NCBI GenBank assembly: GCA_016932915.1 | Contig: JAFGBY010000030.1 | Location: 9,671 to 73,670 of the forward strand | DNA length: 64,000 nucleotides | Direction of reading: 5' to 3' | Source: Acidobacteriota bacterium | Lineage (GTDB): Bacteria; Acidobacteriota; DATKUA01; JAFGBY01 | Shown here: in pieces, positions 1 to 64,000 of the stretch | Layout: the number at the start of each line of letters is the position of its first letter | How positions within the stretch are numbered: the first letter of the stretch is position 1 | Position numbers and translations under genes: made by a program | Notes under the pieces: generated by a model | Database searches by the model: none | What the model was told of the DNA's origin: nothing | The model's input: only the letters and a program-made list of their open reading frames with translations

Positions 1-2403
1 ATTCAGTCTGTTAATACGTGATGGGCCTTTTCCTCTTTCGTACTCCGCAACATTCGTTATATCGATCAATTGACCTGTATTACTACGGACCATCAATTTT
101 TCCAGGTCCTGAGGTTTATCTCTGTCATTCTGTCTGAGACGTACCCAGACCTCATACTGATCTCCACCTTCCTGGAAGGTAGTTACCTGTTTACCGCCTA
201 TAAGTGTGTTAACAGTCGAAGCAATACCAAAAACATTTACTCCGAGATCTGCTGCTTTATGCCTGTTGATATGGATATCGATTTCCGGTTTTCCTGGCCT
301 GAGGGATGAATCCATGTCAACAAAACCTTTCATAGTAGAAAGTTTATCCAGTACTGCTTTACCTTTCACTTCCAACTCATCAAGATCATTACCGGTCAGA
401 GAAAACTGCAACATCTTGTTGCTGAAACCTGCTCCGGACATGGTTGAAGCTTCACCTGTCGAAGCTATAACATCAGTTACACCGGAAACAAGCTCTCGAG
501 TTTCTTTCATTATGTCTTTCAGATCTTTATCCCTCTCTTTTGAACGAGGAATACTAATCAGAATCTGAGCTTTATTCGGTTCATTTACTCCACCAGAGGA
601 ATAGCCAACAGTTGTAAATATACCAGTGAGGTCCTCAAGTTTTTCCTGGATAATTTTCTCAATCTCTCTGGTTTTCATATCCGTCTGTTCAACAGTGAAG
701 CCAATTGGAGTTTCAATATTCAACACAAACTCAGTCCGTTCCATTGAAGTCATGAATTCGCTCTTGATAACTCCAGCACCTGCCATTATGAAAACCACAA
801 GAATGAGCGCTATAGAAATAGATACAACTTTCCAACGGTTATTCAGTGCCCATTCAAGAGATCTGCTGTATGCTTTATTAAGGGATTCCATTCCCTTTTC
901 GAACCTGACATCGAATGCTGTAAATTTATGTTTCCTTCTCAAGAATTTTGAACTGAGCATCGGAGTCAGCCAGAATGATACAAAAAGCGATACCATAACC
1001 GCACCGGCAACCGTTAGACCAAATTCATAAAAGAATTGGCCCATTATTCCGCTCATGAACGCAACAGGAACAAATACCGCGATGATCGTCATAGTAGCCG
1101 CTGTAACAGCAAGACCGATTTCAGATGTTCCGTTAATAGCAGCGTCGATACGTTTTTCACCCATCTCCCGGTGTCGGAATATATTTTCAATAACAACGAT
1201 TGAGTCATCAATGAGGATACCAACTGATAACGCCAAACCCATCATTGACATCATATTCATCGTAAATCCGAGAACAGACATAACCATAAAAGCGGAAATC
1301 AGCGATACAGGGATCGATAATGCCGCAATTACAGTAGCTGAGATATTTCGGAAAAAGAGCAGAATTACCAGGATAGCAAAGATACCACCATAAAGAATCG
1401 AGGTATTAATATCGTTAACCGCTTCCTGGGTAAATGTTGAGGTATCCTGTGCAACGACTATTTTAATCTGGTCTTTATACCTTTCCTGGAGCCGCTCAAG
1501 TTCCTTCTTAACATTATTAGCGAGCGCAATTTCATTTGCATCAGACCTTCTAACAACAAGAAGAGATACTGCCTGTTCGTTGTTCAGCCGTGAGAATGTC
1601 TCTGCGTCTTCTTCACCATCTTCTACATACGCTACATCCCCGATTGTAACCGGTTTCCCATCAATTGATGAAATAACAAGATTCTGAAAATCAGAAGCCT
1701 TTTCAACTTCACCCTGTGTTTTAACCATGAGTTCTTCAACATCGGATTTCATGGTTCCGCCCGGGAAATTAATATTTCCGGTCTGAAGGGTCATTACTAC
1801 ATCATCAGCAGTAAGCTCATAACCGCGTAATTTATCACTATCCAGCCATACCCTGATCTGCCGTTCTCTTCCACCAACAATTTGGACATTACCAACACCC
1901 TGGATCTTCTCAATGTTGTTTTTAATTCTTTTATCAACAAATTCGGTCAGATCCTTAATGGACATTTCACTGGAAATTGCTATTTGAAGAATCGGCATAG
2001 CATTGATATCAAATTTTTGTACAAGCGGTTCTTCGACATCCGTAGGAAGATCATTCCTGATAATAGCGATCTTATCCCGGACATCCTGTGTTACTATATC
2101 GATATCTTTATCGAGCGTAAATTCAATGACAACCTGGCTGACACTCTCAAGGTTAATGGATTTGAGAGTTTTGATGCCCTCCAGAACACCTACAGAGTCT
2201 TCTATAACCTCTGTAACCTTCGATTCTATTGTTTCCGGGTCAGCGCCTGGCAGGACTGTTGTAATAGATACAAGTGGGAAGTCCAGTTCCGGGAACATTA
2301 ATACCGGTAGTCGTGTAAATGCTATCCAACCGAATATCAGCAACGCGGCAATTACCATTGTCGCAAAAATCGGCTGTTTGGCTGCTACTCGTGCGAGTAT
2401 CAT
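1..2403 (-). CDS. RND (HAE1/AcrB-family) efflux transporter permease. The C-terminal part runs off the window start. Minus-strand ATG at 2401-2403.
   Basis: My minus-strand translation from 2403 gives MILARVAAKQPIFATMVIAALLIFGWIAF... followed by long AcrB-like periplasmic and TM segments (e.g. ...SVGILIDDSIVVIENIFRH...). The plus-strand ORFs listed at 70-2419 are low-complexity antisense frames. The gene lies in an operon with HlyD, TolC-like and TetR genes. Confidence 0.8.
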   Translation of the reverse strand, partial: MILARVAAKQPIFATMVIAALLIFGWIAFTRLPVLMFPELDFPLVSITTVLPGADPETIESKVTEVIEDSVGVLEGIKTLKSINLESVSQVVIEFTLDKDIDIVTQDVRDKIAIIRNDLPTDVEEPLVQKFDINAMPILQIAISSEMSIKDLTEFVDKRIKNNIEKIQGVGNVQIVGGRERQIRVWLDSDKLRGYELTADDVVMTLQTGNINFPGGTMKSDVEELMVKTQGEVEKASDFQNLVISSIDGKPVTIGDVAYVEDGEEDAETFSRLNNEQAVSLLVVRRSDANEIALANNVKKELERLQERYKDQIKIVVAQDTSTFTQEAVNDINTSILYGGIFAILVILLFFRNISATVIAALSIPVSLISAFMVMSVLGFTMNMMSMMGLALSVGILIDDSIVVIENIFRHREMGEKRIDAAINGTSEIGLAVTAATMTIIAVFVPVAFMSGIMGQFFYEFGLTVAGAVMVSLFVSFWLTPMLSSKFLRRKHKFTAFDVRFEKGMESLNKAYSRSLEWALNNRWKVVSISIALILVVFIMAGAGVIKSEFMTSMERTEFVLNIETPIGFTVEQTDMKTREIEKIIQEKLEDLTGIFTTVGYSSGGVNEPNKAQILISIPRSKERDKDLKDIMKETRELVSGVTDVIASTGEASTMSGAGFSNKMLQFSLTGNDLDELEVKGKAVLDKLSTMKGFVDMDSSLRPGKPEIDIHINRHKAADLGVNVFGIASTVNTLIGGKQVTTFQEGGDQYEVWVRLRQNDRDKPQDLEKLMVRSNTGQLIDITNVAEYERGKGPSRINRLN

Positions 2404-2434
2404 ATCAATACACCTATAATCCTTTTATTTAATC

Positions 2435-3532
2435 TTATTCAATTTCTATTTTCGCACCTGTGAATAAACCATTGAGTCCGTCCACAACAATTTTATCATT
2501 CGATGTAATACCTTCGATCACTTCTTCAACTCCATCAACGACCGATCCTATTTTGATCCTTGTCTTAACCACACTGTCACCATCCACTTTGAAGATATAT
2601 TTCTGTCCCTGTTCAGATACAATCGCTTTTGTAGGAACAACCAGAGCTTTATTCGATCCTCTAAGTGTCAACACTACTTCAGCGAAGGAACCGGCTTTTA
2701 TCCTGCTCTTCGGGTTAGAAATCTTTCCCTCGAGCATAACGGTTCTTGTCTGCTGATCGACAGCCGGGGAGACAATAGAGACAACGCCTTCATACTTCTC
2801 GCCCGGTAAAGATGTAAAAGAGGAAGAAAATTTATATCCAGGCTGAACCATGGAAGCGTATTTCTCAGGCAGATTAAACTGTACCTTAATAGGATCTATT
2901 TTAATAATTTCAAAAATAGGTCCGCTTGTCATGGTATCAACATATTCACCTGGGTCAATCATCCGCGCTTTTACATAACCTGTAAGAGGGGATTTAAGCT
3001 GTGCATCATTGTATGATCTTTCAGCCAGTTCAACCTGTACATTAGCTGCTTCTTTTGCAGCTTTCATGCTCTCATACTGTGCTTTAACAGCATCGAACAT
3101 ACCCTGCGAAATAGCATTCTTTTCGAATAGTTTTTGTTTACGATCGAGCTCAAGTCTGGCATTTTCGTAAGCCGCTGAAGCCTGCGCCAATGCCGCTTTC
3201 GCCTGCTCGAGATAAAGCTTGAATTTCTCCAGTTCTATCTGAATCAGGATATCTCCTTCTTTAACAAAACTACCTTCATCGACCATAACTTTATCGATAA
3301 CACCGGTTACCTGTGTTTTTATGCTGACATCAAGATCCGCATAAGCTGTTCCGGTCGCAGAAATCTCCTGATCTATATTCATAATTTCTGGTGAGCTTAC
3401 GCTGACCTTAAATATTTTCTCCGAACCATTTCCATTGGTTGTAGCTTCTTCATCATTGCCGGATTTGCAACCCGGTAAAATCAACAGCCCCGTCAGTAGC
3501 AACAGGGTAATAATAACTAATCTCCGTGTCAT
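2435..3532 (-). CDS. RND efflux periplasmic adaptor (HlyD/membrane-fusion protein family) lipoprotein. Start re-assigned to the ATG at 3532 (MTRRLVIITLLLLTGLLILPGC).
   Basis: Lipobox-type signal peptide (LLILPGCKSG). Coiled-coil hairpin region (LELEKFKLYLEQAKAALAQASAAYENARLELDRKQKLFEK). Beta-barrel/MP domains. SD agaggtga lies 7 nt upstream of the 3532 ATG, and the 3562 start would overlap the upstream gene. Confidence 0.8.
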   Translation of the reverse strand: MTRRLVIITLLLLTGLLILPGCKSGNDEEATTNGNGSEKIFKVSVSSPEIMNIDQEISATGTAYADLDVSIKTQVTGVIDKVMVDEGSFVKEGDILIQIELEKFKLYLEQAKAALAQASAAYENARLELDRKQKLFEKNAISQGMFDAVKAQYESMKAAKEAANVQVELAERSYNDAQLKSPLTGYVKARMIDPGEYVDTMTSGPIFEIIKIDPIKVQFNLPEKYASMVQPGYKFSSSFTSLPGEKYEGVVSIVSPAVDQQTRTVMLEGKISNPKSRIKAGSFAEVVLTLRGSNKALVVPTKAIVSEQGQKYIFKVDGDSVVKTRIKIGSVVDGVEEVIEGITSNDKIVVDGLNGLFTGAKIEIE

Positions 3533-3545
3533 TTCTTCACCTCTA

Positions 3546-4832
3546 TTATTCAAAAAGTTCACCGATAGCCTTTTTTAAACTAAGGATCGCAAGGTCTTTC
3601 GAATATTTCATATTCGAAAGAGTGATCTTAGCCTGGTCATATGCATTCATAGCCGTGGAAAGTTCCAGGGCTGTAGCATCGCCGACTTCATATAAACTTG
3701 AATTAAGTTCATAATATTCTTTTGCCAGCTGCAATTGAACTTCTGCAAGCTGGAGTGTAGATTTCATCGTCTGGAGGTTCGAATAAGCTTCCTCTACCTC
3801 AACTTTCACATCGTTCATCAATTTCATCAGTTCCAGGTCAGAAATCCTTTCTTTTGCTTTAGATTCACTTATTTTTGCCCAGGTGTTACCACCGTCAAAC
3901 AAAGTGAAACTTACGACAAGCCCAAGAGAAGCATATCCATCGTAAGGAAAAGAAGCCGCCTGTTCGAAGTACTGGGCCTGGACAGTAACTACCGGATAGA
4001 GACCTCCCCAGGCAATATTCGTTTCATATCCAGCCATCTTCTTTTTAAGTTCGGCCATTTTTATTTCTTTACGTTTGATCAATGCAGTCTGAATCATCTG
4101 ATCCAGATCGGCCTCTGGCTCAATCATGGTCTCCGGTTCAGTTAGCTTATATTCTCCTCTAAGCCCAACCATGTTTGCCAGCTGATTCTTGGATATTGAA
4201 AGAGAATTTCTTTTAAGTGTCAGTTTCCTTTCATTATCCTTCAAGGTCAGTTCCGCCAGAAGTACTGAAGGTTTTGTAACCTCACCGACATCAAATCTTA
4301 ACTGAGCTTTCCCAAGTTCTTTCTGTGCAATCTCTATCGATTGTTCAAGAACTTCGACTTCCTTCTGGTACATAGATATCTGATAATAGAGACCAGCAAT
4401 ACCAAGATATATCATTTCTCTGGTATACCCCTCCGCGGATTCAGCTATATCGGAACCAGCATTTGCCATATTGATCCCGTTGATTGATCTGAAGCCTGTG
4501 AATATCGGCTGGGTAATAGTAGCTTGAAATGTATACGAAAGCCTTGGCATTATTTCAAACTTCGTGCCCTCAAAATCAAGCATATATTCTCTATCATAAT
4601 AAGTTCCCAGGTATGCTGCATCTATAGTCGGGAGAATCGAACTCCAAGCCTGTCGAACTCCGGCGTCGGCAACATCAACCTGATTCGTAGCAATCTTTAT
4701 ACTTTCATTAGATAACAGCGCCTTCTGCCAAAGATCATTCAGTGTGTATTCAGGCACATTTTCAGACCAAATGAAAGAAGTACTACACAGTATCAGACTT
4801 ACTATCATTAGAATTGTAGTTTTAACTCTCAT
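3546..4832 (-). CDS. TolC-like outer membrane efflux protein (OMF family)
   Basis: 428 aa with a signal peptide and two repeated coiled-coil/OEP-like halves (LLAELTLKDNERKLTLKRNSL...). Sits between the TetR and MFP/RND genes. Confidence 0.75.
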   Translation of the reverse strand: MRVKTTILMIVSLILCSTSFIWSENVPEYTLNDLWQKALLSNESIKIATNQVDVADAGVRQAWSSILPTIDAAYLGTYYDREYMLDFEGTKFEIMPRLSYTFQATITQPIFTGFRSINGINMANAGSDIAESAEGYTREMIYLGIAGLYYQISMYQKEVEVLEQSIEIAQKELGKAQLRFDVGEVTKPSVLLAELTLKDNERKLTLKRNSLSISKNQLANMVGLRGEYKLTEPETMIEPEADLDQMIQTALIKRKEIKMAELKKKMAGYETNIAWGGLYPVVTVQAQYFEQAASFPYDGYASLGLVVSFTLFDGGNTWAKISESKAKERISDLELMKLMNDVKVEVEEAYSNLQTMKSTLQLAEVQLQLAKEYYELNSSLYEVGDATALELSTAMNAYDQAKITLSNMKYSKDLAILSLKKAIGELFE

Positions 4833-4839
4833 CTTTCTC

Positions 4840-5502
4840 CTATCCTTCCAAATTTTTTATATAATCAATATTGCCAATTCCCTGTAGAATATATTTGGTA
4901 ACTTCCTCAGCATATTCCTCAGGAGTTGTATCTGTTTCATTTAAAATATTGTCCCATAAAAACTCAGTAGCTATACCGGTGATATAGATATGCGCTTTAT
5001 AGGGATCCACTGCTCTGAAATATCCTGCTTCTAGTCCTTTCGTAAAAAAATCAAATATTGGTTTATGTACATCCTCAATCTCTTTACTGCACTCTTTCTC
5101 AAGCAATTGCAGTATATTAAGGTCCGAAGCCCAACGATCAAGTGATAACAATTGAAAAAGCTTTACATCGCTTCTGAATAACTTATATGTTTCAGCCAAC
5201 ATAAGTTTTGTAAAATCGATCATATCCATTTCGAGATTTTTATCCCACAGATCATTATAAACATTTGTGATCTCGACCATCTTTTTCTTAATCAGCTCGA
5301 CTATTATGCTTTCCTTGCTATCAAACAGTTTATAGATAGTGCCAAGAGCATATTCTGCTTCCTCGGCTATATCCTGCATGGTGACACTTAAAAAACCCTT
5401 GGTTCCAAATATCCTCCATGCTGCATCCAGAATGATGTTCCGCTTGAACTCGGTTTCCATCATTTTTTTTGAATTTTTCTGCATTTCTTTCTCTTTTAAC
5501 AT
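4840..5502 (-). CDS. TetR/AcrR-family transcriptional regulator. The exact start is uncertain. The track start at 5508 is a TTG; in-frame ATGs lie at 5502, 5484 and 5463.
   Basis: N-terminal TetR HTH signature (RNIILDAAWRIFGTKGFLSVTMQDIAEEAEYALGTIYKLFDSKESI). First gene of the efflux operon. Confidence 0.75.
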   Translation of the reverse strand: MLKEKEMQKNSKKMMETEFKRNIILDAAWRIFGTKGFLSVTMQDIAEEAEYALGTIYKLFDSKESIIVELIKKKMVEITNVYNDLWDKNLEMDMIDFTKLMLAETYKLFRSDVKLFQLLSLDRWASDLNILQLLEKECSKEIEDVHKPIFDFFTKGLEAGYFRAVDPYKAHIYITGIATEFLWDNILNETDTTPEEYAEEVTKYILQGIGNIDYIKNLEG

Positions 5503-5719
5503 TTTCAAACTGCTAACATTTACTTCTACTTATACGCATTAATATAGCGTAAGTTCCATAATATAGAACCACCATTTCATTTTTTCAAGCTATATTTACA
5601 TTTTTTTAAACAAATAATACATTTTTTGAAAAGAACGTTTAAAAAGGCGATCGCATGTTATAAGGATATTTTCAATCGTAAATTTAAGATAAGAATACTA
5701 ATAACACTATAATAATAAA

Positions 5720-5765
5720 AAAACTGGTTGATAATAAAATAACGCTGTGGATAACTCCACAGCGT
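5720..5765 (-). terminator. Rho-independent terminator downstream of the MBL-fold gene (10-bp stem acgctgtgga/tccacagcgt, loop taac, T-run on the minus strand)
   Basis: Perfect inverted repeat at 5742-5765 followed (minus-strand sense) by a U-rich stretch. Confidence 0.5.
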
Positions 5766-5797
5766 CATATTTAAAAAGCTTATTATATAGACAGATT

Positions 5798-8005
5798 TTA
5801 TTTTTTAGATTCTGTCTTTTCCTGCTCTGCAATTGCTGACTGGACTTTCTTCATCTCAGAATTCAGCCAATTAAATTCGATCCAATTCCTGCATTTCGAA
5901 CGGAGATTATTTATCGCTTCCAATCTCGCCTTAAGTGCAGGTAAATGTTTTGGATTGTGAATCAGGATTATATCCGTCATATGAAGAGCCTTGACCGGCT
6001 CACCTTCCGCAACGAGCGCGCTCGCTTTTGCAGCTACTTTACCCGCGTCACCTATCAAAGCAACCAGATCCGGATAAATATCGCTAGTGGGAACAGGATA
6101 CATATTTGAGATATTGGTATCATACCATCCAAGATATCCCTCAAAAATACCACGAACATCCCAGGATACCCTTCCAAATGCTTCCGGTATACTTATCTCA
6201 TCCGGTAGTTTTATCTCTTTCATCAACGTATGAACATCCTTCCCAAGATTCATTCCTTTAACAGTCTCATCATGGATATATCTTACTGCATCGCGGTACT
6301 TTGTCAGTTTCATCTTGATAAAATCTTTACCGATAAGTGGTTCGCCGTGACCAGGAAGCAGAATTTCAGGTTCGTAAGAAAGTGCTGTTTCAAGCGCTTT
6401 TATGTATTCAAGAGCTGGCCTTGTTTCAGATCCGCGAAGTGTAGACATATTTGGAACAGAAGAATAATAATTATCGCCTATCAGAACTGTTTTAATCTCA
6501 GGAATCCATATAACGCATTGATCCGGGGTCTCGCCACCGACATGAGTCATAACAAAAGATCTATCCCCAGATTTGTACGTGTAATTATCTATAAACAGCT
6601 CAGTCGCTTTTAAAACCGGCACTTTAGTTTCTACTGTCGGTTGAGGTATATCTTGTCCTGTCTGTTTTGCTATCCGGATTTTCTCGATACTATCAAGCAT
6701 GGAGTTATACCTGACGAAATTCTCATATTCTCTCTGTGCGATCACAGGAATATCTTTACCGTTTTTCCAAAGGTCAATCCCTTCTGTGTGGTCATCATGA
6801 CCATGAGTAAGAAGAATAGCTTTTACATCACCTCCGTGGGCCATCTTGTACAACCAGTTGCCTTCTTTCGAAGCTCCACCCGGATCAAGCATAACATTTC
6901 CTGTTGAAGTCCTGGCCAGGTATGAATTACACGAATTTTCTAATCGGTACAGGTTATCAGTAATCTTGAGGCTTTCCATCACCGTCGTTTCCAGCCAGTT
7001 CTTAACCGAAGCATCAATCTTAAACTCTTTGGCCCAATCGGGGTGAGATTGTATATAGCTCTCATCAACCAGTACATCAATCCCGCTGAAATCGGATATT
7101 TTTTTACCTTCAGGTAGTTTTTCGTGATGTAAAAGTGGATAAAAATTCTTCTGGTCAAGCAACTTGATCTTGTTAAATCCGGGTTTTTTTAACAAGATTG
7201 CGCTTATCACAGCTTGATGGAGAAATGTATATTGCATCCTGCTGGTACAGGCTTTACCTACATATTCTTTATCCTTAGCCAGCTTTTCAAAAGTATCTCT
7301 CCACTGACGTAATATTTTCTTTTCCGGTCTTACAGATACTACACGACAATTTATATAAAATCTGACATTCTTTGAATCAACAACCGTTTCAACGAAAGGA
7401 ACTTCATCCCTATTGATCCCCACTTCTTTATAAATTCCTGACCAGAACGGGCTTATTTCTTTTTCTTTTTCTTCACCAATTCCATTAGTAAGGTATACTG
7501 AAGTGGTCACCGCTTCAACATTGTCTGAAAGCGAAAGGAACGACGGCTCCTTTAGGAAAAACATATGGTTATCAAAATAAACAAGATTGCAGCCGGCGCC
7601 ATCAAGCATCTCCTCAGCTTGAGCTGCCGCATAAACCTTGTGAGCAAACGGGATTTTCGCTGCTTCACTATCTATTTTAAGCGGAAAAGTTTTAACGTTA
7701 TATTTCTCCAGCCATTTATAGCTTTCTCCAAAATCCGGGTTATAAAATACAAGGAAAAGACTGTCCTTATATTTACCGCCGAACTCGTTAAGGCTTTTGA
7801 TTAACATCTCTGCCTGCCGGGTATCAGAGGGTAGCCCGATATAAAGAGCAAACACCATATCAGTAACATCCTGTTTCTGAATCTGGTATACCTTCCTATT
7901 TGTATCCTGGTTGCTGTCTCCCAGAACAAAACTCCCGAAGACCAGCAGCGCAATTACTAGAAATATTCCAATTCTTTCTTTGACTATAAACCTGCTATTT
8001 ATCAC
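5798..8005 (-). CDS. MBL-fold metallo-hydrolase of the alkyl/aryl-sulfatase (SdsA1/YjcS) type with an unrecognised ~380-aa N-terminal domain. Start re-assigned to the GTG at 8005.
   Basis: HxHxDH zinc motif (ILLTHGHDDHTEGID). The downstream segment resembles the alkylsulfatase dimerisation domain (EGYLGWYDTNISNMYPVP). A perfect SD (AAGGAGG) sits 5 nt upstream of the GTG at 8005, and the TTG at 8032 has no SD. N-terminal TM anchor. Confidence 0.55.
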   Translation of the reverse strand: MINSRFIVKERIGIFLVIALLVFGSFVLGDSNQDTNRKVYQIQKQDVTDMVFALYIGLPSDTRQAEMLIKSLNEFGGKYKDSLFLVFYNPDFGESYKWLEKYNVKTFPLKIDSEAAKIPFAHKVYAAAQAEEMLDGAGCNLVYFDNHMFFLKEPSFLSLSDNVEAVTTSVYLTNGIGEEKEKEISPFWSGIYKEVGINRDEVPFVETVVDSKNVRFYINCRVVSVRPEKKILRQWRDTFEKLAKDKEYVGKACTSRMQYTFLHQAVISAILLKKPGFNKIKLLDQKNFYPLLHHEKLPEGKKISDFSGIDVLVDESYIQSHPDWAKEFKIDASVKNWLETTVMESLKITDNLYRLENSCNSYLARTSTGNVMLDPGGASKEGNWLYKMAHGGDVKAILLTHGHDDHTEGIDLWKNGKDIPVIAQREYENFVRYNSMLDSIEKIRIAKQTGQDIPQPTVETKVPVLKATELFIDNYTYKSGDRSFVMTHVGGETPDQCVIWIPEIKTVLIGDNYYSSVPNMSTLRGSETRPALEYIKALETALSYEPEILLPGHGEPLIGKDFIKMKLTKYRDAVRYIHDETVKGMNLGKDVHTLMKEIKLPDEISIPEAFGRVSWDVRGIFEGYLGWYDTNISNMYPVPTSDIYPDLVALIGDAGKVAAKASALVAEGEPVKALHMTDIILIHNPKHLPALKARLEAINNLRSKCRNWIEFNWLNSEMKKVQSAIAEQEKTESKK

Positions 8006-8416
8006 CTTGTCCTCCTTCAAAAAAGCAGTCAACCCTTTTAGGGTCCATTGATAATAAACGGCGCTTAGTGAAAGATGTTCTGAATAACAGATGAAATAAT
8101 GAAATATATTGTGTGTTTTATTAAATCATTATATATAAAAATTGAACTATCAAAAAAACATAACCTCAAAGTTCCTCATCACTTTAACCGAAAAAATCAT
8201 GTCTTATATTTAACCACTAATACGGAATACTATTCTAAAATATAAGGTATTAAAGTTATGTATGAGAAATAAATGATAAATATATAAAGCTTCTCAAAAC
8301 TTTCAAAGGCAAATATCGTTAGTATTAAGTTGAAATGTTGTATTTTTGGTAATTCTGATAAGAAGTTGTATAATATCAAGGACAATTGATATTTACTATT
8401 ATTGAAGGGCAGAAAG

Positions 8417-8827
8417 ATGGTAACACAAAAAATTAAAAAAATACTGGTATTCTTATCTTTTGTTTTCCTTGCTCTTATCCTCAATACTTCATGCGCTTCC
8501 AAAGCGACACTGGATACAGACTATGAACTAAACCTTAAATTCGGGAACGAACTGGCAAAAGGATCTCTCTGGAAGGAAGCGATTATAAGATGGGAAAACG
8601 GGCTGAAAATGAAACCCAATGACGCAAGATTCCATAACAACCTCGCAATTGCATATGAGAATGAAGGGAATTATGAAAAAGCGGAATATCATTATAAAAA
8701 AGCTATACAGTTGAACCCAACGAACGAAATAATCCAGATGAACTGGGAAAGCTTCCAGGGTGTTCTTAAGAATATTAAAAGCACCGAGGATGATAAAACG
8801 GAGGGTAATTCTGATGATAAAAAATAA
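8417..8827 (+). CDS. Small TPR-repeat lipoprotein
   Basis: Signal peptide plus lipobox (LALILNTSCASK). TPR units (FHNNLAIAYENEGNYEKAEYHYKKAIQLNP). ATG at 8417, and the track start at 8402 is a TTG. Confidence 0.6.
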   Translation: MVTQKIKKILVFLSFVFLALILNTSCASKATLDTDYELNLKFGNELAKGSLWKEAIIRWENGLKMKPNDARFHNNLAIAYENEGNYEKAEYHYKKAIQLNPTNEIIQMNWESFQGVLKNIKSTEDDKTEGNSDDKK

Positions 8828-9548
8828 AATCATTAGTAAACTAACATCAATAACGGCTCTAATCCTTTTCAGTGCCCTGATACTTACCATGTTTTCATGC
8901 GGTACATCAAAATATGGCAACAGTATGAATGTAATGATCACCCACAGGACCGAAAGTAAACTGGATATAAAAGATATAAGGACCGTTCTTCTAGCAGGAT
9001 TTGTAAAAACGACCGAAAACAGTTTCGATATTTTAAAACCGACATATGATATCCTAAAACAACAACTGGCTTCCAAGGCAAGTTTTCTTATCCTTTTCGA
9101 AAACCCGCTTGATCTGACCAAAACCAAGATCATCGATAAAGCAAAGAAACAGGAATATGAAGCGAAAGACATCTTTCAATCTCCAGAGATATGGATAGAA
9201 ATAGCAGCTAAATATAAAGTCGATATGATCATTACCGGAGAAATCGGCTTTTCTAATGAGATAGGTAAAGACCTGGTTAAGCTGACCAAATTCCAGGATA
9301 ACAAAGAAGTTACACTCAGCCAGGTAGTCGAAAAAAAGTTTTTCAAACTTGATTTTGTTATCTATATGATCAGCGGCAAAACAGGGAAAATTATACATAC
9401 TGAAAAAATCTACAAAGCAGTGGGCAGGGAAACCGACACAGAAGAATCAGAACCAATACTAATAAATCTCATCCGCGGTTCATTGGAAAACTTGCGAGAG
9501 ATGATGGTTGTTAAATCTAATCCAATCCAAAGAACACTCCTGGAGTAA
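8814..9548 (+). CDS. Hypothetical lipoprotein. Its start overlaps the previous gene by 14 nt.
   Basis: MIKNKIISKLTSITALILFSALILTMFSCG signal peptide/lipobox. No recognisable catalytic motif. Confidence 0.45.
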   Translation: MIKNKIISKLTSITALILFSALILTMFSCGTSKYGNSMNVMITHRTESKLDIKDIRTVLLAGFVKTTENSFDILKPTYDILKQQLASKASFLILFENPLDLTKTKIIDKAKKQEYEAKDIFQSPEIWIEIAAKYKVDMIITGEIGFSNEIGKDLVKLTKFQDNKEVTLSQVVEKKFFKLDFVIYMISGKTGKIIHTEKIYKAVGRETDTEESEPILINLIRGSLENLREMMVVKSNPIQRTLLE

Positions 9549-9558
9549 GGAGAACACA

Positions 9559-12465
9559 ATGAAGACAATAAAAAGCATTTCTGTTTTAATTATTCTTTCC
9601 ATCTTGGTTTCACCGGTTATGTTTTCTCAAACATTTGGTAAGAATAAGGTAAATTACGACGATTTTGACTGGATGGTTTATAAAACCCCGCATTTTGATA
9701 TATTCTATTATTCATCAGAAGAACATCTTCTCAATACGTTCACGCAGTGGCTCGAATCATCCTATATTTATCTTTCAAAAAAGTATGATTGGGTTCTTTC
9801 AAAAAGAATTCCGGTATTCTTCTATAAAACTAAAAGTGAATTTGAACAAACGACTTTGTACCCCGCCTTCCTTCCCTGGAATATTGAAGCTTTCGCTGAA
9901 GGCTTGAGAAACAGGTTCGTAATACCGCTGGATCAACCGCCGGCAGCGATGCAGCAGCTTATTGTGCATGAAATGACCCACATTTTTCAATACGATATTT
10001 TTTATAATCTAAGTTATGCCAAGAGAATACTGGCGACGCCACCAATGTGGCTTATGGAAGGTATGGCTGAACATAGCGCCAGGGGATACACTACAGAGGA
10101 TGAAATGCGTGTCCGGGATATAGTCCTGCATGATGCTGTGCCGGATATCCGTCAACTTGGATCCAGCCAGTTTATTGCGTACCAACTTGGACAGACTATC
10201 ATCGACTATATGGTAGACAGATACAACCAGGAAGGCTTCAATTCTCTTCTGCAATACCTCAGACGCAATGGTGCTGGTGGGGAAAACGTGCTGAAAGGTA
10301 TCGAAGATGTATTTAAAATCACACCTTATGAATTCAGCAATGAATGGCGCAAGTGGTTACGAAGCAAATATATGGAAATGCTGGTAACTAAAAAAGAAGC
10401 GAGCGATTATGGTGATTCAATCAGCCAATCAATAAGACTCAGAATCTTCGGACTGTCATTATCTCCTTCCGGTGAATTGATTACGGCTTTCACAAGCGAC
10501 GGTCTGGATCTCGATATTGCACTTCTGTCTGCAAAAGATGGACACATGATTAAAAACCTAACATCGGGATTGAACGAGGAATATGATTACCTGATAGGGG
10601 GCGAAATAACACATAGATTCCATGGCGGAAAAGATATAGCGTGGTCGCCTGATGGAAACACAGTAGCTGTTTTCGCAAGAACCGGCCAGAAACGTTCCCT
10701 ATTTCTCCTGGATGTATATACAGGAGTTATAAAAGGGAAATTCAGTTTAGAACTTGACCAGGCGCTTAATCCTGAGTTTACAATTGATGGTAAATCTGTT
10801 TTGTTTTCAGCTATTAAAGCAGGAACAAGCAGAGATATTTATAAACTCGATATTGCATCAGGAAAAGTAGAACAGCTTACAAAAGATAACTATTTCAACT
10901 TTGCACCGACTGCATCTAAAGATGGTAAATATGTTTATTTCTTCTCAAACCTTAACGGTTACCGCAAGTTATTCAGATTCCCGATGGATGACCCGTCCAA
11001 AAGAGAACAGATAACTTTCGGTAATTGGAATGACCTGTTCCCATCAATTTCACCAGACGGCAAACGCCTTCTATATATCTCCGATGAAACCGGTATCTAC
11101 AATGTTTATGAAATTGATCTGGAAAACAGAGAAAGAAAACAATATACAGATGTGTTCAGCGGGATTTTCAATCCACAATACACATTAAATAGTGAAACTA
11201 TACTGTTCATGAATTATAACAAGATGGGTTATCAATTCTACAGAATGACCCTGAATAACCCAATCATTGTAAAAAAGATTGATCCAGTAAAGGATGCTCA
11301 AGAACAGAACACCATACGAGCTGATGCCGATTCCTGGAAGGAATGGAATACAGGTTCCACTTATCTTCCTCCAATAGAAGTATCAAAAGATAAACTCGTA
11401 AAAGAACCTTCTTATGATTTCTTTGTAGATGATCTTAACATCAACGCAGGTATGTCCTCCGATGGGACACTCTTGACTCTCTCATACCTGCAATTCAGCG
11501 ATATAACTTCAGCAATCAAATTCCGTTTGAACTTCGCTACAATCGGTTCTTATCGAAATGTCGGGCTTGTATACCTTAACCAACAGGAAAGACTCAACTG
11601 GGGTTTCACTCTATTTGACTATACAAGATATTTCAATTCAAACCTGAATTTCAGCCAGAATGTCAGCAGCGAGCTCCAAACCCTGACTGTTGAAAATATG
11701 GGAGCCACACTCTTCGGTTATTATCCCTTCAGCACGGAAACCAGGTTGGAAGTATCACTTGGTTATGAAAACAGGGATTACAGTTACACAAACGAACTTA
11801 GGGAACAACTCGGTAGCGTAGAAAACTATAATCAATTCTACCAGAGATTTAAAAGCGGTAACTTTGCTCCAATAAGTGTTTCGCTGGTTCATGACAGTAT
11901 TCAATATTATAACTATGAACCTCTCACTGGAACCCGTTTCAGGCTTTCTGCCACACATTCTGTAAAAATTGGCGATGCTATTGACAGCTACACCGATTTC
12001 AATATCGATTACAGGACCTACCTGATGATATCCAGGGATATCGTACTGGCAGTCAGGTTAGTTGGAAACCATAGCTTCGGTGATTCACCTAACATATATT
12101 TCTTCGGAGGTACAGATACCGTAAGAGGCTTGGATTACCTGGAAGTTAACGGTAATACTACATTCTATGGCAACTTCGAATTGAGATTCCCAATAACAAA
12201 GATGGTTGAACTTCCATTCGGAATTTACCTCAGGACAATTCGAGGCCTGGTATTCTTCGATGTAGGTGGAGCTTTCTATGAGGGTGATGATTTCAAATTT
12301 TTCACGGATAACGATTTAATACTGGAGGATGCAGTTGCGGCATATGGGTTCGGATTCAACTTCAACTTTGGCGGCCTAGAATTACACTTTGAATGGGCCA
12401 GGCAGACCGATTTATCCGTAGCCGATGACTGGGAATTCCAGTTCTGGATAGGATATAAATTCTAG
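9559..12465 (+). CDS. Large outer-membrane protein with three regions: an N-terminal gluzincin-like metallopeptidase domain (HEMTH...E), a central TolB/PD40-like beta-propeller, and a C-terminal beta-barrel ending in an aromatic residue.
   Basis: SD AGGAG lies 9 nt upstream of the ATG at 9559. Signal peptide. HExxH (LIVHEMTHIFQYD) with a downstream MEGMAEH. PD40-like repeats (AWSPDGNTVAVFA; SISPDGKRLLYISDETG; FNFAPTASKDGKYVYFFSNLNG). Glycine/aromatic-rich alternating strands and the terminal ...WEFQFWIGYKF (C-terminal Phe). Confidence 0.6.
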   Translation: MKTIKSISVLIILSILVSPVMFSQTFGKNKVNYDDFDWMVYKTPHFDIFYYSSEEHLLNTFTQWLESSYIYLSKKYDWVLSKRIPVFFYKTKSEFEQTTLYPAFLPWNIEAFAEGLRNRFVIPLDQPPAAMQQLIVHEMTHIFQYDIFYNLSYAKRILATPPMWLMEGMAEHSARGYTTEDEMRVRDIVLHDAVPDIRQLGSSQFIAYQLGQTIIDYMVDRYNQEGFNSLLQYLRRNGAGGENVLKGIEDVFKITPYEFSNEWRKWLRSKYMEMLVTKKEASDYGDSISQSIRLRIFGLSLSPSGELITAFTSDGLDLDIALLSAKDGHMIKNLTSGLNEEYDYLIGGEITHRFHGGKDIAWSPDGNTVAVFARTGQKRSLFLLDVYTGVIKGKFSLELDQALNPEFTIDGKSVLFSAIKAGTSRDIYKLDIASGKVEQLTKDNYFNFAPTASKDGKYVYFFSNLNGYRKLFRFPMDDPSKREQITFGNWNDLFPSISPDGKRLLYISDETGIYNVYEIDLENRERKQYTDVFSGIFNPQYTLNSETILFMNYNKMGYQFYRMTLNNPIIVKKIDPVKDAQEQNTIRADADSWKEWNTGSTYLPPIEVSKDKLVKEPSYDFFVDDLNINAGMSSDGTLLTLSYLQFSDITSAIKFRLNFATIGSYRNVGLVYLNQQERLNWGFTLFDYTRYFNSNLNFSQNVSSELQTLTVENMGATLFGYYPFSTETRLEVSLGYENRDYSYTNELREQLGSVENYNQFYQRFKSGNFAPISVSLVHDSIQYYNYEPLTGTRFRLSATHSVKIGDAIDSYTDFNIDYRTYLMISRDIVLAVRLVGNHSFGDSPNIYFFGGTDTVRGLDYLEVNGNTTFYGNFELRFPITKMVELPFGIYLRTIRGLVFFDVGGAFYEGDDFKFFTDNDLILEDAVAAYGFGFNFNFGGLELHFEWARQTDLSVADDWEFQFWIGYKF

Positions 12466-12489
12466 TTTCCAATTTTTATTTTTTATTAT

Positions 12490-12530
12490 CAACCTGCCGT
12501 AAACATCTCACCGGCAGGTTGAATTTTATT
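12490..12530 (+). terminator. Rho-independent terminator after the 9559-12465 gene
   Basis: caacctgccg / cggcaggttg 10-bp stem with a 12-nt loop, followed by aattttatt. Confidence 0.6.
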
Positions 12531-12617
12531 GATCAAAAAGAATTACTGTCATCGCTCTTGCATTAACCATAAGAAAAGTTATAATTAGACAAAGAAATAA
12601 TATTAGAGGGCGCTATT

Positions 12618-13229
12618 ATGGTTGAACATATAGAGTGGCTAGGTCATTCGGCCTTCAGAATAACCGGTGAAAAGACTATCTATATTGACCCCCGTAATCT
12701 GAAGGACGCTGTACCTGCGGATGCAATCCTGATTTCTCACCCTCATGATGACCATTTTTCTCCTGAAGCAATTAAAACACTTCTTACGGGAAATGCGGTA
12801 GTGATATCAATCCCTGATATAGTTAAAAAGCTGCCGGTTCCCGCAAAGACAGTACTCCCGAATGAAAAGGTACATTTAGATAATATTATAATCGAAGCTA
12901 TCCCGGCGTATAATATAAACAAGTCTTTCCACCCCAAACAGAAGGACTGGGTGGGTTTTCTTATAGAAATGAACGGTAAGCGATATTATTATGCCGGCGA
13001 TACAGACGCAATTCCGGAAATGAGAATGTTGAAAAATATCGATGTGGCTATGCTTCCCGTCGGGGGAACATATACAATGAACGCTGAAGAAGCAGCTGCA
13101 GCTGCGAACACATTTAAACCTAAAATTGCCATTCCTTATCACTGGGGTGAAATTGTGGGTACACGTGAAGATGCGGAAAAATTCAAATCACTCTTCAGTG
13201 GTACAACCGAAATCCTCGAGCCAAAGTAA
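12618..13229 (+). CDS. Small MBL-fold metallo-hydrolase
   Basis: ILISHPHDDHFSPEA (HxHxDH) motif, ~200 aa. SD agaggg upstream. Confidence 0.7.
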   Translation: MVEHIEWLGHSAFRITGEKTIYIDPRNLKDAVPADAILISHPHDDHFSPEAIKTLLTGNAVVISIPDIVKKLPVPAKTVLPNEKVHLDNIIIEAIPAYNINKSFHPKQKDWVGFLIEMNGKRYYYAGDTDAIPEMRMLKNIDVAMLPVGGTYTMNAEEAAAAANTFKPKIAIPYHWGEIVGTREDAEKFKSLFSGTTEILEPK

Positions 13230-13238
13230 TCTCTGACA

Positions 13239-13946
13239 TCATCGGATCAACTTGCGCGCATTTTCTTTAAGCCACTGCCTGGCACGTTTAAATTCAGGAA
13301 ATTGACGTTCTTTCCTCCTGAATTCTGCAGGATGTTTCGATAACCTGTTTTTAACTATTCGAGAAGGGTAAATAGCATGTAAAATTTCATGATACATTAG
13401 GTATTCCATCACATACCCTGGAATCTTGGCATTATCTAGTATTGAATTGAAAGTAATGAGGTTATAATCTTTTCTGTAATGTGCATAATAGCTCCGGACA
13501 GATTTCTTACTCCACCCTGTTTTCAAATTCGCAGGCTTCTCACCATTAAAATGGAGATTAATAACTTTCTCATATAAATGATCAAGATCGTAATGTTTGC
13601 CTTCAGCATCATTAATAAGTTTATCAATACGATCAGGATTCCCGATATACGGTTCAATTTCAGCTGAATACTGTTGAAAAATAACCCGGTCTGTCGCAAG
13701 AGGCCTTCGCCTCATTATCTTATGTATCATCATCCTGCCGCCGGCTTTTAAAGCTTCAATATCATTCATTGGCAGCCTTTTATTGTACCGTATCAGCAAT
13801 CCATATTTTTTTACGAATATTTTAATAGTGATAGCGGAGTAATTATAAAACTCAACCTTAACAAATTGCCTTGATGCCTTGCTGTTCTCCCGTCGCCAAT
13901 AGCTGGTCAGGTAGGTTTCAAGGCTTTGTAATAGATTCTCTTCCAT
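13239..13946 (-). CDS. YgjP/DUF45-like (SprT/M48-like) HExxH metal-dependent hydrolase
   Basis: C-terminal YLMYHEILHAIYPSR motif in a ~235-aa basic protein. Family assignment is from memory of the DUF45 signature. Confidence 0.45.
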   Translation of the reverse strand: MEENLLQSLETYLTSYWRRENSKASRQFVKVEFYNYSAITIKIFVKKYGLLIRYNKRLPMNDIEALKAGGRMMIHKIMRRRPLATDRVIFQQYSAEIEPYIGNPDRIDKLINDAEGKHYDLDHLYEKVINLHFNGEKPANLKTGWSKKSVRSYYAHYRKDYNLITFNSILDNAKIPGYVMEYLMYHEILHAIYPSRIVKNRLSKHPAEFRRKERQFPEFKRARQWLKENARKLIR

Positions 13947-14095
13947 AAATTACCTTAAAATGGTACAAACCGGAATATATTAGAGTATAAAAATCCTTAA
14001 TACAAATAATCCTGGTATTTTTTTCCTCTGAATCGTGAATAATTATTAAATTTGAAAGATAAGCGTGTATAATAACCTTAAAAGATGGCGGGTTT

Positions 14096-15895
14096 ATGAC
14101 TAAAGCTAACGTTTTATATCTATTAATAATCCTGGTAATTGTAATTAACTTTTTCTTTCCCTCAGAAATAAATCCACTTATTCAACTGGGCGGGATATAC
14201 GCAATATTCCTTGTTTATATCTCACTTAAAATCGAAGTATTGTATCTAAATAAAAAACTATCTGTTGAAATCCAGAATGCTATTTTCATCTTCCTTGCTA
14301 TTTTAATCTTCTTGATAACAGCAGTCCATGGTGTGTACCTATCGAACAGCAGGGATTATTTTTACATTTTTATGGGATATCTGTTCCTGGCCTCATTTAT
14401 CGGTTCAGTCATGCTCAAGGAGGAATGGATATGGAGAAGTTTTAAGATTCTTGTATTTACTTCATCAATTATCTGCATGTATGCCCTTGCGCAATATCTA
14501 ACCAATTTCTTCGGATTAGCAGATAAAATCGCTGAAATAAAAAACCTGGATCCTTTTATCAGGGATTCTCTCATACAACGACTGGCGGATAAACGGGTTT
14601 TCGCATTTTTTTCTTTACCAACCACTCTAGCAGCATTCCTGGCTTTAATAATGCCCATTGTGGGGGTCCTTTTTATTAGATCAAAAGGAATTAAAAAAAT
14701 TATTATGGCAATTATACTGGGTCTGCATCTTGTCATTCTCTTCCTTACTCAATCATACGGCGGTATTTTAACCCTGTTCGCTGCTGTAGGTGCAGTATGC
14801 CTTCTGATATTGTTCAACAGAAGTAAAAACAGATTAAAAACTATTGGCTATGTATTCTTCTTGATTATAATCGTGGCTGGCGGAATTTATTTGCTGGGTG
14901 AGATCCGCGGCAAGTTATTTGATTTCAGTGATCCTAAAAATCCGGTAGTGTTGCGTCTGACTAACTGGAAAGCAGCTACCAATATTATAAAAGATTATCC
15001 AATGGCCGGCGTGGGCCTCGCAAACTACAAAACAGTTTATCCACAATATTATCAACCAGGCTGGCAGCCATCTGAATTTGCTCATAATACGTATTTACAA
15101 ATTGTAAGCGATGTGGGAATTCCGGCAGGAATAATTCTATTCTTGCTCTTCATCTATTGGTTATGGATGATATTGAAAAAATTCTTTAGCGCCTGCGAGG
15201 CAGCCGATAAAAACCGGCGACAACTCTGTACTGCCCTCTTGATGTCCTCATTTGCCTTTTTGTGTAATAACCTATTTGAAATAAACACCTATTATTTTAG
15301 CTTGGGTATTATGGGTATCTTCATCCTGGCACTGACTACTAAAGTATTGAACCAGGCAAAGGATTCCCAGGAAGGAATTATTTATAATATCCAATTAAAA
15401 AATCATGAGAGCCAGGTGAAGTTCAGGGAAAAGGAAGCGACAATTGTCCTAATTGTTTTATGGTTCATTGTAACAGGCCTGCTCATCCAACGCTTTATCG
15501 GACTGGTTTTTTATAAATCAGCTTCTGACTATTTTAAATCAGGGCATTATACTGTAGCTGAGGATGATATAAGAATTTCAAAATTCGTTGACCCGATAGA
15601 TTCAGAATATTTCTATCTCGATAGTAGAATAAAAACAGAAAACTTTAAAATCACAAAAGATAAAAAGGAAATTGAAAGAGCCATCGAACTCGCTGAGCAC
15701 TCAATTTCGCTTAATCCTCAAATGCCTTACCTACACCGAAACCTGGCATATATATATATCAGGGCAGGAAGAAACTGGGATGCATTAAGGGAATACTATA
15801 AAGCGGATTCACTGTTTCCCATGACAGAAGAACATAAATCCAATCTGGAAGATTTAAAGAAAGCACTAACAGACCCAAATTATGAAAAAAAGTAA
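14096..15895 (+). CDS. Polytopic membrane protein of the O-antigen ligase/Wzy-like type with a C-terminal TPR domain
   Basis: ~10 predicted TM helices with a large loop (Wzy_C-like). C-terminal soluble TPR-like region (NLAYIYIRAGRNWDALREYYKADSLFP). Confidence 0.5.
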   Translation: MTKANVLYLLIILVIVINFFFPSEINPLIQLGGIYAIFLVYISLKIEVLYLNKKLSVEIQNAIFIFLAILIFLITAVHGVYLSNSRDYFYIFMGYLFLASFIGSVMLKEEWIWRSFKILVFTSSIICMYALAQYLTNFFGLADKIAEIKNLDPFIRDSLIQRLADKRVFAFFSLPTTLAAFLALIMPIVGVLFIRSKGIKKIIMAIILGLHLVILFLTQSYGGILTLFAAVGAVCLLILFNRSKNRLKTIGYVFFLIIIVAGGIYLLGEIRGKLFDFSDPKNPVVLRLTNWKAATNIIKDYPMAGVGLANYKTVYPQYYQPGWQPSEFAHNTYLQIVSDVGIPAGIILFLLFIYWLWMILKKFFSACEAADKNRRQLCTALLMSSFAFLCNNLFEINTYYFSLGIMGIFILALTTKVLNQAKDSQEGIIYNIQLKNHESQVKFREKEATIVLIVLWFIVTGLLIQRFIGLVFYKSASDYFKSGHYTVAEDDIRISKFVDPIDSEYFYLDSRIKTENFKITKDKKEIERAIELAEHSISLNPQMPYLHRNLAYIYIRAGRNWDALREYYKADSLFPMTEEHKSNLEDLKKALTDPNYEKK

Positions 15896-17840
15896 AATAA
15901 TCCCACAAAAAGAAACTTTCCTGAGAACATTAAGAGGAATTCTACTCTTATTATTCTTTATCACATTACCGGTTTATAAAGGATCAACTAGCAATGATGG
16001 AATAATGATCTTCCAGAGTTTCCTGTTGATTTTTATTTTTGCATCTGTAATGCCTCAGATATTCAGAACCGGCCGCTTGAGAAAACTGATCACAATCGAT
16101 TTAATCATTATCCTGGCGATTGCACTTTGTTTTTTTCATATTTTGTTTTCTGTGGAAAAATACTCCAGCATAATGCTTTTCACAAATGTTCTACTTACCG
16201 GTCTGTTTTTTATCTTTTACCTGAACCCTATGGATGAAATGGATTTACACCGGTTATGGGTATTCTTTATTCCAGGATATATTATTCAGGTCATAGTGGG
16301 AATTTATCAGCTATTCTTTACCAATATTGAAGCCCTCCGGGGCAGCTTTCGTGATCCGAATTACTACGGCCTTTATTTAACAGTAGGCGCATTAATAACT
16401 CTGGGATTTGCCTTATTTGAATCCAGAACCAAGTTTTTTCTCAAAGTTATTATCTACAGTTCGATCCCAATCGTCTTAATCCTTATTATTATGACAAAAT
16501 CTCGATCAGCGGCAGGAATTTTCATGATTCTGCTCACCGGCATTCTGTTATTTAAAAAGCCGAAATATTCAATTATTGGTATTGCGTTAATAGCGATGGT
16601 AATCATTTTGCCTAATCCATATAAAAACCAGATAAAGGAAACTCATGAGACGGACCCTTATGCATATACAAGAATCGATATATACAAAATGGATCTGAAG
16701 ATGTTTGTTGATCACATGATTGTCGGTACTGGATTAGGTTGCTTTGAAGAATATTCCCCTGAATATAATTTCCCGGTTGAAACAGTAATCGGTCGATACC
16801 GGCAAACACCAAGGCAGGCCCATAGCAGCTATTTCCATTGGATAATTGAAACGGGATTACCTGGACTTGCCTTGTTAGGAATATTTTTCTACATCGTCTT
16901 AAAAAGCTATTTAATTAATATAACTAACATTCTCAAAAAAAGACGGAAACCGAACTATACAACTGGAATTCACTGTGCTCTTCTGGCAATGCTCCTGATG
17001 GCATTATTTCATAATGCACTACATAACAATGCAATCTTCTTGTTAACAATTCTCTCTGTCTCGACGGTTCTAAAAACAGCCAATATGAAGCGTTATAAAA
17101 CTAAAGATTTCGTGATAATTAAGATATTAAGGGAGTGGCGCCTTCTGGCGATTGCATCAACAGTCGTGATCTTCATATGCCTTTTTTATTTCCTTATTTA
17201 TGCTCCCTGGCGCTCACAGGATAAAATAGAAATGGCCCAAAATAAATATGATTTCAATCAATACAAGGATGCATTAAGATATTCAGAGGAAGCGATCCGC
17301 CTAATGCCATTATTCCCCAAAGCTTATATCATGCGAGGCCAAATTTACCAGGATCACTTTCATAGGAATGAAAACCTCAATTCCGCTTTTACCGCCCTTT
17401 TCGAATATGAAAAAGCTGCAGAAATTGCTCCAAGAAATCTAAACGTTCTGGATAGACAATTAGAAATTCTGATATTTATTGAAGAGTATATTCATAAATC
17501 CAATCCCTCTATCTATCTCCCTGACCTCGAGGAAAGAATAATCCGTCTGTACGAGAAAAAAATCGCGTTAGCACCAAAGAATGTTTTTACTCTTTATAAT
17601 TATTCAAATTATCTCGCCAAAAAAAATATTCATGAGAATGCCATCCGTCTTCTATTACATGCAACGGAACTTGAACCAAATTTTGTTGGCGCTCACAGGA
17701 TACTGGGAGAATTATACATGATCGAAGGTAACGCTAAAGAAAGTCAATATCACCTGCAGAAGGTTTTAGAAATTCAATCAAAATATAATTACAAAGATTA
17801 TATAGAACACGATCATTATCTGGCCCAGTTACTGCGGTAA
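15882..17840 (+). CDS. Second Wzy/O-antigen-ligase-like membrane protein with a C-terminal TPR domain. Tandem paralogue of the upstream gene, overlapping it by 14 nt.
   Basis: Same architecture as 14096-15895. C-terminal TPRs (AYIMRGQIYQDHF...; AHRILGELYMIEGNAKESQYHLQKVLEIQ). Confidence 0.5.
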   Translation: MKKSKIIPQKETFLRTLRGILLLLFFITLPVYKGSTSNDGIMIFQSFLLIFIFASVMPQIFRTGRLRKLITIDLIIILAIALCFFHILFSVEKYSSIMLFTNVLLTGLFFIFYLNPMDEMDLHRLWVFFIPGYIIQVIVGIYQLFFTNIEALRGSFRDPNYYGLYLTVGALITLGFALFESRTKFFLKVIIYSSIPIVLILIIMTKSRSAAGIFMILLTGILLFKKPKYSIIGIALIAMVIILPNPYKNQIKETHETDPYAYTRIDIYKMDLKMFVDHMIVGTGLGCFEEYSPEYNFPVETVIGRYRQTPRQAHSSYFHWIIETGLPGLALLGIFFYIVLKSYLINITNILKKRRKPNYTTGIHCALLAMLLMALFHNALHNNAIFLLTILSVSTVLKTANMKRYKTKDFVIIKILREWRLLAIASTVVIFICLFYFLIYAPWRSQDKIEMAQNKYDFNQYKDALRYSEEAIRLMPLFPKAYIMRGQIYQDHFHRNENLNSAFTALFEYEKAAEIAPRNLNVLDRQLEILIFIEEYIHKSNPSIYLPDLEERIIRLYEKKIALAPKNVFTLYNYSNYLAKKNIHENAIRLLLHATELEPNFVGAHRILGELYMIEGNAKESQYHLQKVLEIQSKYNYKDYIEHDHYLAQLLR

Positions 17841-17852
17841 TAAGGAGTTCGT

Positions 17853-20447
17853 ATGAAATCTAAAAATCAAAAACAGATAGCGATAATCCTATTTCTATTA
17901 TCAGGTCTTGTCAGTCTTGTATTCCAGGTAGTATGGCTCAAAATGCTTGTACTGGTATTTGGAAACACTGTGTGGGCTGTAACAACACTACTGACCGCCT
18001 TCATGTCCGGTTTGGCCCTGGGAAGTTGGGTATTCGGTAAAATAGCCGATAGAGTCGAATCTCCGCTAAGGTTATATGGAATTATCGAATCGATAATCGG
18101 TTTAATCGGATTGCTGACACCAATAATATTCAGCAATCTTGATGTAATATACAGGCCACTATATAGACTACTCGGTGGAGATAATCTTCTTCTCGGAGCT
18201 ATTAAATTCATTATAGCCTTCATTGTCCTTTTAATACCTACCTCAATGATGGGAGGTACACTGCCTCTTCTCGCTAAAAAATTTACCGAAGATATTAAAA
18301 ATGCCGGTTCGAATATTGGAACCTTATATACAGTTAATACTTTTGGAGCAGTAATCGGCACTCTGCTTGCTGGATTTGTATTCATCCCGTTCCTGGGCGT
18401 GAAGCTTACTATACTGTTAGCATCACTGATCAATTTTACAATACTTGCCGGTGTCCTGTTTGTAACCAGGGGGGAATCATGCAAATTTGAAACTGCAGGA
18501 TTGTTGAAAACAACTAATAAAATTAAAACCAGTAACAACTTTATATTATGGATTTATTTTGCTTGTGGTTTTGCCGCTTTGTCATACGAGGTACTTTGGA
18601 ACCGAATACTTGTGCTTCACATTGGAAGTAATGTATATGCATACAGTGTCATGCTGGCTGTTTACCTTTTAGGCATCACCCTGGGAGCAGGTTTGATGAG
18701 CTATTTCATCAAGCGGATTAAAAATCCTATCGCATTCCTTTCTATTATCCAGGTTCTTTTATTCCTAGATGTGATATTCCAGATTAAACAATTCTCAAAT
18801 CTCTCTCATACTATAAGAAATATGGGATCACTGATCGGAAGTGGAGGCTATTTCCAATATACAACATCACTGTTTTTCAGTACGTTGCAGATATTGATAA
18901 TCCCTACATTGCTTTTCGGGGCTTCTTTCCCGCTTGCGGTAAAGATTTTTATCAGCGACAAGAAAAACCTTGGTAAAGATACCGGTATGTTATACGCTTT
19001 CAACACAATCGGTACGATATTCGGATCATTCTGCGCTGGATTTGTTTTAATCCCTATATTCGGGGCTCAGTTATCACTTATAATCACAGGGGCATTAAAC
19101 TTCATGATAGCCATATACCTTTTACTCAAATCCGGTAAAATGTTAAAAATCCTGGTTTATGCCTCATCTGTTGCACTCGTGCTTTTTATCACCCTCAATA
19201 TCTTAATTGTTAAAAAAGATGAAGCGTTATTGAATGCGCAGATTTTCAGCGAAGATGAAAACCGCCAGAGGGTTGAAATCCTGAATTTCTCTGAGGATAT
19301 CTATGCTACTGTGACAGTTGAAGAACGGGAAGATGTGAGCGGTGTATGGAAATCGCTCAGCATGAACGGAGTTAATGTCGCCGGTACTTCCTGTGAACTG
19401 TTCACCATACAAAAGCTCCAGGGACATCTACCTTTGCTGCTTCATAAAAATCCAAAATCCGTTCTACATATCGGTTTCGGTAGTGGAGGTACTGCATGGG
19501 CAGTCTCACGTTACCCGGTGGAAAAAATTACCATTGCCGAAATAAGCCGTAGCATAATTGAGAAATCATCAGAATACTTCCAGGATGTTAACCATGGAGT
19601 ACTGAAAGATCCAAGGTTGGATATACATTTTACTGATGGAAGAAACTTTGTTCTCGCTACAGATGAAAAATTCGATGTGATTCTCTCTGATTCAATTCAT
19701 CCGAGATTCAGTGGCAACGGAAGTTTGTATACATACGATTATTATAAATTATTGAGAGACCGCCTAAAACCGGGCGGAGTCGTTTCTCAGTGGCTACCTT
19801 TTTACAGCCTAACAAACCGAAACTTTAAGATGATTATCAAGGCTTTCTATGATGTATTCCCCAACACGACAATCTGGTATACCAACTCTACATTGAATTC
19901 ATATGTGATTGTCACCGGCTCGCTGGATAACGATAAAATTGATTTCAATAACATTGCGGAAAAGCTGAAGATTGACTCTGTAAGAGCTGATCTTGCGGAA
20001 ATAGACACCGAAACGCCATACAAAATATTGGATTATTACATGTTCTCTAACAAGAGAGTCGGTGAATTCCTTAAAGATGTTCCCCCGCATACCGATAATA
20101 ATATGGCTGTCGAATACGAATCCGGGAGGCAGATCAAAAGGTTGATCACAACGATAGAGAATTTTCATTCAATACTCCAGTTCAGAACAGATATTGTACC
20201 GTATCTTGAAAATATCCAAACTGAAGGCCGCTCCAAGTGGGAGATCATTGATATTATACACAAATATCAAAGGGCGACAGAGTTGAACCTGAAGGGGCAG
20301 ATGTTGTTTTACCTCGGAAACAGAGACCAGGCGTTTGGCGAATTTGAGAAGATCCCGTTCCTGAACCCGGATGATCTTGAGCCTGTGGAATACTTCGGAG
20401 CAAAATACCAAAAGCCGTTTCTTACGAAGGCAAGACTTCCAGAATGA
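17853..20447 (+). CDS. Fused MFS-like transporter/spermidine-synthase-like (class I SAM-fold) protein with a C-terminal TPR-like extension
   Basis: N-terminal ~12 TM helices. A spermidine synthase-like core follows (LHIGFGSGGTAWAVSRYP...ITIAEISRSIIE...DPRLDIHFTDGRNFV...FDVILSDSIHP). SD taaggag upstream. Confidence 0.6.
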   Translation: MKSKNQKQIAIILFLLSGLVSLVFQVVWLKMLVLVFGNTVWAVTTLLTAFMSGLALGSWVFGKIADRVESPLRLYGIIESIIGLIGLLTPIIFSNLDVIYRPLYRLLGGDNLLLGAIKFIIAFIVLLIPTSMMGGTLPLLAKKFTEDIKNAGSNIGTLYTVNTFGAVIGTLLAGFVFIPFLGVKLTILLASLINFTILAGVLFVTRGESCKFETAGLLKTTNKIKTSNNFILWIYFACGFAALSYEVLWNRILVLHIGSNVYAYSVMLAVYLLGITLGAGLMSYFIKRIKNPIAFLSIIQVLLFLDVIFQIKQFSNLSHTIRNMGSLIGSGGYFQYTTSLFFSTLQILIIPTLLFGASFPLAVKIFISDKKNLGKDTGMLYAFNTIGTIFGSFCAGFVLIPIFGAQLSLIITGALNFMIAIYLLLKSGKMLKILVYASSVALVLFITLNILIVKKDEALLNAQIFSEDENRQRVEILNFSEDIYATVTVEEREDVSGVWKSLSMNGVNVAGTSCELFTIQKLQGHLPLLLHKNPKSVLHIGFGSGGTAWAVSRYPVEKITIAEISRSIIEKSSEYFQDVNHGVLKDPRLDIHFTDGRNFVLATDEKFDVILSDSIHPRFSGNGSLYTYDYYKLLRDRLKPGGVVSQWLPFYSLTNRNFKMIIKAFYDVFPNTTIWYTNSTLNSYVIVTGSLDNDKIDFNNIAEKLKIDSVRADLAEIDTETPYKILDYYMFSNKRVGEFLKDVPPHTDNNMAVEYESGRQIKRLITTIENFHSILQFRTDIVPYLENIQTEGRSKWEIIDIIHKYQRATELNLKGQMLFYLGNRDQAFGEFEKIPFLNPDDLEPVEYFGAKYQKPFLTKARLPE

Positions 20448-20501
20448 TTTAAGATAGATCAAGAAAAACCGGTTTTTTTTATTTTTACCGCCGCGAATAT
20501 C

Positions 20502-20529
20502 TTGACAAATAAAAGGACATCGTTAATAT
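20502..20529 (+). promoter_or_regulatory. Sigma70-type promoter for tRNA-Gly (TTGACA - 16 nt - TAATAT)
   Basis: -35 TTGACA at 20502-20507 and -10 TAATAT at 20524-20529, ~14 nt before the tRNA 5' end. Confidence 0.5.
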
Positions 20530-20542
20530 AGACACCTGCTGA

Positions 20543-20617
<75 letters not shown>

Positions 20618-20622
20618 TTTTT

Positions 20623-21669
20623 TTAGATATCATCCAGCGAAACATCAATCCTCTTACCATCCTGTGCAAGTAAAATATTGTAAGGCTTTCTGTCCGAATC
20701 TGCTTTGAACTTGAACTCTATTTCGGGATATTCTTTCTGAAAATATTCTCTATTCCTTCCTTTAAGCCCAATAACCAGGGATTGGTCTTTAACCGGGAAA
20801 TGTATCTCAATATTATCTGAAGCTTTATCAATCCGTTTTATTCCCTCGATTAACATCCGGCGATATATCTCACCTTTTACCAGCTGACCGAATGAGGAGT
20901 GCCACGGCCCCGCAACAACCACTCCCTCTCCCTGCAATGCGACTGAAGACTGAAGACCTACCCTGATTACTTTCAGATTATGCTTTTCAGCATCGATCAA
21001 CAAATCAGCACATATAGAGACCGCCTCCTCAAGGACCAGCGGAGAAAATTTGTTCCCGAGATACATTCTATGGAGTTCAGTATCACGAAGGACGATTGTT
21101 GGATGAATTCTGAGTAAATCCGGACTTAGATCGATTACTTTGCTCCAAGATTCCTTTCGAATAGATTCCGTTTCACCTGGCAGGCCAACCATTAGCTGAA
21201 TGCCAGCTTTAATACCATGTGCTTTAATCAATTCCACTGCATTGAGTATATCGTTTGTAGTATGGCCACGGTTCAAAACCTTCAGGATTTCATCATTGAG
21301 AATCTGGGCACCAAGCTCAATCGTGCCCACCTTATACCTCTTCAATACATCCAGGATTTCATTGGAAATAAAGTCGGGACGTGTCGATATCCTTATCTCA
21401 TCTACTTTCCCATTACTTATAAACTCATATACCGCCTCTAGGTAGAATTTTTGAGTCTCTTGAGGTAAAACAGTGAAACTCCCTCCATAGAATGCTATTT
21501 GAATCGTATCGGTACTGTCTCTATTGATGGTCACTAATGATTCTTCGATTTGATGACGGACTTCCTCTATCGAAAGCATATCCACCTTTCCCACTGTATC
21601 TGCTTGATCACAGAAGATACATTTAAAGGGACAGGTTTCCTGCGGAAGAAAAATAGGAATGATAGGCAT
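20623..21669 (-). CDS. Radical SAM protein, ELP3-like radical-SAM domain only (no acetyltransferase domain)
   Basis: N-terminal IIPIFLPQETCPFKCIFCDQ (Cx3Cx2C) resembles the ELP3-family start. TIM-barrel-like remainder (IRISTRPDFISNEILDVLKRYKVGTIELGAQILNDEILKVLNRGHT). 348 aa. Confidence 0.55.
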   Translation of the reverse strand: MPIIPIFLPQETCPFKCIFCDQADTVGKVDMLSIEEVRHQIEESLVTINRDSTDTIQIAFYGGSFTVLPQETQKFYLEAVYEFISNGKVDEIRISTRPDFISNEILDVLKRYKVGTIELGAQILNDEILKVLNRGHTTNDILNAVELIKAHGIKAGIQLMVGLPGETESIRKESWSKVIDLSPDLLRIHPTIVLRDTELHRMYLGNKFSPLVLEEAVSICADLLIDAEKHNLKVIRVGLQSSVALQGEGVVVAGPWHSSFGQLVKGEIYRRMLIEGIKRIDKASDNIEIHFPVKDQSLVIGLKGRNREYFQKEYPEIEFKFKADSDRKPYNILLAQDGKRIDVSLDDI

Positions 21670-21670
21670 T

Positions 21671-22447
21671 TTACTTTACAGATTTTTTGAAACGGTCGAG
21701 GTAAGTCCTCATTTTCCAGAGTTTCTTGAACCTCTTCCTGAGAATTTTATAAGCCTTCTGTGCAGCACGTTGCTCTGCCTGCTTCTTGCTCGATCCGCTT
21801 CCCCGGCTTATCACCTCGCCTTTGATCGAAAGCTGAACTATGAATGTCTTGCTATGCTCTGGGCCTTTTGCTCTGAGTACCTGGTAATCCGGCAGCGCCT
21901 GGTATTCTTTTTGTACCATCTGCTGCACTACCGATTTAAAATCATCGAAGACCAGGTCCTCAATATCAATATCATCCAACATCGGTGCCATGCTACCCAG
22001 GATGAATGACTTCGCAGCTTCTATGCCGCCATCCAGGTAAATTGCTGCTATAAGCGCTTCAACACAATCGGCAATCACAGAGATATATTTCTTCGTACGA
22101 GCCCTTTCCTCTGTTGAAAGCAACATCGCTTTTTCAACACGAAGTTTTTTACCTATCTCATACAGCTGGCGTTTGCTCACAATGAAAGATTTCATCTTTG
22201 TGAGCGGGCCCTCCCTGAGTTTGGGAAATTCCGAGAACAGGTACTCACTGACGACAAGCCCAAGGACTGAATCACCAAGGAATTCAAGGCGTTCGTTATG
22301 CCTTCTTTTAGCCGGAGTGGGATTATTTGTATAGTAAGAGCGGTGAGTTAGCGATTTAATAAGGATGCTATCATCCTTAAACCGATACCCCATTCGCTCC
22401 TGGAGTTTAATTATCTCCTTTGTAATTTTTTCCTCAATTACCGGCAT
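21671..22447 (-). CDS. rnc: Ribonuclease III
   Basis: RNase III signature ERLEFLGDSVLGLVVSEYLF, a second catalytic region (ADCVEALIAAIYLDGG), and a C-terminal dsRBD. Confidence 0.9.
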   Translation of the reverse strand: MPVIEEKITKEIIKLQERMGYRFKDDSILIKSLTHRSYYTNNPTPAKRRHNERLEFLGDSVLGLVVSEYLFSEFPKLREGPLTKMKSFIVSKRQLYEIGKKLRVEKAMLLSTEERARTKKYISVIADCVEALIAAIYLDGGIEAAKSFILGSMAPMLDDIDIEDLVFDDFKSVVQQMVQKEYQALPDYQVLRAKGPEHSKTFIVQLSIKGEVISRGSGSSKKQAEQRAAQKAYKILRKRFKKLWKMRTYLDRFKKSVK

Positions 22448-23161
22448 TTAATCCTCTAATAGTCTTCTGACTGCTTCCTTCTTGTCTTTTGCCTTGGTCA
22501 CTGGCCTTCCAACAACGATATAATCGGAACCATCTTCAATAGCTTTCCTCGGCGTAACAATTCTTTTCTGGTCATCTGCAGCTGCCCAAAGCGGCCTGAT
22601 ACCGGGAGTTACTGTAATAAAACCCTTACCACATTCTTCTTTAACAATTTTGACTTCACCAGCCGAAGCGACTACACCATCCAGACCAGAGGCTTTGGCA
22701 AGTTTGCAGAACAATCTTACCTGTTCTTCGGCAGAATTTCTATATCCAATTTCATTTAAGTCCTCGGAACTGAGTGAAGTAAGAACCGTGACACCAAGTA
22801 TAATAGGTTTCGGGATTGAATTCTCCTCACAGAAAGATTTTACTTTATCTGCTGTCGTCTCCATCATAGCTCTGCCACCGCTCACATGGATATTGAACAT
22901 ATCGACGCCAAGTCTGGCAGCTTCAATACCTGCTGAAGCGACTGTGTTCGGAATATCATGGAATTTAAGATCAAGAAAGACCTTGAATCCCATCTTCAGC
23001 AGTTCCCTTACAAAATCTGGCCCGGCAGCAGTAAAAAGCTGCTTTCCAACTTTCAGGTAATCGACAACTCCTTCAAGTTCTTTTACTGTCTCCAGGGCTT
23101 CCGCTGCGTTTGGAAAATCCAATGGCACAATCAAATGTTTCTTTATATCAATATCCTGCAT
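22448..23161 (-). CDS. pyrF: Orotidine-5'-phosphate decarboxylase
   Basis: LVPLDFP...LKVGKQLF...FLDLKFHDIPNTV motifs typical of PyrF. Confidence 0.85.
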   Translation of the reverse strand: MQDIDIKKHLIVPLDFPNAAEALETVKELEGVVDYLKVGKQLFTAAGPDFVRELLKMGFKVFLDLKFHDIPNTVASAGIEAARLGVDMFNIHVSGGRAMMETTADKVKSFCEENSIPKPIILGVTVLTSLSSEDLNEIGYRNSAEEQVRLFCKLAKASGLDGVVASAGEVKIVKEECGKGFITVTPGIRPLWAAADDQKRIVTPRKAIEDGSDYIVVGRPVTKAKDKKEAVRRLLED

Positions 23162-23162
23162 A

Positions 23163-23594
23163 TTATTCCTCTTTCAATATATAAATCTTAACTGTCGCTG
23201 TGCCGCTGACAATCATATCCAGCGCTTTCGCCGCGGCATATGAAAGATCAAGTATCCTTCCCTTAATAAACGGGCCTCGATCATTTACACGCACTTTTAC
23301 TTCTTTTCCATTATCCTGGTTCACTACAAGCAACATAGTGTTAAATGGCAATGTCCTGTGTGCGGCTGTGTAAGCATACATGTTATATGTTTCACCATTC
23401 GCCGTTTGCCTGCCATGGAATTCATCCCCATACCAGGATGCTATTCCTTCCTGTTCCCAGTCACTGTTTACAGAATAATTATTTGGATCGGGTAAATCCC
23501 TATCATATACACGGACCACGCAAGAAGTAAAAAAGAAAATAGAAACCAGTAAAAATACAGCCGTCTTTATATAATCAGTGTTATTAAAAATCAT
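23163..23594 (-). CDS. rlpA: RlpA-like double-psi beta-barrel (septal ring lytic transglycosylase family) protein
   Basis: [41 protein letters not shown]...[11 protein letters not shown], the DPBB/RlpA signature. N-terminal signal/TM. Confidence 0.7.
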
Positions 23595-24511
23595 ACCCTA
23601 ATAGAACCAATTAACTCTTTAATATCTTCTATACCCTCATCAAGACAGAATTGTTCGATGCCTTCTATTATATCCTCAAATACATGTGGATTGATAAAAC
23701 CGGCAGTACCCACCTGCACTGCTGATGCTCCCGCAATAATGAATTCAAGCGCATCCATTGCGGTCATGATCCCGCCAATTCCTACAATCGGTATATTAAC
23801 AGCTTTCGCTGCCTGGTAGACCATCCTGACCGCAATCGGTTTTATTGCGGGTCCGGATAGACCGCCAATTACATTAGCAACACGGGGTTTGCGCCTCTTT
23901 ACATCAATTGCCATCGCAGGGATAGAGTTGATGAGCGATATTGCATCCGCACCTGAATCTTGAACCGCTTTTGCCATTACTCCGATATTGGAAGCGCTGG
24001 GTGATAACTTCACCCAGAGATCCTTCCCTGTGGCTTTTCGAACGAGAGCTGTCATTTCTCCAGCTACTACGGGATCGACTCCGAACTCAATACCGCCTTT
24101 TTTTATATTCGGGCATGAGATATTCAGTTCGAGGACATCCAGTTCTTGAATCGAATCCATTCGTTCGGCAATCTCTATATATTCCTTTATGTCACGTCCC
24201 CAGATGTTCGCTATAATCTTCGAATCTATCTTTTTTAAAGGAGGTACTTTATCCTTCAGGAAAATATCAATCCCCACATTTTGAAGCCCGATGGCATTTA
24301 TCATCCCGGCTGTGGTTTCATAAATCCTTGGAGATGGATTTCCTTCCACCCTGGCCACCGATACACCTTTTAGCACTACACCGCCGAGGATTGCAGGATT
24401 AAAGAAATCCCCAAACTCCGTACCATAACCGAATGTACCACTTGCAGACATGACTGGATTCTTATAAGTATGGTTCGCTATTTTTACTGACAGGTCAACC
24501 TTACTCACCAT
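23591..24511 (-). CDS. pyrD: Dihydroorotate dehydrogenase, class 1B catalytic subunit
   Basis: DHOD fold motifs ([13 protein letters not shown]; NISCPN; [16 protein letters not shown]; GIGGI). Confidence 0.85.
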
Positions 24512-25341
24512 ACCACCTCGCCCCCAAAAAATACCGGCCCTTCTTTACAAACCCTGCGCTGATAAACTCCGTCCTCTTCTTTAATCGCAATATTGCATCC
24601 CAGGCACACACCGAAGCCGCAAGCCATCCGTTTATCGAATGAAAGCTGAGGATCGATGCCTTTCTGCAAAGCAATATCGGATACAGCTCGCAGCATTCCC
24701 TCTGGGCCGCAAGCCAGGATAGCCGAATTATCAGTTATCTCATCCGCCAACCCCTTAGTTACAAATCCCTTGCTCCCTTGTGAGCCGTCCTCTGTATAGA
24801 GTTTTATATCAATGCCAAGTTTTTCAAACTTATCCGTAAATACAAGGTCATTTGCTCCTGCGCCACCGAAAAGTAATGTAACATCCTTTTTTCCGGCTAG
24901 TTCCATCGCCGGTATATAAAGCGGTGTTATCCCGATGCCGCCCGCAACAAGGATAACCTTCTCTGCACTATTCAGCAAATCCATTTTCCATCCGTTACCC
25001 AGCGGTCCTACGCACCCCAGGACATTTCCTTTTGTCAATTCACTCATCAACCTGGTGCCTTTTCCGATGACAACATATCCTATATTAAATCTGCATGACT
25101 TACCTGATTCTTCAAGAACCTGGAAAAGCCCCATCGGACGCGGAAGAAGGGGGTCAAGCCTGCCGGGAAAGGAAAGCATAACAAAAGCCCCCGGAAACAT
25201 TTTAGGGATAGGGGCCTCGGTTTCGAGCTCTAATAAATAGTAATTATCTTTAATCTGCCTGTTCTCATTAACATGCGCTTTAACCGATTCAATCTTATTC
25301 ATACTCTGGATTATAACAGAATCCTTATTCGTGGCAAACAT
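24505..25341 (-). CDS. pyrK: Dihydroorotate dehydrogenase electron-transfer subunit (FAD/[2Fe-2S])
   Basis: C-terminal MACGFGVCLGCNIAIKEEDGVYQRRVCKEGPVF cysteine cluster. FAD/NAD-binding ferredoxin reductase-like N-terminus. Overlaps pyrD by 7 nt. Confidence 0.8.
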   Translation of the reverse strand: MFATNKDSVIIQSMNKIESVKAHVNENRQIKDNYYLLELETEAPIPKMFPGAFVMLSFPGRLDPLLPRPMGLFQVLEESGKSCRFNIGYVVIGKGTRLMSELTKGNVLGCVGPLGNGWKMDLLNSAEKVILVAGGIGITPLYIPAMELAGKKDVTLLFGGAGANDLVFTDKFEKLGIDIKLYTEDGSQGSKGFVTKGLADEITDNSAILACGPEGMLRAVSDIALQKGIDPQLSFDKRMACGFGVCLGCNIAIKEEDGVYQRRVCKEGPVFFGGEVVW

Positions 25342-25352
25342 CCGGCATGATA

Positions 25353-25382
25353 TAAAAAACCGGCCTGTGTATCAGGCCGGCT
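25353..25382 (-). terminator. Rho-independent terminator after the PDO gene (minus strand)
   Basis: gccggcctg-atacac-caggccgg stem with a T7 run on the minus strand (forward aaaaaaccggcctgtgtatcaggccggctt). Confidence 0.7.
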
Positions 25383-25402
25383 TAAATCAATAAAGACAAG
25401 TT

Positions 25403-26047
25403 TTATTGTCTCAGTTCCAATATTTTATCAAGCACCATCGGCAGCGGGGCTGCTCCTTCTATGCTCGAAGCGTTATCGTTTATAACAGTTCTGGGAACTC
25501 CCATTACACCGTACTTCTTTGAAAGTTCAGGAAATTCTGTCGCTTCTACCATGGATGCCTTAATATTCTTATTTTTATATGCAAGCGCAAATGCTGTCAG
25601 CACTCCTTGCGGGCAGTAAGGGCATGTTGGAGTGACAAACACTTGCAGGTCGACATCATAATCAACCTCAGAGATTTTATTCATCAGCTTTTCATCGATC
25701 TCGAGTTTATCGCTCGAGAGCAGGTCTATTGTTTCCATCAATGTAGAGAATTCATAACCGGAAGGGATACCATAGAACTTTATACCAAAATCGCTGCCAT
25801 CGGCATTTTCGATTATTGTTGCGGGCGCCTTATCCACACCAAAGTTTTTAGCTTCATCGCTATCGACATCAAATTTATGGAAACTGATTTTATCGCTTAT
25901 ATCCGATAATTCGGTCAGTAGCTGTTCTGTTTCTGTACAATACTGACAATCCTTATCAGAAGAAAAATATTTAATCTTGATATCTTTATCTAGTGATTCA
26001 AATCTCTCCTTGACGACCTTTACATCGTCATCACTTAATATTTTCAT
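25403..26047 (-). CDS. Two-thioredoxin-fold protein disulfide oxidoreductase/glutaredoxin-like protein (two CxxC sites)
   Basis: CQYC and CPYC motifs (KDCQYCTETEQ; TPTCPYCPQ) in a ~214-aa protein. SD aggag upstream. Confidence 0.6.
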   Translation of the reverse strand: MKILSDDDVKVVKERFESLDKDIKIKYFSSDKDCQYCTETEQLLTELSDISDKISFHKFDVDSDEAKNFGVDKAPATIIENADGSDFGIKFYGIPSGYEFSTLMETIDLLSSDKLEIDEKLMNKISEVDYDVDLQVFVTPTCPYCPQGVLTAFALAYKNKNIKASMVEATEFPELSKKYGVMGVPRTVINDNASSIEGAAPLPMVLDKILELRQ

Positions 26048-26059
26048 CCAAAACTCCTC

Positions 26060-27343
26060 TTATTTTTTTTCAAAGAGTTTAACGATTTTTGGAGAAAAAT
26101 ATTCCTTTTCTATAACAAAGTCAGGCTTAATTTTGAATAGTTTTTCGATATTACTTTTCGCTTCGCTAAGAAGCTTATCATTTAACGCCCCAGTGGAATA
26201 ATATTCTTCAGCCTGGGCTATTGATAGGAACTGATATGCGACAGATAATTTTTTATCAAAATCATTATATGCATTCAGCAGGGTAACTGCTTCTTCATTT
26301 TTTTTAATCGAATCAGAGAGTTCGCCGGTAAAATACAGGGTCATCCCTTCATTTATATATTGAATAGCCAGGGTGTATTCTATGTCCTTCAGTCGGCGCA
26401 AAACAGTCGTGTTTTCCGGTTCAATCTGCTTTGCAGCGATAAATTTCATCCTAGCATCTTCAAATTTTTCTTCCCGGTAAAGCCTGCTGCCTTCACTTAT
26501 TACTGCTTCAACTCCCAAATCTGATTTTGCAGGCGATGTAGTGGAAGATACTGTCGTTCTGGTTTCACTCGCTACTGAAGCCTTGGCTTTAGCATCCTGG
26601 ATATTTTTTAACAACGCCTTAGCAGGGTTATTATCAGGTTCAAGCGTAAGTACATCTTGAACGGAAGTTTCCGCATTATTATAATCACCGTCGTTATAAT
26701 ACTTCCTTGCTTGTGTGAACAATTCAACAGAACGTTTTTTATTGCCACTCCGGACTATCTTCTGATTAACCGAAGGAAGCAAAGCTGCTTCTTCCCCGGT
26801 TTCCTCAATCAAATCCTTAGCCTTTTTATATTCCTCTAAAGCAAGGTTGTAGTTTCTATTCTCAAAAAAATTGTCTCCGCTTTTAATATGAGCAAGAATC
26901 AAAGGAGATTTACTTGAAGCTTTAGGAGTTGTATCGGGTTCAGTTTTTTTAACCGACGGGTTCAATTTTTCTTCACAAGTGCTGAGCATCGTATTTAATT
27001 TTGAATAGAGATCAGATTTTTGACGAATAATTGTATATTGCTTTGATCTCTCAAAGTATGACTTTGCCTTGGTAAAATCCCCTTTATAATAATAAGCATA
27101 ACCGAGATGATAATAAGGAAGGTAATCGATAAACCTTAAGCCCACAGTTCGAGCATTCATCTTAGGATCTGATTTTTCCAGAATCACCAACTCAAGGTTT
27201 TTAATTGCGCTGTCCCAGTTTCCGTTTTTAATATCATCGAGGGCATTCTCATAGTAGTTATACCATTTCTCAGCAAAAACTAGACTTGACAGGAATAAGA
27301 CCGCAATTATAAAAACCAAAGTAATTTTTCGATAACTTATCAT
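26060..27343 (-). CDS. Secreted TPR-repeat protein. Paralogue of 39207-40691. Start re-assigned to the ATG at 27343.
   Basis: Signal peptide (ITLVFIIAVLFLSSLVFA). N-terminal block FAEKWYNYYENALDDIKNGNW...FIDYLPYYHLGYAYYY shared with the 39207 gene. Multiple TPRs. The track start at 27364 is a TTG. Confidence 0.6.
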   Translation of the reverse strand: MISYRKITLVFIIAVLFLSSLVFAEKWYNYYENALDDIKNGNWDSAIKNLELVILEKSDPKMNARTVGLRFIDYLPYYHLGYAYYYKGDFTKAKSYFERSKQYTIIRQKSDLYSKLNTMLSTCEEKLNPSVKKTEPDTTPKASSKSPLILAHIKSGDNFFENRNYNLALEEYKKAKDLIEETGEEAALLPSVNQKIVRSGNKKRSVELFTQARKYYNDGDYNNAETSVQDVLTLEPDNNPAKALLKNIQDAKAKASVASETRTTVSSTTSPAKSDLGVEAVISEGSRLYREEKFEDARMKFIAAKQIEPENTTVLRRLKDIEYTLAIQYINEGMTLYFTGELSDSIKKNEEAVTLLNAYNDFDKKLSVAYQFLSIAQAEEYYSTGALNDKLLSEAKSNIEKLFKIKPDFVIEKEYFSPKIVKLFEKK

Positions 27344-27373
27344 TGTTTCACTCGTTTTAATCAATTAAAGTAC

Positions 27374-28762
27374 TTAAAAACTAATTATTGTAGATACATA
27401 TATCCTTATTTCCTCAAAACTTGAGGTACTGTATGCATTATTGTTATCCAGGTAATCCCCGGATTCATAAAGTAAAGCTACATCGAATGCGACCGGCCCG
27501 GCTTTAATTCCCAGGCCACCAGTGATACCAAGAAATACTATTTTGTCGTTACTTGCATCCTTAAAGTACTGTGAATCAGTGAAAATACCAAACCTGAATG
27601 GGATAAGTATATCATTTGCCAGATATATATATTCAAAGCCAAACCGGAACTGTTCTGTATCTATTTGTTGAAGGTATTCTTCCGAGTTAACACCTTTCAT
27701 CGTTGGGAAATACACATCGATCGCATATTCCTCCGTTGCTGCATTATTAAAGTTCTTCAGAATCGCATCGGACCACATAGTCCTCGTATAATCAAAAGAA
27801 AAGGTCAACTGGTCCTCTGGTTGTATAGAAAGCCCCGCACCAAAGGTCATTGGCCATTCAAGCGTTGTACTCCCGGTAAATTCCCTATCCTCTATAGTCT
27901 GTGGAGTAAATTTAGAGCCGAACACCTGACCCTTCGCCAGGTTATCATATTCCACCTCTGCATCAAAAGCGCTTTTATAAACAATACCTATTTTTACTCC
28001 GTCGAATGGCTCGATAAGTGCGCCCAGAATCATATTAACCCCGGATATATCAAAAGAATGTTCTGTAGTATACCCAATATCTATAGTAGATATCTCACCA
28101 ATTCCTTCAATACCTTTGGAACCTGCTAGATGCTGATACGCAGTCCCACTATAGCCGTTCATCCAAATATTTATAGAAAAGCCAAAATTGATACCGCTCA
28201 TGATTTTTGAACCGAGACAGAATGAAACAGTATCGAAACCGCCACTGAAAACATCTTCGTATTTGAATCTTCCTTTAAAATAATAGGTCAAACGGGTTGC
28301 AGCGTCGTAACTTGTATTGGAAAACAATATTGAGTTCGCTTTATTCGTTATATCAAAACTTACAGCCCTCTGGTAGCTTATCTGGGGTACTATTTTAAAA
28401 TCGCCTATCCTGAATGGAAAAGTAAAAGACGCAAAATCAAATGTAAAAGATGTGCCACTGTAATCCTGTGTGCCGAGAAATTCATTTCCACCTGAACGGG
28501 CCGGGAACATGTTGCTGTAACTCTGGTTACGTAAGACAAAAGAAAATTCCGGTCGCTCCAGCTGGCCAAGCCCACCAGGATTCCACGAAGCCGCAGTAGC
28601 ATCATCCGCTACAGCGATAAAAGCGCCTCCCATCCCGAGAGCTCTTGCCCCGGAACCGACAACCCCGCTGAAATTCGTACGTGAAACAGACTGAGCAAAA
28701 CCCAGATGGCACAAGGATACAATCACTATAATTACCAGAAACAAGGCTGTTTTAAATTTCAT
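27374..28762 (-). CDS. Outer-membrane beta-barrel protein of the FadL/PorV-like type. Start re-assigned to the ATG at 28762.
   Basis: After the signal peptide: GARALGMGGAFIAVADDATAASWNPGGL (N-terminal hatch/NPA-like motif), then long amphipathic beta-strand-rich sequence. The family could not be resolved without a search. Confidence 0.5.
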   Translation of the reverse strand: MKFKTALFLVIIVIVSLCHLGFAQSVSRTNFSGVVGSGARALGMGGAFIAVADDATAASWNPGGLGQLERPEFSFVLRNQSYSNMFPARSGGNEFLGTQDYSGTSFTFDFASFTFPFRIGDFKIVPQISYQRAVSFDITNKANSILFSNTSYDAATRLTYYFKGRFKYEDVFSGGFDTVSFCLGSKIMSGINFGFSINIWMNGYSGTAYQHLAGSKGIEGIGEISTIDIGYTTEHSFDISGVNMILGALIEPFDGVKIGIVYKSAFDAEVEYDNLAKGQVFGSKFTPQTIEDREFTGSTTLEWPMTFGAGLSIQPEDQLTFSFDYTRTMWSDAILKNFNNAATEEYAIDVYFPTMKGVNSEEYLQQIDTEQFRFGFEYIYLANDILIPFRFGIFTDSQYFKDASNDKIVFLGITGGLGIKAGPVAFDVALLYESGDYLDNNNAYSTSSFEEIRIYVSTIISF

Positions 28763-28772
28763 TAAAAATTCC

Positions 28773-30101
28773 TTATTTATATACTTTAAAATGATTAATT
28801 GCATCCTCGGCAAAATTCGGACTAACATAATCATTGATAGATACAGCCTTACCTGAAACAATACGTATCTCCCGGCTCCTCCTCTGCTCATTCCATTGCG
28901 GGTGTGAGTAGGTTACCCGGTAATTGCCCGGGTTCAATGGAATCTGAGCCGGCGAAACTTTTACTGATTCATCGAGAGTAATTATTTGGCTATTGTCAGT
29001 ATTGACTATCTCATCGATAACAGCATATGGTTTCACGTTAAAAATAAGATTCCCCGCGATAATTCCACCAGTAGTATCCGTTTTATTAAATACAGCAACC
29101 CATAAAATAAAAACAATTGCCAGAACGGCAAATACGCTACCGGCAAGTATGGGAAAATTTTTCTTCCCTCTCTTCGTCTCTTTCTTCTTTTCTTCTTCCT
29201 GTTTCCCGTAATCTATTTCAGTATCTACAATAATGGTTTCCATTTTGTCATCGACTATCATTGTCGGTTCCTGAACATGAAAACCCTGTGTCGTGACTTT
29301 CTGGATCAGTCTTTCGATATCATCCGCCATCGCCTTCATTGTAGGATAGCGGTTTTCAGCCTTCTTCTGTAATGCTTTTTCACAAATGGAAACCAACTCT
29401 GGGAACCTGGATGTGGAAATATCAGAAAAACTTTTAGGCTCTTCACTTAAGATTTTATAGAGAATCGTGGAAATATTATCTCCGGAAAATGGCTTTGTAT
29501 AAGTAAGAATTTCATAAAGGATGACGCCTACCGCAAATTGATCCGAACGTCCGTCTACCTTTTTCCCGCTGACCATCTCAGGAGACATATAATGCGGAGT
29601 GCCCATGATTGTTCCGGTTTTGGTAAGGCCGGAGGTCTGCATGGTTGCCAGGCCAAAATCCATTATCTTTATCGTGCCGTCTGCCAATACTTTGATATTT
29701 GCCGGTTTAATATCACGGTGAAAAACATCATGCTTATGCGCATAATCAAGGCCAAGGCAGATCTGGCGAATAATATCCAGTTTCTCCTTTAGCGCCATAT
29801 CAGGTTTGGAAGCAATAATCGCATCGAGGTCTTTGCCCTCGAGTAATTCCATGGCAATAAATAGCTGGCCATCCTCTTCACCAAAATCGTAGATCGTAAT
29901 AATATTATTATGGCGCAGCTTACCGGCTGAACGGGCTTCACGTATAAATCTTTCCTTGAGGTCGGCATCAGATTCTGTAGATGATATCGTTTTAATTGCA
30001 ACTTGCCGCTCGAGAGTGGGATCGAACGCAAGATATACAACACCCATAGCGCCTTTCCCCAGTTCTTTTTCAACCCGGTATTTTCCGAAATTAGTTTTCA
30101 T
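28773..30101 (-). CDS. Hanks-type Ser/Thr protein kinase with a TM segment and a C-terminal extracytoplasmic PEGA-like domain
   Basis: GKGAMGVVYLA...AIK (subdomains I-II), HRDIKPANI, DFGLA, GTPHYMSPE. TM FPILAGSVFAVLAIVFILWVAVF. C-terminal VKVSPAQIPLNPGNYRVTYSHPQWN. Confidence 0.8.
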   Translation of the reverse strand: MKTNFGKYRVEKELGKGAMGVVYLAFDPTLERQVAIKTISSTESDADLKERFIREARSAGKLRHNNIITIYDFGEEDGQLFIAMELLEGKDLDAIIASKPDMALKEKLDIIRQICLGLDYAHKHDVFHRDIKPANIKVLADGTIKIMDFGLATMQTSGLTKTGTIMGTPHYMSPEMVSGKKVDGRSDQFAVGVILYEILTYTKPFSGDNISTILYKILSEEPKSFSDISTSRFPELVSICEKALQKKAENRYPTMKAMADDIERLIQKVTTQGFHVQEPTMIVDDKMETIIVDTEIDYGKQEEEKKKETKRGKKNFPILAGSVFAVLAIVFILWVAVFNKTDTTGGIIAGNLIFNVKPYAVIDEIVNTDNSQIITLDESVKVSPAQIPLNPGNYRVTYSHPQWNEQRRSREIRIVSGKAVSINDYVSPNFAEDAINHFKVYK

Positions 30102-30178
30102 GAAGAGCCCTCTTAAACTTATGATTTATTATATATTGTACAACTATTAAACTCAAGCAGCCACTTATGCAGAACGCT

Positions 30179-31702
30179 TTAGTGATTATTCCCGGAAAGC
30201 TCAACTTCTATATCATCAGATGCACTATGATCGAGCCTTATTTTTCTGCGCCCCACTGAAACCACCCATGTTTCCCCATCATCCACCCTGCTTTCGAGGA
30301 CAATGCAATTGCCTTTTTTTAAACCCGATTTCTTTGCGCGTTCACCGATTGCTGTGACAGTTGCCTCGGAACCTGTGCGTAGCAGGCTCAACTGAAACTT
30401 TTTACCCTTCGCAACTTGTAATGGATCTGCCGGAATCGACTCCCCGTGAGGTCCCTCTTCCGGGTGACCCAGCATACCGTCGATATAACCGATTGCTTCG
30501 TTATCGTGCAGATGTTCCAGGTGATGGGCTATGCTGTGAACCTGACCTTCGGGCGCCCCAACTTTCTGTAAATAGGTCTCCCAGAGACGATGAGCTCGTA
30601 ATATCCTTACTGCTTCTTTCTCCCCTGAATCGCTGAGCTTGAATCCGCCATCGGAAGAGATAAGCATTTCATCCTGGGTCAACAGGCGGAGGCCTTTCGA
30701 CAGATACTTATCGTGTGAATGAATGTAACCCTTGATAACCTGTTCACTGACAGGTTTACCTCCCTCACGAAGGATAGTCACCAGGATATCCTCAGTGAGT
30801 TCCTGTGGAATCATTCGCATCCTGCGGAGCTTCTTCGCAATCATCCCGTAGCGTGGAGCAACCGCAAGGACAAACAGAAATTGGAAAGTACAGAATAGCA
30901 TAATCGCCCCGCCGCCGGATGAATCGAGCCAGATGCTTATATATAGCCCCCCGATAACACTTGTCGTCCCAAAAAGCGCTGCGAGAAGCATCATCCGGTC
31001 AAGCCGGTCACTCAGCAGGTATGCCGTAGCAGCGGGCGTAATGAGCAGGCCCACAACAAGAATTACACCAACCATGCTGACAGCGCTAACGACTACCAGT
31101 GAAACCGAGGTCGTCAGCAGGTAATCGATCAGCACCACCGGAATTCCTATAGAAGCCGCCATGATGGGATCAAACGCGGTAATCTGGAAATAACGGAAGA
31201 ATAATATAATCAAGGTCAGGACAATCGACGCTACGATTGCCGCCACCCAGAGGTCGCTATCCGCGATTCCAAGCACATCGCCCATTATGAAATGGACTAT
31301 ATCGATATGAATATATTCATGGAAAACCGAAACCAGAACGACGCCGGCAGCAAAGATGCCTGTATAAATAATTCCGATTGCGGTATCTTCCTTTATCCTT
31401 GAAATATTTGAAACAAAACCTATCAACGCCACGGTCACAACCGCAGCAATTATGGAACCGATCAGCATCGCAGGGGCGTATGCCTCCACGTCGAATATCA
31501 GCTTCATAAAGAGGTAACCGCCGCTCACTCCTGCGATCATAGCGTGCGAAAGGGCATCACCCAGGAAGGACATCTTCCTTAGAATAACAAGACATCCGAT
31601 GACAGAGCAGACTACCGCGGCTATTGTCCCGCCGATCATCGATTTTACGAAAAATGCCTGGCCAAGCGGTTCGATAAAAGCGGTATGGAGCAGTTCTATC
31701 AT
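30179..31702 (-). CDS. Metal (Zn/Mn/Fe-type) ABC transporter permease fused C-terminally to a complete DtxR-family metalloregulator (HTH + metal-binding + FeoA/SH3-like)
   Basis: N-terminal ~290 aa form an ABC-3 type permease (8-9 TM). Residues ~300-507 parallel DtxR along their length (RAHRLWETYL vs RKHRLAERLL; HSIAHHLEHLHDNEAIGYIDGMLGHPEEGPHGESIP vs the DtxR metal-site region; terminal SH3-like ...KGNCIVLESRVDDGETWVVSVGRRKIRLDHSASDDIEVE). Confidence 0.7.
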   Translation of the reverse strand: MIELLHTAFIEPLGQAFFVKSMIGGTIAAVVCSVIGCLVILRKMSFLGDALSHAMIAGVSGGYLFMKLIFDVEAYAPAMLIGSIIAAVVTVALIGFVSNISRIKEDTAIGIIYTGIFAAGVVLVSVFHEYIHIDIVHFIMGDVLGIADSDLWVAAIVASIVLTLIILFFRYFQITAFDPIMAASIGIPVVLIDYLLTTSVSLVVVSAVSMVGVILVVGLLITPAATAYLLSDRLDRMMLLAALFGTTSVIGGLYISIWLDSSGGGAIMLFCTFQFLFVLAVAPRYGMIAKKLRRMRMIPQELTEDILVTILREGGKPVSEQVIKGYIHSHDKYLSKGLRLLTQDEMLISSDGGFKLSDSGEKEAVRILRAHRLWETYLQKVGAPEGQVHSIAHHLEHLHDNEAIGYIDGMLGHPEEGPHGESIPADPLQVAKGKKFQLSLLRTGSEATVTAIGERAKKSGLKKGNCIVLESRVDDGETWVVSVGRRKIRLDHSASDDIEVELSGNNH

Positions 31703-32475
31703 ACGGCTGCCTCCTTCGCTTTCAACTCGGTGAAAACACGGAGGTTTCCTTCATAGACTTCACTGAGGAGATCAGTATCCAATACCTTCTCAGGCGGGCC
31801 ATATGCATAAAGACGTTGCTTGATCAAAATAATCCGGTCGAAGTATTCGGCTGCGGTCGCAAGGTCATGATGGACAACAATAAGAGTCTGCCCGTTTTTC
31901 TTGGCAGCTTCGAGGACATCCAGTATCGCCCGCTCCGTGGCGGCATCGACACCTGCGAACGGTTCATCAAGAAGTAACAGATCCGCTCCCTGCGTGAGAG
32001 CCCGCGCCATGAATACCCTCTGCTGTTGTCCACCGGAGAGCTGGCCTATTTGCCGTTTACGGAAGTTCTCCATCTTGACCATCTTCAGCGCTTCATCCAC
32101 CAGATCTCGGTCATCCTTTCCCGGATTTTTCCACCAGGCGATTTTCCCGTATCTGCCCATCAACGCCACCTGCTCGACGGTCACTGGAAAATCCCAGTCC
32201 ACAGCGCCCCGCTGGGGAACGTAAGCAACTTTGCCTTTTGATTCGGCCAGGGGATTCCCGAATACATTTACCGAGCCGAAATCAGGCTCTATAAAGCCAA
32301 GAATCGATTTAAGTAAGGTCGACTTGCCCGAGCCGTTCGGCCCGATAATGCCGACCATTATCCCGGGCGGTATATCAAATGAGATGTCCAGCAGGGCAGG
32401 TTTCGGGCCGTAGCTGACCGTCAGGTTCTTCACCTGCAATGCCGATTCCAAATTACTACTTTTTTTCCCCGCCAT
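31699..32475 (-). CDS. Metal ABC transporter ATP-binding protein (ZnuC/MntA/TroB-like)
   Basis: Walker A GPNGSGKSTLLK, signature LSGGQQQRV, Walker B LLLLDEPFAGVD. Confidence 0.85.
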   Translation of the reverse strand: MAGKKSSNLESALQVKNLTVSYGPKPALLDISFDIPPGIMVGIIGPNGSGKSTLLKSILGFIEPDFGSVNVFGNPLAESKGKVAYVPQRGAVDWDFPVTVEQVALMGRYGKIAWWKNPGKDDRDLVDEALKMVKMENFRKRQIGQLSGGQQQRVFMARALTQGADLLLLDEPFAGVDAATERAILDVLEAAKKNGQTLIVVHHDLATAAEYFDRIILIKQRLYAYGPPEKVLDTDLLSEVYEGNLRVFTELKAKEAAV

Positions 32476-32480
32476 ACCTG

Positions 32481-32966
32481 CTAATTATCCTTCGCCTTGT
32501 CCTCATTAAAAACAACTGTCATCACTACAGGTTCCTCCGGCTCGAACCAGAACACATCGGAGAAATATTTCACCCCATCCTTTTTTATCTCAACATTCAC
32601 TGCAGCTGGGCGTGTTGCGTCTTCAGAAGATCTTGATAGCTCTATAAAAACTTCGTTCTTTCCCTCGATGATTCCCGGGAGATTATTTATCCTGAATGTG
32701 CTGTCAAACGGTGATTTCATCATCTCGCCCGTAAGCCTCATTCCATTGATACTGATCACCGCATTCTCCCCGCCTTGAGCGTTCAGGAGGAAAACCTCTT
32801 CCCAGCTGATTTTAAACGTCGTGGAGATATCCAGGGTATAAATACCTTCCGCTTTTTCGGGCTCCGCAATGTGATGAGTTTCCTCCCCTGTATCACGGAT
32901 ACCCATATAGAGAAACAGGCCACCGATGAGCAGCACGTTTATAAATATCGCAATTAATGGCCTCAT
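32481..32966 (-). CDS. Hypothetical membrane-anchored periplasmic protein within the metal-uptake operon
   Basis: N-terminal TM (LIAIFINVLLIGGLFLYMGI) followed by a ~130-aa soluble domain with His/Glu-rich stretches. No identifiable family. Confidence 0.35.
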   Translation of the reverse strand: MRPLIAIFINVLLIGGLFLYMGIRDTGEETHHIAEPEKAEGIYTLDISTTFKISWEEVFLLNAQGGENAVISINGMRLTGEMMKSPFDSTFRINNLPGIIEGKNEVFIELSRSSEDATRPAAVNVEIKKDGVKYFSDVFWFEPEEPVVMTVVFNEDKAKDN

Positions 32967-32974
32967 CCGTTTTT

Positions 32975-33889
32975 CTACTCCAGAGCTTTCACAATTTTTA
33001 ATACATTCTCGCGCATCATCCCAATGTAAGTATCTCCCGCCGTGCCGTGTTCACCCATTGAATCGGAATACAACTCACCACCTATCTTAATGCCCGTCTC
33101 CCTCGCAATCTCACGGATGAGCTTGGGATTAACGCTGGTCTCCACGAAAAAAGCCCTCACACCCATCTTTTTGGTAGATTCAATTATCTCGATCCTGCGT
33201 TTAGGCGTCATCCCCGCCCCTATCTCTGAGCCGGTCGACCAGCCGACAGGCGCTTGAGCATCGATATTATACGTCCTGCCGAAATAATTGAACGCATCAT
33301 GGCTCGTAATTAGTATCCGCCTATGGGGCGGTATCCTGCTTACTTCTTTCTTGATCCAGGCATGAAGGTTCCGCAGCTGCTGCAGATAAAGCCTGGCCCT
33401 CGCTTCGTACTTTTCCTTGTTTATCGGATCGAGTTTACAAACCGCTTCCGTAATGTTGCGAACGTAGACAGCGGCGTTCCTGGGATCAAACCAGGCATGA
33501 GGATCAGGAACAGTCTGCCCGCTTTTTTCAATTATCAATGGTTCGATCCCGTCCGTGCAGGTGACGATCGGTTTACCCGCATCCTTCGCAAGTGTCGCCA
33601 TCCAGTTTTTCCCTTCGAGATGAAGGCCGTTCTCGAAACAGAGGTCTACGCTTGCAGCGCGCTGGGCATCACCCGGAGTAGGCTGATAAGTATGAGGGTC
33701 AGCTCCCGGCGGAAGCACTGCGTAAACAATGCAGTCATCACCTACTACGTTTTTCACAAAGTCATTAATCTGGGTGGTCGAACAGAATAAAACCGGTTTG
33801 CCTTCTCTTTCGGCAGCTAATAGAAAAAAGGAAAAAACAACCAGGATAAAAACTATATACAAAAATGAGGTTTTAATATTTTTCATCAA
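32975..33889 (-). CDS. Metal ABC transporter substrate-binding protein (cluster A-I, ZnuA/TroA/MntC-like)
   Basis: Signal/TM anchor. Conserved metal-ligand regions (PPGADPHTYQPTPGD; ITSHDAFNYFGRTYNI; YSDSMGEHGTAGDTYIGMM). Confidence 0.8.
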   Translation of the reverse strand: MMKNIKTSFLYIVFILVVFSFFLLAAEREGKPVLFCSTTQINDFVKNVVGDDCIVYAVLPPGADPHTYQPTPGDAQRAASVDLCFENGLHLEGKNWMATLAKDAGKPIVTCTDGIEPLIIEKSGQTVPDPHAWFDPRNAAVYVRNITEAVCKLDPINKEKYEARARLYLQQLRNLHAWIKKEVSRIPPHRRILITSHDAFNYFGRTYNIDAQAPVGWSTGSEIGAGMTPKRRIEIIESTKKMGVRAFFVETSVNPKLIREIARETGIKIGGELYSDSMGEHGTAGDTYIGMMRENVLKIVKALE

Positions 33890-33985
33890 ATGTTTGGACC
33901 AATGGTTAATATAAAGAATCGTTTAGGAATCCATTTTACCAAATCTTTTCTGAACATCAACAAAGCACTGAAAATACTCATACAA

Positions 33986-33998
33986 TACATAAAATGTA
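33986..33998. promoter_or_regulatory. 13-bp perfect palindrome TACATAAAATGTA overlapping the predicted start site of the metal-uptake operon promoter. Candidate operator for the fused DtxR-like domain.
   Basis: Seen in sequence. Minus-strand promoter elements TTGCTG (rc of 34034-34039) - 17 nt - TTATAA (rc of 34006-34011) place the TSS near 33998. Confidence 0.3.
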
Positions 33999-34151
33999 CT
34001 TCGCGTTATAATTTCTATAAAACAAAATCAGCAATTTTGCGTTTATTATTGTGACAGACATAAAATAACCTCTCTGGAGTGGTTAGGTAAAAACGGGTCA
34101 CAATGTAACGGCCCGTTTTTTTTATCATTCTAAAACATTCCCCTATCTTTC

Positions 34152-34179
34152 TTGACAATTTCATACACGGAATTATAGT
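34152..34179 (+). promoter_or_regulatory. Sigma70-type promoter (TTGACA - 16 nt - TATAGT) upstream of the Rieske/cyt b/CydA-like operon. It implies a ~170-nt leader.
   Basis: -35 at 34152-34157 and -10 at 34174-34179. The first gene's ATG is at 34356 with SD AGGAG. Confidence 0.45.
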
Positions 34180-34355
34180 ATCAGTGAATGGATAATATCT
34201 CCCGGATATGTTCACTAATAGTCAAACAACGGTTAAGAACGCAAATTTAAGGTCTTTATATAAATAGAACTCCTGAGGCATCCGGAAAATAATATGCACT
34301 CAGAGTAGTTAATATTATTAACAATTGTATTTTGGGAAAAGGAAGGAGACCTCTT

Positions 34356-35477
34356 ATGCCAATTAGTTATTTCCCGCTGGCTGACCCGATCCCTCTACCG
34401 GCTCCGGTGTGGTTTTTCAAATTGCTCCACACCGTCACATTGACCCTGCATTTTTTTGCAGTGCATCTGTTGATTGCCGGTCTTATCCTCGGGATTGCAT
34501 GGGCGCTGAATGCAAGGTTCAGGGGCCGTAGCGTCAGTATGGAATCCGCTGGGCTTATAACAAACCGCCTCCCGATGGTGATGGCATTTGTTATAAACCT
34601 TGCGATACCGCCGCTGCTGTTCACGCAGGTGCTTTACGGCAATGCCCTGTTCAGCAGCAGTATAATGATCGGCCTGTTCTGGATATCGGTAATTTTCCTT
34701 GTAATCATCCTGTATTATTTCCTCTACATCTCACAGCAGAGGCTGAACAAGGGTAAATCATGGTGGTGGCTGAACTTGATAGCCCTGGTACTCGTTTTTA
34801 AAGTAGCGCTTATCTATGTCAACAATATGACCCTCATGCTGCGGCCTGAAGCCTGGCCGGAGATGTACAAAAACAGCCCGATTGGAGCGCAACTGGCATC
34901 CGGAGACCCGACGATAATCCCCAGGTGGCTGTTCATGATATTCGCTTCACTTGCCCTCGGCGGAACCGGTATACTCATACTTTCCATGAAAAAATCGATC
35001 ACCGACGAAGTAAGGAAATACCTCAGGCTCTGGGGTTGTGCGATAACTGCTGTATTCGCTATGGCGATTATCCCACTAGGTATGTTGGTTATAAACAACC
35101 AACCAGATACCGTTCGCCAGGCGATAAAGGAAATGGATGTTTATTCGCAGTTCCTGAACATCTGGAAAGCCTCAGCGGCGTTACTGGTAATGGCAGCGAT
35201 AATGACAGCAGCACAAGCTTATAACGCTCGGAAAATCTTCCCTGTATTAGCATTTGCTGCCGCATTTATAAATATCCTGAGCTGGGTGGTGGTAAGAGAC
35301 GGCATCCGGGATATCACATTATACGAAAAGGGATTGGATGTATGGAACCGTACAATAGCGACAAACTGGTCTGTAGTAATTTTCTTCCTTGTGCTGTTCC
35401 TGGTTGCAATAGGAGCGCTTATCTGGATGACAAGATTAATTTTCACGATGAAAGAGAAAAAGGAGTCTTATGCCTGA
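34356..35477 (+). CDS. Polytopic membrane protein (~10 TM). Its N-terminal helix motif resembles the downstream CydA-like protein, so it may be a divergent CydA'/CydB-like partner subunit. Start re-assigned to the ATG at 34356.
   Basis: LLHTVTLTLHFFAVHLLIAGLILGIAWAL parallels IAIIHILISHFAVGGGIYLAFAE of the 37055 gene. No soluble domains. The TTG at 34332 lacks an SD, whereas the ATG at 34356 has AGGAG 8 nt upstream. Confidence 0.45.
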   Translation: MPISYFPLADPIPLPAPVWFFKLLHTVTLTLHFFAVHLLIAGLILGIAWALNARFRGRSVSMESAGLITNRLPMVMAFVINLAIPPLLFTQVLYGNALFSSSIMIGLFWISVIFLVIILYYFLYISQQRLNKGKSWWWLNLIALVLVFKVALIYVNNMTLMLRPEAWPEMYKNSPIGAQLASGDPTIIPRWLFMIFASLALGGTGILILSMKKSITDEVRKYLRLWGCAITAVFAMAIIPLGMLVINNQPDTVRQAIKEMDVYSQFLNIWKASAALLVMAAIMTAAQAYNARKIFPVLAFAAAFINILSWVVVRDGIRDITLYEKGLDVWNRTIATNWSVVIFFLVLFLVAIGALIWMTRLIFTMKEKKESYA

Positions 35478-35967
35478 CAAAACAAAAAAAACAGTAAGCA
35501 CTGACCCTGGTAATCGTGAAGATAAAGTTAATGTAACCCGGAGGAAATTTATAAGGGCCGGGATGGGAGCAGCAGGCGTTGCATATGCTGCCGCGCTCGG
35601 TTACCCGGTTTATAGATATCTGGCTGATCCGGCGGAGAAAGCAGCAGCGCAGGCAGCAGAGACAGAAAAAGAATTAGTCGGCGCGGATACGCTGCCGCAG
35701 GGAAGCGCAATGATTTTCCGTTTCGGCGGACAGCCTGCATTATTGATTCATCACGAAGATGGCTCGTGGGTATCGTTCAGCGCAGTATGTACTCACCTCG
35801 CCTGCACGGTTGAGTTCCAGAAAAAAGAAAAACGGATACACTGCGCGTGCCACGGCGGAACATACGATATGTACACGGGGAAGAACATAAGCGGTCCTCC
35901 CCCGAAACCGTTAACCCCTTTTAAAGTGGAGGTGTTAGATGGCAAAGTCAAAATCGCTAGGGCCTGA
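35470..35967 (+). CDS. Rieske [2Fe-2S] iron-sulfur protein with a Tat signal
   Basis: Twin-arginine motif TRRKFIRAGMGAAGVAYAAALG. Rieske boxes CTHLACTV and CACHGGTYD. Confidence 0.85.
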   Translation: MPDKTKKTVSTDPGNREDKVNVTRRKFIRAGMGAAGVAYAAALGYPVYRYLADPAEKAAAQAAETEKELVGADTLPQGSAMIFRFGGQPALLIHHEDGSWVSFSAVCTHLACTVEFQKKEKRIHCACHGGTYDMYTGKNISGPPPKPLTPFKVEVLDGKVKIARA

Positions 35968-37042
35968 TACTATGGGGACACGGTTTTATAAATGGCTCGA
36001 TGAACGCCTGGCTCTGAGCACTATGGCGGGATTCCTTTCGAAGAAAACCGTTCCACAGCATAAGCACTCCCACTGGTATTACTGGGGTGGTATAACGCTT
36101 ACGTTCCTGATCGTACAGTTCATCACCGGCATACTCCTGTTAATATACTACAAACCGGGGCCGGATGCGTTCGAATCGGTCCGATTTATAACTTATGAAC
36201 TTGAATTCGGCTGGTTCATCAGGGGGCTTCATCACTGGAGTGCTAACCTGATGCTACTGGCGTTATTCATACACATGTTCTCTGTTTTCTTCATGCGGGC
36301 ATACCGCAGGCCGAGGGAATTCGGCTGGTGGACAGGTGTATTACTTCTTCTCATCACATTGGGATTCGCATTCAGCGGCTACCTGCTGCCATTTGATGAA
36401 TTATCCTACTTCGCCACTAAAATCGGCCTTGACGTAGCGGAATCATTACCTTTGATCGGCCCCGCTCTTGCCGCAATTGCCCGGGGAGGAACAGACGTAA
36501 CTTACCTGACCATACAGCGGTTCTTCACCCTGCATATTATAGTGCTGCCGTTGATAATCCTGGGAATATTGACAATTCACCTTGTCCTCATCCTAAAGCA
36601 TGGAAATGCCTCACCACCAAGCGAAGAGGCCAAACCGAAGAACAAACGGAAAGAGATAAAATTCTTCTGGGACTTCTTCGTGAAAGATATCACGATGTGG
36701 CTACTTGCTCTAAATTTCCTGATACTGGTCACAATTCTCTTCCCACCGCAGCTCGGCTCACCCGCCGATCCCCTGGCGCCCGCCCCCGAAGGTATACATC
36801 CCGAGTGGTATTTCATGAGCCAGTATCAATTCCTTAAGATATTCGGCAACATTCTACCCGGCGCCATTGGTGAGTTTATAAGTATCGGATTGATGGCATG
36901 TGCCCTGCTTTTATGGGCAATCGTTCCGTTGATTGATAATACCGGAAAGGCAGGGAAAAGAGCAAAAGCGGCAACATATATCGGCTTGTTATCAATAGTA
37001 ATCCTCGTGGTGCTCACAGCGTGGGCATACCTGGCAATATAG
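35939..37042 (+). CDS. Cytochrome b (b6-like N-terminal four-helix bundle fused with a subunit-IV-like C-terminus)
   Basis: His pairs in helices B and D (RGLHHWSANLMLLALFIHMF; TLHIIVLPLIILGILTIHLVLILKHG). PEWY motif (HPEWYFMSQYQFLK). Strong SD GGAGGTG before the ATG at 35939. Overlaps the Rieske gene by 29 nt. Confidence 0.85.
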   Translation: MAKSKSLGPDTMGTRFYKWLDERLALSTMAGFLSKKTVPQHKHSHWYYWGGITLTFLIVQFITGILLLIYYKPGPDAFESVRFITYELEFGWFIRGLHHWSANLMLLALFIHMFSVFFMRAYRRPREFGWWTGVLLLLITLGFAFSGYLLPFDELSYFATKIGLDVAESLPLIGPALAAIARGGTDVTYLTIQRFFTLHIIVLPLIILGILTIHLVLILKHGNASPPSEEAKPKNKRKEIKFFWDFFVKDITMWLLALNFLILVTILFPPQLGSPADPLAPAPEGIHPEWYFMSQYQFLKIFGNILPGAIGEFISIGLMACALLLWAIVPLIDNTGKAGKRAKAATYIGLLSIVILVVLTAWAYLAI

Positions 37043-37054
37043 AGGAGGTGGAAG

Positions 37055-38476
37055 ATGAATTATCCAGTTTGGGTTGTACCGGTGATTGGAAGCGGATGGG
37101 TAATAGGGATAATCGCGATTATTCATATTTTAATATCCCATTTCGCAGTTGGAGGAGGAATCTACCTCGCTTTTGCTGAAAGAAAAGCCAGGAAAGAGAA
37201 CAGGAAAGACTGGCTCGAAATTATCCAAAAACATTCAAGGTTTTTCCTGTACCTTACTATTGTAGCCGGGGCAATGACGGGAGTCGCAATCTGGTTTTCA
37301 ATCGCACTCTCCAGCCCGGAGGCGACAAGCGCGCTCATTCATAACTTCGTTCTCGGCTGGGCATCGGAGTGGACTTTCTTTATAATTGAGATAACCGCGA
37401 TTATAGTCTACTACTATACCTGGAACAGAGTCTCAGCGAAAAAACACGAAGCTGTAGGCTGGATATATGCAATATCCGCGTGGATGAGCCTCTTCATAAT
37501 CAATGGCATCCTGACATTTATGCTCGATCCCGGGAAAGGCTGGTTATCAGTCGCGGGGACGGGCGCAGAACCATCAAAATTCTGGGAAGCTTTTTTTAAT
37601 CCGACCTATTTCCCGAGCCTGTTGATGCGGACCCTTGTTTGTATTACGCTTGCAGGCCTGTTCGCGATGGTAACCGCCAGCCGTATAAATGAAGAAAAGG
37701 AGCCAAAATTAAAGGAACAAATCGTTAAATGGTCGGCAAAATGGCTGATGCCGGCGTTTGCCCTAATTCCAGTTGCAGCGCTCTGGTATTACCTGATGCT
37801 CCCACAGGCAAATAAAGACCTCTTCAAACTTGGAGTCTCCACAATCGGCCAGGGAATATTCACACAGCTAACAAGGAACGCCGTTTTCCTGATTTTCGCT
37901 TCTATTATTCTTTTCTTCATCGCTTATGTATTCCTCTGGCGTCATCCAAAATCCGTCAAACTTTCACATGCACTTTTGATAATCCTTCTCGCGTTCAGCA
38001 TTATCGGTGTAACGGAACATATGCGGGAGATGATGAGAAAACCATATGTAATTGGTAACTATATGTATTCCAACGGAATCAGGAAATTTGACGCGGAAAA
38101 ATTTAATTCGGAGGGATACCTGAGGAATACAATCTGGACAACAGAAGAATCAAAAACCACATGGCATATCCAAGACACAATGACGTCGGAAGAATCAGAC
38201 AATTTATCATCACCCATTCAACCTGATTTGTACAGGGGCGAATTGATGTTCCGCGGGCAGTGTATCGCTTGCCATACAACGAATGGTTACCGCTCGATAA
38301 GTAAATTGCTGAAAGGTCGTGACGAGGCATCGATACGCTCTATCATTGATATGCTGCATGAATACAAAGAAGATTCGCCCTACAGAAAATTTATGCCTCC
38401 ATTGGTCGGAACCAAGGGAGAAGTAGACGCATTGATCAAATACCTGGATTCACTGATTAATAAAATAGATCAATAA
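37055..38476 (+). CDS. Cytochrome bd oxidase subunit I (CydA)-like membrane protein with a C-terminal monoheme c-type cytochrome domain
   Basis: Aligned by eye to E. coli CydA landmarks as recalled from memory. IIHILISHF resembles the YHFLFVPL/H19 region. ASEWTFFIIEIT resembles IEGLMAFFLEST (E99/E107). YYTWNRVSAKKHEAVGW resembles FFGWDRLGKVQH (H126). FNPTYFPSLLMRTLVCITLAGLF resembles LNPVAQVKFVHTVASGYVTGAMF, so the heme b595 ligand His186 is replaced by Arg. C-terminal CIACH (CxxCH) in a ~90-aa soluble tail. SD GAGGAGGTGG. Confidence 0.6.
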   Translation: MNYPVWVVPVIGSGWVIGIIAIIHILISHFAVGGGIYLAFAERKARKENRKDWLEIIQKHSRFFLYLTIVAGAMTGVAIWFSIALSSPEATSALIHNFVLGWASEWTFFIIEITAIIVYYYTWNRVSAKKHEAVGWIYAISAWMSLFIINGILTFMLDPGKGWLSVAGTGAEPSKFWEAFFNPTYFPSLLMRTLVCITLAGLFAMVTASRINEEKEPKLKEQIVKWSAKWLMPAFALIPVAALWYYLMLPQANKDLFKLGVSTIGQGIFTQLTRNAVFLIFASIILFFIAYVFLWRHPKSVKLSHALLIILLAFSIIGVTEHMREMMRKPYVIGNYMYSNGIRKFDAEKFNSEGYLRNTIWTTEESKTTWHIQDTMTSEESDNLSSPIQPDLYRGELMFRGQCIACHTTNGYRSISKLLKGRDEASIRSIIDMLHEYKEDSPYRKFMPPLVGTKGEVDALIKYLDSLINKIDQ

Positions 38477-38488
38477 AAAGACGAAAAT

Positions 38489-38520
38489 GCCGGGCCTTCA
38501 AAGCCCGGCATAATTTTGTT
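38489..38520. terminator. Bidirectional rho-independent terminator between the convergent 37055-38476 (+) and 38531-39082 (-) genes
   Basis: gccgggc-cttcaaa-gcccggc stem-loop flanked by aaaat on the left and ttttgttt on the right. Confidence 0.65.
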
Positions 38521-38530
38521 TGAAAAAAGA

Positions 38531-39082
38531 TTACAGCTTGACACCAATTACAAACAGGACCTCAAGACCACCTAAATCAGACTCTTCGATGCTGAGCAGA
38601 TAATATCTTGCTTCACCACCTATGAACAGCCCACCACCAAGACAGTAATTTAACCCTGCAGCAAACCAGGCACCAAGACCGCTATCATCTGTAATTCCTG
38701 ACATATCATAGCTGCCGAGTAATAAACCGGCGCCTATTTTCGGATCAAGGGCATCTTTACCAAGATGGTAATAGCCACCAAACAGAATAAAAGTCTGGTC
38801 AAGATCAAACAGCTCCAAAACAGAATCCATGGTTGAGAACAACGACAAGCCTGCCGTGAGTTCGATCTCAGGTGTAATCATAAAACCGGCATTTGCGCCA
38901 AAAGCAATGTTATGATCCCAGCTGTCACTAATATCGGAATTTGTAATAATGTGATAACCGATATTTGCTGAAAGTGTGAAACCGGAACTCTTTTTTACTG
39001 GCTCTTCCTGCGCAAAAGCGGTGAAGCTAAAGAGCAGCATAAGGCCCACCAACAACGAAACATAAATATTCTTCCTCATCAA
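38531..39082 (-). CDS. Small outer-membrane beta-barrel protein (OmpW/opacity-porin-like)
   Basis: Signal peptide. Alternating hydrophobic beta-strand pattern. C-terminal ...LFVIGVKL aromatic/hydrophobic terminus. 183 aa. Confidence 0.5.
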   Translation of the reverse strand: MMRKNIYVSLLVGLMLLFSFTAFAQEEPVKKSSGFTLSANIGYHIITNSDISDSWDHNIAFGANAGFMITPEIELTAGLSLFSTMDSVLELFDLDQTFILFGGYYHLGKDALDPKIGAGLLLGSYDMSGITDDSGLGAWFAAGLNYCLGGGLFIGGEARYYLLSIEESDLGGLEVLFVIGVKL

Positions 39083-39206
39083 AATACCTCCACATAAGTT
39101 TGACCTTAATAAATTAACAAGTATGTACTAAATGTCAAGAAATAATTAAAAGATAACTAGACTGATTATATAGATACTAAATAAATTTAAATAATTCTAT
39201 TCTGAA

Positions 39207-40691
39207 CTATTGGAATCTGGAATAGTACTCAATAAATGTAGGATCGAATATCTTTTTACTAAAGCTGTATTCCGGGTCTAATTCTGACACTTTTTTCATA
39301 TATACTTCAGCGGAGGAAAGAAGATTTGCATCCTGTTCACCGGTCAATCTATATCTCGAGAAATATACAAGCCCCAGGAAAGCATTCATACCGGCGCTGT
39401 CTTCGTATGCCGGCAATGCTTCAAGGAAAGTATCCGTAGCTTTTTCCAGGTCTCCAGCTAAATAGTACTTCAAACCGATATTAATCTTATCCCGCCCAAC
39501 GACTTTAAAATCTTTATAGAATCCCCGGACCTGTTCATTTGTGCTGTCCAGTGCGTTGGCTTTATTGTAATAAGTCCTGGCGGACGAATAGTCTTTTTGA
39601 TCAAGCGCCTGTTTCGCGCCATCAATATATTCCCTGATTTCATCTTTCATCTTATCCGAACCGGAAGCAGCCTGGAGTTTTTTATTTATCTCCCCCAGCT
39701 GGTACTTCGCCCTGCTGTTTTCTGGATCAATTCTGAGGGCCCTTTCGAATTTCAATTTAGAATTCACCAGGTCGCCCGCTTTATAATCTTCTATTGCGTT
39801 ATCAACCAGCGCTTCCGCTTCCTTCTGTTTTTGCTGTGAGGCTGCTCTCTCAGAATTACTCCTCGCATCCCTGATAAGTTTATCCAATGTTTTATTTTCC
39901 GGTTGGAGGTTTTGCGCCTGTTTGTACATCTTTATCGCAGATGAATAATCGCCTGATTTTTCATAATCCTTACCGCTGTTTACATAGCGCTCCGCCTTTT
40001 CAGCATTATCAATTTTTGTAATCCATTGGCGCGCTTCTTTATTAGCTGAATCTTCTTTCAGTGCTTTATTGAAAGCGGTCTTTGCAGCTGAATAGTTCCC
40101 ACGGTCGTACTCGCGTCTACCATCTCGAATCGCATTATTGATTCGGCTTTGACGTTGTGCGTTTTGTAATTCTGTAGATGTCAAAACAGTCGTTGAAGTT
40201 TTAACCGTGGCGGTTGGCTGTACTGTAGTAGTGGCAGTGGGTGTAATCGATGTCGGAGTCACAACCGGTGTTGTTGTCGTAGTCGAAGTATTCTGGTTAG
40301 AAGCGCTCACACGCTGTTTTCCATCGCTCAACATACTGTTCAACCTTGAATACAAATCCTTACTTTCACGGATTTCGCCTTCCTGGTTAGAACGCTCAAG
40401 CCATGAAATCGCCTGTGAATAATTTTTTAGTTCATAATGGCAGAGGCCAAGATAATAATAAGGGAAATAATCGATATATTTAGTACCGTAAGCCCTTCTT
40501 CCGGCTTTCGGTGATGGTTCCTGAGCAATCAATCGGTTAAGGATGCTTACCGCCGCGCCGAAATTACCATCATCGATTAATTCTATTGCCCTCTCATATG
40601 TCTCGTACCATCTCTCAGCAAAAACTAATGATGAGAAAAGACAAATAACAACAAGCAGAACAACTGGGCTTTTAATTATATTTCTCATCAT
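39207..40691 (-). CDS. Secreted TPR-repeat protein with a Thr/Pro-rich linker. Paralogue of 26060-27343.
   Basis: Signal peptide. FAERWYETYERAIELIDDGNF...YIDYFPYYYLGLCHY block shared with the 26060 gene. TSTTTTTPVVTPTSITPTATTTVQPTATVKTSTTV linker. Many TPRs. Confidence 0.6.
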   Translation of the reverse strand: MMRNIIKSPVVLLVVICLFSSLVFAERWYETYERAIELIDDGNFGAAVSILNRLIAQEPSPKAGRRAYGTKYIDYFPYYYLGLCHYELKNYSQAISWLERSNQEGEIRESKDLYSRLNSMLSDGKQRVSASNQNTSTTTTTPVVTPTSITPTATTTVQPTATVKTSTTVLTSTELQNAQRQSRINNAIRDGRREYDRGNYSAAKTAFNKALKEDSANKEARQWITKIDNAEKAERYVNSGKDYEKSGDYSSAIKMYKQAQNLQPENKTLDKLIRDARSNSERAASQQKQKEAEALVDNAIEDYKAGDLVNSKLKFERALRIDPENSRAKYQLGEINKKLQAASGSDKMKDEIREYIDGAKQALDQKDYSSARTYYNKANALDSTNEQVRGFYKDFKVVGRDKINIGLKYYLAGDLEKATDTFLEALPAYEDSAGMNAFLGLVYFSRYRLTGEQDANLLSSAEVYMKKVSELDPEYSFSKKIFDPTFIEYYSRFQ

Positions 40692-42853
40692 TCAATCCCC
40701 AGTTCTTTAAGGAATGTCTCAGAATTCATATTCGAGATATTATAATTCAGGTTGTTGACCTGCCCCTCGACCACCGAAACATCGAAGGTCTTTCGGACAT
40801 TCAGACTGTCATTAAACACAGTGATCGTATACTGCCCTACTGGAAGTTTCAGCTCACATGGAGAGACCTTCCCGGCTACCTCTATTTCTTTATTTGAACT
40901 ATCCACAACTGACTCAATGGTTCCCCAGGGCACAACGTTTATTCTTACAAGCCCTTCTCCGGCTACAAGAGGACGGCCAATCGGCTCAGTTTCTTTACCC
41001 TTACCGGTAAATAGGATAACCGCCACGATGGCAATTGCGATAACTGCGACAACTCCTAATATTATTGGAAGTGGAGATTTTCCGGGTTTTTTTGCCTTGA
41101 TTGTAGCGGAAGGCTCCGGTTTGTATTCCTTTGCTGCTCCAGTATAAACAGTTGGGGCATCAGGTGCAATTTCCTGCTTTCGTATACCTGTAGTCGGCGT
41201 CGCGACAACAGTAGGAACAGAAGTACTTTCCATTCCTCCTGAATAAACAGTTTCCTGTTCTGCCGTTTTTGAACTTTTATCCATTAATGTGGCGACTTCA
41301 GAAGTTGTTTTCACACCTGCAGCGACAAATGTTTCGCTATCAGGAGGAACTGCAGCCCCCCCGGTAAGTTTATCCAATTCCGATTTTACTTTAAGGACAT
41401 CTGGATCGTTGGAATCAAGAGAAAGTGCAGCAGACAGGGATTTCTGCGCTTCATAATAATTCTTTACCCTTATGTTCTCCTTGATATGATTTAGAATCAT
41501 ATCAATTTGCTTCTTATCATCAGCCCGATCACGCTTGTTATTGATCGCCTCTCTTAATTCAGTGGAATATTTATTCTTTGGATCGATATCATCAAGAAGT
41601 TTAACTTCTTTTAACGCATCGATATATTGACCTTTGTTTATCAGTGTATTGATCTTCTTGACTTGATCATTAAGCAGCTGTTCTTTTTCCTTATCAGCAA
41701 TCGTAGTCTGGATACGGGAAATCATTATTTTAGCGGAAGTATCATCAGGAAGAATATCGAAAGCGCTTTCAGCCATTTTATAAGCTTCTTTAAATTTCTC
41801 TTCCTTGTAGAGTTTGTCGGCCTGTTTTAATATTCCCTCAACATCGCCTTTTTTAGTTTTGATAAGTTCCGATTCGACCTTTTCAATTAACCTCTTTAAA
41901 ACTGAATTATCAGGATCGAGAGATAGAGCTTTATTATATATCTCCGCTGCATTCTGGAATTTCTTCGCCTTCATCAGGTTTTTACCCTGTTCGATGAGCT
42001 TAACAATCTCTCCCTGAAGCGCTGGCTGAGTAGCCATTTTCTTTTCGCCGTAAAGATCAATGACGGCTTCGAGATCTTTGATCATCTCACTCATTGATTG
42101 ATATCTCTTCTCCTGTTCCTTCTCAACCGCTTTCATAATTACAGTTTCAATTTCGATAGGAACATCGAGATTCAACTCCTCAAAACTTGGCAGTGGTTCG
42201 TGGGCAATTTTATATAAAATAGTTGTGATCGATTCTGATGTAAAAGGTTTCTTGTGAGTCATCATCTCCCACAGGATTATACCTACAGAGAAAATATCTG
42301 AACGGTTATCGATCTTTTTACCCATAACCTGTTCGGGAGACATATAATCAGGGGTACCGATGATCATGCCGGTCTTGGTCATATCGGATGAAGCCATATG
42401 AGCAATACCAAAATCCATTAATTTAGCTTTACCGGTTTTAAGCAGCATTACATTAGCCGGTTTGATATCCCTATGAACAACTCCCTTGTTATGCGCGTAT
42501 TCGCATCCCTTACAAATCTGGAGAATGATATTTAGCTTCTCAGGAAGAGACAGTTCCTGCGTGAGCATTATATGCTTTAAATCATCGCCATCGAGAAATT
42601 CCATAGCGATATAATAGGTCTGGTCATCATGGCCTAAGTCATATATGGTGATTATATTCTCGTGGTTCAGCTGCGCTGCCGCCTGGGCTTCGATCAGGAA
42701 ACGTTTTAACATCTCCTCATCTTTATCAACGCCTTCTAACATAGTTTTCAGCGCAACAAGCCTGCCCAGAACGGAATCCCTGGCACGGTATACCATTCCC
42801 ATGGCGCCCTTGCCTAGTTCACCGATGATTTCATATTTTCCTATCTTCTTCAT
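40688..42853 (-). CDS. Hanks-type Ser/Thr protein kinase with intracellular TPR repeats, a TM segment and a C-terminal extracytoplasmic PEGA-like domain
   Basis: GKGAMGMVYRA, HRDIKPANVML, DFGIA, GTPDYMSPE. TM ILGVVAVIAIAIVAVILF. C-terminal KVSPCELKLPVGQYTITVF. Confidence 0.8.
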   Translation of the reverse strand: MKKIGKYEIIGELGKGAMGMVYRARDSVLGRLVALKTMLEGVDKDEEMLKRFLIEAQAAAQLNHENIITIYDLGHDDQTYYIAMEFLDGDDLKHIMLTQELSLPEKLNIILQICKGCEYAHNKGVVHRDIKPANVMLLKTGKAKLMDFGIAHMASSDMTKTGMIIGTPDYMSPEQVMGKKIDNRSDIFSVGIILWEMMTHKKPFTSESITTILYKIAHEPLPSFEELNLDVPIEIETVIMKAVEKEQEKRYQSMSEMIKDLEAVIDLYGEKKMATQPALQGEIVKLIEQGKNLMKAKKFQNAAEIYNKALSLDPDNSVLKRLIEKVESELIKTKKGDVEGILKQADKLYKEEKFKEAYKMAESAFDILPDDTSAKIMISRIQTTIADKEKEQLLNDQVKKINTLINKGQYIDALKEVKLLDDIDPKNKYSTELREAINNKRDRADDKKQIDMILNHIKENIRVKNYYEAQKSLSAALSLDSNDPDVLKVKSELDKLTGGAAVPPDSETFVAAGVKTTSEVATLMDKSSKTAEQETVYSGGMESTSVPTVVATPTTGIRKQEIAPDAPTVYTGAAKEYKPEPSATIKAKKPGKSPLPIILGVVAVIAIAIVAVILFTGKGKETEPIGRPLVAGEGLVRINVVPWGTIESVVDSSNKEIEVAGKVSPCELKLPVGQYTITVFNDSLNVRKTFDVSVVEGQVNNLNYNISNMNSETFLKELGIE

Positions 42854-42917
42854 ATCGGAATCTATCTCTCGTTCAATTAACTGAAAAATTATCTAAAAGT
42901 ATTACTAAGTAATCCCC

Positions 42918-44279
42918 TCAGAATGCTAATTTAAATTTTACTTTTAATCCCTGATGTTTGCTTAATTCAAGGAGGTCGTTATCCTTCAATACCTGAGCCA
43001 TTACCTTACGGCCATTTACATATGTGCCATTGAGGCTGCCCTTATCGACGATTACATATTCATTATCCTGGTAATGGATCTCCGCATGCAGTTTGCTTAC
43101 TCTGGGCTGCGGAATAACAATATCGTTCGATGAATGCCTGCCGATTTTGATCGGATGCTCCTTGTAAACCGGAGTTTCTTCCGCCCCCAACCCACTGATA
43201 TTTATCAGCTTGAAACCGATGGCCTGTGAAGGTTTATCCTGCGCGGCCGCATCCTCCAGGCTTGTGTTGTAATCAATCGAGGACGGCAGGGAATGCAGGG
43301 AAAAATCGACACTATCTACTGCAATCGAAGCCAAAGCGTCATAAAGTTCTCTTGCAGTGCTGAACCTGCTTGCAGGTTTTTTCTCAAGACACTTCATGAT
43401 TATCTTATCAAGGGTTGAAGAGATATTAACATCTTTAAGCTTCCCAACCTGCTTTGGCTTATCTTTTACCTGTTTGACCATAACGTCGACCGGATTCAGT
43501 GCATTAAATGGTACATCACCCGAAACGACCTCATACATGATTACTCCAAGCGAATAAAGATCAGCACGTTGATCCAGGGTTTCGCCCTGCACCTGCTCCG
43601 GTGACATGTACTGCGGGGTACCAAATACAACTCCTTTTTGAGTGAGTGTACCACCGGTTGTTCTGCCTCCGACATCCATCAGCTTAGCGATACCAAAATC
43701 GAGAACCTTCACAAAATCCTGCCGGTTATTCTTATTGCAGATCATGATGTTCTCGCTTTTTAAATCCCTGTGGATAATACCCTGGCCATGGGCTTCCTCC
43801 AGAACTTCACATATCTGGAGGAAAATCGGTATTGCCCTCTCTTCAGGGAAAGCGCCGTCACGAGTAATCAATACCTTCAAATCAAGGCCATTTATATATT
43901 CCAGGATAATATAAACGAGACCATCCTCGGTTTGCCCAAAATCATACATAGAAACCGCATTAGGATGAGAAAGTTTGGATGTGTTTTTTGCCTCCCGCCT
44001 GAATCTTTCGAACGATTCCGTATTCTCAGCAAAATCCTCCCTCAAGACTTTAATAGCGACATCCTTATCGAGCATAAGGTGTTTTGCCCTGAAAACATAC
44101 CCCATGCCTCCTTCACCCAGTTTCTCTGAGATTACATAATGGCCACCGATCTTTTTACCGATAAATGTAATTTCGGTCGCAGGTGTGGCAGGAAGCCTAT
44201 TGCCACAAAACGGACAGAACTTCCCTTCACTAAAAAAATCGGCAGTTATATCTTTAGTGCAATATGGACAAGCCGGCAT
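42918..44279 (-). CDS. Ser/Thr protein kinase with an N-terminal zinc ribbon and a C-terminal FHA domain
   Basis: CPYCTKDI...CPFCGN. Kinase motifs HRDLKSENIM, DFGIAK, GTPQYMSPE. FHA IKIGRHSSNDIVIP...VIVDKGSLNGTYVNGRKV. Confidence 0.8.
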   Translation of the reverse strand: MPACPYCTKDITADFFSEGKFCPFCGNRLPATPATEITFIGKKIGGHYVISEKLGEGGMGYVFRAKHLMLDKDVAIKVLREDFAENTESFERFRREAKNTSKLSHPNAVSMYDFGQTEDGLVYIILEYINGLDLKVLITRDGAFPEERAIPIFLQICEVLEEAHGQGIIHRDLKSENIMICNKNNRQDFVKVLDFGIAKLMDVGGRTTGGTLTQKGVVFGTPQYMSPEQVQGETLDQRADLYSLGVIMYEVVSGDVPFNALNPVDVMVKQVKDKPKQVGKLKDVNISSTLDKIIMKCLEKKPASRFSTARELYDALASIAVDSVDFSLHSLPSSIDYNTSLEDAAAQDKPSQAIGFKLINISGLGAEETPVYKEHPIKIGRHSSNDIVIPQPRVSKLHAEIHYQDNEYVIVDKGSLNGTYVNGRKVMAQVLKDNDLLELSKHQGLKVKFKLAF

Positions 44280-44315
44280 CTCGTTATTATCTTAATTTAT
44301 TTTCCAGTTAATATG

Positions 44316-45761
44316 TTACAGACCCGGTACCAGACGAGCAGCATGTTCGATCATTATGCCTTCGTTAAGTGTTTCGGCAAACCGCCGGGTCATTACTCCA
44401 ATAACATACCCGTCTTCAGTAAAGATGGGGCCACCACTGTTCCCCGGTAAAACGGATACATCCAACTGTATGGTATTTTCAATCTTACGTATTCTCCCGA
44501 AAGAAGGAGAAGCGTTTGTATTCGCGAGCTCCTGCGGAGAAATACCAAGAGGGAAACCATATACCATAACCGTATCAGCGACTTTATAAGGATCGCGCCC
44601 ACGGTAAATTTTTACGCTTTTAAAAGTCCCGCCAATGGCTTTGAGAATTGCTATATCATTATTATCGCGTTCATGTACTTCAACGTTTATCCCGGCAACC
44701 CAATCCGGATTACGTTTCGGCCTGTACATCCTGTCCTCGGCTGTCGTAAATATCTCAAGGTTGCCATCACGGGTGTTATAAGAATTTTCAAAAGTATATT
44801 TTCCGCCCGCTCTGAACCTCACGCCATTCACCCAAACACTGAGGAAATGATCAACGCGTAAATCCAATGATTTGCTCAGTTCCATCTCATATGCCCACTC
44901 TGGTTGGAATTTCCACGGGTACACGATATGTTTACATGTTACAAGGTATCCATCATCACGAACGAAGAAACCTGTACCATAACTTTCAAGGCTCTTTTTG
45001 AATTTTCCGTTATCATCATAGAAATCAAACCTCGAATAAACGAAGGCAACACTTTGCTTGTGTGTTTCGATCAGGTTGTAGAGTTTATCTTTAGCGCTTG
45101 CCATTTCGGAAGTTATCCGATCAGTCTCAGCCCGCGCTTCTGCAGTTTCCTGCTGAGCTTGCTGTAAATCGTCTTTTACTTCTTTTCCCTGCATCACCAG
45201 GAATACAATAGCACCAATAAGCGCCAGAATAAAAAATGAAGTGACAACTTTAAAAGTACGAGAAGATTTTTTAAGCGCGTTATTAACAGCTTCTTTAATA
45301 AATACAGCGGTACCACCGATTGCGCCACGGTCGGAGGATTTCGCTTTTTGTAGAGCATCATCTATCATCATCGCAACAGTCTGGCTTCCCACTCCTCTTC
45401 CCTGATCGACAGCCTGTGAAACACGCGTTTTAGGAGATGTATCTGACATCCCCGGCAGGGCAATCTGAACTGATGAGCGAGGCCCACCTTTTCCGAATTC
45501 AATATCATCCCCGTTATTGAGTTTTACCCGGGTTATTTTTTTACCGTTAACATACGTGCCGTTTGTACTGCCAAGATCTTCAAGCCAGTACGCTCCATCT
45601 TCCAATGTGATAACAGCATGATTCTTGGAAGCATCAAGATCAGTTTTCGGATCAAACCTCAGGTTATTATCCGATCCCCGTCCGATTGTTATCTTACCCT
45701 GCGAAAATTCCTCTAATTTCCCTTTTAAGGAACCCGCATTGAATGATAATTTTATGCTCAT
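44316..45761 (-). CDS. FHA domain - TM - trypsin-like (S1/HtrA-type) serine protease fusion protein
   Basis: N-terminal FHA (ITIGRGSDNNLRF...LEDLGSTNGTYVNGKKI). TM SFFILALIGAIVFLVM. Catalytic triad candidates TCKHIV (His), NDIAILKA (Asp), PGNSGGPIF (Ser). Confidence 0.7.
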   Translation of the reverse strand: MSIKLSFNAGSLKGKLEEFSQGKITIGRGSDNNLRFDPKTDLDASKNHAVITLEDGAYWLEDLGSTNGTYVNGKKITRVKLNNGDDIEFGKGGPRSSVQIALPGMSDTSPKTRVSQAVDQGRGVGSQTVAMMIDDALQKAKSSDRGAIGGTAVFIKEAVNNALKKSSRTFKVVTSFFILALIGAIVFLVMQGKEVKDDLQQAQQETAEARAETDRITSEMASAKDKLYNLIETHKQSVAFVYSRFDFYDDNGKFKKSLESYGTGFFVRDDGYLVTCKHIVYPWKFQPEWAYEMELSKSLDLRVDHFLSVWVNGVRFRAGGKYTFENSYNTRDGNLEIFTTAEDRMYRPKRNPDWVAGINVEVHERDNNDIAILKAIGGTFKSVKIYRGRDPYKVADTVMVYGFPLGISPQELANTNASPSFGRIRKIENTIQLDVSVLPGNSGGPIFTEDGYVIGVMTRRFAETLNEGIMIEHAARLVPGL

Positions 45762-45779
45762 CGCATCCTCCTTGGATTA

Positions 45780-46784
45780 TTATTGAATTTCAGAATCAGC
45801 AGGGGGAACAATGTAACGTGATGTTTTTTCCAAAACATCATCTTCAGGGCTTGTGAAGTCTACGGTATCCGGTCCATCCGTCTTCTCTGTATCGGATGCC
45901 CTGTTATATGATGCCAGGATAATAGTTATATTATCTTTGCCCCCGGAATTATTCGCTTCCTGTACTAACCTCTTAACCGCTGTTGTTGTATTTGCGGAAG
46001 TCTGAATAATTTCGAAAATCTTCTCATCCAATACCATGTCAGTTAGTCCATCACTACATAACAATATTTTATCATTGGACTGAAGACTAAGTGTATAAAA
46101 GCCAACTTCAACACGTTCGGAAACACCAACAGCCTGCAAAATAACATTTTTAGCAAGATGATGCCGTGCTTCTTCTTTAGTAATGTTTCCCGCTTCGACA
46201 AGTTTACTGACAAGCGACTGGTCTTTTGTAACCTGTATAAAATCATTATCACGAACAAGGTAAAGCCTGCTATCCCCAACCTGTGCGATAAAAAGTTCGT
46301 TCTCAATAATTACAGAGGCGGTAATAGTCGCCCCCATCCCATTATATTTTGAGTTTTTCATCGCTGCTCTGAAAACATCTCTGTTCGCTGTTTTTATTCC
46401 GCCCTGGAGAACAGTGGGAAATTCGTCATTGTCCGGAATCTTTTCGCACCAATTTTTCCTGAACCAGGATTCCATTGAATCTCTTACCATCTGACTGGCA
46501 ACATCACCTGCTGCCGCGCCACCCATACCATCTGTTACCATCAACAGTATGCCTTTGTCTAATGTCGATGCTATCATTTCCTCATCAGACTCAAGCGTCA
46601 AACTTGAGTTGAGATTCATTAGAAGATAGTTATCTTCATTATGTTTTCGCTGACGTCCCACATCGGTATCGTAGGCAAAAACCAGGTAATCGCCCTGCAT
46701 AACTTTCTGGATTTCCTCGGGCGAAAGTTTAATTGTCCTTCTTGATTCGGTGAAATCCTCTTTTTTCTTTCCAAATATAGACAT
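45780..46784 (-). CDS. PP2C-family Ser/Thr protein phosphatase
   Basis: MVTDGMGGAAAGDVAS, LLCSDGLTD, NNSGGKDNITII, the PP2C metal-binding motifs. Confidence 0.85.
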   Translation of the reverse strand: MSIFGKKKEDFTESRRTIKLSPEEIQKVMQGDYLVFAYDTDVGRQRKHNEDNYLLMNLNSSLTLESDEEMIASTLDKGILLMVTDGMGGAAAGDVASQMVRDSMESWFRKNWCEKIPDNDEFPTVLQGGIKTANRDVFRAAMKNSKYNGMGATITASVIIENELFIAQVGDSRLYLVRDNDFIQVTKDQSLVSKLVEAGNITKEEARHHLAKNVILQAVGVSERVEVGFYTLSLQSNDKILLCSDGLTDMVLDEKIFEIIQTSANTTTAVKRLVQEANNSGGKDNITIILASYNRASDTEKTDGPDTVDFTSPEDDVLEKTSRYIVPPADSEIQ

Positions 46785-46795
46785 CCAATTGAGTC

Positions 46796-47698
46796 CTATA
46801 AAATCGGAGCACGATATTTAAAGAGTTGTTTTCCAATTAATAAATGGTCATTGTCTTCCAGCTCAAGTTTCTTTTTAATCTGGATAAATACACCATTACT
46901 ACTACTATTATCTTCGATATAAAATTTCCCTCGTTCATGAGAAAGTATTGCATGACGGTTTGACATAAATTTGTCGTCGGGGAATGAAATATCTCCGCTC
47001 TGGCGCCCGATGAATACGGTATCGTGCGTAATATAATACCTGTTTCCTTCAGCCCTGTTAGAATAGATTTGAATAAGTATAGCGACTATTTTTTTACTTG
47101 AAGCGCCATAATAATTAAATATTTCCTCAGTTTCGTCCTGCAGTGGGATATCCAGGTCTTCAGATGAATATGTCTTGAATTTCAGTAATTGCTGCCCCAT
47201 CAGGATATAAGCATCATTGTATAATTCCGTTCTTTCACTTATTTTATAAAAAATCCCATTAAATGTATCTATGTCTTCCACAATCATTTTATCATCAACA
47301 AATTGAAATGCAGCATGTTCGGGGGATAGGTATGTATCCGCAGGAAAAGTGATGTCTCCCGAAGATCTTCCCAATACCGTTCTTTTCTTCGTTATCTCAT
47401 AGGATTTACCTTCAGAGGAGTCATCATTGATCTGGATAAGTTTTGGATTTATCCTGGCATCAGCAGCTGATTGATAAATTCTGGTTTTTGCAGGGTCTTC
47501 GCCTTCGCTTAGTTCCAGAAATTCATCCAGGTTTTTTGCTATCCTTGTTTTTGGTACGTTATCATTCTCTTGATTCATAGGATTCGCAACAGCATCACCT
47601 GCTATTTCTGTAGCATCATCATCCAGTTTTGCGCCGCACTGCATACAAAAAACATAATTATCATCATTTTGATTACCGCAGTTTGGACATAGTTTCAT
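46796..47698 (-). CDS. Zinc-ribbon protein with two FHA domains
   Basis: CPNCGNQ...CMQCG. FHA1 TVLGRSSGDITFPADTYLSPEHAAFQF. FHA2 TVFIGRQSGDISFPDDKFMSNRHAILS...SSSNGVFI. SD taaggagt upstream. Confidence 0.7.
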   Translation of the reverse strand: MKLCPNCGNQNDDNYVFCMQCGAKLDDDATEIAGDAVANPMNQENDNVPKTRIAKNLDEFLELSEGEDPAKTRIYQSAADARINPKLIQINDDSSEGKSYEITKKRTVLGRSSGDITFPADTYLSPEHAAFQFVDDKMIVEDIDTFNGIFYKISERTELYNDAYILMGQQLLKFKTYSSEDLDIPLQDETEEIFNYYGASSKKIVAILIQIYSNRAEGNRYYITHDTVFIGRQSGDISFPDDKFMSNRHAILSHERGKFYIEDNSSSNGVFIQIKKKLELEDNDHLLIGKQLFKYRAPIL

Positions 47699-47754
47699 AA
47701 AAATACTCCTTAAAAGTCTAAAAATAAAACTGAGTTTTATCTATTATAAACTAT

Positions 47755-47976
47755 CAACTGTCCTTTTTATTAGTCCGTGAAGCAATAAATCCAATACATA
47801 CTGCGATTCCCGCTCCTATCAGCCCACCTACCAGGGGGCCCGGGCCTACAACAGCCCTGGCACCTCAGGTATTACCTGTACTGCCACCACCGAGTGAAAG
47901 CAGGAGGCCAATTCCCGCACCCATCATTATCAGTCCGTTATAGCGCCTGAAAAATTCTCTAAGCTTTTCTTCCATC
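47755..47976 (-). pseudogene. Small glycine-zipper membrane peptide ORF interrupted by an in-frame TGA (36 codons, TGA, then 36 more in-frame codons)
   Basis: My translation: MEEKLREFFRRYNGLIMMGAGIGLLLSLGGGSTGNT * GARAVVGPGPLVGGLIGAGIAVCIGFIASRTNKKDS. The Gly-zipper character continues across the stop. Confidence 0.3.
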
Positions 47977-48068
47977 AGAAATTCCTTTGACACAGTTGAA
48001 TTTAAAGAATAAACAGCCCATAAGCTTTCTCTTCAGTATTTTACCCAAAAAATTCATATATTCAACTG

Positions 48069-49781
48069 TCAATATCCAAAAGCCTTACCATCAAGTCTCG
48101 GATCTGAAGCGCCTCTGAATAACTTTTCTTCATATAAATAATCAGCAATATTTACACAGCCGAAGTATCCCTTCAGCTCGATATTATGACCAATTGCAGT
48201 AAGAGAATCGACAGTCTCAGGACTGAAACCAAAATCCTCCATATATAACTTGTCCGGAAACCATTGATGATGAATCCTTGGGGCTATTATAGCTTCACGG
48301 ATATTCATATCATTTCTCGTGACATTAATCAGAGCCTGAAGTACGGAAGATATGATCTTTGGGCCCCCAGGTGAACCAAGCCCAATCAACCTCTCACCAT
48401 CTTTAACGCAGATTGTTGGTGACATTGAACTAAGCATTCTTTTACCAGGCTCTATCGAGTTCTTTTTCGAGCCGACAAGGTTATACATATTAGGGGCATC
48501 ATATCCCACACTGAAATCATCCATCTGATTATTCAGGAGAATTCCAGTCCCCTTTACGACGGCCTTTGATCCATATCCACCGTTAAGAGTATATGTATTA
48601 CTTACGCAATTTCCCCATTGATCAATAATAGTAAAATGCGTCGTCTCATCCGGTTCAGATACATTGTAAAGATGTTTCTCGTCAGCTTCCAGACTGAGTA
48701 ATTTATCAGGTTTGATGTTACGAGCGATTCCTTTCAGGTAATTCTCATCAAGCAGTTTGGATATTGGTACATCCACAAAATCCGGATCACCCATAAAAAC
48801 CGCCCGGTCACGGAAGCTCACTTTCATAGCCTCGGCTAACAGATGGTAATAGGCGCTGGTATCATACTTGATATCTTCTGATTCTGAATTTTCAAGAATT
48901 CTCAGAACCTGGGCAATTACAATTCCACCGGAACTCGGAGGAGGCATAGTATATATATCATAACCTCTATATTTAAAATGGAGTGGTTCTCTCCATTTAA
49001 TCTTATAACCAGCAAGGTCTTCCATTGTTATCAAACCACCACAAGCCTTCATTTCTTCAGTTAAAATCTTCGCAGTTTGCCCCTGATAAAAATCTCTTTC
49101 ACCCTGCTCCTGTATTCTTTTTAATGTTTCAGCTAGTTCAGGTTGCCTGATAATATCACCGATAATCCACCCTGATTCTCGTTTACTCACAAAAATACTG
49201 CTGGCAGGGAACCGTTCGAATAATGGTCTTTTCTGGTTCAGCGATTCCGCTGTACGCTGGTTTATTGAAAATCCATCGTTTGCTGCAGTTATCGCAGGTT
49301 GCAGTAAATCTGCCCATTTCAGCTTCCCAAACTTCTGATGAGCCACCCACATGCCTTTTACTGTCCCGGGCACTCCGGCGGCCAGGTAGCCGACCTGGAG
49401 TTTATCAAAATTAACTTTCCCGTCTTCATTTCTATAAATCGATTCAGAAACCTGTTGTGGCGCCATTTCCCGGTAATCGAGTGCATATACTCCCCCATCC
49501 CCTGTTCTAATAAGCATAAATCCACCACCTCCAATATTTCCGGCAGTGGGATAAACAACCGCAAGTGAAAACGCAACGGCAACCGCGGCATCAACAGCAT
49601 TACCACCTTTTTTTAAAACCTCGACTCCCACTCTGCTTGCGTACTCGCTAGCGGAAACGACCATACCGTTTCTAGCGGTTTCCGGTTCGATGCTATAGGT
49701 GTATATTTTATTAACAGGAATTAATGATATTATTATCAGTGATATCATAAGCAGAAATAAGATTAATCTGCTTTTACTCAT
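48069..49781 (-). CDS. ggt: Gamma-glutamyltranspeptidase
   Basis: Signal/TM. Nucleophile region ETTHFTIIDQWGNCVS. GGT family length (570 aa) and conserved DDFS...GSPGG blocks. Confidence 0.85.
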   Translation of the reverse strand: MSKSRLILFLLMISLIIISLIPVNKIYTYSIEPETARNGMVVSASEYASRVGVEVLKKGGNAVDAAVAVAFSLAVVYPTAGNIGGGGFMLIRTGDGGVYALDYREMAPQQVSESIYRNEDGKVNFDKLQVGYLAAGVPGTVKGMWVAHQKFGKLKWADLLQPAITAANDGFSINQRTAESLNQKRPLFERFPASSIFVSKRESGWIIGDIIRQPELAETLKRIQEQGERDFYQGQTAKILTEEMKACGGLITMEDLAGYKIKWREPLHFKYRGYDIYTMPPPSSGGIVIAQVLRILENSESEDIKYDTSAYYHLLAEAMKVSFRDRAVFMGDPDFVDVPISKLLDENYLKGIARNIKPDKLLSLEADEKHLYNVSEPDETTHFTIIDQWGNCVSNTYTLNGGYGSKAVVKGTGILLNNQMDDFSVGYDAPNMYNLVGSKKNSIEPGKRMLSSMSPTICVKDGERLIGLGSPGGPKIISSVLQALINVTRNDMNIREAIIAPRIHHQWFPDKLYMEDFGFSPETVDSLTAIGHNIELKGYFGCVNIADYLYEEKLFRGASDPRLDGKAFGY

Positions 49782-50320
49782 TATTTCTCCTTTAAATCGA
49801 GTTTCAAACGTTCCCGCATTTCCAGGAAAAAATCGAGATACGCTTTTGTCTTATAATCAGGATAAGTCCAGGGCATAAACTCAACACCTGATTTGGAATG
49901 GAAAATGTAATCAACCTGGGCGTAAATTCCTCCGGCAAGATAAATCCTGTGAGCAAATGGTTTTGCTGAAGCAAGCACCATACTCGATAATGTAATATAA
50001 CCGGGGTCAAGATTTACCGGCCTATCCACTCCTGGCAAATTGGAGCTATATTTGTTCTCTATTTCATTTGTTTTAATTTTAACATTACTGAGCTTATCCG
50101 GAGTTATCAAATCAGAGAAAGAGAACAGGAATTTCTTGAGATCAGATCCCATCTGTGATTTGTAATAATCGGTAAAATCCCAGTTAACAGGACCGGTTTT
50201 GATATCGATTTGAGAAAACTCCTTTTCAAGGTCGGAGCATAAATCTTCAATAAAATCCAAGGATGCTGTGAGCACTCCGCAGAATAGCTTTACTTTTTCT
50301 ACATCTTTTATCCGTGCCAT
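49781..50320 (-). CDS. Conserved hypothetical protein. Its stop overlaps the ggt start by 1 nt.
   Basis: 179 aa, no recognisable motif. Tight translational coupling with ggt. Confidence 0.4.
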   Translation of the reverse strand: MARIKDVEKVKLFCGVLTASLDFIEDLCSDLEKEFSQIDIKTGPVNWDFTDYYKSQMGSDLKKFLFSFSDLITPDKLSNVKIKTNEIENKYSSNLPGVDRPVNLDPGYITLSSMVLASAKPFAHRIYLAGGIYAQVDYIFHSKSGVEFMPWTYPDYKTKAYLDFFLEMRERLKLDLKEK

Positions 50321-50409
50321 TTGTTTCCGCCGGATAATATTATAATCTGAAGGTATTAAAAGTTAATAGAAACTTGATAGAAAGTGTCCCAATAAAAATA
50401 AATTACCGA

Positions 50410-51282
50410 TTATTCAAACCATTTAGAAAAATCGTCCGGTAAATCTCCACGCTTTTTATACCGCAGAAGAGCATTCTTGCATTCACAATCACGAACGAGC
50501 ACCTCAAGTTTGGGAATCATATTCAGAACGAGTTGTGGTATCGCTTCCTCGATTTTCTTCACTATCTTCAATTCTTCTTCAGTAGCAAGCCCCTCGAACA
50601 ATACTCCCCGTTTATAAGGTCTTTCGGCAATCCCTTCAGCATAATTTACAGGGTAACAAAGCGCTGCATAGCAGAGTTCCATCTCACGGGCGAGAAAAAC
50701 CTCCGGAGCAAGGGTCATCCCGACAGCACTGCCTCCAAGAAGTGTGTAATCCCGGATTTCAGCTGCTGTTTCCAGCCGCGGTCCGGCGGTATTTATATAT
50801 GTCCCCTTATCAAAAACCTTCCCTTTAAAATTTGTCTGAAGATCCGTGACCATAAGAGCTCTGATAGATGGACAGAATGGTTCATCCATCCTGATAACAC
50901 CTATTCCACGGTTCTCGAAAAATGTCCTCTTAGAGGAGTATGAACGATCTATAATATCATCAGGGACGAATAAAGTTCCCGGGCCCATTTCTTCCATCAA
51001 TGATCCAGGGGCGGAAATGGAAATCACTTTTTCCACTCCTTTCTGTCTCAGCGCGTACAAACTCGCTCTCATATCGACAAAAGGAGCCGATATTTCATAT
51101 AAATCTTCTTCCCCGTGGCGGGAGATACAGTAAAAAGGAATTTTCTGGTATATCATAGAGTGCAGAAGATGGCTGCTACCAAAAGGTGTTTTTATCTTCT
51201 GCTGGCTTATTCGGCTTGCCCCATATTTTTCAAGTATCTTATGTAATCCGGTTCTTCCAATAATAGCTAATTTTGTCGCCAT
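50410..51282 (-). CDS. PNP/MTAP-family nucleoside phosphorylase (S-methyl-5'-thioadenosine phosphorylase-like)
   Basis: LAIIGRTGL N-terminus. VDMRASLYALRQKGVEKVISISAPGSLMEEMGPGTLFVPDDIIDRS matches the MTAP core pattern (vNyRANi.aLk.lGv..ii...A.GSL.ee..PGdlv.pDq.IDrT), recalled from memory. Confidence 0.55.
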   Translation of the reverse strand: MATKLAIIGRTGLHKILEKYGASRISQQKIKTPFGSSHLLHSMIYQKIPFYCISRHGEEDLYEISAPFVDMRASLYALRQKGVEKVISISAPGSLMEEMGPGTLFVPDDIIDRSYSSKRTFFENRGIGVIRMDEPFCPSIRALMVTDLQTNFKGKVFDKGTYINTAGPRLETAAEIRDYTLLGGSAVGMTLAPEVFLAREMELCYAALCYPVNYAEGIAERPYKRGVLFEGLATEEELKIVKKIEEAIPQLVLNMIPKLEVLVRDCECKNALLRYKKRGDLPDDFSKWFE

Positions 51283-52343
51283 AAGGGTTCTCCTAGAATA
51301 TTATATAACATATCGCGCCTCTCGGCTTTTAAACCATAATCTTCTATAAGCCTGACAATATCTTTTTCCTGCATCCTGAAAGTAACTCCCGCAGCTTTTA
51401 CAACATTTTCTTCAATCATCAAACTTCCAAAATCATCCGCTCCATATCCCAGAGCCACCTGGGCTATCTTCGGTCCCTGTGTAACCCAGGATACCTGGAG
51501 ATGTTTAATATTATCAAGATAAAGGCGCGCAAGCGCAAGCGTCCTGAGATACTCAAGAGCAGAAACTTTTTTTATATCCAGCTTTGTATTTGCTGGTTGA
51601 AAGGTCCAGGGGATAAACGCGGTAAAACCACCGGTTTCATCCTGGAGTGATCGAATCCTGTCCATATGCTCAATCCGCTCCTCAATAGTCTCGATATGCC
51701 CGAACATCATCGTTGCAGTTGTTTTTAAGCCTTTCTTGTGAGCTTTGCGCATTACATCCAACCATTCATCAACCGTATATTTATTCGGAGAAACCTCTTT
51801 CCGAACCCTGTCGACTAGTATCTCAGCGCCGCCTCCAGGGATAGAATCCAGTCCACTTTTAATCAGTCTTTCAAGGGTTTCATCGATCGTTATACCTGAA
51901 GTCTCTGAGATATGAATCACCTCCGGTGGGCTGAGAGCATGAAGATGGATATCAAAATCACTCTTTATCTTCTTGAACAAGGTTTCATAATAATTTATAT
52001 CAAGATCCGGATGCAGGCCTCCCTGTAGAAGAACCTGTGTACCACCCAGTTCCAATGTTTCTCTGATTTTTTCCGCAAGTACGTCGTAATCCAAGAGATA
52101 ACCACCAGAATGATGATTCTCCCTGTAATAAGCGCAGAACTTACACCCCGACTTGCATATATTGGTGTAATTGATATTCCTGTCGAGGATATAAGTTACT
52201 CTACGTTCTGGGACAAGATCAAACCTTCTGCGATCAGCAAGAGTAGCCAGATCTGTAAGATCCCATTTATTGTAAAGCTCAACTGTGGTTTGTTTATCCA
52301 GGCGATTCCAGGAATTTGTGTTCTTATTTTTCAGGGACGACAT
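51267..52343 (-). CDS. Radical SAM enzyme of the MqnC/MqnE family (cyclic dehypoxanthinyl-futalosine synthase / aminofutalosine synthase)
   Basis: RVTYILDRNINYTNICKSGCKFCAYY (Cx3Cx2C in the Mqn context) and FIPWTFQPANTKL. ATG at 52343, and the track start at 52355 is a TTG. Confidence 0.75.
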   Translation of the reverse strand: MSSLKNKNTNSWNRLDKQTTVELYNKWDLTDLATLADRRRFDLVPERRVTYILDRNINYTNICKSGCKFCAYYRENHHSGGYLLDYDVLAEKIRETLELGGTQVLLQGGLHPDLDINYYETLFKKIKSDFDIHLHALSPPEVIHISETSGITIDETLERLIKSGLDSIPGGGAEILVDRVRKEVSPNKYTVDEWLDVMRKAHKKGLKTTATMMFGHIETIEERIEHMDRIRSLQDETGGFTAFIPWTFQPANTKLDIKKVSALEYLRTLALARLYLDNIKHLQVSWVTQGPKIAQVALGYGADDFGSLMIEENVVKAAGVTFRMQEKDIVRLIEDYGLKAERRDMLYNILGEPLWRQN

Positions 52344-52347
52344 CAAG

Positions 52348-53154
52348 CTAACCAAAAAATCTTAACTCGGGTAATTCCTCGATCAGCTTGTAGTACTCAG
52401 CATAACGATAGAACTCTATCAATCCCTGCTGGGCACGAAGGCCGAAGTTAAACTTGATGTTTTCCTTAAGATATGACAGATTTTTCTTGTAGGTGCCTTT
52501 ATTGCTCTCAGCGTAATCCCTTGCAATTTTCGAGAGATTAAGAACACCGGTTTTCATGCTTTTATTAAAAGAGTCAAGATAATCGCTTTTAATTTTCCCA
52601 AGCGGACCGGACCAGATAGCATACACAAAGGGATAACCTGTCATTTTTGTCCAGTCGGAACCGAGATCCCTTACCACAAATCCATTTATATCGCTATATA
52701 AGGCATTATCACCGATCAGAAGAGCCGCATCTGCTTTCTTCAGCATTTTAGGAAGAGACGGTTCCATTTCGATAAAATCCGGTGATATATTGTAGAGTTC
52801 CCGGCATAAAATTTTAAGGAGAGCTATACTTGTAAGGCTGTTTTTATCTACAGCCACAGTTGTTACATCTTCAATATTTTTCTTCAATATAAGCAGCACC
52901 GAACCAACCGGGCCACGCGATGTGATGGCAACTTTATCTATTATCCTATATCTTGAATTCTTTGGGTATTCGATACTGGGCAACAGCGCCAGGTCAACCT
53001 TGTTTGTTCGCAGCAGTTCAGAGCACTCCGCAGGAGTGCCATAAATAATCTCATATTCACCTTTGACCGCTCCATTTTCGAAACCATATACCAGCGGCCT
53101 ACTATTCAAAAAATTGGTCACAGCCAATTTAATTTTCGGTTCTTTCTTCTCCAT
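52348..53154 (-). CDS. mqnA: MqnA-type (chorismate dehydratase; MqnA/MqnD fold) menaquinone biosynthesis protein, futalosine pathway. Start re-assigned to the ATG at 53154.
   Basis: IKLAVTNFLNSRPLVYGF resembles the MqnA N-terminus (YLNtlPlfyg). ~268 aa periplasmic-binding-protein-like fold. The upstream ATG at 53175 lies inside the promoter spacer. Confidence 0.6.
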   Translation of the reverse strand: MEKKEPKIKLAVTNFLNSRPLVYGFENGAVKGEYEIIYGTPAECSELLRTNKVDLALLPSIEYPKNSRYRIIDKVAITSRGPVGSVLLILKKNIEDVTTVAVDKNSLTSIALLKILCRELYNISPDFIEMEPSLPKMLKKADAALLIGDNALYSDINGFVVRDLGSDWTKMTGYPFVYAIWSGPLGKIKSDYLDSFNKSMKTGVLNLSKIARDYAESNKGTYKKNLSYLKENIKFNFGLRAQQGLIEFYRYAEYYKLIEELPELRFFG

Positions 53155-53160
53155 CGTTGC

Positions 53161-53189
53161 ATTATACCTCAACATGTGATTTTTGACAA
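53161..53189 (-). promoter_or_regulatory. Near-consensus sigma70 promoter (TTGTCA - 17 nt - TATAAT) whose -10 ends 6 nt before the mqnA ATG. The mRNA is leaderless or near-leaderless.
   Basis: Minus-strand reading ...TTGTCAaaaatcacatgttgaggTATAATgcaacgATGgag. -35 is rc of 53184-53189 and -10 is rc of 53161-53166. Confidence 0.55.
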
Positions 53190-53271
53190 CGCAGTATTTT
53201 TATATAAATACCCGCATTTTTAATACGAAATATATACAATTCATCTTCCCGCCCCCGGTAAATCCCCATTT

Positions 53272-54609
53272 TTACCGGTCTTTCAGGTTTTCCTTGAAGT
53301 AGCTGACAAGTCCTGATATTGAAATCTCATCCTGGTCACCTTCAGGGAACTTCTTTATCTTTACCTTCCCCTCACTAATTTCCTCTTCGCCTAATATTAC
53401 AACGAAAGGTATACCGACCTTATCTGCATATTTAAGCTGTTTCCCCATCTTAACATTATCCGGATAAAGCTCGGCATTTATACCACCATTACGCAGTCGG
53501 GCAAGTAATTTGAAAGCTTCAAGATTCTCGTTGTTACCAAAGTTAGTTATCATAACACTCGTAGAATTCGGAGGAACTTGCACAAGATTAAATTCTTTAA
53601 CCGCTTCTATGATTCTCTCCAACCCAAGTGAGGTTCCAACTGCCGCAATATCATCCTTTAAGAACATTCCAACCAGCTTATCATATCTTCCTCCGCCTGT
53701 GATTGATCCAACCTTTGGCCTTGAAATTTCTGTTTCGAAAACCATTCCGGTGTAATAATCCAACCCACGGGCAAGAGATATATCAAACTGGTAGCGTTTC
53801 TCATAAATTCCTATTGCTTGCATGTAAGAATCGAGTGTGGACATTTCTTCAAGCGCTAAGACCGCTTCCTGGATACCGCCCAAGTCCTTTTTAAGAGAAT
53901 CGAGATAATCCCGATTCGAAGAAAACTTTCTCTCAATTAATTTGAAGATACTCTCAATATGTTCATTTGAGAAACCTGATTTCTTTAATTCTTCCTTAAC
54001 ACCATTGGGACCTATTTTATCGAGTTTATCAATTGACCTGCAGACCGGAATAAGCGCATCCTCTCCCAGTCCTGAAAAAATCAATATCGAGTTCAACAGG
54101 TTTCGATGATTAATCCTTATAACAAACTCGTCAAATCCCAGGTTAAGAAGAGAAGAATTAACTACAGACAGAATTTCAGCTTCCGCGGTAATTGATTGAG
54201 AACCAAGAATATCAACATCGCACTGATAAAACTCACGGAACCTCCCCTTCTGTGGTTTATCTGCGCGCCAAACCGGTTGAATTTGATATCTTTTAAATGG
54301 CTTTGGTAATTCCTGGTATTGCGCTACCACCCTTGCCAGAGGCACTGTAAGGTCATAACGGAGGGCAACATCACGCTCACCCTGATCCTTGAATTTGTAT
54401 ATCAACCTGTCGCCTTCTTCACCATATTTTCCGGCAAGAATATCAAGGTGCTCTAAAGCTGGAGTTTCCAGAGGGAGAAAACCATGAGCTTCAAAGACGG
54501 TTCTTATTCTCTTTATAACTTCATTTCTCAGAAGCATATCTTCAGGTAATATATCCCTGAAACCCTTAAGTAATCTAGGCTCAATTTTATTATTCGTCAT
54601 TTTCTCCAA
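53272..54609 (-). CDS. hisS: Histidyl-tRNA synthetase
   Basis: Class II motifs and the HisRS signature (LRYDLTVPLARVV; FKRYQIQPVWRADKPQKGRFREFYQCDVDI; GGGRYD). C-terminal anticodon-binding domain. Confidence 0.9.
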   Translation of the reverse strand: MEKMTNNKIEPRLLKGFRDILPEDMLLRNEVIKRIRTVFEAHGFLPLETPALEHLDILAGKYGEEGDRLIYKFKDQGERDVALRYDLTVPLARVVAQYQELPKPFKRYQIQPVWRADKPQKGRFREFYQCDVDILGSQSITAEAEILSVVNSSLLNLGFDEFVIRINHRNLLNSILIFSGLGEDALIPVCRSIDKLDKIGPNGVKEELKKSGFSNEHIESIFKLIERKFSSNRDYLDSLKKDLGGIQEAVLALEEMSTLDSYMQAIGIYEKRYQFDISLARGLDYYTGMVFETEISRPKVGSITGGGRYDKLVGMFLKDDIAAVGTSLGLERIIEAVKEFNLVQVPPNSTSVMITNFGNNENLEAFKLLARLRNGGINAELYPDNVKMGKQLKYADKVGIPFVVILGEEEISEGKVKIKKFPEGDQDEISISGLVSYFKENLKDR

Positions 54610-54825
54610 CTTCTCTCTTTTAGAGTTTCAACTCCGAGCATCTCAAACCAACCTGAAGGTATTTAACCGAAAAATCAGCTGATATCCTGATTAATCATCC
54701 TCCAGCATTTATATTCATTATCAAAGGTGAAAATATATCATATCCAGGGCATTTTGGGAATCATGCATTTTTGGAAAAAAGATTTTAATTTTCTACATTT
54801 GAAGATATTTAATCAAAAGTAATAT

Positions 54826-54853
54826 AAAAAAAACGCCCTTTTGCAAGGGCGTT
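54826..54853 (-). terminator. Rho-independent terminator after the 54877-56052 TPR gene (minus strand)
   Basis: aacgccctt-ttgc-aagggcgtt hairpin preceded on the forward strand by A8, which is a U-tract on the minus strand. Confidence 0.65.
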
Positions 54854-54876
54854 AAATATATTCAAGGAAGGGTACG

Positions 54877-56052
54877 CTATTTACCCTCAGCCTCTGCTAG
54901 TTTCTTACATTCAGGATGATTGGGCTGTTTATCGCAGTCAATTTCAATATCACCACGATCACGGTCCTTGATTCTCTCTATAATTCTGGCTTTTACAGCC
55001 AGCATCTTGGAATTTGAAGGACAACGTTTTTCAGCTCCAGTAATAGCTGTGAGTGCATTATCGAGATCAACACTCTTTTTTCCGCCGTGTACATACTTGT
55101 TTTCCCACGCTTCAGCATAATGAACAAGCGGCATACACTCTTTTAAAGGTGTATTCTCGACAGCGACTTTAAGATAACTTAAGGCATTCATGTACTTTTT
55201 ATCGTAGAGATATACTTCACCGAGTTTATCGTTACCACGCCAATCGCCTGGAAACATAACTGTATATCTCTGGAGTATCTTTATCGCATCATCCCAATTC
55301 TTCAGACCGATATTGGCATCAGCATCGAGTATCATACATTTCTTGTTTCTGAGGTCCAATTTAAGACATGCATCTGTATTCTTTGCGGCTTCTTTAAAGT
55401 CGCCGTCTTTAATCAGAACTTCAGCAAACATTGCATAAGTATTTGCATTCTTTGGAGCTTTCTTTAAAAGATCAATAGCATCTTTGTTTTTATTTCTTTT
55501 CATCAATGTTTTGATCAAAAGCTCAGCAATACCTGCATTGTTTTTATCTGTGTTGTATGCTCTTCTGAGATCTCTCTCTGCGGCACTCCAATCTTCAGTT
55601 TTGAAATATATCTTACCGCAAATACTGAATATTTTTGCCTGAAATTCAGGTTTCGAAGCTACACCTTTTGCCTGAACACAATATTTCTCGGCTTCTTTCC
55701 TGTCCGATTTATTTGCCCAGCTTGAATAATAAAGATGGGTAAACTCATATAAAACCGAAAAAGTTTCATCTTCACCGCTTGCCAGTTCAGCAGCTTCTTT
55801 TAAGCTGGAAACAGCATCGTCTTTTTGGTTCAGACCGCGATATGCTTTAGCTTCCAGATAAACAGGATAATACCATCCTGATTCCTTAGCCTGCAAATCT
55901 TGCGAACATTTAAGAGCTTCGTTATATTTCTGGTAATTCAGGAGTTTGACGCATTCTTTATAATCCTGCGCTAACAGATCTCCATTCGTAAACATAAATA
56001 GTACAAATGTCAGAACAAGCGCCATCGCTACTTTATTTCTCATTCTTTGCAT
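54877..56052 (-). CDS. Secreted TPR-repeat protein (last gene of the TonB-ExbBD operon)
   Basis: Signal peptide (MALVLTFVLFMFTNGDLLA). Multiple TPRs (WYYPVYLEAKAYRGLNQKDDAVSSLKEA...). Confidence 0.55.
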   Translation of the reverse strand: MQRMRNKVAMALVLTFVLFMFTNGDLLAQDYKECVKLLNYQKYNEALKCSQDLQAKESGWYYPVYLEAKAYRGLNQKDDAVSSLKEAAELASGEDETFSVLYEFTHLYYSSWANKSDRKEAEKYCVQAKGVASKPEFQAKIFSICGKIYFKTEDWSAAERDLRRAYNTDKNNAGIAELLIKTLMKRNKNKDAIDLLKKAPKNANTYAMFAEVLIKDGDFKEAAKNTDACLKLDLRNKKCMILDADANIGLKNWDDAIKILQRYTVMFPGDWRGNDKLGEVYLYDKKYMNALSYLKVAVENTPLKECMPLVHYAEAWENKYVHGGKKSVDLDNALTAITGAEKRCPSNSKMLAVKARIIERIKDRDRGDIEIDCDKQPNHPECKKLAEAEGK

Positions 56053-56078
56053 CCCTGCACCTCTCTGTCGTTCTTATT

Positions 56079-56762
56079 CTAGTTTAATATGAAGTTTACT
56101 GTTACCGTACCATATATTTCGACTTTTCTACCGCCGACTGTGGCAGGATAGCATTTCCAGTTTTTAACTGCTTCAATCGCGGCATCATCAAATCCAAATT
56201 GTTTACCAGGAGATGAAAGAACTTTTGCATCTCTGATTCTACCGTTTGTATCCCATACAACTTGCAGGATAACGACGCCTTTAATTCTGGCTTTTCTAGC
56301 AAGGTCAGGATAGTAAGGCAGTGGTTTTTCATAACATTCTGGTTTTTTGACATTTATACCATCAGCAAAGATGGGTCCGCGTCCATCGGGCTCAAAAATC
56401 CAACCTTGTTCATCAGTGGCGTCTTCTTCCGTATCTTCCCAGGCATATTCCTGAGTTACTTCGGGCACATCCGGATCAGGGTCAGGAATTACAGCAGAGG
56501 TCATTTTAACTTTAACTACACGTTTTTTCGGTTGCTGCTTTGGTGGTTTCGGAGGGGTAATCTCTTTGAAGACCAAGTCTTCAACATTCCCCTGTGAACC
56601 AATTACGTCCTTACCTGATGGGAAAACTACCCAGAGCATAATAAGAAAGAAGAGCATTGAGCCGAGCAATGATTTTTTCAGCAGTGTATTATCGTAATGA
56701 ATACCAGTCATATACTTTAAACTGCTATGATCATCATGCATCATGTTGTCTTGATCGCTCAT
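56079..56762 (-). CDS. tonB: TonB-family energy transducer
   Basis: N-terminal TM anchor, a Pro/Lys-rich spacer (TPPKPPKQQPKKRV), and a TonB C-terminal domain (YPDLARKARIKGVVILQVVWDTNGRIRDAKVLSSPGKQFGFDDAAIEAVKNWKCYPA). Confidence 0.75.
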   Translation of the reverse strand: MSDQDNMMHDDHSSLKYMTGIHYDNTLLKKSLLGSMLFFLIMLWVVFPSGKDVIGSQGNVEDLVFKEITPPKPPKQQPKKRVVKVKMTSAVIPDPDPDVPEVTQEYAWEDTEEDATDEQGWIFEPDGRGPIFADGINVKKPECYEKPLPYYPDLARKARIKGVVILQVVWDTNGRIRDAKVLSSPGKQFGFDDAAIEAVKNWKCYPATVGGRKVEIYGTVTVNFILN

Positions 56763-56819
56763 TTAATTCCTCCTCGTTCCCTCTCTATATCTTTTAGACA
56801 ACTAATTTCAAATTCAGTT

Positions 56820-57305
56820 TCATTCCGGCCTGAAAGCATCAGCTTCGGCCAAAGAGGGAATGGTTATTTTAATTTTCTTCTGCTCTTTTGGTAATTTACC
56901 CTTATTGAAATCACCCCACATCCTATCTTCAACTTGTTTGACTTTATCCAGAACCTGCACCATTTTTTCATATGATTGATTTTCGCTACAATGAATGATA
57001 ACCGGTTTATTCGGGTTAATTTCTAGCTTATTTTTAACATATTCAAAAATGCTGTTGATGGTTGCCGGATTGTTATCCATCTCAAGGTTGCCGTTTTGGT
57101 TGATATAAAGATATATCGCGGGATTCTTTTTATCTGGTGGAGTTTCATCATCTGATTGTTCAGGTACTTTGAAGAAGATACCACGATTGATCGCAATAAC
57201 GGTCGTTAACATGAAAAACACTAGAAGAAGAAATGCGATATCCGCAAAAGACCCTGTCGGTATTTCCGGATTGGATATGTTTCTTTGTTTTAACTTTCTA
57301 GCCAT
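56820..57305 (-). CDS. exbD: ExbD/TolR-family biopolymer transport protein
   Basis: N-terminal TM (FADIAFLLLVFFMLTTVIAI) plus a periplasmic domain. 161 aa. Confidence 0.75.
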   Translation of the reverse strand: MARKLKQRNISNPEIPTGSFADIAFLLLVFFMLTTVIAINRGIFFKVPEQSDDETPPDKKNPAIYLYINQNGNLEMDNNPATINSIFEYVKNKLEINPNKPVIIHCSENQSYEKMVQVLDKVKQVEDRMWGDFNKGKLPKEQKKIKITIPSLAEADAFRPE

Positions 57306-57322
57306 CGAATTCCTTCTCCCCC

Positions 57323-57778
57323 CTATGTTCCACTCTTAGCATCGGATAAGAATACAATATTCTTAACTGCATTGGTGCTTTTAATAGCATTCAGGATTTG
57401 GTCAACATATCGATAAGGAATATCCCTGTCTATTTTCATGATGAAGAGCTTATTAGGCGATGCATTTATCTGTGTGAAAATCCACCCTTCAAGACGATCT
57501 ACCGGAAACGGTATATCCTTCTGAAGCGGTTGGCTCATAATTTTGCCATCGGTGACTCTAAGTTCAACGACGCCTTCACCTTTTCTATGAGCAATAATCC
57601 AAGCTGCATCTTTATCTTCAATCTGAAATCGTAATTCCGCCCTTGGCAGGTTAACCATTGAGCGGTCAACAGGGAAAGTTGAGGTAACCATGAAGAAGAC
57701 AAGCAGTAAGAATGCTATGTCAGCCATTGGCGCTGTGGGAACATATGATTCAATTCGAGCGCCTTTGCGTAATTTCAT
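57323..57778 (-). CDS. exbD: ExbD/TolR-family biopolymer transport protein (second copy)
   Basis: MADIAFLLLVFFMVTSTFPV TM. 151 aa. Confidence 0.75.
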   Translation of the reverse strand: MKLRKGARIESYVPTAPMADIAFLLLVFFMVTSTFPVDRSMVNLPRAELRFQIEDKDAAWIIAHRKGEGVVELRVTDGKIMSQPLQKDIPFPVDRLEGWIFTQINASPNKLFIMKIDRDIPYRYVDQILNAIKSTNAVKNIVFLSDAKSGT

Positions 57779-57791
57779 AGATTAACCTCTC

Positions 57792-58430
57792 TTATCTCTT
57801 TTTTCCCATCTCAGTAAAAGTCTCTATAAGAATGGTGGAACCGGTTTCGATCTCAAGAACGAATCTGGAAATCTTCGCTGTGAACCAGTTATAAGCAACC
57901 AGTGTGGGAACAGCGATAGCCAAACCCGATGCAGTTGTGATCAGCGCTTCTGAAATACCTTTCGCAACTGCGCCTGGATCACTAAGACCCTGCTGCTGCA
58001 AAGTTTTAAATGAAGCGATCATACCGGTAACAGTACCAAGGAATCCCATAAGAGGAGCAATATTTGAAACGGTTGCGAGAACAGCAAGACCTCTCTCTAA
58101 ACGAGCGAGTTCATGAGTAGAAGCAATTTCCATTGATCTTTCAATTTCTTCTTCTGTTTCGCCGTAACGGCTTAAACCGGCTTTCAAAATATTTGCAATA
58201 GGGCCACCATATTCTTCACATACCGCGATAGCTTCTTTTACACTTTTCTTCTTTAAAAGAGCAGCACGAATATTTGTCAGAAACTCTTCAGTATTTATTT
58301 TAGCCTTTGCAAGTGCAATCCATCTTTCAATAACAAAAGCAATACCTGTAATCGCAGTAAGGAGAAGCGGCCACATCATAAATCCGCCGTCCTTAAAGAA
58401 CTGCAACAAAGAACCTGCAACTAATGACAT
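57792..58430 (-). CDS. exbB: MotA/TolQ/ExbB proton-channel protein
   Basis: Three TM helices with the conserved ...GTVTGMIASFKTLQQQG...ALITTASGLAIAVPTLVAYNWF region. SD AGGAGG upstream. Confidence 0.8.
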   Translation of the reverse strand: MSLVAGSLLQFFKDGGFMMWPLLLTAITGIAFVIERWIALAKAKINTEEFLTNIRAALLKKKSVKEAIAVCEEYGGPIANILKAGLSRYGETEEEIERSMEIASTHELARLERGLAVLATVSNIAPLMGFLGTVTGMIASFKTLQQQGLSDPGAVAKGISEALITTASGLAIAVPTLVAYNWFTAKISRFVLEIETGSTILIETFTEMGKKR

Positions 58431-58559
58431 CGTTAGCGTAACCTCCTGGTTAATTTTATTTTAGTTCGGTGCATTTACTACGCCAAATTCTATAGCCTAC
58501 TGCCGGTGCGTAACTACGGTGCTACATCCCTGGCAGAGCACCTTCTTTCAAACCCGCAG

Positions 58560-58589
58560 ATTTTATCACGAGGGTTTTTTAGATGTCAA
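58560..58589 (-). promoter_or_regulatory. Sigma70-type promoter for the exbB operon (TTGACA - 18 nt - TAAAAT), giving a ~130-nt structured leader
   Basis: Minus-strand reading ccTTGACAtctaaaaaaccctcgtgaTAAAATctgcggg. Confidence 0.45.
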
Positions 58590-58708
58590 GGAAATCAACA
58601 CAATTAAAAACGAAGATACGAATGTTAGATATTGGATAATACGAATGTATTTTTTCCGTTCAGACCATAAAAACAACGAATTTTCTAAATCTTGATAGCA
58701 AAAAATGC

Positions 58709-59656
58709 CTAACTAAATTTCATCACTTTAGCAATACCTTCTGCGACCTTAAGAGCTCTGTAGGCTTCTATTCCGTTAACACCTATATTATCTTCTCCGC
58801 GTATCGCTGCAATAAAATTTGAGAGTTCAAACTGAAGTTGATCCAGCTCGGTAATATCAGGATTGTTAATTTGTATTTGTTTCTTTCCATCAGTGATAAT
58901 CGTTTTAGCCTGGTATGAAGAACGGTTGAGAAAATCCACGGAAGTATACTGATTCTTCTCGTAAACTCTCAGCTTCCTGCATTTACTCTCAGTCACCCTG
59001 CTGGCTGTTAGATTAGCCACTGTACCATTTTCAAATTCAAGCCGAACCTGGGCAATATCTGCTACTTCAGTCAATACTTTCATCCCGATTGCTTTAATAT
59101 CCAAAACCTCAGAATCAACAAGGCTCAGTACAATATCCAGATCATGAATCATCATATCAAAGACGACATCAGCATCTTTAATCCTCGCAGGAAATGGGCT
59201 AACTCTGTTAGTTTCCAGATAAATCGGCTCCTTGATAGACTCTCTTACTGAAAGGAAAGCCGGATTAAATCTTTCGACATGACCAACATGAAGAACCAAG
59301 CCTTTGCTTTCAGCAGTTTGGATAAGCTTCAACGCATCATTTGATTTATCTGTAATCGGCTTTTCTACAAATACATTTATATTCTTATCAAGAAAATATT
59401 GCGCCGTCTCTGCATGCAAACCTGTTGGCGTTACAATTACAACGCCATCAATTTCATCATTAATCGCCTCGATAGAGCTATAGAAACTAACGCCGTGTTT
59501 CCCTGATATCTCATTCCCGCGTGCAGCATCAGAATCTACTACTGCAGAGAGTTCAGCATCTTCAATACCATTTATAATCCTTGCATGGTGTTGGCCAAAG
59601 GAACCCACACCAATAATTGCAATTCTTACCTTATTTATTTCCAGCATATTCTTCAT
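58709..59656 (-). CDS. Gfo/Idh/MocA-family NAD(P)-dependent oxidoreductase (possible GnnA-like UDP-GlcNAc 3-dehydrogenase given the lipid A context)
   Basis: N-terminal Rossmann VRIAIIGVGSFGQHHARII. Gfo/Idh/MocA C-terminal alpha/beta domain. Adjacent to lpxI-fabZ-lpxD. Confidence 0.7.
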   Translation of the reverse strand: MKNMLEINKVRIAIIGVGSFGQHHARIINGIEDAELSAVVDSDAARGNEISGKHGVSFYSSIEAINDEIDGVVIVTPTGLHAETAQYFLDKNINVFVEKPITDKSNDALKLIQTAESKGLVLHVGHVERFNPAFLSVRESIKEPIYLETNRVSPFPARIKDADVVFDMMIHDLDIVLSLVDSEVLDIKAIGMKVLTEVADIAQVRLEFENGTVANLTASRVTESKCRKLRVYEKNQYTSVDFLNRSSYQAKTIITDGKKQIQINNPDITELDQLQFELSNFIAAIRGEDNIGVNGIEAYRALKVAEGIAKVMKFS

Positions 59657-60473
59657 TAATACCTATAAATACAATATTATTTATATCCGCTAGTTCTTTA
59701 CTTTTCTCAATATCAATAATAATTGTTTTACCCGCTTCAACAGCAAGCGCGGCTGCCTTGACTGCTGCCAGGTTCTCAATAGTTGATGGCCCAATCACAG
59801 GAACATCAAAACGTGGATCCTGGTTTGGTTTCGCAACCTTAACCAGAACTGCCATAGAAGGACATAAATCCTTAGAGCGTTTTATTAATTCATCGGTTCC
59901 TTCAATTGCCTCAACACCTACTACTGCTCTCTCGCGAACCATAACGGACTGCCCGATGTCATGTTTACCGATGGCTTTAGCAAGCTCCCATCCGAATAAA
60001 ATCTCTTTCCGTATCAGTTCATCAGGCTGTGTTTTACCGATCAACCCAAGAGGTGCCATTTTATCTTTAAGAAACAGTGTTGAATCAAGAAAGCGGATTC
60101 CATTATCTTCGAAAAGCTGCACAAACGCGCTCAGCAATGAATCCGCCCGGCGGTCTTTGAGGGTGAGATAGACTTTTTCAATATTTTTATCAAAGTTAAT
60201 ATTTCTGAAAATTCTTCGGTGGTCAACCCGCCCCACCATCAAACAGCGGTCCACATTGCTGTTTTTAAAAATCTCGATCGCCTTCCCAATATTGCCAATT
60301 TCAAGCCAGTAAAAATCTTTTGCGAGATCTTCCAGTGAAGCATCAGTCTCTTCTAAAATTGCAATTACGACCGGGTTTTCTCCGTGCTGTAACGCCTCAG
60401 AGAGGACGAACTGTGGGAGGTCTGTACCTCCACAAATTAAACCCAGCCTTCCACCTGAAGGAGACGAACTCAT
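59631..60473 (-). CDS. lpxI: LpxI-family (DUF1009) UDP-2,3-diacylglucosamine hydrolase
   Basis: LGLICGGTDLPQFVLSEA N-terminus and the overall ~280-aa DUF1009 pattern. Lies in the lipid A gene cluster. The call is from memory of the family signature. Confidence 0.6.
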   Translation of the reverse strand: MSSSPSGGRLGLICGGTDLPQFVLSEALQHGENPVVIAILEETDASLEDLAKDFYWLEIGNIGKAIEIFKNSNVDRCLMVGRVDHRRIFRNINFDKNIEKVYLTLKDRRADSLLSAFVQLFEDNGIRFLDSTLFLKDKMAPLGLIGKTQPDELIRKEILFGWELAKAIGKHDIGQSVMVRERAVVGVEAIEGTDELIKRSKDLCPSMAVLVKVAKPNQDPRFDVPVIGPSTIENLAAVKAAALAVEAGKTIIIDIEKSKELADINNIVFIGINEEYAGNK

Positions 60474-60919
60474 TTGGTTTCCTTATCTGCAACAACACAT
60501 GTTTGAATCGCTTCTACTGCCAGCTTGTCACCGACATAACCTTTACTCTGAATTTTCCCGATTTTTCCGGAAAAACGAATAACTTCTATTTCCATCCGAA
60601 ACACATCACCCGGCCTCACAGGATTACGGAATTTGATACTATCCATCGCTGCAAAAAGTATCAGTTTGTCCTTCGGATTTTCTACAGTATCAAAAACCAG
60701 AACTCCCCCTACCTGAGCCATCGCTTCGAGCATCATAACCCCGGGCATAATTGGATTCTCCGGAAAATGACCCTGAAAATAAGGCTCATTCATAGTAACG
60801 TTTTTATAACCGGTCGCACTTTTTCCATGTTCAATTATTTCTACCCTGTCAACCATTAGAAATGGATATCTATGAGGTAGTAATTCCATTATTCCATCGA
60901 TATTTATAACTGTACCCAT
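60470..60919 (-). CDS. fabZ: 3-hydroxyacyl-ACP dehydratase
   Basis: LPHRYPFLMVDRV...YFQGHFPENPIMPGVMMLEAMAQ hotdog-fold signature. Confidence 0.9.
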   Translation of the reverse strand: MGTVINIDGIMELLPHRYPFLMVDRVEIIEHGKSATGYKNVTMNEPYFQGHFPENPIMPGVMMLEAMAQVGGVLVFDTVENPKDKLILFAAMDSIKFRNPVRPGDVFRMEIEVIRFSGKIGKIQSKGYVGDKLAVEAIQTCVVADKETK

Positions 60920-60951
60920 AGTTTTCTCCAGATTATTTTTTTTGACACCTT

Positions 60952-62013
60952 CTACTTGGATCCTTCCCCCGAACCCTTAATAGAAGATAACTCTTTTTCT
61001 AATTGCGCAACTCTCTTCACTAATTCCGGCAATTTCTGTTGAGCTGTTGTCATGCGAAGCCAGGTTCTATGATCAACAGCTGGATATCCCGTAAACACCT
61101 GTCCATCAGGTACATCTTTGATTACAAGTGTTTGAGAACCAATAATTGCATTATCCCCAATTTTTAGATGATCCATAACAGCCGAGTTTCCGGCAATTGT
61201 TACATTCTCACCAAGGACGGTGCTACCGGCAACACCGGACATAGCAATTATAAGGCAATGATCACCTATCTGACAATTATGAGCAATGTGTACAAGGTTA
61301 TCTGTTTTTACATTATTACCGATAACGGTTTCTCCAAAAGTAGCCCTGTCGATAGTGTTATTTGCACCAAACTCGCAATCATCTCCTATCCGGACACGGC
61401 CAACTTGTGGCACCTTGTAATTATGATTCCTGTCTTTGACAAATCCATAACCATCAGACCCGATAACCGTTCCGGAATGAATAATACACTCCTTTCCAAT
61501 TATTGTGTCGTTGTTTATAGAACAACCGGCATGTATAGTCGTTCCATCACCGATTTTAACTTCAGAACCTATATGTGTATTGGGATAAATAATTACATTT
61601 TTCCCGATAACACTATTTTTCCCAATATATACAAAAGGATAAATTACAGCTGTTGAATCCACATTTGCCGATTGCTCGATGAAAGCCTGCTTACTGACAC
61701 CTTCACGTTCTGGTTGCTTATCAAGCAGGTAGCAGTGAATCCTTGCCATGGCAAGTTTTGGATTATCGGTCAGGAGCAGATTTCGGTTTTCCAACCTTTT
61801 ATCAATCCATTCAGGTCGTAGTACTAAAGCTCCTGCTTTGGAATTCACAGCTATATCTATACCCTTCTCGCTGAATAAAAAGGCAATTTCAGAAGAACCT
61901 GCAGCGCGTATATCATTCACTCCGCTGATCTTCGTAGATGGATTCCCTTTTAAATCCAGATTGAAGGATTTCGACAGTTCGTGTAATTCGACTTCCTTAT
62001 AGACTGGTGACAT
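60952..62013 (-). CDS. lpxD: UDP-3-O-acylglucosamine N-acyltransferase
   Basis: Left-handed beta-helix hexapeptide repeats (IGDNAIIGSQTLVIKD...; IGDHCLIIAMSGVAGS...). LpxD-like N-terminal domain. Located between bamA and fabZ. Confidence 0.85.
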   Translation of the reverse strand: MSPVYKEVELHELSKSFNLDLKGNPSTKISGVNDIRAAGSSEIAFLFSEKGIDIAVNSKAGALVLRPEWIDKRLENRNLLLTDNPKLAMARIHCYLLDKQPEREGVSKQAFIEQSANVDSTAVIYPFVYIGKNSVIGKNVIIYPNTHIGSEVKIGDGTTIHAGCSINNDTIIGKECIIHSGTVIGSDGYGFVKDRNHNYKVPQVGRVRIGDDCEFGANNTIDRATFGETVIGNNVKTDNLVHIAHNCQIGDHCLIIAMSGVAGSTVLGENVTIAGNSAVMDHLKIGDNAIIGSQTLVIKDVPDGQVFTGYPAVDHRTWLRMTTAQQKLPELVKRVAQLEKELSSIKGSGEGSK

Positions 62014-64000
62014 TTAGAACATCATCCCCATTGAGAATTGGAAGTCTGTCGTATCATCATATATTCCAGGATCCAGATTGTACGCAAATATCAATCTGAT
62101 CGGAGCATTAAATACAGGCATGAAAATTCTTGCTTCAACACCTGTACTCTTCCGGAGGTTGGAAATACTGAAATCCTGATCTTCCGAGAAAGCATTTCCA
62201 GCATCAAAGAACAGAATTAAACGCATTTCATTACTTATAAGGATTTGATATTCAAAGTTGAATAATAACATGCTGGTACCACCGCTGGGAACACCATATT
62301 CATTCAATTCACCGCCGACAGATCTGAGGTTCAAACCACGTATTGTACGGTCGCCGCCCAGGAAAAATCTCTCGGAATATGGAATTGCATCTTCGTCACC
62401 TAGCGGTTCAATCCAACCGAATTGTGCCCGTACTCCGAATACACCTGATCTCATAATTCTGATAAAATCGACTAATTCAACCGAGGTTTTAAAGAAATTG
62501 AGTGTGCCACCCATCCAGCTTGCGCCATATTCAAGAGATAGAGACCCCTTATAGCCACTTGTAGGAAATAATGGATGATCGATTGTATTGACCCTGAAAG
62601 ATTTGATAATAGAAGAAATGATCAATTCATCTTCAGGGAACAACCAGGGGTAGTTCTCATATAACGTTATGTAATACTGGTAATAGTAATAATAATAACT
62701 GTAGTACTCTTCTTCTTCTTCTGTTACCTCAGGGAAGTTGACACTAACTACTTGATAATTATATGTGATTGCTCCACTCCAGAAATCAGAGATAGGATAT
62801 GACATAGTCAACGTACCTCCAACTCTTTTATCCTCGTATCCCGGGTAATCATAATTCCTGATATAAATAGAAGCTCCAAGACCCATTCTCTGGCCGAGGA
62901 ACCATGGATCCGAGAAATTCAGGCTGAAAGTCTCAGCAAGTGTACCAAGCTGGCCACTGATACCAAACGTGTTTCCGGAGCCAAAGAGGTTTTGAGTTTC
63001 AAATGAGAAGGTACCGAAGAATCCTTCCAGTTCGGAGTAAGCAATACCGAAATTGATTATAGTATTACCGCGTTCCTGTACTCTAATACCTAGATCGACT
63101 TCTTTTGTTTCATTATCTACTTCTGGTTTGAGTTCTATCTGGGGTTCAAAGAAACCAAGCTGCTCAATCCTGTTTTTACTATATTCAATACGCTTGAAAT
63201 CATAAACATCACCTTCAGCAATCAACATCTGTCGTCTGATTACATCATCATTTGTTACGGTGTTTCCGGAGATTTCAACTTTTCTCAGATGATATATATC
63301 ATTCTCTGTTATTGATAAAGTAAGATCGACGGTGTGGTTTTCAGTGTTCTTTTTACGGTTATCCCGTATAGACGCCATTACATATCCTTTAAAACCATAT
63401 TGTTGCTGAAGGAAATCAACCAGACCGGTAACATATGTATGATTGTAAATATCTCCAACTTTAAGAATCATCGGAGAAAGTATTTCCTCAGATGTAAACT
63501 CCTTGTTTCCTTCAACATTTATACTTTGAACAGTGTACTGTTTGCCTTCATTTATATTGATTTCAACAATATATTTCTTTTTCTGTTTACCAATTAAAGG
63601 CCATGTTTCAACTGGAATCAGCCTTGGTTCACTGATCTGAACATCAAGATAACCCACTGTCCAATATAATTCCCTGATGCGTACAACATCACGGGCAAAC
63701 TTTAAATCGTTGAAAACATCCTTCTGGTCAAGAAGCGACAATGCGGTATTATTACCCAAGTCTTCCATAACTTTACGGATTTCCCAATCAGTAAAAGCAT
63801 AATTACCCTGAAAGATAAGCTGCTCAATCTGAATGCTACTTCCCTCAACAATGTCAAACACGATATCACAACGTCCTTTTTCTCTTGGAACGACGTTGAC
63901 GTTGATCTCCGCAGCCCGGTAACCTTTAAAACTAAGAGCTTCTTTTATTACCTGCTTAAACGCAGAAACCGTACCCATATTTAAACGGGTACCTCTTTTA
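62014..64000 (-). CDS. bamA: Outer membrane protein assembly factor BamA. The N-terminus, including the signal peptide and first POTRA domains, runs beyond the window end. The reading frame is open to position 64000.
   Basis: POTRA repeats followed by an Omp85 beta-barrel ending ...DDTTDFQFSMGMMF (C-terminal Phe). Contains an unusual EEEEEYYSYYYYYYQYY low-complexity insertion. Confidence 0.75.
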   Translation of the reverse strand, partial: KRGTRLNMGTVSAFKQVIKEALSFKGYRAAEINVNVVPREKGRCDIVFDIVEGSSIQIEQLIFQGNYAFTDWEIRKVMEDLGNNTALSLLDQKDVFNDLKFARDVVRIRELYWTVGYLDVQISEPRLIPVETWPLIGKQKKKYIVEININEGKQYTVQSINVEGNKEFTSEEILSPMILKVGDIYNHTYVTGLVDFLQQQYGFKGYVMASIRDNRKKNTENHTVDLTLSITENDIYHLRKVEISGNTVTNDDVIRRQMLIAEGDVYDFKRIEYSKNRIEQLGFFEPQIELKPEVDNETKEVDLGIRVQERGNTIINFGIAYSELEGFFGTFSFETQNLFGSGNTFGISGQLGTLAETFSLNFSDPWFLGQRMGLGASIYIRNYDYPGYEDKRVGGTLTMSYPISDFWSGAITYNYQVVSVNFPEVTEEEEEYYSYYYYYYQYYITLYENYPWLFPEDELIISSIIKSFRVNTIDHPLFPTSGYKGSLSLEYGASWMGGTLNFFKTSVELVDFIRIMRSGVFGVRAQFGWIEPLGDEDAIPYSERFFLGGDRTIRGLNLRSVGGELNEYGVPSGGTSMLLFNFEYQILISNEMRLILFFDAGNAFSEDQDFSISNLRKSTGVEARIFMPVFNAPIRLIFAYNLDPGIYDDTTDFQFSMGMMF

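What the first reader, a model, noticed from the sequence alone, without database searches (positions are those of the whole stretch)
39207..47698. Six-gene Ser/Thr phospho-signalling operon whose gene order parallels the actinobacterial fhaA-fhaB-pstP...pknA-pknB locus
On the minus strand, packed with short gaps and overlaps, the order is: a zinc-ribbon protein with two FHA domains, a PP2C phosphatase, an FHA-TM-trypsin-like protease, a zinc-ribbon kinase with C-terminal FHA, a kinase with TPR and an extracellular PEGA domain, and a secreted TPR protein. FHA, FHA, PP2C, then two kinases is the same order as the Fha/PstP/Pkn division-site operon of Actinobacteria. This organism is clearly diderm and unrelated to Actinobacteria. 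The membrane-spanning protease occupies the position where RodA/PbpA sit in that operon. The cluster has both a kinase with an extracellular sensor (PEGA) and a cytoplasmic one with a phospho-threonine reader (FHA). This looks like a complete, self-contained sensing and readout system.
Basis: partly seen in the sequence, partly recalled or inferred. Interest (0 to 1): 0.65.

Follow-up and report, generated by a model that had tools for sequence, protein, structure and literature searches.

The report
Kinase/FHA operon with membrane-anchored periplasmic protease
Six adjacent genes in an uncultured Gram-negative-type bacterium really do encode a phospho-threonine signalling set (two kinases, a phosphatase, four phospho-threonine reader domains), and its unusual, evolutionarily conserved partner is a membrane-anchored periplasmic protease, but the likeness to the actinobacterial cell-division operon is generic rather than a true correspondence.

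Summary
Six tightly packed minus-strand ORFs (39207-47698) encode: Zn-ribbon+2xFHA; a Stp1-type PP2C; FHA-TM-HtrA-like protease; Zn-ribbon-kinase-FHA; kinase-TPR-TM-small periplasmic beta-sandwich; and a secreted TPR protein. Only "PEGA" is unconfirmed (sub-threshold in 1 of 7 relatives). The source is an NCBI MAG labelled Acidobacteria bacterium, and it is diderm (BamA, LpxD, LpxI, TolC-like).

The same six-gene order recurs in at least four related metagenomic lineages. A core of FHA-anchored protease, PP2C and kinase(s), usually with a separate FHA protein, recurs in shuffled order in Gemmatimonadota and two other distant lineages. So the module is real and its defining member is the protease.

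The actinobacterial parallel is weak. There is no RodA/PbpA, no PASTA and no membrane-anchored PP2C. FHA+PP2C+kinase linkage is generic: 42 of 80 random FHA loci have both.

Best reading, by inference only: a receptor kinase with its TPR partner (a pair duplicated as a unit elsewhere in the window) drives pThr/FHA docking. Docking sites would be conserved P-[KR]-T-R linker motifs, and docking would control the periplasmic protease.

This is a new variant of a known kind, of moderate interest. Side finding: a conserved small ORF with an in-frame TGA lies just upstream.

The parts
46796..47698 (-). g1: cytoplasmic Zn-ribbon (aa 4-25) + disordered linker + FHA1 (about aa 85-175) + FHA2 (about aa 205-295). 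No TM segment.
   Evidence: Pfam Zn_Ribbon_1 and 2 FHA domains. GR..SxxH..NG pThr-binding residues are present in both FHAs. Best PDB sequence match is the Zn-finger/FHA protein ArnA, 5a8i. NCBI name: FHA domain-containing protein, MBN2134430.1.
47543..47554 (-). g1 linker motif P-K-T-R (aa 49-52). It is invariant in 4 lineages inside an otherwise variable linker. A second A-[KR]-T motif lies at aa 70-73. Candidate phospho-acceptor and FHA-docking sites.
   Evidence: Orthologue alignment; motif scan. Phosphorylation is inferred, not shown.
45780..46784 (-). g2: soluble PP2C Ser/Thr phosphatase with a conserved C-terminal tail motif, K-T-S-R-Y-[IV]-[IV]-P-P.
   Evidence: PP2C/PP2C_2. NCBIfam Stp1/IreP equivalog above cutoff. 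No hydrophobic segment. Tail alignment.
44316..45761 (-). g3: bitopic protein. Cytoplasmic FHA (aa 1-101, nt 45459-45761), disordered linker with P-[KR]-T-R (aa 110-113, nt 45423-45434), TM plus a long stalk helix (aa 170-237), and a periplasmic HtrA-like S1 protease without PDZ (aa 238-481, nt 44319-45050).
   Evidence: Pfam FHA + Trypsin_2. Catalytic H278/D369/S442 invariant. AF2 model with pLDDT 79.5, FHA and protease above 90, linker below 50. Foldseek top hits are HtrA1/DegS protease domains at E about 1e-12. PDB sequence hits are MucD/DegQ/DegS and GarA.
42918..44279 (-). g4: soluble kinase. N-terminal CxxC..CxxC zinc ribbon, Hanks-type kinase (aa 48-309) and C-terminal FHA (aa 377-439).
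   Evidence: Pkinase 6.8e-56 and FHA 5e-20. VAIK, HRDLKSEN and DFG are present, with a TxT-like activation loop, TLTQKG. Most conserved gene of the set (64-73% identity).
40688..42853 (-). g5: receptor kinase. Kinase (aa 7-259), cytoplasmic TPR/helical region, Thr-rich juxtamembrane segment (14 Thr in 85 aa), TM (about aa 593-617) and a periplasmic beta-sandwich domain (aa 625-721, nt 40691-40981).
   Evidence: Pkinase 3.2e-54 and TPR. Closest solved kinase domains are Stk1/StkP/PknB at 1e-54. TM and Thr counts. Beta-sandwich model. PEGA is only sub-threshold in one orthologue.
39207..40691 (-). g6: secreted (signal-peptide) TPR protein with a Thr/Pro-rich linker. It overlaps g5 by 4 nt and is the fastest-evolving member (30-39% identity).
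   Evidence: TPR families. Hydrophobic N-terminus with conserved A/S-[EA]-[KR]-W-Y after it. Identities.
47753..47975 (-). Possible seventh member: a 73-codon small ORF with two Gly-zipper-like hydrophobic segments and a conserved in-frame TGA, ending 54 nt upstream of g1.
   Evidence: Same ORF, same TGA position and coding-type conservation downstream of the TGA in L001, L089, L090 and L109. A hairpin directly follows the UGA in each. No Rfam or Pfam match.
38487..39082 (-). Downstream OMP beta-barrel gene (38531-39082) and the first strong terminator-like hairpin (38487-38511). Possibly co-transcribed, but not conserved next to the cluster in relatives.
   Evidence: OMP_b-brl 6.9e-10. An 11-bp stem with a T-run, and no comparable terminator between g6 and this gene. 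Relatives have other downstream genes.
26060..30101 (-). Paralogous sensor pair elsewhere in the window. Kinase-TM-beta-sandwich (28773-30101): kinase domain 50% identical to g5, same C-terminal domain. FadL-like OMP (27374-28891). Secreted TPR protein (26060-27364): paralogue of g6.
   Evidence: Pfam. BLASTP of kinase domains. g6 against the TPR protein, E 8e-34. C-terminal domains, E 1e-8.

Best explanation
This is a Hanks-type Ser/Thr phospho-signalling operon whose conserved partner, and probable output, is a membrane-anchored periplasmic HtrA-like protease carrying a cytoplasmic FHA domain.

Shown by the sequence:
- Two predicted-active kinases: one a receptor with a small periplasmic beta-sandwich, one soluble with its own FHA.
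- One Stp1-type PP2C.
- Four FHA domains with intact pThr-binding residues.
- An S1 protease with an intact catalytic triad on the periplasmic side of a single TM helix.
- A secreted TPR protein translationally coupled to the receptor kinase.

Inferred mechanism:
1. The receptor kinase g5, together with periplasmic g6, senses an envelope cue.
2. g5 autophosphorylates its Thr-rich juxtamembrane segment and, alone or through g4, phosphorylates conserved P-[KR]-T-R threonines in the disordered linkers of g1 and g3.
3. FHA-pThr contacts then assemble a multivalent complex of g5, g4, g1 and g3 at the membrane.
4. Clustering of g3 through its cytoplasmic FHA and linker and its long stalk helix brings the PDZ-less HtrA-type protease domains together and switches periplasmic proteolysis on or relocates it. 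This would be inside-out control.
5. The PP2C g2 resets the system.

The target is most likely in the cell envelope, but it is unknown.
For: - Domain content and catalytic or binding residues.
- Topology: one TM segment in g3 and in g5, a signal-peptide-like start in g6, none in g1, g2 or g4. The AF2 model of g3 shows confident FHA and protease domains joined by a disordered linker and a 68-residue helix. The protease domain matches HtrA1/DegS folds.
- Conservation of the whole six-gene order in relatives with 57-67% identical protease, on contigs with a different downstream flank in L001.
- Cross-phylum recurrence of the core in other orders. Gemmatimonadota: ZnR-FHA(-FHA)/kinase/PP2C/FHA-TM-protease. 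L129: protease/kinase/PP2C/kinase. L130: FHA-FHA-protease/FHA/PP2C/kinase-FHA/kinase. L005 and L086: a kinase next to the protease.
- The FHA-TM module also occurs fused to a lytic transglycosylase domain next to an FHA protein and a kinase-TPR.
- Islands of conservation around Thr in otherwise variable linkers: g1 PKTR, g3 P[KR]TR, g2 KTSRY, g5 juxtamembrane. T-R motifs occur in the same linker of distant homologues.
- The g5/g6 pair is duplicated as a unit in the window, which argues that kinase and TPR protein work together.
- Precedents, known from literature: Fha binding to pThr of membrane protein TssL activates T6SS (PMC3953482); ArnA Zn-finger/FHA complexes (PMC6509490).
Against: - No experimental data exist for any member. 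Phosphosites, FHA partners, protease substrate and the direction of signalling are all inferred.
- Within the close clade the flanking genes (DUF4416-GGT upstream, Rieske/cytochrome b downstream) are syntenic too. Clade-level synteny alone is therefore weak evidence of functional linkage.
- FHA-TM-protease genes occur without an adjacent kinase in about 5 of 11 informative lineages: L085, L095, L097, L099, L128.
- FHA genes are generically linked to kinases and PP2C, so the adjacency does not prove that the protease is the output rather than one of several FHA clients.
- The T-R motif is short and could recur by chance in distant homologues.
- The promoter and terminator scan is uninformative: 20 promoter-like sites found against 23 expected.
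Confidence: 0.5

Rival explanations
1. One reading: a counterpart of the actinobacterial fhaA-fhaB-pstP-rodA-pbpA-pknA-pknB division and cell-wall operon, with the protease standing in for RodA/PbpA. On this view the cluster regulates peptidoglycan growth and division.
For: - The positional order matches: FHA protein, PP2C, membrane/periplasmic enzyme, kinase, kinase.
- The kinase domains are closest to PknB/StkP/Stk1 among solved structures.
- In a Gemmatimonadaceae contig the homologous cassette lies among peptidoglycan-turnover genes: Amidase_3, GH3/NagZ-like, AnmK, a MurQ-like SIS protein.
- The FHA-TM module is also found fused to an SLT lytic transglycosylase.
Against: - There is no SEDS or PBP gene in the cluster or anywhere in the window.
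- There is no PASTA domain, and PknB_PASTA_kin is below cutoff.
- The PP2C is not membrane-anchored.
- FhaB_Rv0019c is below cutoff, and the 'two FHA' are one protein.
- Gene order differs among homologous cassettes.
- FHA+PP2C+kinase linkage is generic, 42 of 80 loci.
- PknB-like best hits are what any bacterial Hanks kinase gives.
Confidence: 0.12
2. Outside-in or feedback variant: the protease is not the output but a regulator of the sensor. It is docked through its FHA to the activated (phosphorylated) receptor kinase and cleaves the periplasmic TPR partner g6 or the g5 ectodomain, terminating or resetting signalling. The true outputs are unlinked cytoplasmic substrates.
For: - g3, g5 and g6 all expose domains to the periplasm.
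- g6 has a long Thr/Pro-rich, probably exposed linker and evolves fastest.
- DegS-type regulated proteolysis of periplasmic or anchored regulators is established biology (own knowledge).
- DegS is among the best structural matches.
Against: Cassettes in Gemmatimonadota, L129 and L130 keep the protease, kinase and PP2C but have no g6-like TPR gene. The window paralogue pair of kinase and TPR protein has no protease. So the protease and the TPR partner are not obligatorily coupled.
Confidence: 0.15
3. Anti-phage or conflict system: kinase plus protease effector acting as an abortive-infection module.
For: PADLOC kinase models (PD-T4-6, mad6) and RT-Protease_XI match g4, g5 and g3. NCBIfam MADS6 gives a partial match.
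Against: - The matches cover only the generic kinase or trypsin domains.
- g1, g2 and g6 have no PADLOC hit.
- The cluster sits in a conserved housekeeping neighbourhood (GGT, menaquinone biosynthesis, HisRS, cytochrome b/Rieske) that is syntenic across relatives.
- There are no mobile-element signs and the GC content is even.
- The protease faces the periplasm.
Confidence: 0.03
4. Chance juxtaposition of independent signalling genes in a kinase-rich genome, with no functional unit.
For: The genome has at least three Hanks kinases in 64 kb. The flanks are syntenic in relatives, so co-occurrence inside the clade could reflect general collinearity.
Against: Junctions of 64 nt or less and a 4-nt overlap. 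The block is intact where the downstream flank differs, in L001. The protease/PP2C/kinase/FHA combination recurs in rearranged form in at least four distant lineages.
Confidence: 0.03

Closest known systems
Actinobacterial fhaA-fhaB-pstP-rodA-pbpA-pknA-pknB locus (M. tuberculosis Rv0020c-Rv0014c)
   Same: - FHA reader(s), one PP2C and two Hanks kinases in one co-directional cluster, with an envelope-facing enzyme between phosphatase and kinases.
- Kinase domains are PknB-like, with Thr pairs in the activation loop.
- One kinase is a receptor with a Thr-rich juxtamembrane segment.
   Different: - No RodA/PbpA and no PASTA repeats.
- The PP2C is soluble.
- The FHA proteins have other architectures: Zn-ribbon-FHA-FHA, FHA-TM-protease and kinase-FHA.
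- There is an extra secreted TPR partner.
- The organism is diderm.
- The shared features are generic to bacterial FHA loci.
Type VI secretion threonine-phosphorylation pathway (PpkA / PppA / Fha-TagH, with periplasmic partners such as TagR or RtkS; Fha-pThr-TssL in Agrobacterium, PMC3953482)
   Same: - A receptor Hanks kinase with a periplasmic domain and a periplasmic partner protein.
- A cognate PP2C.
- An FHA protein that docks on a phosphorylated membrane component to switch on an envelope machine.
- The g5 ectodomain model weakly resembles a chain of the RtkS-PpkA complex, 9k1u (E 0.019).
   Different: No T6SS genes are in the window. TagH NCBIfam scores are 31-43 bits against a cutoff of 120. 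The FHA is fused to the effector enzyme itself rather than being a soluble adaptor.
M. tuberculosis Rv1747 (FHA-FHA-ABC transporter regulated by PknF)
   Same: - Cytoplasmic FHA domain(s) fused through a disordered, Thr-bearing linker to a membrane protein.
- g1 mirrors its FHA-linker-FHA regulatory module.
- The Rv1747 FHA is among the PDB sequence hits of g3.
- FHA-ABC transporters are among the homologues of the g3 FHA.
   Different: The output domain is a periplasmic serine protease, not an ABC exporter. The kinases and phosphatase are encoded in the same operon.
HtrA/DegS family (S1C) periplasmic proteases
   Same: The protease fold and catalytic triad match. The best sequence and structure hits are MucD, DegQ, DegS and HtrA1. 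Like DegS, it is anchored by one N-terminal TM helix.
   Different: There is no PDZ domain, which is the usual regulatory element. Instead there is a cytoplasmic FHA domain and a long stalk helix. Regulation from the cytoplasmic side is implied.
Sulfolobus ArnA (Zn-finger + FHA) of the archaellum regulatory network
   Same: This is the best solved-structure match of g1 (5a8i, E 3.6e-9, over the Zn-ribbon and linker). It is a Zn-ribbon-FHA adaptor controlled by Hanks kinases and a phosphatase (PMC6509490).
   Different: ArnA has one FHA and works with a vWA protein in transcription-level control in an archaeon. g1 has two FHAs, and there is no vWA partner.

Membership tests
Actinobacterial Fha/PstP/RodA/PbpA/Pkn division locus | pstP genetically linked to rodA (SEDS) and pbpA (class B PBP) | tested here: not met
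   No SEDS or transpeptidase family in the cluster or in any ORF of at least 150 aa in the window. The definition comes from PMC6554272.
Actinobacterial Fha/PstP/RodA/PbpA/Pkn division locus | PknB-type kinase with extracellular PASTA repeats | tested here: not met
   No PASTA hit. NCBIfam PknB_PASTA_kin scores 329.8 (g4) and 337.8 (g5) bits against a cutoff of 450, and matches the kinase domain only.
Actinobacterial Fha/PstP/RodA/PbpA/Pkn division locus | PstP is a transmembrane PP2C | tested here: not met
   g2 has no hydrophobic segment; the maximum 19-residue hydropathy is 1.19. Its catalytic domain does pass the Stp1/IreP model.
Actinobacterial Fha/PstP/RodA/PbpA/Pkn division locus | Separate FhaA and FhaB/FipA genes | tested here: not met
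   FhaB_Rv0019c scores 75.1 (g1) and 63.6 (g3) bits against a cutoff of 125. The two FHA domains lie in one Zn-ribbon protein.
Actinobacterial Fha/PstP/RodA/PbpA/Pkn division locus | Gene order: FHA, PP2C, envelope enzyme(s), kinase, kinase | tested here: met
   The order holds positionally. It is not conserved among homologous cassettes in other phyla.
Stp1/IreP family PP2C phosphatases | Score above the NCBIfam equivalog cutoff; metal-binding Asp motifs | tested here: met
   NF033484 scores 252.8 against a cutoff of 230. The DGMGG, SDGL and GGKDNIT motifs are visible in the sequence.
HtrA (S1C) proteases | Chymotrypsin-fold protease with a His-Asp-Ser triad | tested here: met
   H278/D369/S442 are invariant. 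Foldseek matches HtrA1/DegS at E about 1e-12, with TM-score to target about 0.75.
HtrA (S1C) proteases | One or two C-terminal PDZ domains | tested here: not met
   No PDZ hit. The protein ends about 20 residues after the protease domain. degP_htrA_DO scores 48.8 against a cutoff of 416.
PEGA domain (PF08308) | Score at or above the Pfam gathering threshold (20.8 bits) | tested here: not met
   The window g5 C-terminus gives no hit at E<=10. The L001 orthologue scores 18.5 bits. L003, L089, L090, P0249 and the window paralogue give none. The fold is a small beta-sandwich compatible with PEGA or CarboxypepD_reg-like domains, but the PDB matches are weak.
T6SS threonine phosphorylation pathway | TagH-type FHA and neighbouring T6SS core genes | tested here: not met
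   VI_FHA TagH scores 31-43 bits against a cutoff of 120. No T6SS families appear among the window ORFs.
Functional FHA domains | Conserved Gly-Arg, Ser-x-x-His and Asn-Gly pThr-binding residues | tested here: met
   All four FHA domains carry them: g3 G27-R28, S45, H48, N67-G68, invariant in 17 sequences; g1 and g4 by inspection and orthologue alignment. Binding itself cannot be tested with these tools.
Known anti-phage defence systems (PADLOC) | System-specific models for several members | tested here: not met
   Only generic kinase and trypsin-domain matches were found. g1, g2 and g6 have none.

The most novel reading that the evidence does not exclude
The FHA-TM-HtrA-like protease is the defining effector of a previously undescribed, phylum-spanning module, seen in an Acidobacteria-labelled lineage, Gemmatimonadota and at least two further unnamed lineages. 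In this module cytoplasmic Ser/Thr kinase activity gates proteolysis in the periplasm. Gating would work through FHA-pThr-driven clustering of the protease across the inner membrane, which is inside-out signalling and the reverse of DegS-type envelope sensing. Sister architectures carrying a lytic transglycosylase in place of the protease would extend the same logic to other periplasmic hydrolases.
Probability: 0.3. Interest if true: 0.7.

Novelty: new variant of a known kind. Interest (0 to 1): 0.45.

Why it matters
Hanks-type kinase/PP2C/FHA cassettes are common in bacteria, but very few have a known output. Most of what is known comes from Actinobacteria, Firmicutes and T6SS regulation.

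Here the output candidate is written into the operon. It is a protease whose catalytic domain is in the periplasm while its phospho-threonine reader is in the cytoplasm. The pairing with kinases and a PP2C is kept across distant phyla in different gene orders.

If the inferred logic is right, it would be an example of cytoplasm-to-periplasm control of proteolysis by Ser/Thr phosphorylation. It would also supply testable phosphosites (T51 and T72 of g1, T112 of g3). Tractable relatives exist: Gemmatimonadota include cultured species, and an FHA-FHA-trypsin protein was catalogued in Bacteroides thetaiotaomicron (PMC2605481).

The result also corrects an attractive but misleading analogy with the mycobacterial division operon.

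Tried and rejected
- The genome-contig scan with the full-length protease alignment chose a pattern inside the FHA domain (STNGTYVN[GD]). It returned mostly generic FHA loci. These served only as a baseline and for the Planctomycetota and Gemmatimonadota hits.
- The first metagenome scan, using the window protease domain alone, found nothing. The repeat with an alignment of close relatives worked.
- An exact-sequence contig look-up of the window protease and of HisRS found no record. The source was identified through cluster look-up instead.
- The defence-system reading was rejected.
- Rfam found nothing in the cluster or in the upstream gap.
- The promoter and terminator scan was no better than shuffles for promoters. 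The only strong terminator lies after the downstream OMP gene.
- Literature searches found no functional study of an FHA-trypsin protein. The only mention was a catalogue entry from 2008.
- ETTQ/TxT-type GarA motifs were looked for in the FHA partners and not found. The conserved Thr motifs are of the P-[KR]-T-R type.

Full report
**1. What is in the sequence**

Window 39207-47698 holds six minus-strand ORFs with junctions of 11, 18, 36 and 64 nt and a final 4-nt overlap.

- g1 (46796-47698) has a zinc ribbon and two FHA domains.
- g2 (45780-46784) is a PP2C that passes the NCBIfam Stp1/IreP equivalog cutoff (252.8 against 230 bits).
- g3 (44316-45761) has an N-terminal FHA, one hydrophobic helix and a Trypsin_2 domain.
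- g4 (42918-44279) has a CxxC..CxxC N-terminus, a Hanks kinase domain and a C-terminal FHA.
- g5 (40688-42853) has a kinase domain, TPR repeats, one TM helix and a C-terminal domain of about 100 residues.
- g6 (39207-40691) has a signal-peptide-like start and TPR repeats.

A hydropathy scan gives one TM-grade segment in g3 (about residues 170-192) and one in g5 (about 593-617). It finds an N-terminal hydrophobic segment in g6 and none in g1, g2 or g4.

Functional residues are intact:
- All four FHA domains keep the GR / SxxH / NG pThr-binding residues.
- Both kinases keep the VAxK Lys, HRD..N, DFG and a Thr pair in the activation loop.
- The protease triad H278/D369/S442 is invariant in 17 homologues down to 25% identity.

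The one claim not confirmed is PEGA. The window protein has no PEGA hit even at E<=10. One orthologue reaches 18.5 bits against a cutoff of 20.8, and five other relatives give nothing. An AF2 model of the domain is a beta-sandwich, but it has only weak PDB matches, the best at E 3.7e-3.

**2. Source and setting**

The six proteins and the nearby HisRS are identical to MBN2134425-MBN2134430 and MBN2134436 of an NCBI MAG labelled 'Acidobacteria bacterium'. They carry generic names there: FHA domain-containing protein, protein kinase, hypothetical protein. The next named HisRS relatives are only 47-50% identical (Calditrichota, Tectomicrobia, Gemmatimonadota), so the lineage is poorly sampled.

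The window encodes BamA, LpxD, LpxI, a TolC-like OEP, OMP barrels and TonB/ExbBD, so 'diderm' is correct. The whole stretch from about 39 kb to 64 kb is co-directional. A 370-nt gap precedes g1. The first strong terminator-like hairpin lies after the OMP gene downstream of g6 (38487-38511). The promoter scan is no better than shuffles.

**3. Conservation**

The protease is the most distinctive member, so it was used to find relatives.

Close relatives:
- The identical six-gene order occurs in L001/L002 (an NCBI MAG, protease 67% identical), in L089 and in L090 (57-58%).
- The same order is seen as far as the contigs reach in L088, L109, L003 and L004.
- Per-gene identity to the window ranges from 64-73% (g4) to 30-39% (g6).

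A caveat applies to the close clade. Its flanks are syntenic too, with DUF4416-GGT upstream and Rieske/cytochrome b/bd-like genes downstream. Only L001 has a different downstream flank and so tests the block separately.

The stronger evidence comes from distant lineages, where the components recur in other orders:
- Gemmatimonadota (L087, L008, L014): ZnR-FHA(-FHA) / kinase / PP2C / FHA-TM-protease.
- L129: protease / kinase / PP2C / kinase.
- L130: FHA-FHA-protease / FHA / PP2C / kinase-FHA / large kinase.
- L005 (Planctomycetota) and L086: a kinase beside the protease.

Five other lineages have the protease without an adjacent kinase: L085, L095, L097, L099 and L128.

An exhaustive HMMER search finds 108 representatives (50%-identity clusters) with E<=1e-30. 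Many match both the FHA and protease halves of the query. The window's own clade collapses to one full-length representative plus a fragment.

A sister architecture replaces the protease with an SLT lytic transglycosylase. It also sits next to an FHA protein and a kinase-TPR gene.

**4. Anatomy of the protease**

AF2 with 17 sequences gave a mean pLDDT of 79.5. The model has four parts:
- a confident FHA domain (residues 1-101);
- a disordered linker (103-170);
- one continuous helix (170-237) that includes the TM segment and a periplasmic stalk;
- a confident protease domain (238-481).

Foldseek places the protease with HtrA1, DegS and Deg proteases (E about 1e-12, TM-score to target about 0.75). 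The sequence search gives MucD, DegQ and DegS. There is no PDZ domain.

**5. Candidate phospho-sites**

In orthologue alignments the variable linkers contain islands of conservation centred on Thr:
- P-K-T-R (invariant) and A-[KR]-T in the g1 linker;
- P-[KR]-T-R in the disordered g3 linker;
- K-T-S-R-Y-[IV]-[IV]-P-P in the PP2C tail;
- T-V/T-I motifs in the Thr-rich juxtamembrane segment of g5 (14 Thr in 85 residues).

T-R motifs also occur in the equivalent linker of distant homologues: NKTRVV, KPTRL, ATRN and STRVV. These are short and could be chance. No GarA-type ETTS/ETTQ motif was seen.

**6. Modularity**

The window holds a second kinase (28773-30101). Its kinase domain is 50% identical to that of g5, and it carries the same TM plus C-terminal domain (E 1e-8). 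It is followed by a FadL-like OMP and a secreted TPR protein (26060-27364) that is a clear paralogue of g6 (E 8e-34).

The receptor kinase and its TPR partner were therefore duplicated as a unit. This argues that they act together as the sensing part. g1-g4 then form a separable FHA/PP2C/protease/kinase part, which is what recurs in other phyla.

**7. Mechanism (inference)**

Steps shown by sequence: the topology, the intact catalytic and pThr-binding residues, and the conserved Thr islands in disordered linkers.

Steps inferred:
- g5 with g6 senses a periplasmic cue.
- Phosphorylated juxtamembrane and linker threonines recruit the FHA domains of g4, g1 and g3.
- Multivalent FHA-pThr contacts cluster g3. 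PDZ-less HtrA-type domains need oligomerisation to be active, so clustering would gate periplasmic proteolysis.
- The PP2C reverses the process.

Precedents are Fha-pThr-TssL in T6SS activation (PMC3953482), the FHA-linker-FHA module of Rv1747, and ArnA (PMC6509490). ArnA is the best solved match of g1.

A feedback variant, in which the protease trims the sensor, cannot be excluded. A cell-envelope or peptidoglycan target is suggested only by the Gemmatimonadaceae neighbourhood (amidase, NagZ-like, AnmK and MurQ-like genes) and by the SLT sister architecture.

**8. Comparison with the actinobacterial operon**

That locus is defined by pstP linked to rodA, pbpA and a PASTA kinase, plus fhaA and fhaB (PMC6554272). 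Here every one of those defining features fails:
- there is no SEDS or PBP gene;
- there is no PASTA domain (PknB_PASTA_kin 330-338 bits against 450);
- the PP2C is soluble;
- FhaB_Rv0019c scores below its cutoff.

Only the positional order matches, and order varies among homologous cassettes. FHA genes are generically linked to kinases and PP2C: of 80 unselected FHA loci (median 17 kb), 50 carry a kinase, 59 a PP2C and 42 both. The resemblance is the common grammar of bacterial Ser/Thr signalling operons, not a specific correspondence.

The defence-system reading is rejected, since PADLOC gives only generic domain hits.

**9. Novelty**

The searchable literature holds no functional study of an FHA-anchored trypsin or HtrA-like protease. 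A 2008 survey lists one FHA-FHA-Tryp protein in Bacteroides thetaiotaomicron (PMC2605481). The cassette is a new variant of a known kind of system. It is well supported as a conserved module, but its mechanism is untested.

**10. Side observation**

A 73-codon ORF (47753-47975) lies between GGT and g1 on the same strand. It encodes two Gly-rich hydrophobic segments separated by an in-frame TGA.

The ORF, the TGA position (..G-[GN]-T-TGA-G-x-R-A..) and coding-type conservation downstream of the TGA are kept in L001, L089, L090 and L109. A hairpin follows the UGA in each sequence, with different stem sequences.

This pattern fits a small selenoprotein or programmed read-through. Rfam and Pfam have no match. 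The Sec machinery could not be checked in this window.

Noticed in passing
window 47753-47975 (- strand); also L001 7782-8014 and L089/L090/L109, roughly 7000-7230: A small ORF of 73 codons lies just upstream of g1: MEEKLREFFRRYNGLIMMGAGIGLLLSLGGGSTGNT*GARAVVGPGPLVGGLIGAGIAVCIGFIASRTNKKDS. It has an in-frame TGA. The TGA position and the amino-acid sequence on both sides are conserved in four related lineages, with synonymous third-position changes. A hairpin directly follows the UGA in each. It is a candidate small membrane selenoprotein or a programmed read-through. There is no Rfam or Pfam match.
   Followed up: partly
window 26060-30101 (- strand): A second receptor kinase (28773-30101) has a kinase domain 50% identical to g5 and the same TM plus C-terminal beta domain. 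It is followed by a FadL/TodX-like outer-membrane protein (27374-28891) and a secreted TPR protein (26060-27364) paralogous to g6 (E 8e-34). This is a duplicated kinase + TPR sensor pair without FHA, PP2C or protease genes.
   Followed up: partly
window 48069-50320; L001 5468-7710; L089 4380-6648; L087 15076-16863: Gamma-glutamyltranspeptidase (with DUF4416 in the close clade) lies immediately upstream of the cluster in all close relatives. A GGT gene also lies 3.6 kb from the homologous cassette in a Gemmatimonadaceae contig. This may be coincidence or a functional link; it was not tested.
   Followed up: no
L087 3642-15033 (Gemmatimonadaceae contig): The four-gene homologous cassette (ZnR-FHA, kinase, PP2C, FHA-TM-protease) is flanked by peptidoglycan turnover genes: Amidase_3, GH3 (NagZ-like), AnmK, and a SIS/MurQ-like gene.
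   Followed up: no
L127 7152-9716: The FHA plus juxtamembrane module of g3 also occurs fused to an SLT lytic transglycosylase domain (FHA-FHA-SLT, P0022). That gene is divergently adjacent to an FHA protein and a kinase-TPR gene.
   Followed up: partly
window 34332-38476 (+ strand); L003 6608-10735; L089 15871-20047: A conserved four-gene set lies next to the cluster and is syntenic across the clade: an unknown 381-aa protein, a Rieske protein, cytochrome b, and a protein with only a partial Cyt_bd_oxida_I match (N-terminal half).
   Followed up: no
window 14096-20447 (+ strand): Two consecutive large O-antigen-ligase-like (Wzy_C) membrane proteins are present, one with C-terminal TPR. They are followed by an 864-aa fusion of an MFS-like membrane domain with a spermidine-synthase domain.
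   Followed up: no

Follow-up and report, generated by a model that had tools for sequence, protein, structure and literature searches.

An FHA domain joined across the membrane to an HtrA-like protease, encoded beside Hanks-type kinases and a PP2C phosphatase: a candidate route from cytoplasmic phosphorylation to periplasmic proteolysis

The gene at 44316..45761 (minus strand) of the window analysed here, a stretch of acidobacterial DNA of 64,000 nucleotides, encodes a predicted bitopic membrane protein of 481 amino acids in which an FHA domain, a linker, a single transmembrane (TM) helix, a stalk and an S1 protease follow one another. Judged from its sequence and surroundings, this FHA-S1 protein is a fixed component of a Hanks-kinase/PP2C-phosphatase signalling module, and an ordinary, if new, member of a common family that has been catalogued and is functionally unstudied. 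The reading of its function that we consider best, at a probability of roughly 55%, is a phospho-dependent recruitment or oligomerisation of the periplasmic protease within that module. Bacterial Hanks-type kinases are numerous, yet only a few of the ways in which they produce an output have been worked out, and these are mostly cytoplasmic. A phosphothreonine (pThr) reader and a protease placed across the membrane from one another, near a receptor kinase and a phosphatase, would be a candidate route from Ser/Thr phosphorylation to periplasmic proteolysis or, alternatively, a candidate for protease feedback on the receptor kinase.

The reading frame opens with ATG, and orthologues start with the same MSIK/MGIK residues. 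Besides the frame itself, the whole-gene architecture is backed by the Pfam domains and by an AF2 model (mean pLDDT 85), where the FHA and protease domains are confidently predicted and joined via one continuous helix of 68 residues (170-237) that includes the TM. Exactly one hydrophobic segment is found in the protein, at residues 172-190 (19-residue Kyte-Doolittle mean 2.83), and it is the only one exceeding 1.6; together with the charge bias and the modelled helix it places the TM at residues 171-192 (45186..45251, minus strand). The flanks of this helix carry charges of +4/-1 on the N-terminal side and +2/-4 on the C-terminal side, a bias from which an N-in/C-out orientation is deduced. 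BamA is encoded in the same 64 kb, and the host is therefore a diderm. HisS from this stretch is 100% identical to a protein recorded at NCBI for an 'MAG: Acidobacteria bacterium', by which the window was assigned. As far as hydrophobicity and charge bias can place it, the product is a bitopic inner-membrane protein with the FHA domain in the cytoplasm and the protease in the periplasm, which upholds the proposal of an earlier, sequence-only reading that a cytoplasmic FHA domain is linked through one TM to an extracytoplasmic protease. Signal peptides in a reversed class of the same fusion, described below, form the third basis of this topology. The part of the modelled helix that would lie in the periplasm (residues 193-237; 45051..45185, minus strand) is a poorly conserved stalk or spacer, with 43% identity.

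The FHA domain occupies residues 1-101 (45459..45761, minus strand), as delimited by Pfam, by a 14-sequence alignment (A2), by AF2 and by matches to PDB sequences. Residues 24-90 match the Pfam FHA profile (PF00498) over its full length, scoring 73.5 bits where the cut-off is 20.7 (E 1.9e-20); the modelled domain reaches pLDDT 96-98. The conserved pThr-pocket pattern G-R, S-x-x-H and N-G is present, and the pThr-binding residues G27, R28, S45, H48, S65, T66, N67 and G68 are invariant in the 14 aligned sequences; at the sequence level the pocket is intact, and peptide binding is predicted. Peptides containing pThr are the ligands of FHA domains, with contacts made in cis or in trans in GarA, Rv1747 and Chk2. 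The closest PDB sequences are the FHA domains of GarA, OdhI and Rv1747, of which GarA and Rv1747 have no protease, unlike the protein described here. The best NCBIfam match of the domain is FhaB_Rv0019c (NF049868), yet at 63.6 bits it falls short of the required 125 and covers the FHA part only. The OdhI family (37 bits against 200) and the type VI secretion family TagH (TIGR03354; 42.6 bits against 120.25, again on the FHA part only) are missed as well.

As in GarA, OdhI and Rv1747, a disordered segment bearing threonines lies beside the FHA domain, making phosphorylation followed by binding in cis or trans possible. It begins with a low-complexity linker (residues 102-123; 45393..45458, minus strand), recognised by the conservation of a P-[KR]-T-R-[VMI] motif whose Thr112 (codon 45426-45428) is a candidate phospho-acceptor. 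All nine close orthologues keep the motif, and 12 fusions from Gemmatimonadota have it in the form P-A-T-R; motifs of the P-x-T-R type are present in 22 of 56 linkers, compared with 3 instances in 24,848 residues elsewhere. The same motif is seen twice (VPKTRIA and PAKTRIY) in the linker of a neighbouring protein with a zinc ribbon and two FHA domains (ZnR-FHA-FHA), and nowhere in the remaining long ORFs of the window (22,216 amino acids examined). Motif sharing between the fusion and a ZnR-FHA-FHA protein is repeated in a Gemmatimonadota operon.

Between the linker and the membrane, residues 124-170 (45252..45392, minus strand) form a cytoplasmic juxtamembrane tandem motif, GSQTVAMMIDDALQKAKSS / GGTAVFIKEAVNNALKKSS, defined by conservation and by an HMM. 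Its Thr129 and Thr149 are invariant, and no other segment of the protein is as well conserved: mean pairwise identity reaches 87% here, against 66% for the FHA domain and 74% for the protease. The pLDDT of the segment is 29-51. The HMM of the segment finds it in 28 proteins, immediately N-terminal to the TM, FHA-TM-OmpA proteins among them. Both the P-x-T-R and the juxtamembrane motifs were noticed post hoc and represent only two or three independent clades, and the residue three positions after the threonine is not uniformly of the hydrophobic type favoured by many FHA domains. The juxtamembrane repeat as the conservation peak of the protein, and the P-x-T-R motif common to the linker and the ZnR-FHA-FHA protein, are sequence features described here for the first time.

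The C-terminal half of the protein (residues 238-481; 44319..45050, minus strand) is a PA-clan S1 serine protease of HtrA-like type, an assignment in which Pfam, the triad alignment, Foldseek and AF2 agree. Residues 262-456 match Pfam Trypsin_2 (PF13365) with 62.6 bits, where the cut-off is 27.6 (E 8.9e-17), and Foldseek ranks the catalytic domains of DegS-deltaPDZ and HtrA1 highest, at E about 1e-12 and with target TM-scores of 0.72-0.78. The catalytic motifs TCKHIV at 275 (His278, codon 44928-44930), NDIAILKA at 368 (Asp369, codon 44655-44657) and GNSGGP at 440 (Ser442, codon 44436-44438), all three codons being checked on the minus strand, align in this order with those of MucD and DegQ from PDB sequences. 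An intact His/Asp/Ser triad had been claimed before and is borne out by this alignment; moreover, the three residues and the oxyanion-hole motif GNSGGP are invariant in 69 diverged FHA+S1 fusions of 20-70% identity. Pfam finds no PDZ domain in the 481 residues, and the C-terminus lies about 25 residues past the protease core. Among NCBIfam families, the cut-offs are missed for HtrA (52.2 bits against 470), the Do family (48.8 against 416), DegS (34 against 423), DegQ (24 against 756) and DegP (15.7 against 720). The domain is thereby best described as an HtrA-like, PDZ-less protease predicted to be catalytically competent. That it could instead be an inactive pseudo-protease, acting solely as a periplasmic binding module, might be argued from the missing PDZ and from an insertion of about 60 residues between His and Asp relative to DegS/DegP; we reject this as scarcely credible because of the invariance of the triad across such divergent fusions, and the HtrA-like fold is modelled at pLDDT above 90 (94-98 around the triad), which also speaks against it.

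The gene belongs to a tight operon, all on the minus strand, with intergenic gaps of -4 to 64 nt. Its first gene (46796..47698; 300 amino acids, zinc ribbon and two FHA domains by Pfam) is kept in an orthologous operon, L001, and is followed by a PP2C-type Ser/Thr phosphatase of 334 amino acids (45780..46784; Pfam PP2C, and 252.8 bits with NCBIfam Stp1/IreP, whose cut-off is 230) and then by the FHA-S1 gene. Next comes a Hanks-type Ser/Thr kinase that carries an FHA domain at its C-terminus (STK-FHA; 42918..44279; 453 amino acids; Pfam Pkinase E 6.8e-56, FHA E 5e-20). This kinase is soluble, as hydropathy reveals no hydrophobic segment in it, and its N-terminus is Cys-rich (CPYC...CPFC). The receptor-type Hanks kinase downstream (40688..42853; 721 amino acids; Pfam Pkinase E 3.2e-54 and TPR) comprises, in order, the kinase domain, TPR, a Thr-rich juxtamembrane region, a TM at about 595-616 (Kyte-Doolittle mean 3.43) and an ectodomain of about 100 amino acids. 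The last member is a secreted TPR protein of 494 amino acids (39207..40691; Pfam TPR families; kept in L001 and L002), whose start overlaps the stop codon of the receptor kinase by 4 nt and which has a signal-peptide-like hydrophobic N-terminus and a Thr/Pro-rich linker. A small OMP beta-barrel gene (38531-39082, minus strand; Pfam OMP_b-brl) ends the gene row, and after it lies a strong, bidirectional terminator-like hairpin (38487..38511; terminator scan, stem of 11 pairs, 7 of them GC). A promoter scan returned 19 sites, with 25 expected.

That the gene lies inside a kinase/phosphatase operon had been suggested from the window alone. Pfam and NCBIfam confirm the neighbours, and the link recurs across distant lineages and two domain orders: a Hanks kinase adjoins the FHA+S1 gene in all ten informative loci and a PP2C in eight of them, the named loci being from Gemmatimonadota, Planctomycetota and Chloroflexia and the rest metagenome contigs. 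Nine of the ten loci have one or more bitopic kinases next to the gene, with ectodomains of 100-280 amino acids. Among the loci compared, no periplasmic partner recurs from lineage to lineage in the co-encoded genes. Closer to the window, proteins P0002-P0009 are 57-70% identical to the FHA-S1 protein over its full length, and the whole operon is conserved in a 67%-identical relative (P0003, taken as the reference for the relative's locus), flanked there by the syntenic housekeeping genes GGT and DUF4416.

The arrangement had also been called rare, which the database counts contradict: the FHA-TM-S1 architecture is found in 73 of the best 120 90%-identity clusters of a sequence database search, and 74 of the best 150 50%-identity representatives are FHA+S1 proteins. 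Every one of these 74 has a TM between the two domains, and 56 of the 69 aligned fusions have the order FHA, single TM, S1 with invariant triad. A second class has the reversed order, signal peptide-S1-TM-FHA, giving an equivalent topology, and is encoded in the same type of operon. A TM always between the domains, and an independent reversed order with the same topology, are the sequence signs of an architecture under selection. A profile scan of species-representative genomes (alignment A2) gave at least four fusion loci (L010, L017, L019 and L053) and no close orthologue among the matches listed, which were mostly to FHA alone, the best being 35% identical over the protease part.

The domain combination was already catalogued in a 2008 survey of prokaryotic serine proteases, as an FHA-FHA-Tryp protein of Bacteroides thetaiotaomicron (NP_811686.1), in a domain listing with the generic label 'metabolism and signalling' (PMC2605481). 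Apart from this survey, our literature search found no functional study of FHA-protease fusions, no analysis of topology, operon or function for the catalogued FHA + Trypsin_2 proteins, and no experiment or phosphoproteome for the host or any family member; the conflict-system and lipocone papers of the Aravind group mention FHA in other contexts only. Such fusions abound in protein collections from metagenomes and are routinely annotated by automatic means, e.g., as 'S1-C subfamily serine protease / FHA protein' by JGI.

In the mechanism we favour, the operon kinases would create pThr epitopes, with candidate sites in the juxtamembrane regions of these kinases themselves and in the linker motifs P-K-T-R and G-x-x-T-V of the FHA-S1 and ZnR-FHA-FHA proteins. 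The FHA domain would dock onto these epitopes, and docking would recruit and/or oligomerise the FHA-S1 protein beside the receptor kinase, so that phosphorylation in the cytoplasm would determine whether the protease is at work in the periplasm and at which place; the PP2C would undo the process. Which threonines are phosphorylated, which products of the operon the FHA domain docks onto, any response of the protease and what it cleaves are all inferred. The distance between the TM and the catalytic His varies from 53 to 193 residues across the family, which argues against a rigid conformational transmission via the helix and favours recruitment or oligomerisation. It is tempting to go further and speculate, tentatively, on a widespread 'inside-out' device, in which receptor Hanks kinases phosphorylate the linker threonines (P-x-T-R, G-x-x-T-V), FHA-pThr clustering activates the periplasmic HtrA-like protease, and sister proteins carry an OmpA-like or lytic-transglycosylase module instead, cytoplasmic Ser/Thr phosphorylation thus directly gating envelope remodelling. 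With its pThr reader and its protease separated by the membrane, and with recurrent receptor-kinase and phosphatase neighbours, the family is a concrete, testable candidate for a control of periplasmic proteolysis by Ser/Thr phosphorylation or for protease feedback on a receptor kinase. It has many members from a wide range of phyla, so that experiments on a single one would provide an annotation for hundreds of genes.

The same arrangement could also arise if the FHA domain did nothing but anchor a housekeeping periplasmic protease for quality control, constitutively and with no switching of its activity, to an envelope complex that contains phosphoproteins, for instance the machinery of division or of the cell wall. 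The HtrA-like fold would suit such a role, and so would the company that the cassette keeps: FHA, juxtamembrane segment and TM are followed by an OmpA-like peptidoglycan-binding domain in three proteins (P0207, P0234 and P0236), other FHA-TM proteins carry an SLT lytic transglycosylase domain, peptidoglycan-recycling and amidase genes adjoin the Gemmatimonadota operon, and in L001 the genes close to the operon include LpoB and DUF1425. These adjoining envelope genes differ between lineages, however, and the strict association of the FHA-S1 genes with a kinase and an opposing PP2C alike points to a reversible switch rather than a static anchor, so that we regard constitutive tethering as unlikely. 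Unlikely, too, is an outside-in or feedback role, where a protease recruited through its FHA domain would shed or trim the ectodomain of the autophosphorylated receptor kinase, or its ligand, tuning the signalling rather than executing its output. Of the proteins encoded alongside, only the bitopic kinase adjacent in nine of ten loci is found consistently and extends into the periplasm, and the cytoplasmic juxtamembrane region of the window's receptor kinase is Thr-rich, as this role would have it; yet kinase ectodomains vary in size and family across lineages, whereas the protease domain is conserved. Such feedback would be a special case of the phospho-dependent recruitment model and is not exclusive of it.

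Anti-phage defence or abortive infection, with a kinase sensing infection and a trypsin-like effector responding, was considered on account of PADLOC matches of the protease domain (RT-Protease_XI and PDC-M35A) and of the kinases (PD-T4-6 and mad6). We rejected it as highly improbable because these matches are at the level of domains only. They are limited to generic kinase and trypsin domains, PADLOC matches none of the PP2C, ZnR-FHA-FHA and TPR genes, and no further defence components accompany them; in addition, the effector domain would be periplasmic, not cytoplasmic, the GC content is unremarkable, and the synteny with housekeeping genes seen in the 67%-identical relative is not that of a variable island.

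One of the closest known systems is the mycobacterial fhaA-fhaB-pstP-...-pknA-pknB cluster (FhaA, FhaB/FipA, PstP, PknA/B), which likewise combines FHA proteins, one of them membrane-anchored, with a PP2C and two Hanks kinases, one of receptor type. The operon of the window differs from it in having no rodA or pbpA and no PASTA domains in its kinase, and in that its membrane FHA protein has a periplasmic protease. To our knowledge FhaB/FipA has no such protease. MarP, whose family cut-off is missed (NCBIfam NF033740; 31.9 bits against 250), has a CvpA-like multi-TM domain that is absent from the FHA-S1 protein with its one TM. DegS and other membrane-anchored HtrA proteins (MEROPS S1C) are likewise built of an N-terminal anchor and a periplasmic chymotrypsin-fold protease, and share with the FHA-S1 protein the catalytic motifs xxHV, D-x-A-x-L-K and GNSGGP. 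HtrA proteins, however, are defined by a regulatory PDZ, whilst the FHA-S1 protein has none, its extra His-Asp residues are accompanied by a P-W-[KE]-[FY] signature after the His, and its candidate regulatory input domain, the FHA, is cytoplasmic.

The minus-strand ORF at 44316..45761 opens with ATG and encodes 481 aa; this start is credible, since the same MSIK/MGIK residues open the close orthologues. In Pfam, residues 24-90 match FHA (E 1.9e-20) and residues 262-456 match Trypsin_2 (E 8.9e-17), both well above the curated cut-offs, and all three protease motifs quoted in the sequence-only reading are present, at residues 275, 368 and 440. In a sequence alignment with the solved structures of MucD and DegQ, His278 (codon 44928-44930 (-)), Asp369 (44655-44657 (-)) and Ser442 (44436-44438 (-)) match the HtrA catalytic motifs xxHV, D-x-A-x-L-K and GNSGGP. 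At the level of alignment the predicted triad is borne out, the three residues being invariant in 69 FHA+S1 fusions just 20-70% identical to the query, which contradicts the notion of a pseudo-protease. The FHA pocket residues G27, R28, S45, H48, S65, T66, N67 and G68 are likewise invariant in the 14 closest sequences.

The protein has a single hydrophobic segment (residues 172-190; 19-residue Kyte-Doolittle mean of 2.83), with flanking charges of +4/-1 on the N-side and +2/-4 on the C-side which, by the positive-inside rule, make the FHA domain cytoplasmic and place the protease outside. On this evidence, the architecture proposed earlier, i.e., FHA inside, one TM helix and protease outside, was right. 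A BamA gene in the window (62014-63978 (-); 439 bits, cut-off 297) shows that the organism is a diderm, so that ‘outside’ means the periplasm. An AlphaFold2 model built on the 69-sequence alignment (mean pLDDT 85) predicts the FHA domain at residues 1-101 (pLDDT 96-98), a low-confidence linker at 105-167 (29-56), an uninterrupted helix comprising the TM and a periplasmic stalk at 170-237 (71-95), and the protease domain at 238-481 (mostly 90-98); the first Foldseek matches in the PDB are the catalytic domains of DegS-deltaPDZ and HtrA1 (E ~1e-12, target TM-score 0.72-0.78). Among known systems the fusion seems to work most like a membrane-anchored HtrA/DegS protease, yet it falls outside that family: it carries no PDZ domain in Pfam, scores 16-52 bits on the NCBIfam models of HtrA, DegP, DegQ and DegS (cut-offs 350-750), has about 60 extra residues from His to Asp, and bears a P-W-[KE]-[FY] signature after the His.

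Across the nine close orthologues, conservation peaks in the cytoplasmic juxtamembrane segment directly before the TM helix (residues 124-170, 45252-45392 (-)), with a mean pairwise identity of 87% and 30 of its 47 columns invariant, compared with 74% for the protease, 66% for the FHA domain and 43% for the stalk; yet its AlphaFold2 confidence is low. It is a tandem repeat, GSQTVAMMIDDALQKAKSS / GGTAVFIKEAVNNALKKSS, of the unit G-x-x-T-(hydrophobic)-I-x-[DE]-A-[LV]-x-x-A-x-K-S-S, in which Thr129 and Thr149 are invariant. An HMM of this segment finds 28 proteins carrying it directly ahead of a TM helix, in three of which (P0207, P0234 and P0236) the protease is replaced by an OmpA-like, peptidoglycan-binding domain in the periplasm, and the homologues include FHA-TM proteins with a lytic transglycosylase (SLT) domain (P0022, P0024 and P0027). 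This suggests that the FHA-juxtamembrane-TM cassette belongs to a modular family aimed at the cell envelope. The same protease subtype also occurs with an N-terminal TerB (tellurite-resistance-like) domain instead of FHA (P0216 and P0219).

The linker holds another motif, P-[KR]-T-R-[VMI] (Thr112, codon 45426-45428 (-)), which is kept in all nine close orthologues and has the counterpart P-A-T-R-[SN]-I in twelve fusions from Gemmatimonadota. Noticed post hoc, like the juxtamembrane repeat, and with few independent clades represented, P-x-T-R is found in 22 of 56 linkers as opposed to 3 occurrences in 24,848 residues elsewhere in those proteins. The long ORFs of the window (22,216 residues) contain the form [PA]-K-T-R-[IVLM] just three times, once in the linker of the fusion and twice (residues 50-53 and 71-74) in that of the protein with a zinc ribbon and two FHA domains encoded at 46796-47698 (-); this sharing is repeated in a Gemmatimonadota operon (L004), where the ZnR-FHA protein has VPPTRV and the fusion has PPATRNI. 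Both the juxtamembrane and the P-x-T-R motifs are natural candidates for phospho-acceptor sites of the kinases and for FHA ligands. GarA, OdhI and Rv1747, whose FHA domains are the closest by sequence to the one here, are regulated by FHA-pThr binding in cis or in trans, which is the precedent for such a proposed use of the linker.

The sequence-only reading had also placed the gene in a kinase/phosphatase operon, and a PP2C and two kinases do adjoin it on the same strand. Six minus-strand genes run from 47698 to 39207, with intergenic gaps of 11, 18, 36, 64 and -4 nt: that of the zinc-ribbon protein, a PP2C phosphatase (45780-46784 (-)) above the NCBIfam Stp1/IreP cut-off, the fusion, directly after it a soluble kinase that ends in an FHA domain (42918-44279 (-)), a kinase of receptor type (40688-42853 (-)) that has TPR repeats, a single TM helix and a ~100-aa ectodomain, and a TPR protein bearing a signal peptide (39207-40691 (-)). 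The row of genes ends in a small OMP beta-barrel gene followed by a strong hairpin terminator. The operon resembles the mycobacterial fhaA-fhaB-pstP-pknA-pknB cluster, which is not known to include a protease; the fusion itself fails the FhaB model (63.6 bits against 125).

Just upstream, the 370-nt gap at 47699-48068 holds a 42-aa ORF (47865-47993 (-)) with a glycine-zipper-like hydrophobic tail, GLIMMGAGIGLLLSLGGGS, and after its stop similar Gly-rich membrane-like sequence runs on in another frame; it may be the gene of a small membrane protein or a frameshifted remnant. A gamma-glutamyltranspeptidase gene, together with one for a DUF4416 protein, lies directly upstream of the operon, both in the window (48069-50320 (-)) and in a 67%-identical relative (L001, 5468-7710), and a gamma-glutamyltranspeptidase gene (L004, 13076-14863) is found ~3.6 kb from the Gemmatimonadota fusion, a recurrence that may be coincidental.

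The architecture had been called rare, which is wrong. Among the 120 clusters (at 90% identity) that best match the protein, 73 have FHA and Trypsin_2 together, several of them automatically named, e.g., ‘S1-C subfamily serine protease / FHA protein’. When 1.84 billion 50%-identity representatives were scanned exhaustively with HMMER, 108 proteins reached E <= 1e-30 and 3,052 reached E <= 1e-10; both domains are present in 74 of the best 150, always (74/74) with FHA before S1 and a hydrophobic segment between them. An FHA-FHA-trypsin protein of Bacteroides thetaiotaomicron was already included in a 2008 survey of prokaryotic serine proteases (PMC2605481). We found no functional study of FHA-protease fusions in the literature, and no close orthologue among the matches listed for species-representative genomes. 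The gene adds a member to a family that is catalogued but functionally unstudied.

The link to the operon is a robust and general feature of these fusions. The 67%-identical relative has an identical six-gene operon (L001/L002), and Hanks kinases adjoin more distant fusions, each on its own contig, including loci from Gemmatimonadota (L004, L017 and L019), Planctomycetota (L010), Chloroflexia (L053) and metagenome contigs (L003 and L005); PP2C adjoins most of them. Of the 69 aligned fusions, 13 depart from the forward order, and eight of these (P0088, P0093, P0098, P0099, P0103, P0116, P0117 and P0119) have the opposite one, all starting with a classical signal peptide, after which come the S1 protease, a single TM helix and, at the C-terminus, the FHA domain, giving the same in/out topology. 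Both reversed loci that were fetched, L087 (8001-9578) and L088 (8001-9608), are PP2C and kinase operons. Across the informative loci a kinase is adjacent in 10/10 and a PP2C in 8/10, and at least one adjacent kinase is bitopic with an ectodomain of 100-280 aa in 9/10. That two domain orders arrive at the same topology in the same type of operon is good evidence of selection for this design, with the FHA domain inside, the protease outside and a receptor kinase encoded alongside.

Envelope-related neighbours were also seen: in L003 a CsgG/FlgT-like lipoprotein gene (7081-8004) overlaps the start of the fusion gene, and ~1.6 kb downstream of the L001 operon, past an unannotated 480-aa gene, there is a DUF1425-LpoB-HmpF-FlgT_N cluster. 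They are not conserved across lineages.

What is observed of the fusion is just its anatomy and its genomic association; we infer the FHA docking, the phospho-sites, the effect on protease activity and a substrate. In the best supported interpretation, the operon kinases would create pThr epitopes on which the FHA domain docks, so that the bitopic protein is recruited to, or clustered at, the receptor kinase until PP2C reverses the docking; the phosphorylation state would then decide if and where the periplasmic protease acts. Across the family, 53 to 193 residues separate the catalytic His from the end of the TM helix; so variable a stalk argues against a rigid conformational signal borne by the helix and in favour of a mechanism that relies on proximity or oligomerisation. 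A rival to phosphorylation-dependent recruitment is a static tether, with the FHA domain simply holding a housekeeping protease at an envelope complex. The protease could also be a feedback device trimming the kinase ectodomain or its ligand, which would be a special case of recruitment by docking. A phage-defence module was rejected, as the PADLOC matches do not go beyond domain level and the effector lies in the periplasm. What makes the gene of interest is chiefly the testable connection, across the whole family, of Ser/Thr phosphorylation with periplasmic proteolysis, along with the conserved juxtamembrane and P-x-T-R motifs.

Elsewhere in the window, HisS (53272-54609 (-)) matches a protein of ‘MAG: Acidobacteria bacterium’ (NCBI) at 100% identity, its next relatives reaching 62% at most. 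The gene at 30179-31702 (-) encodes an unusual protein that apparently joins a metal ABC-transporter permease (AztB/SloB-like, residues 9-286) to an MntR/DtxR-like regulator segment (residues 352-454), and at 17853-20447 (+) there is a gene for a fused MFS / spermidine-synthase-like protein of 864 aa (NCBIfam MFS_SpdSyn, 155 bits, cut-off 40).
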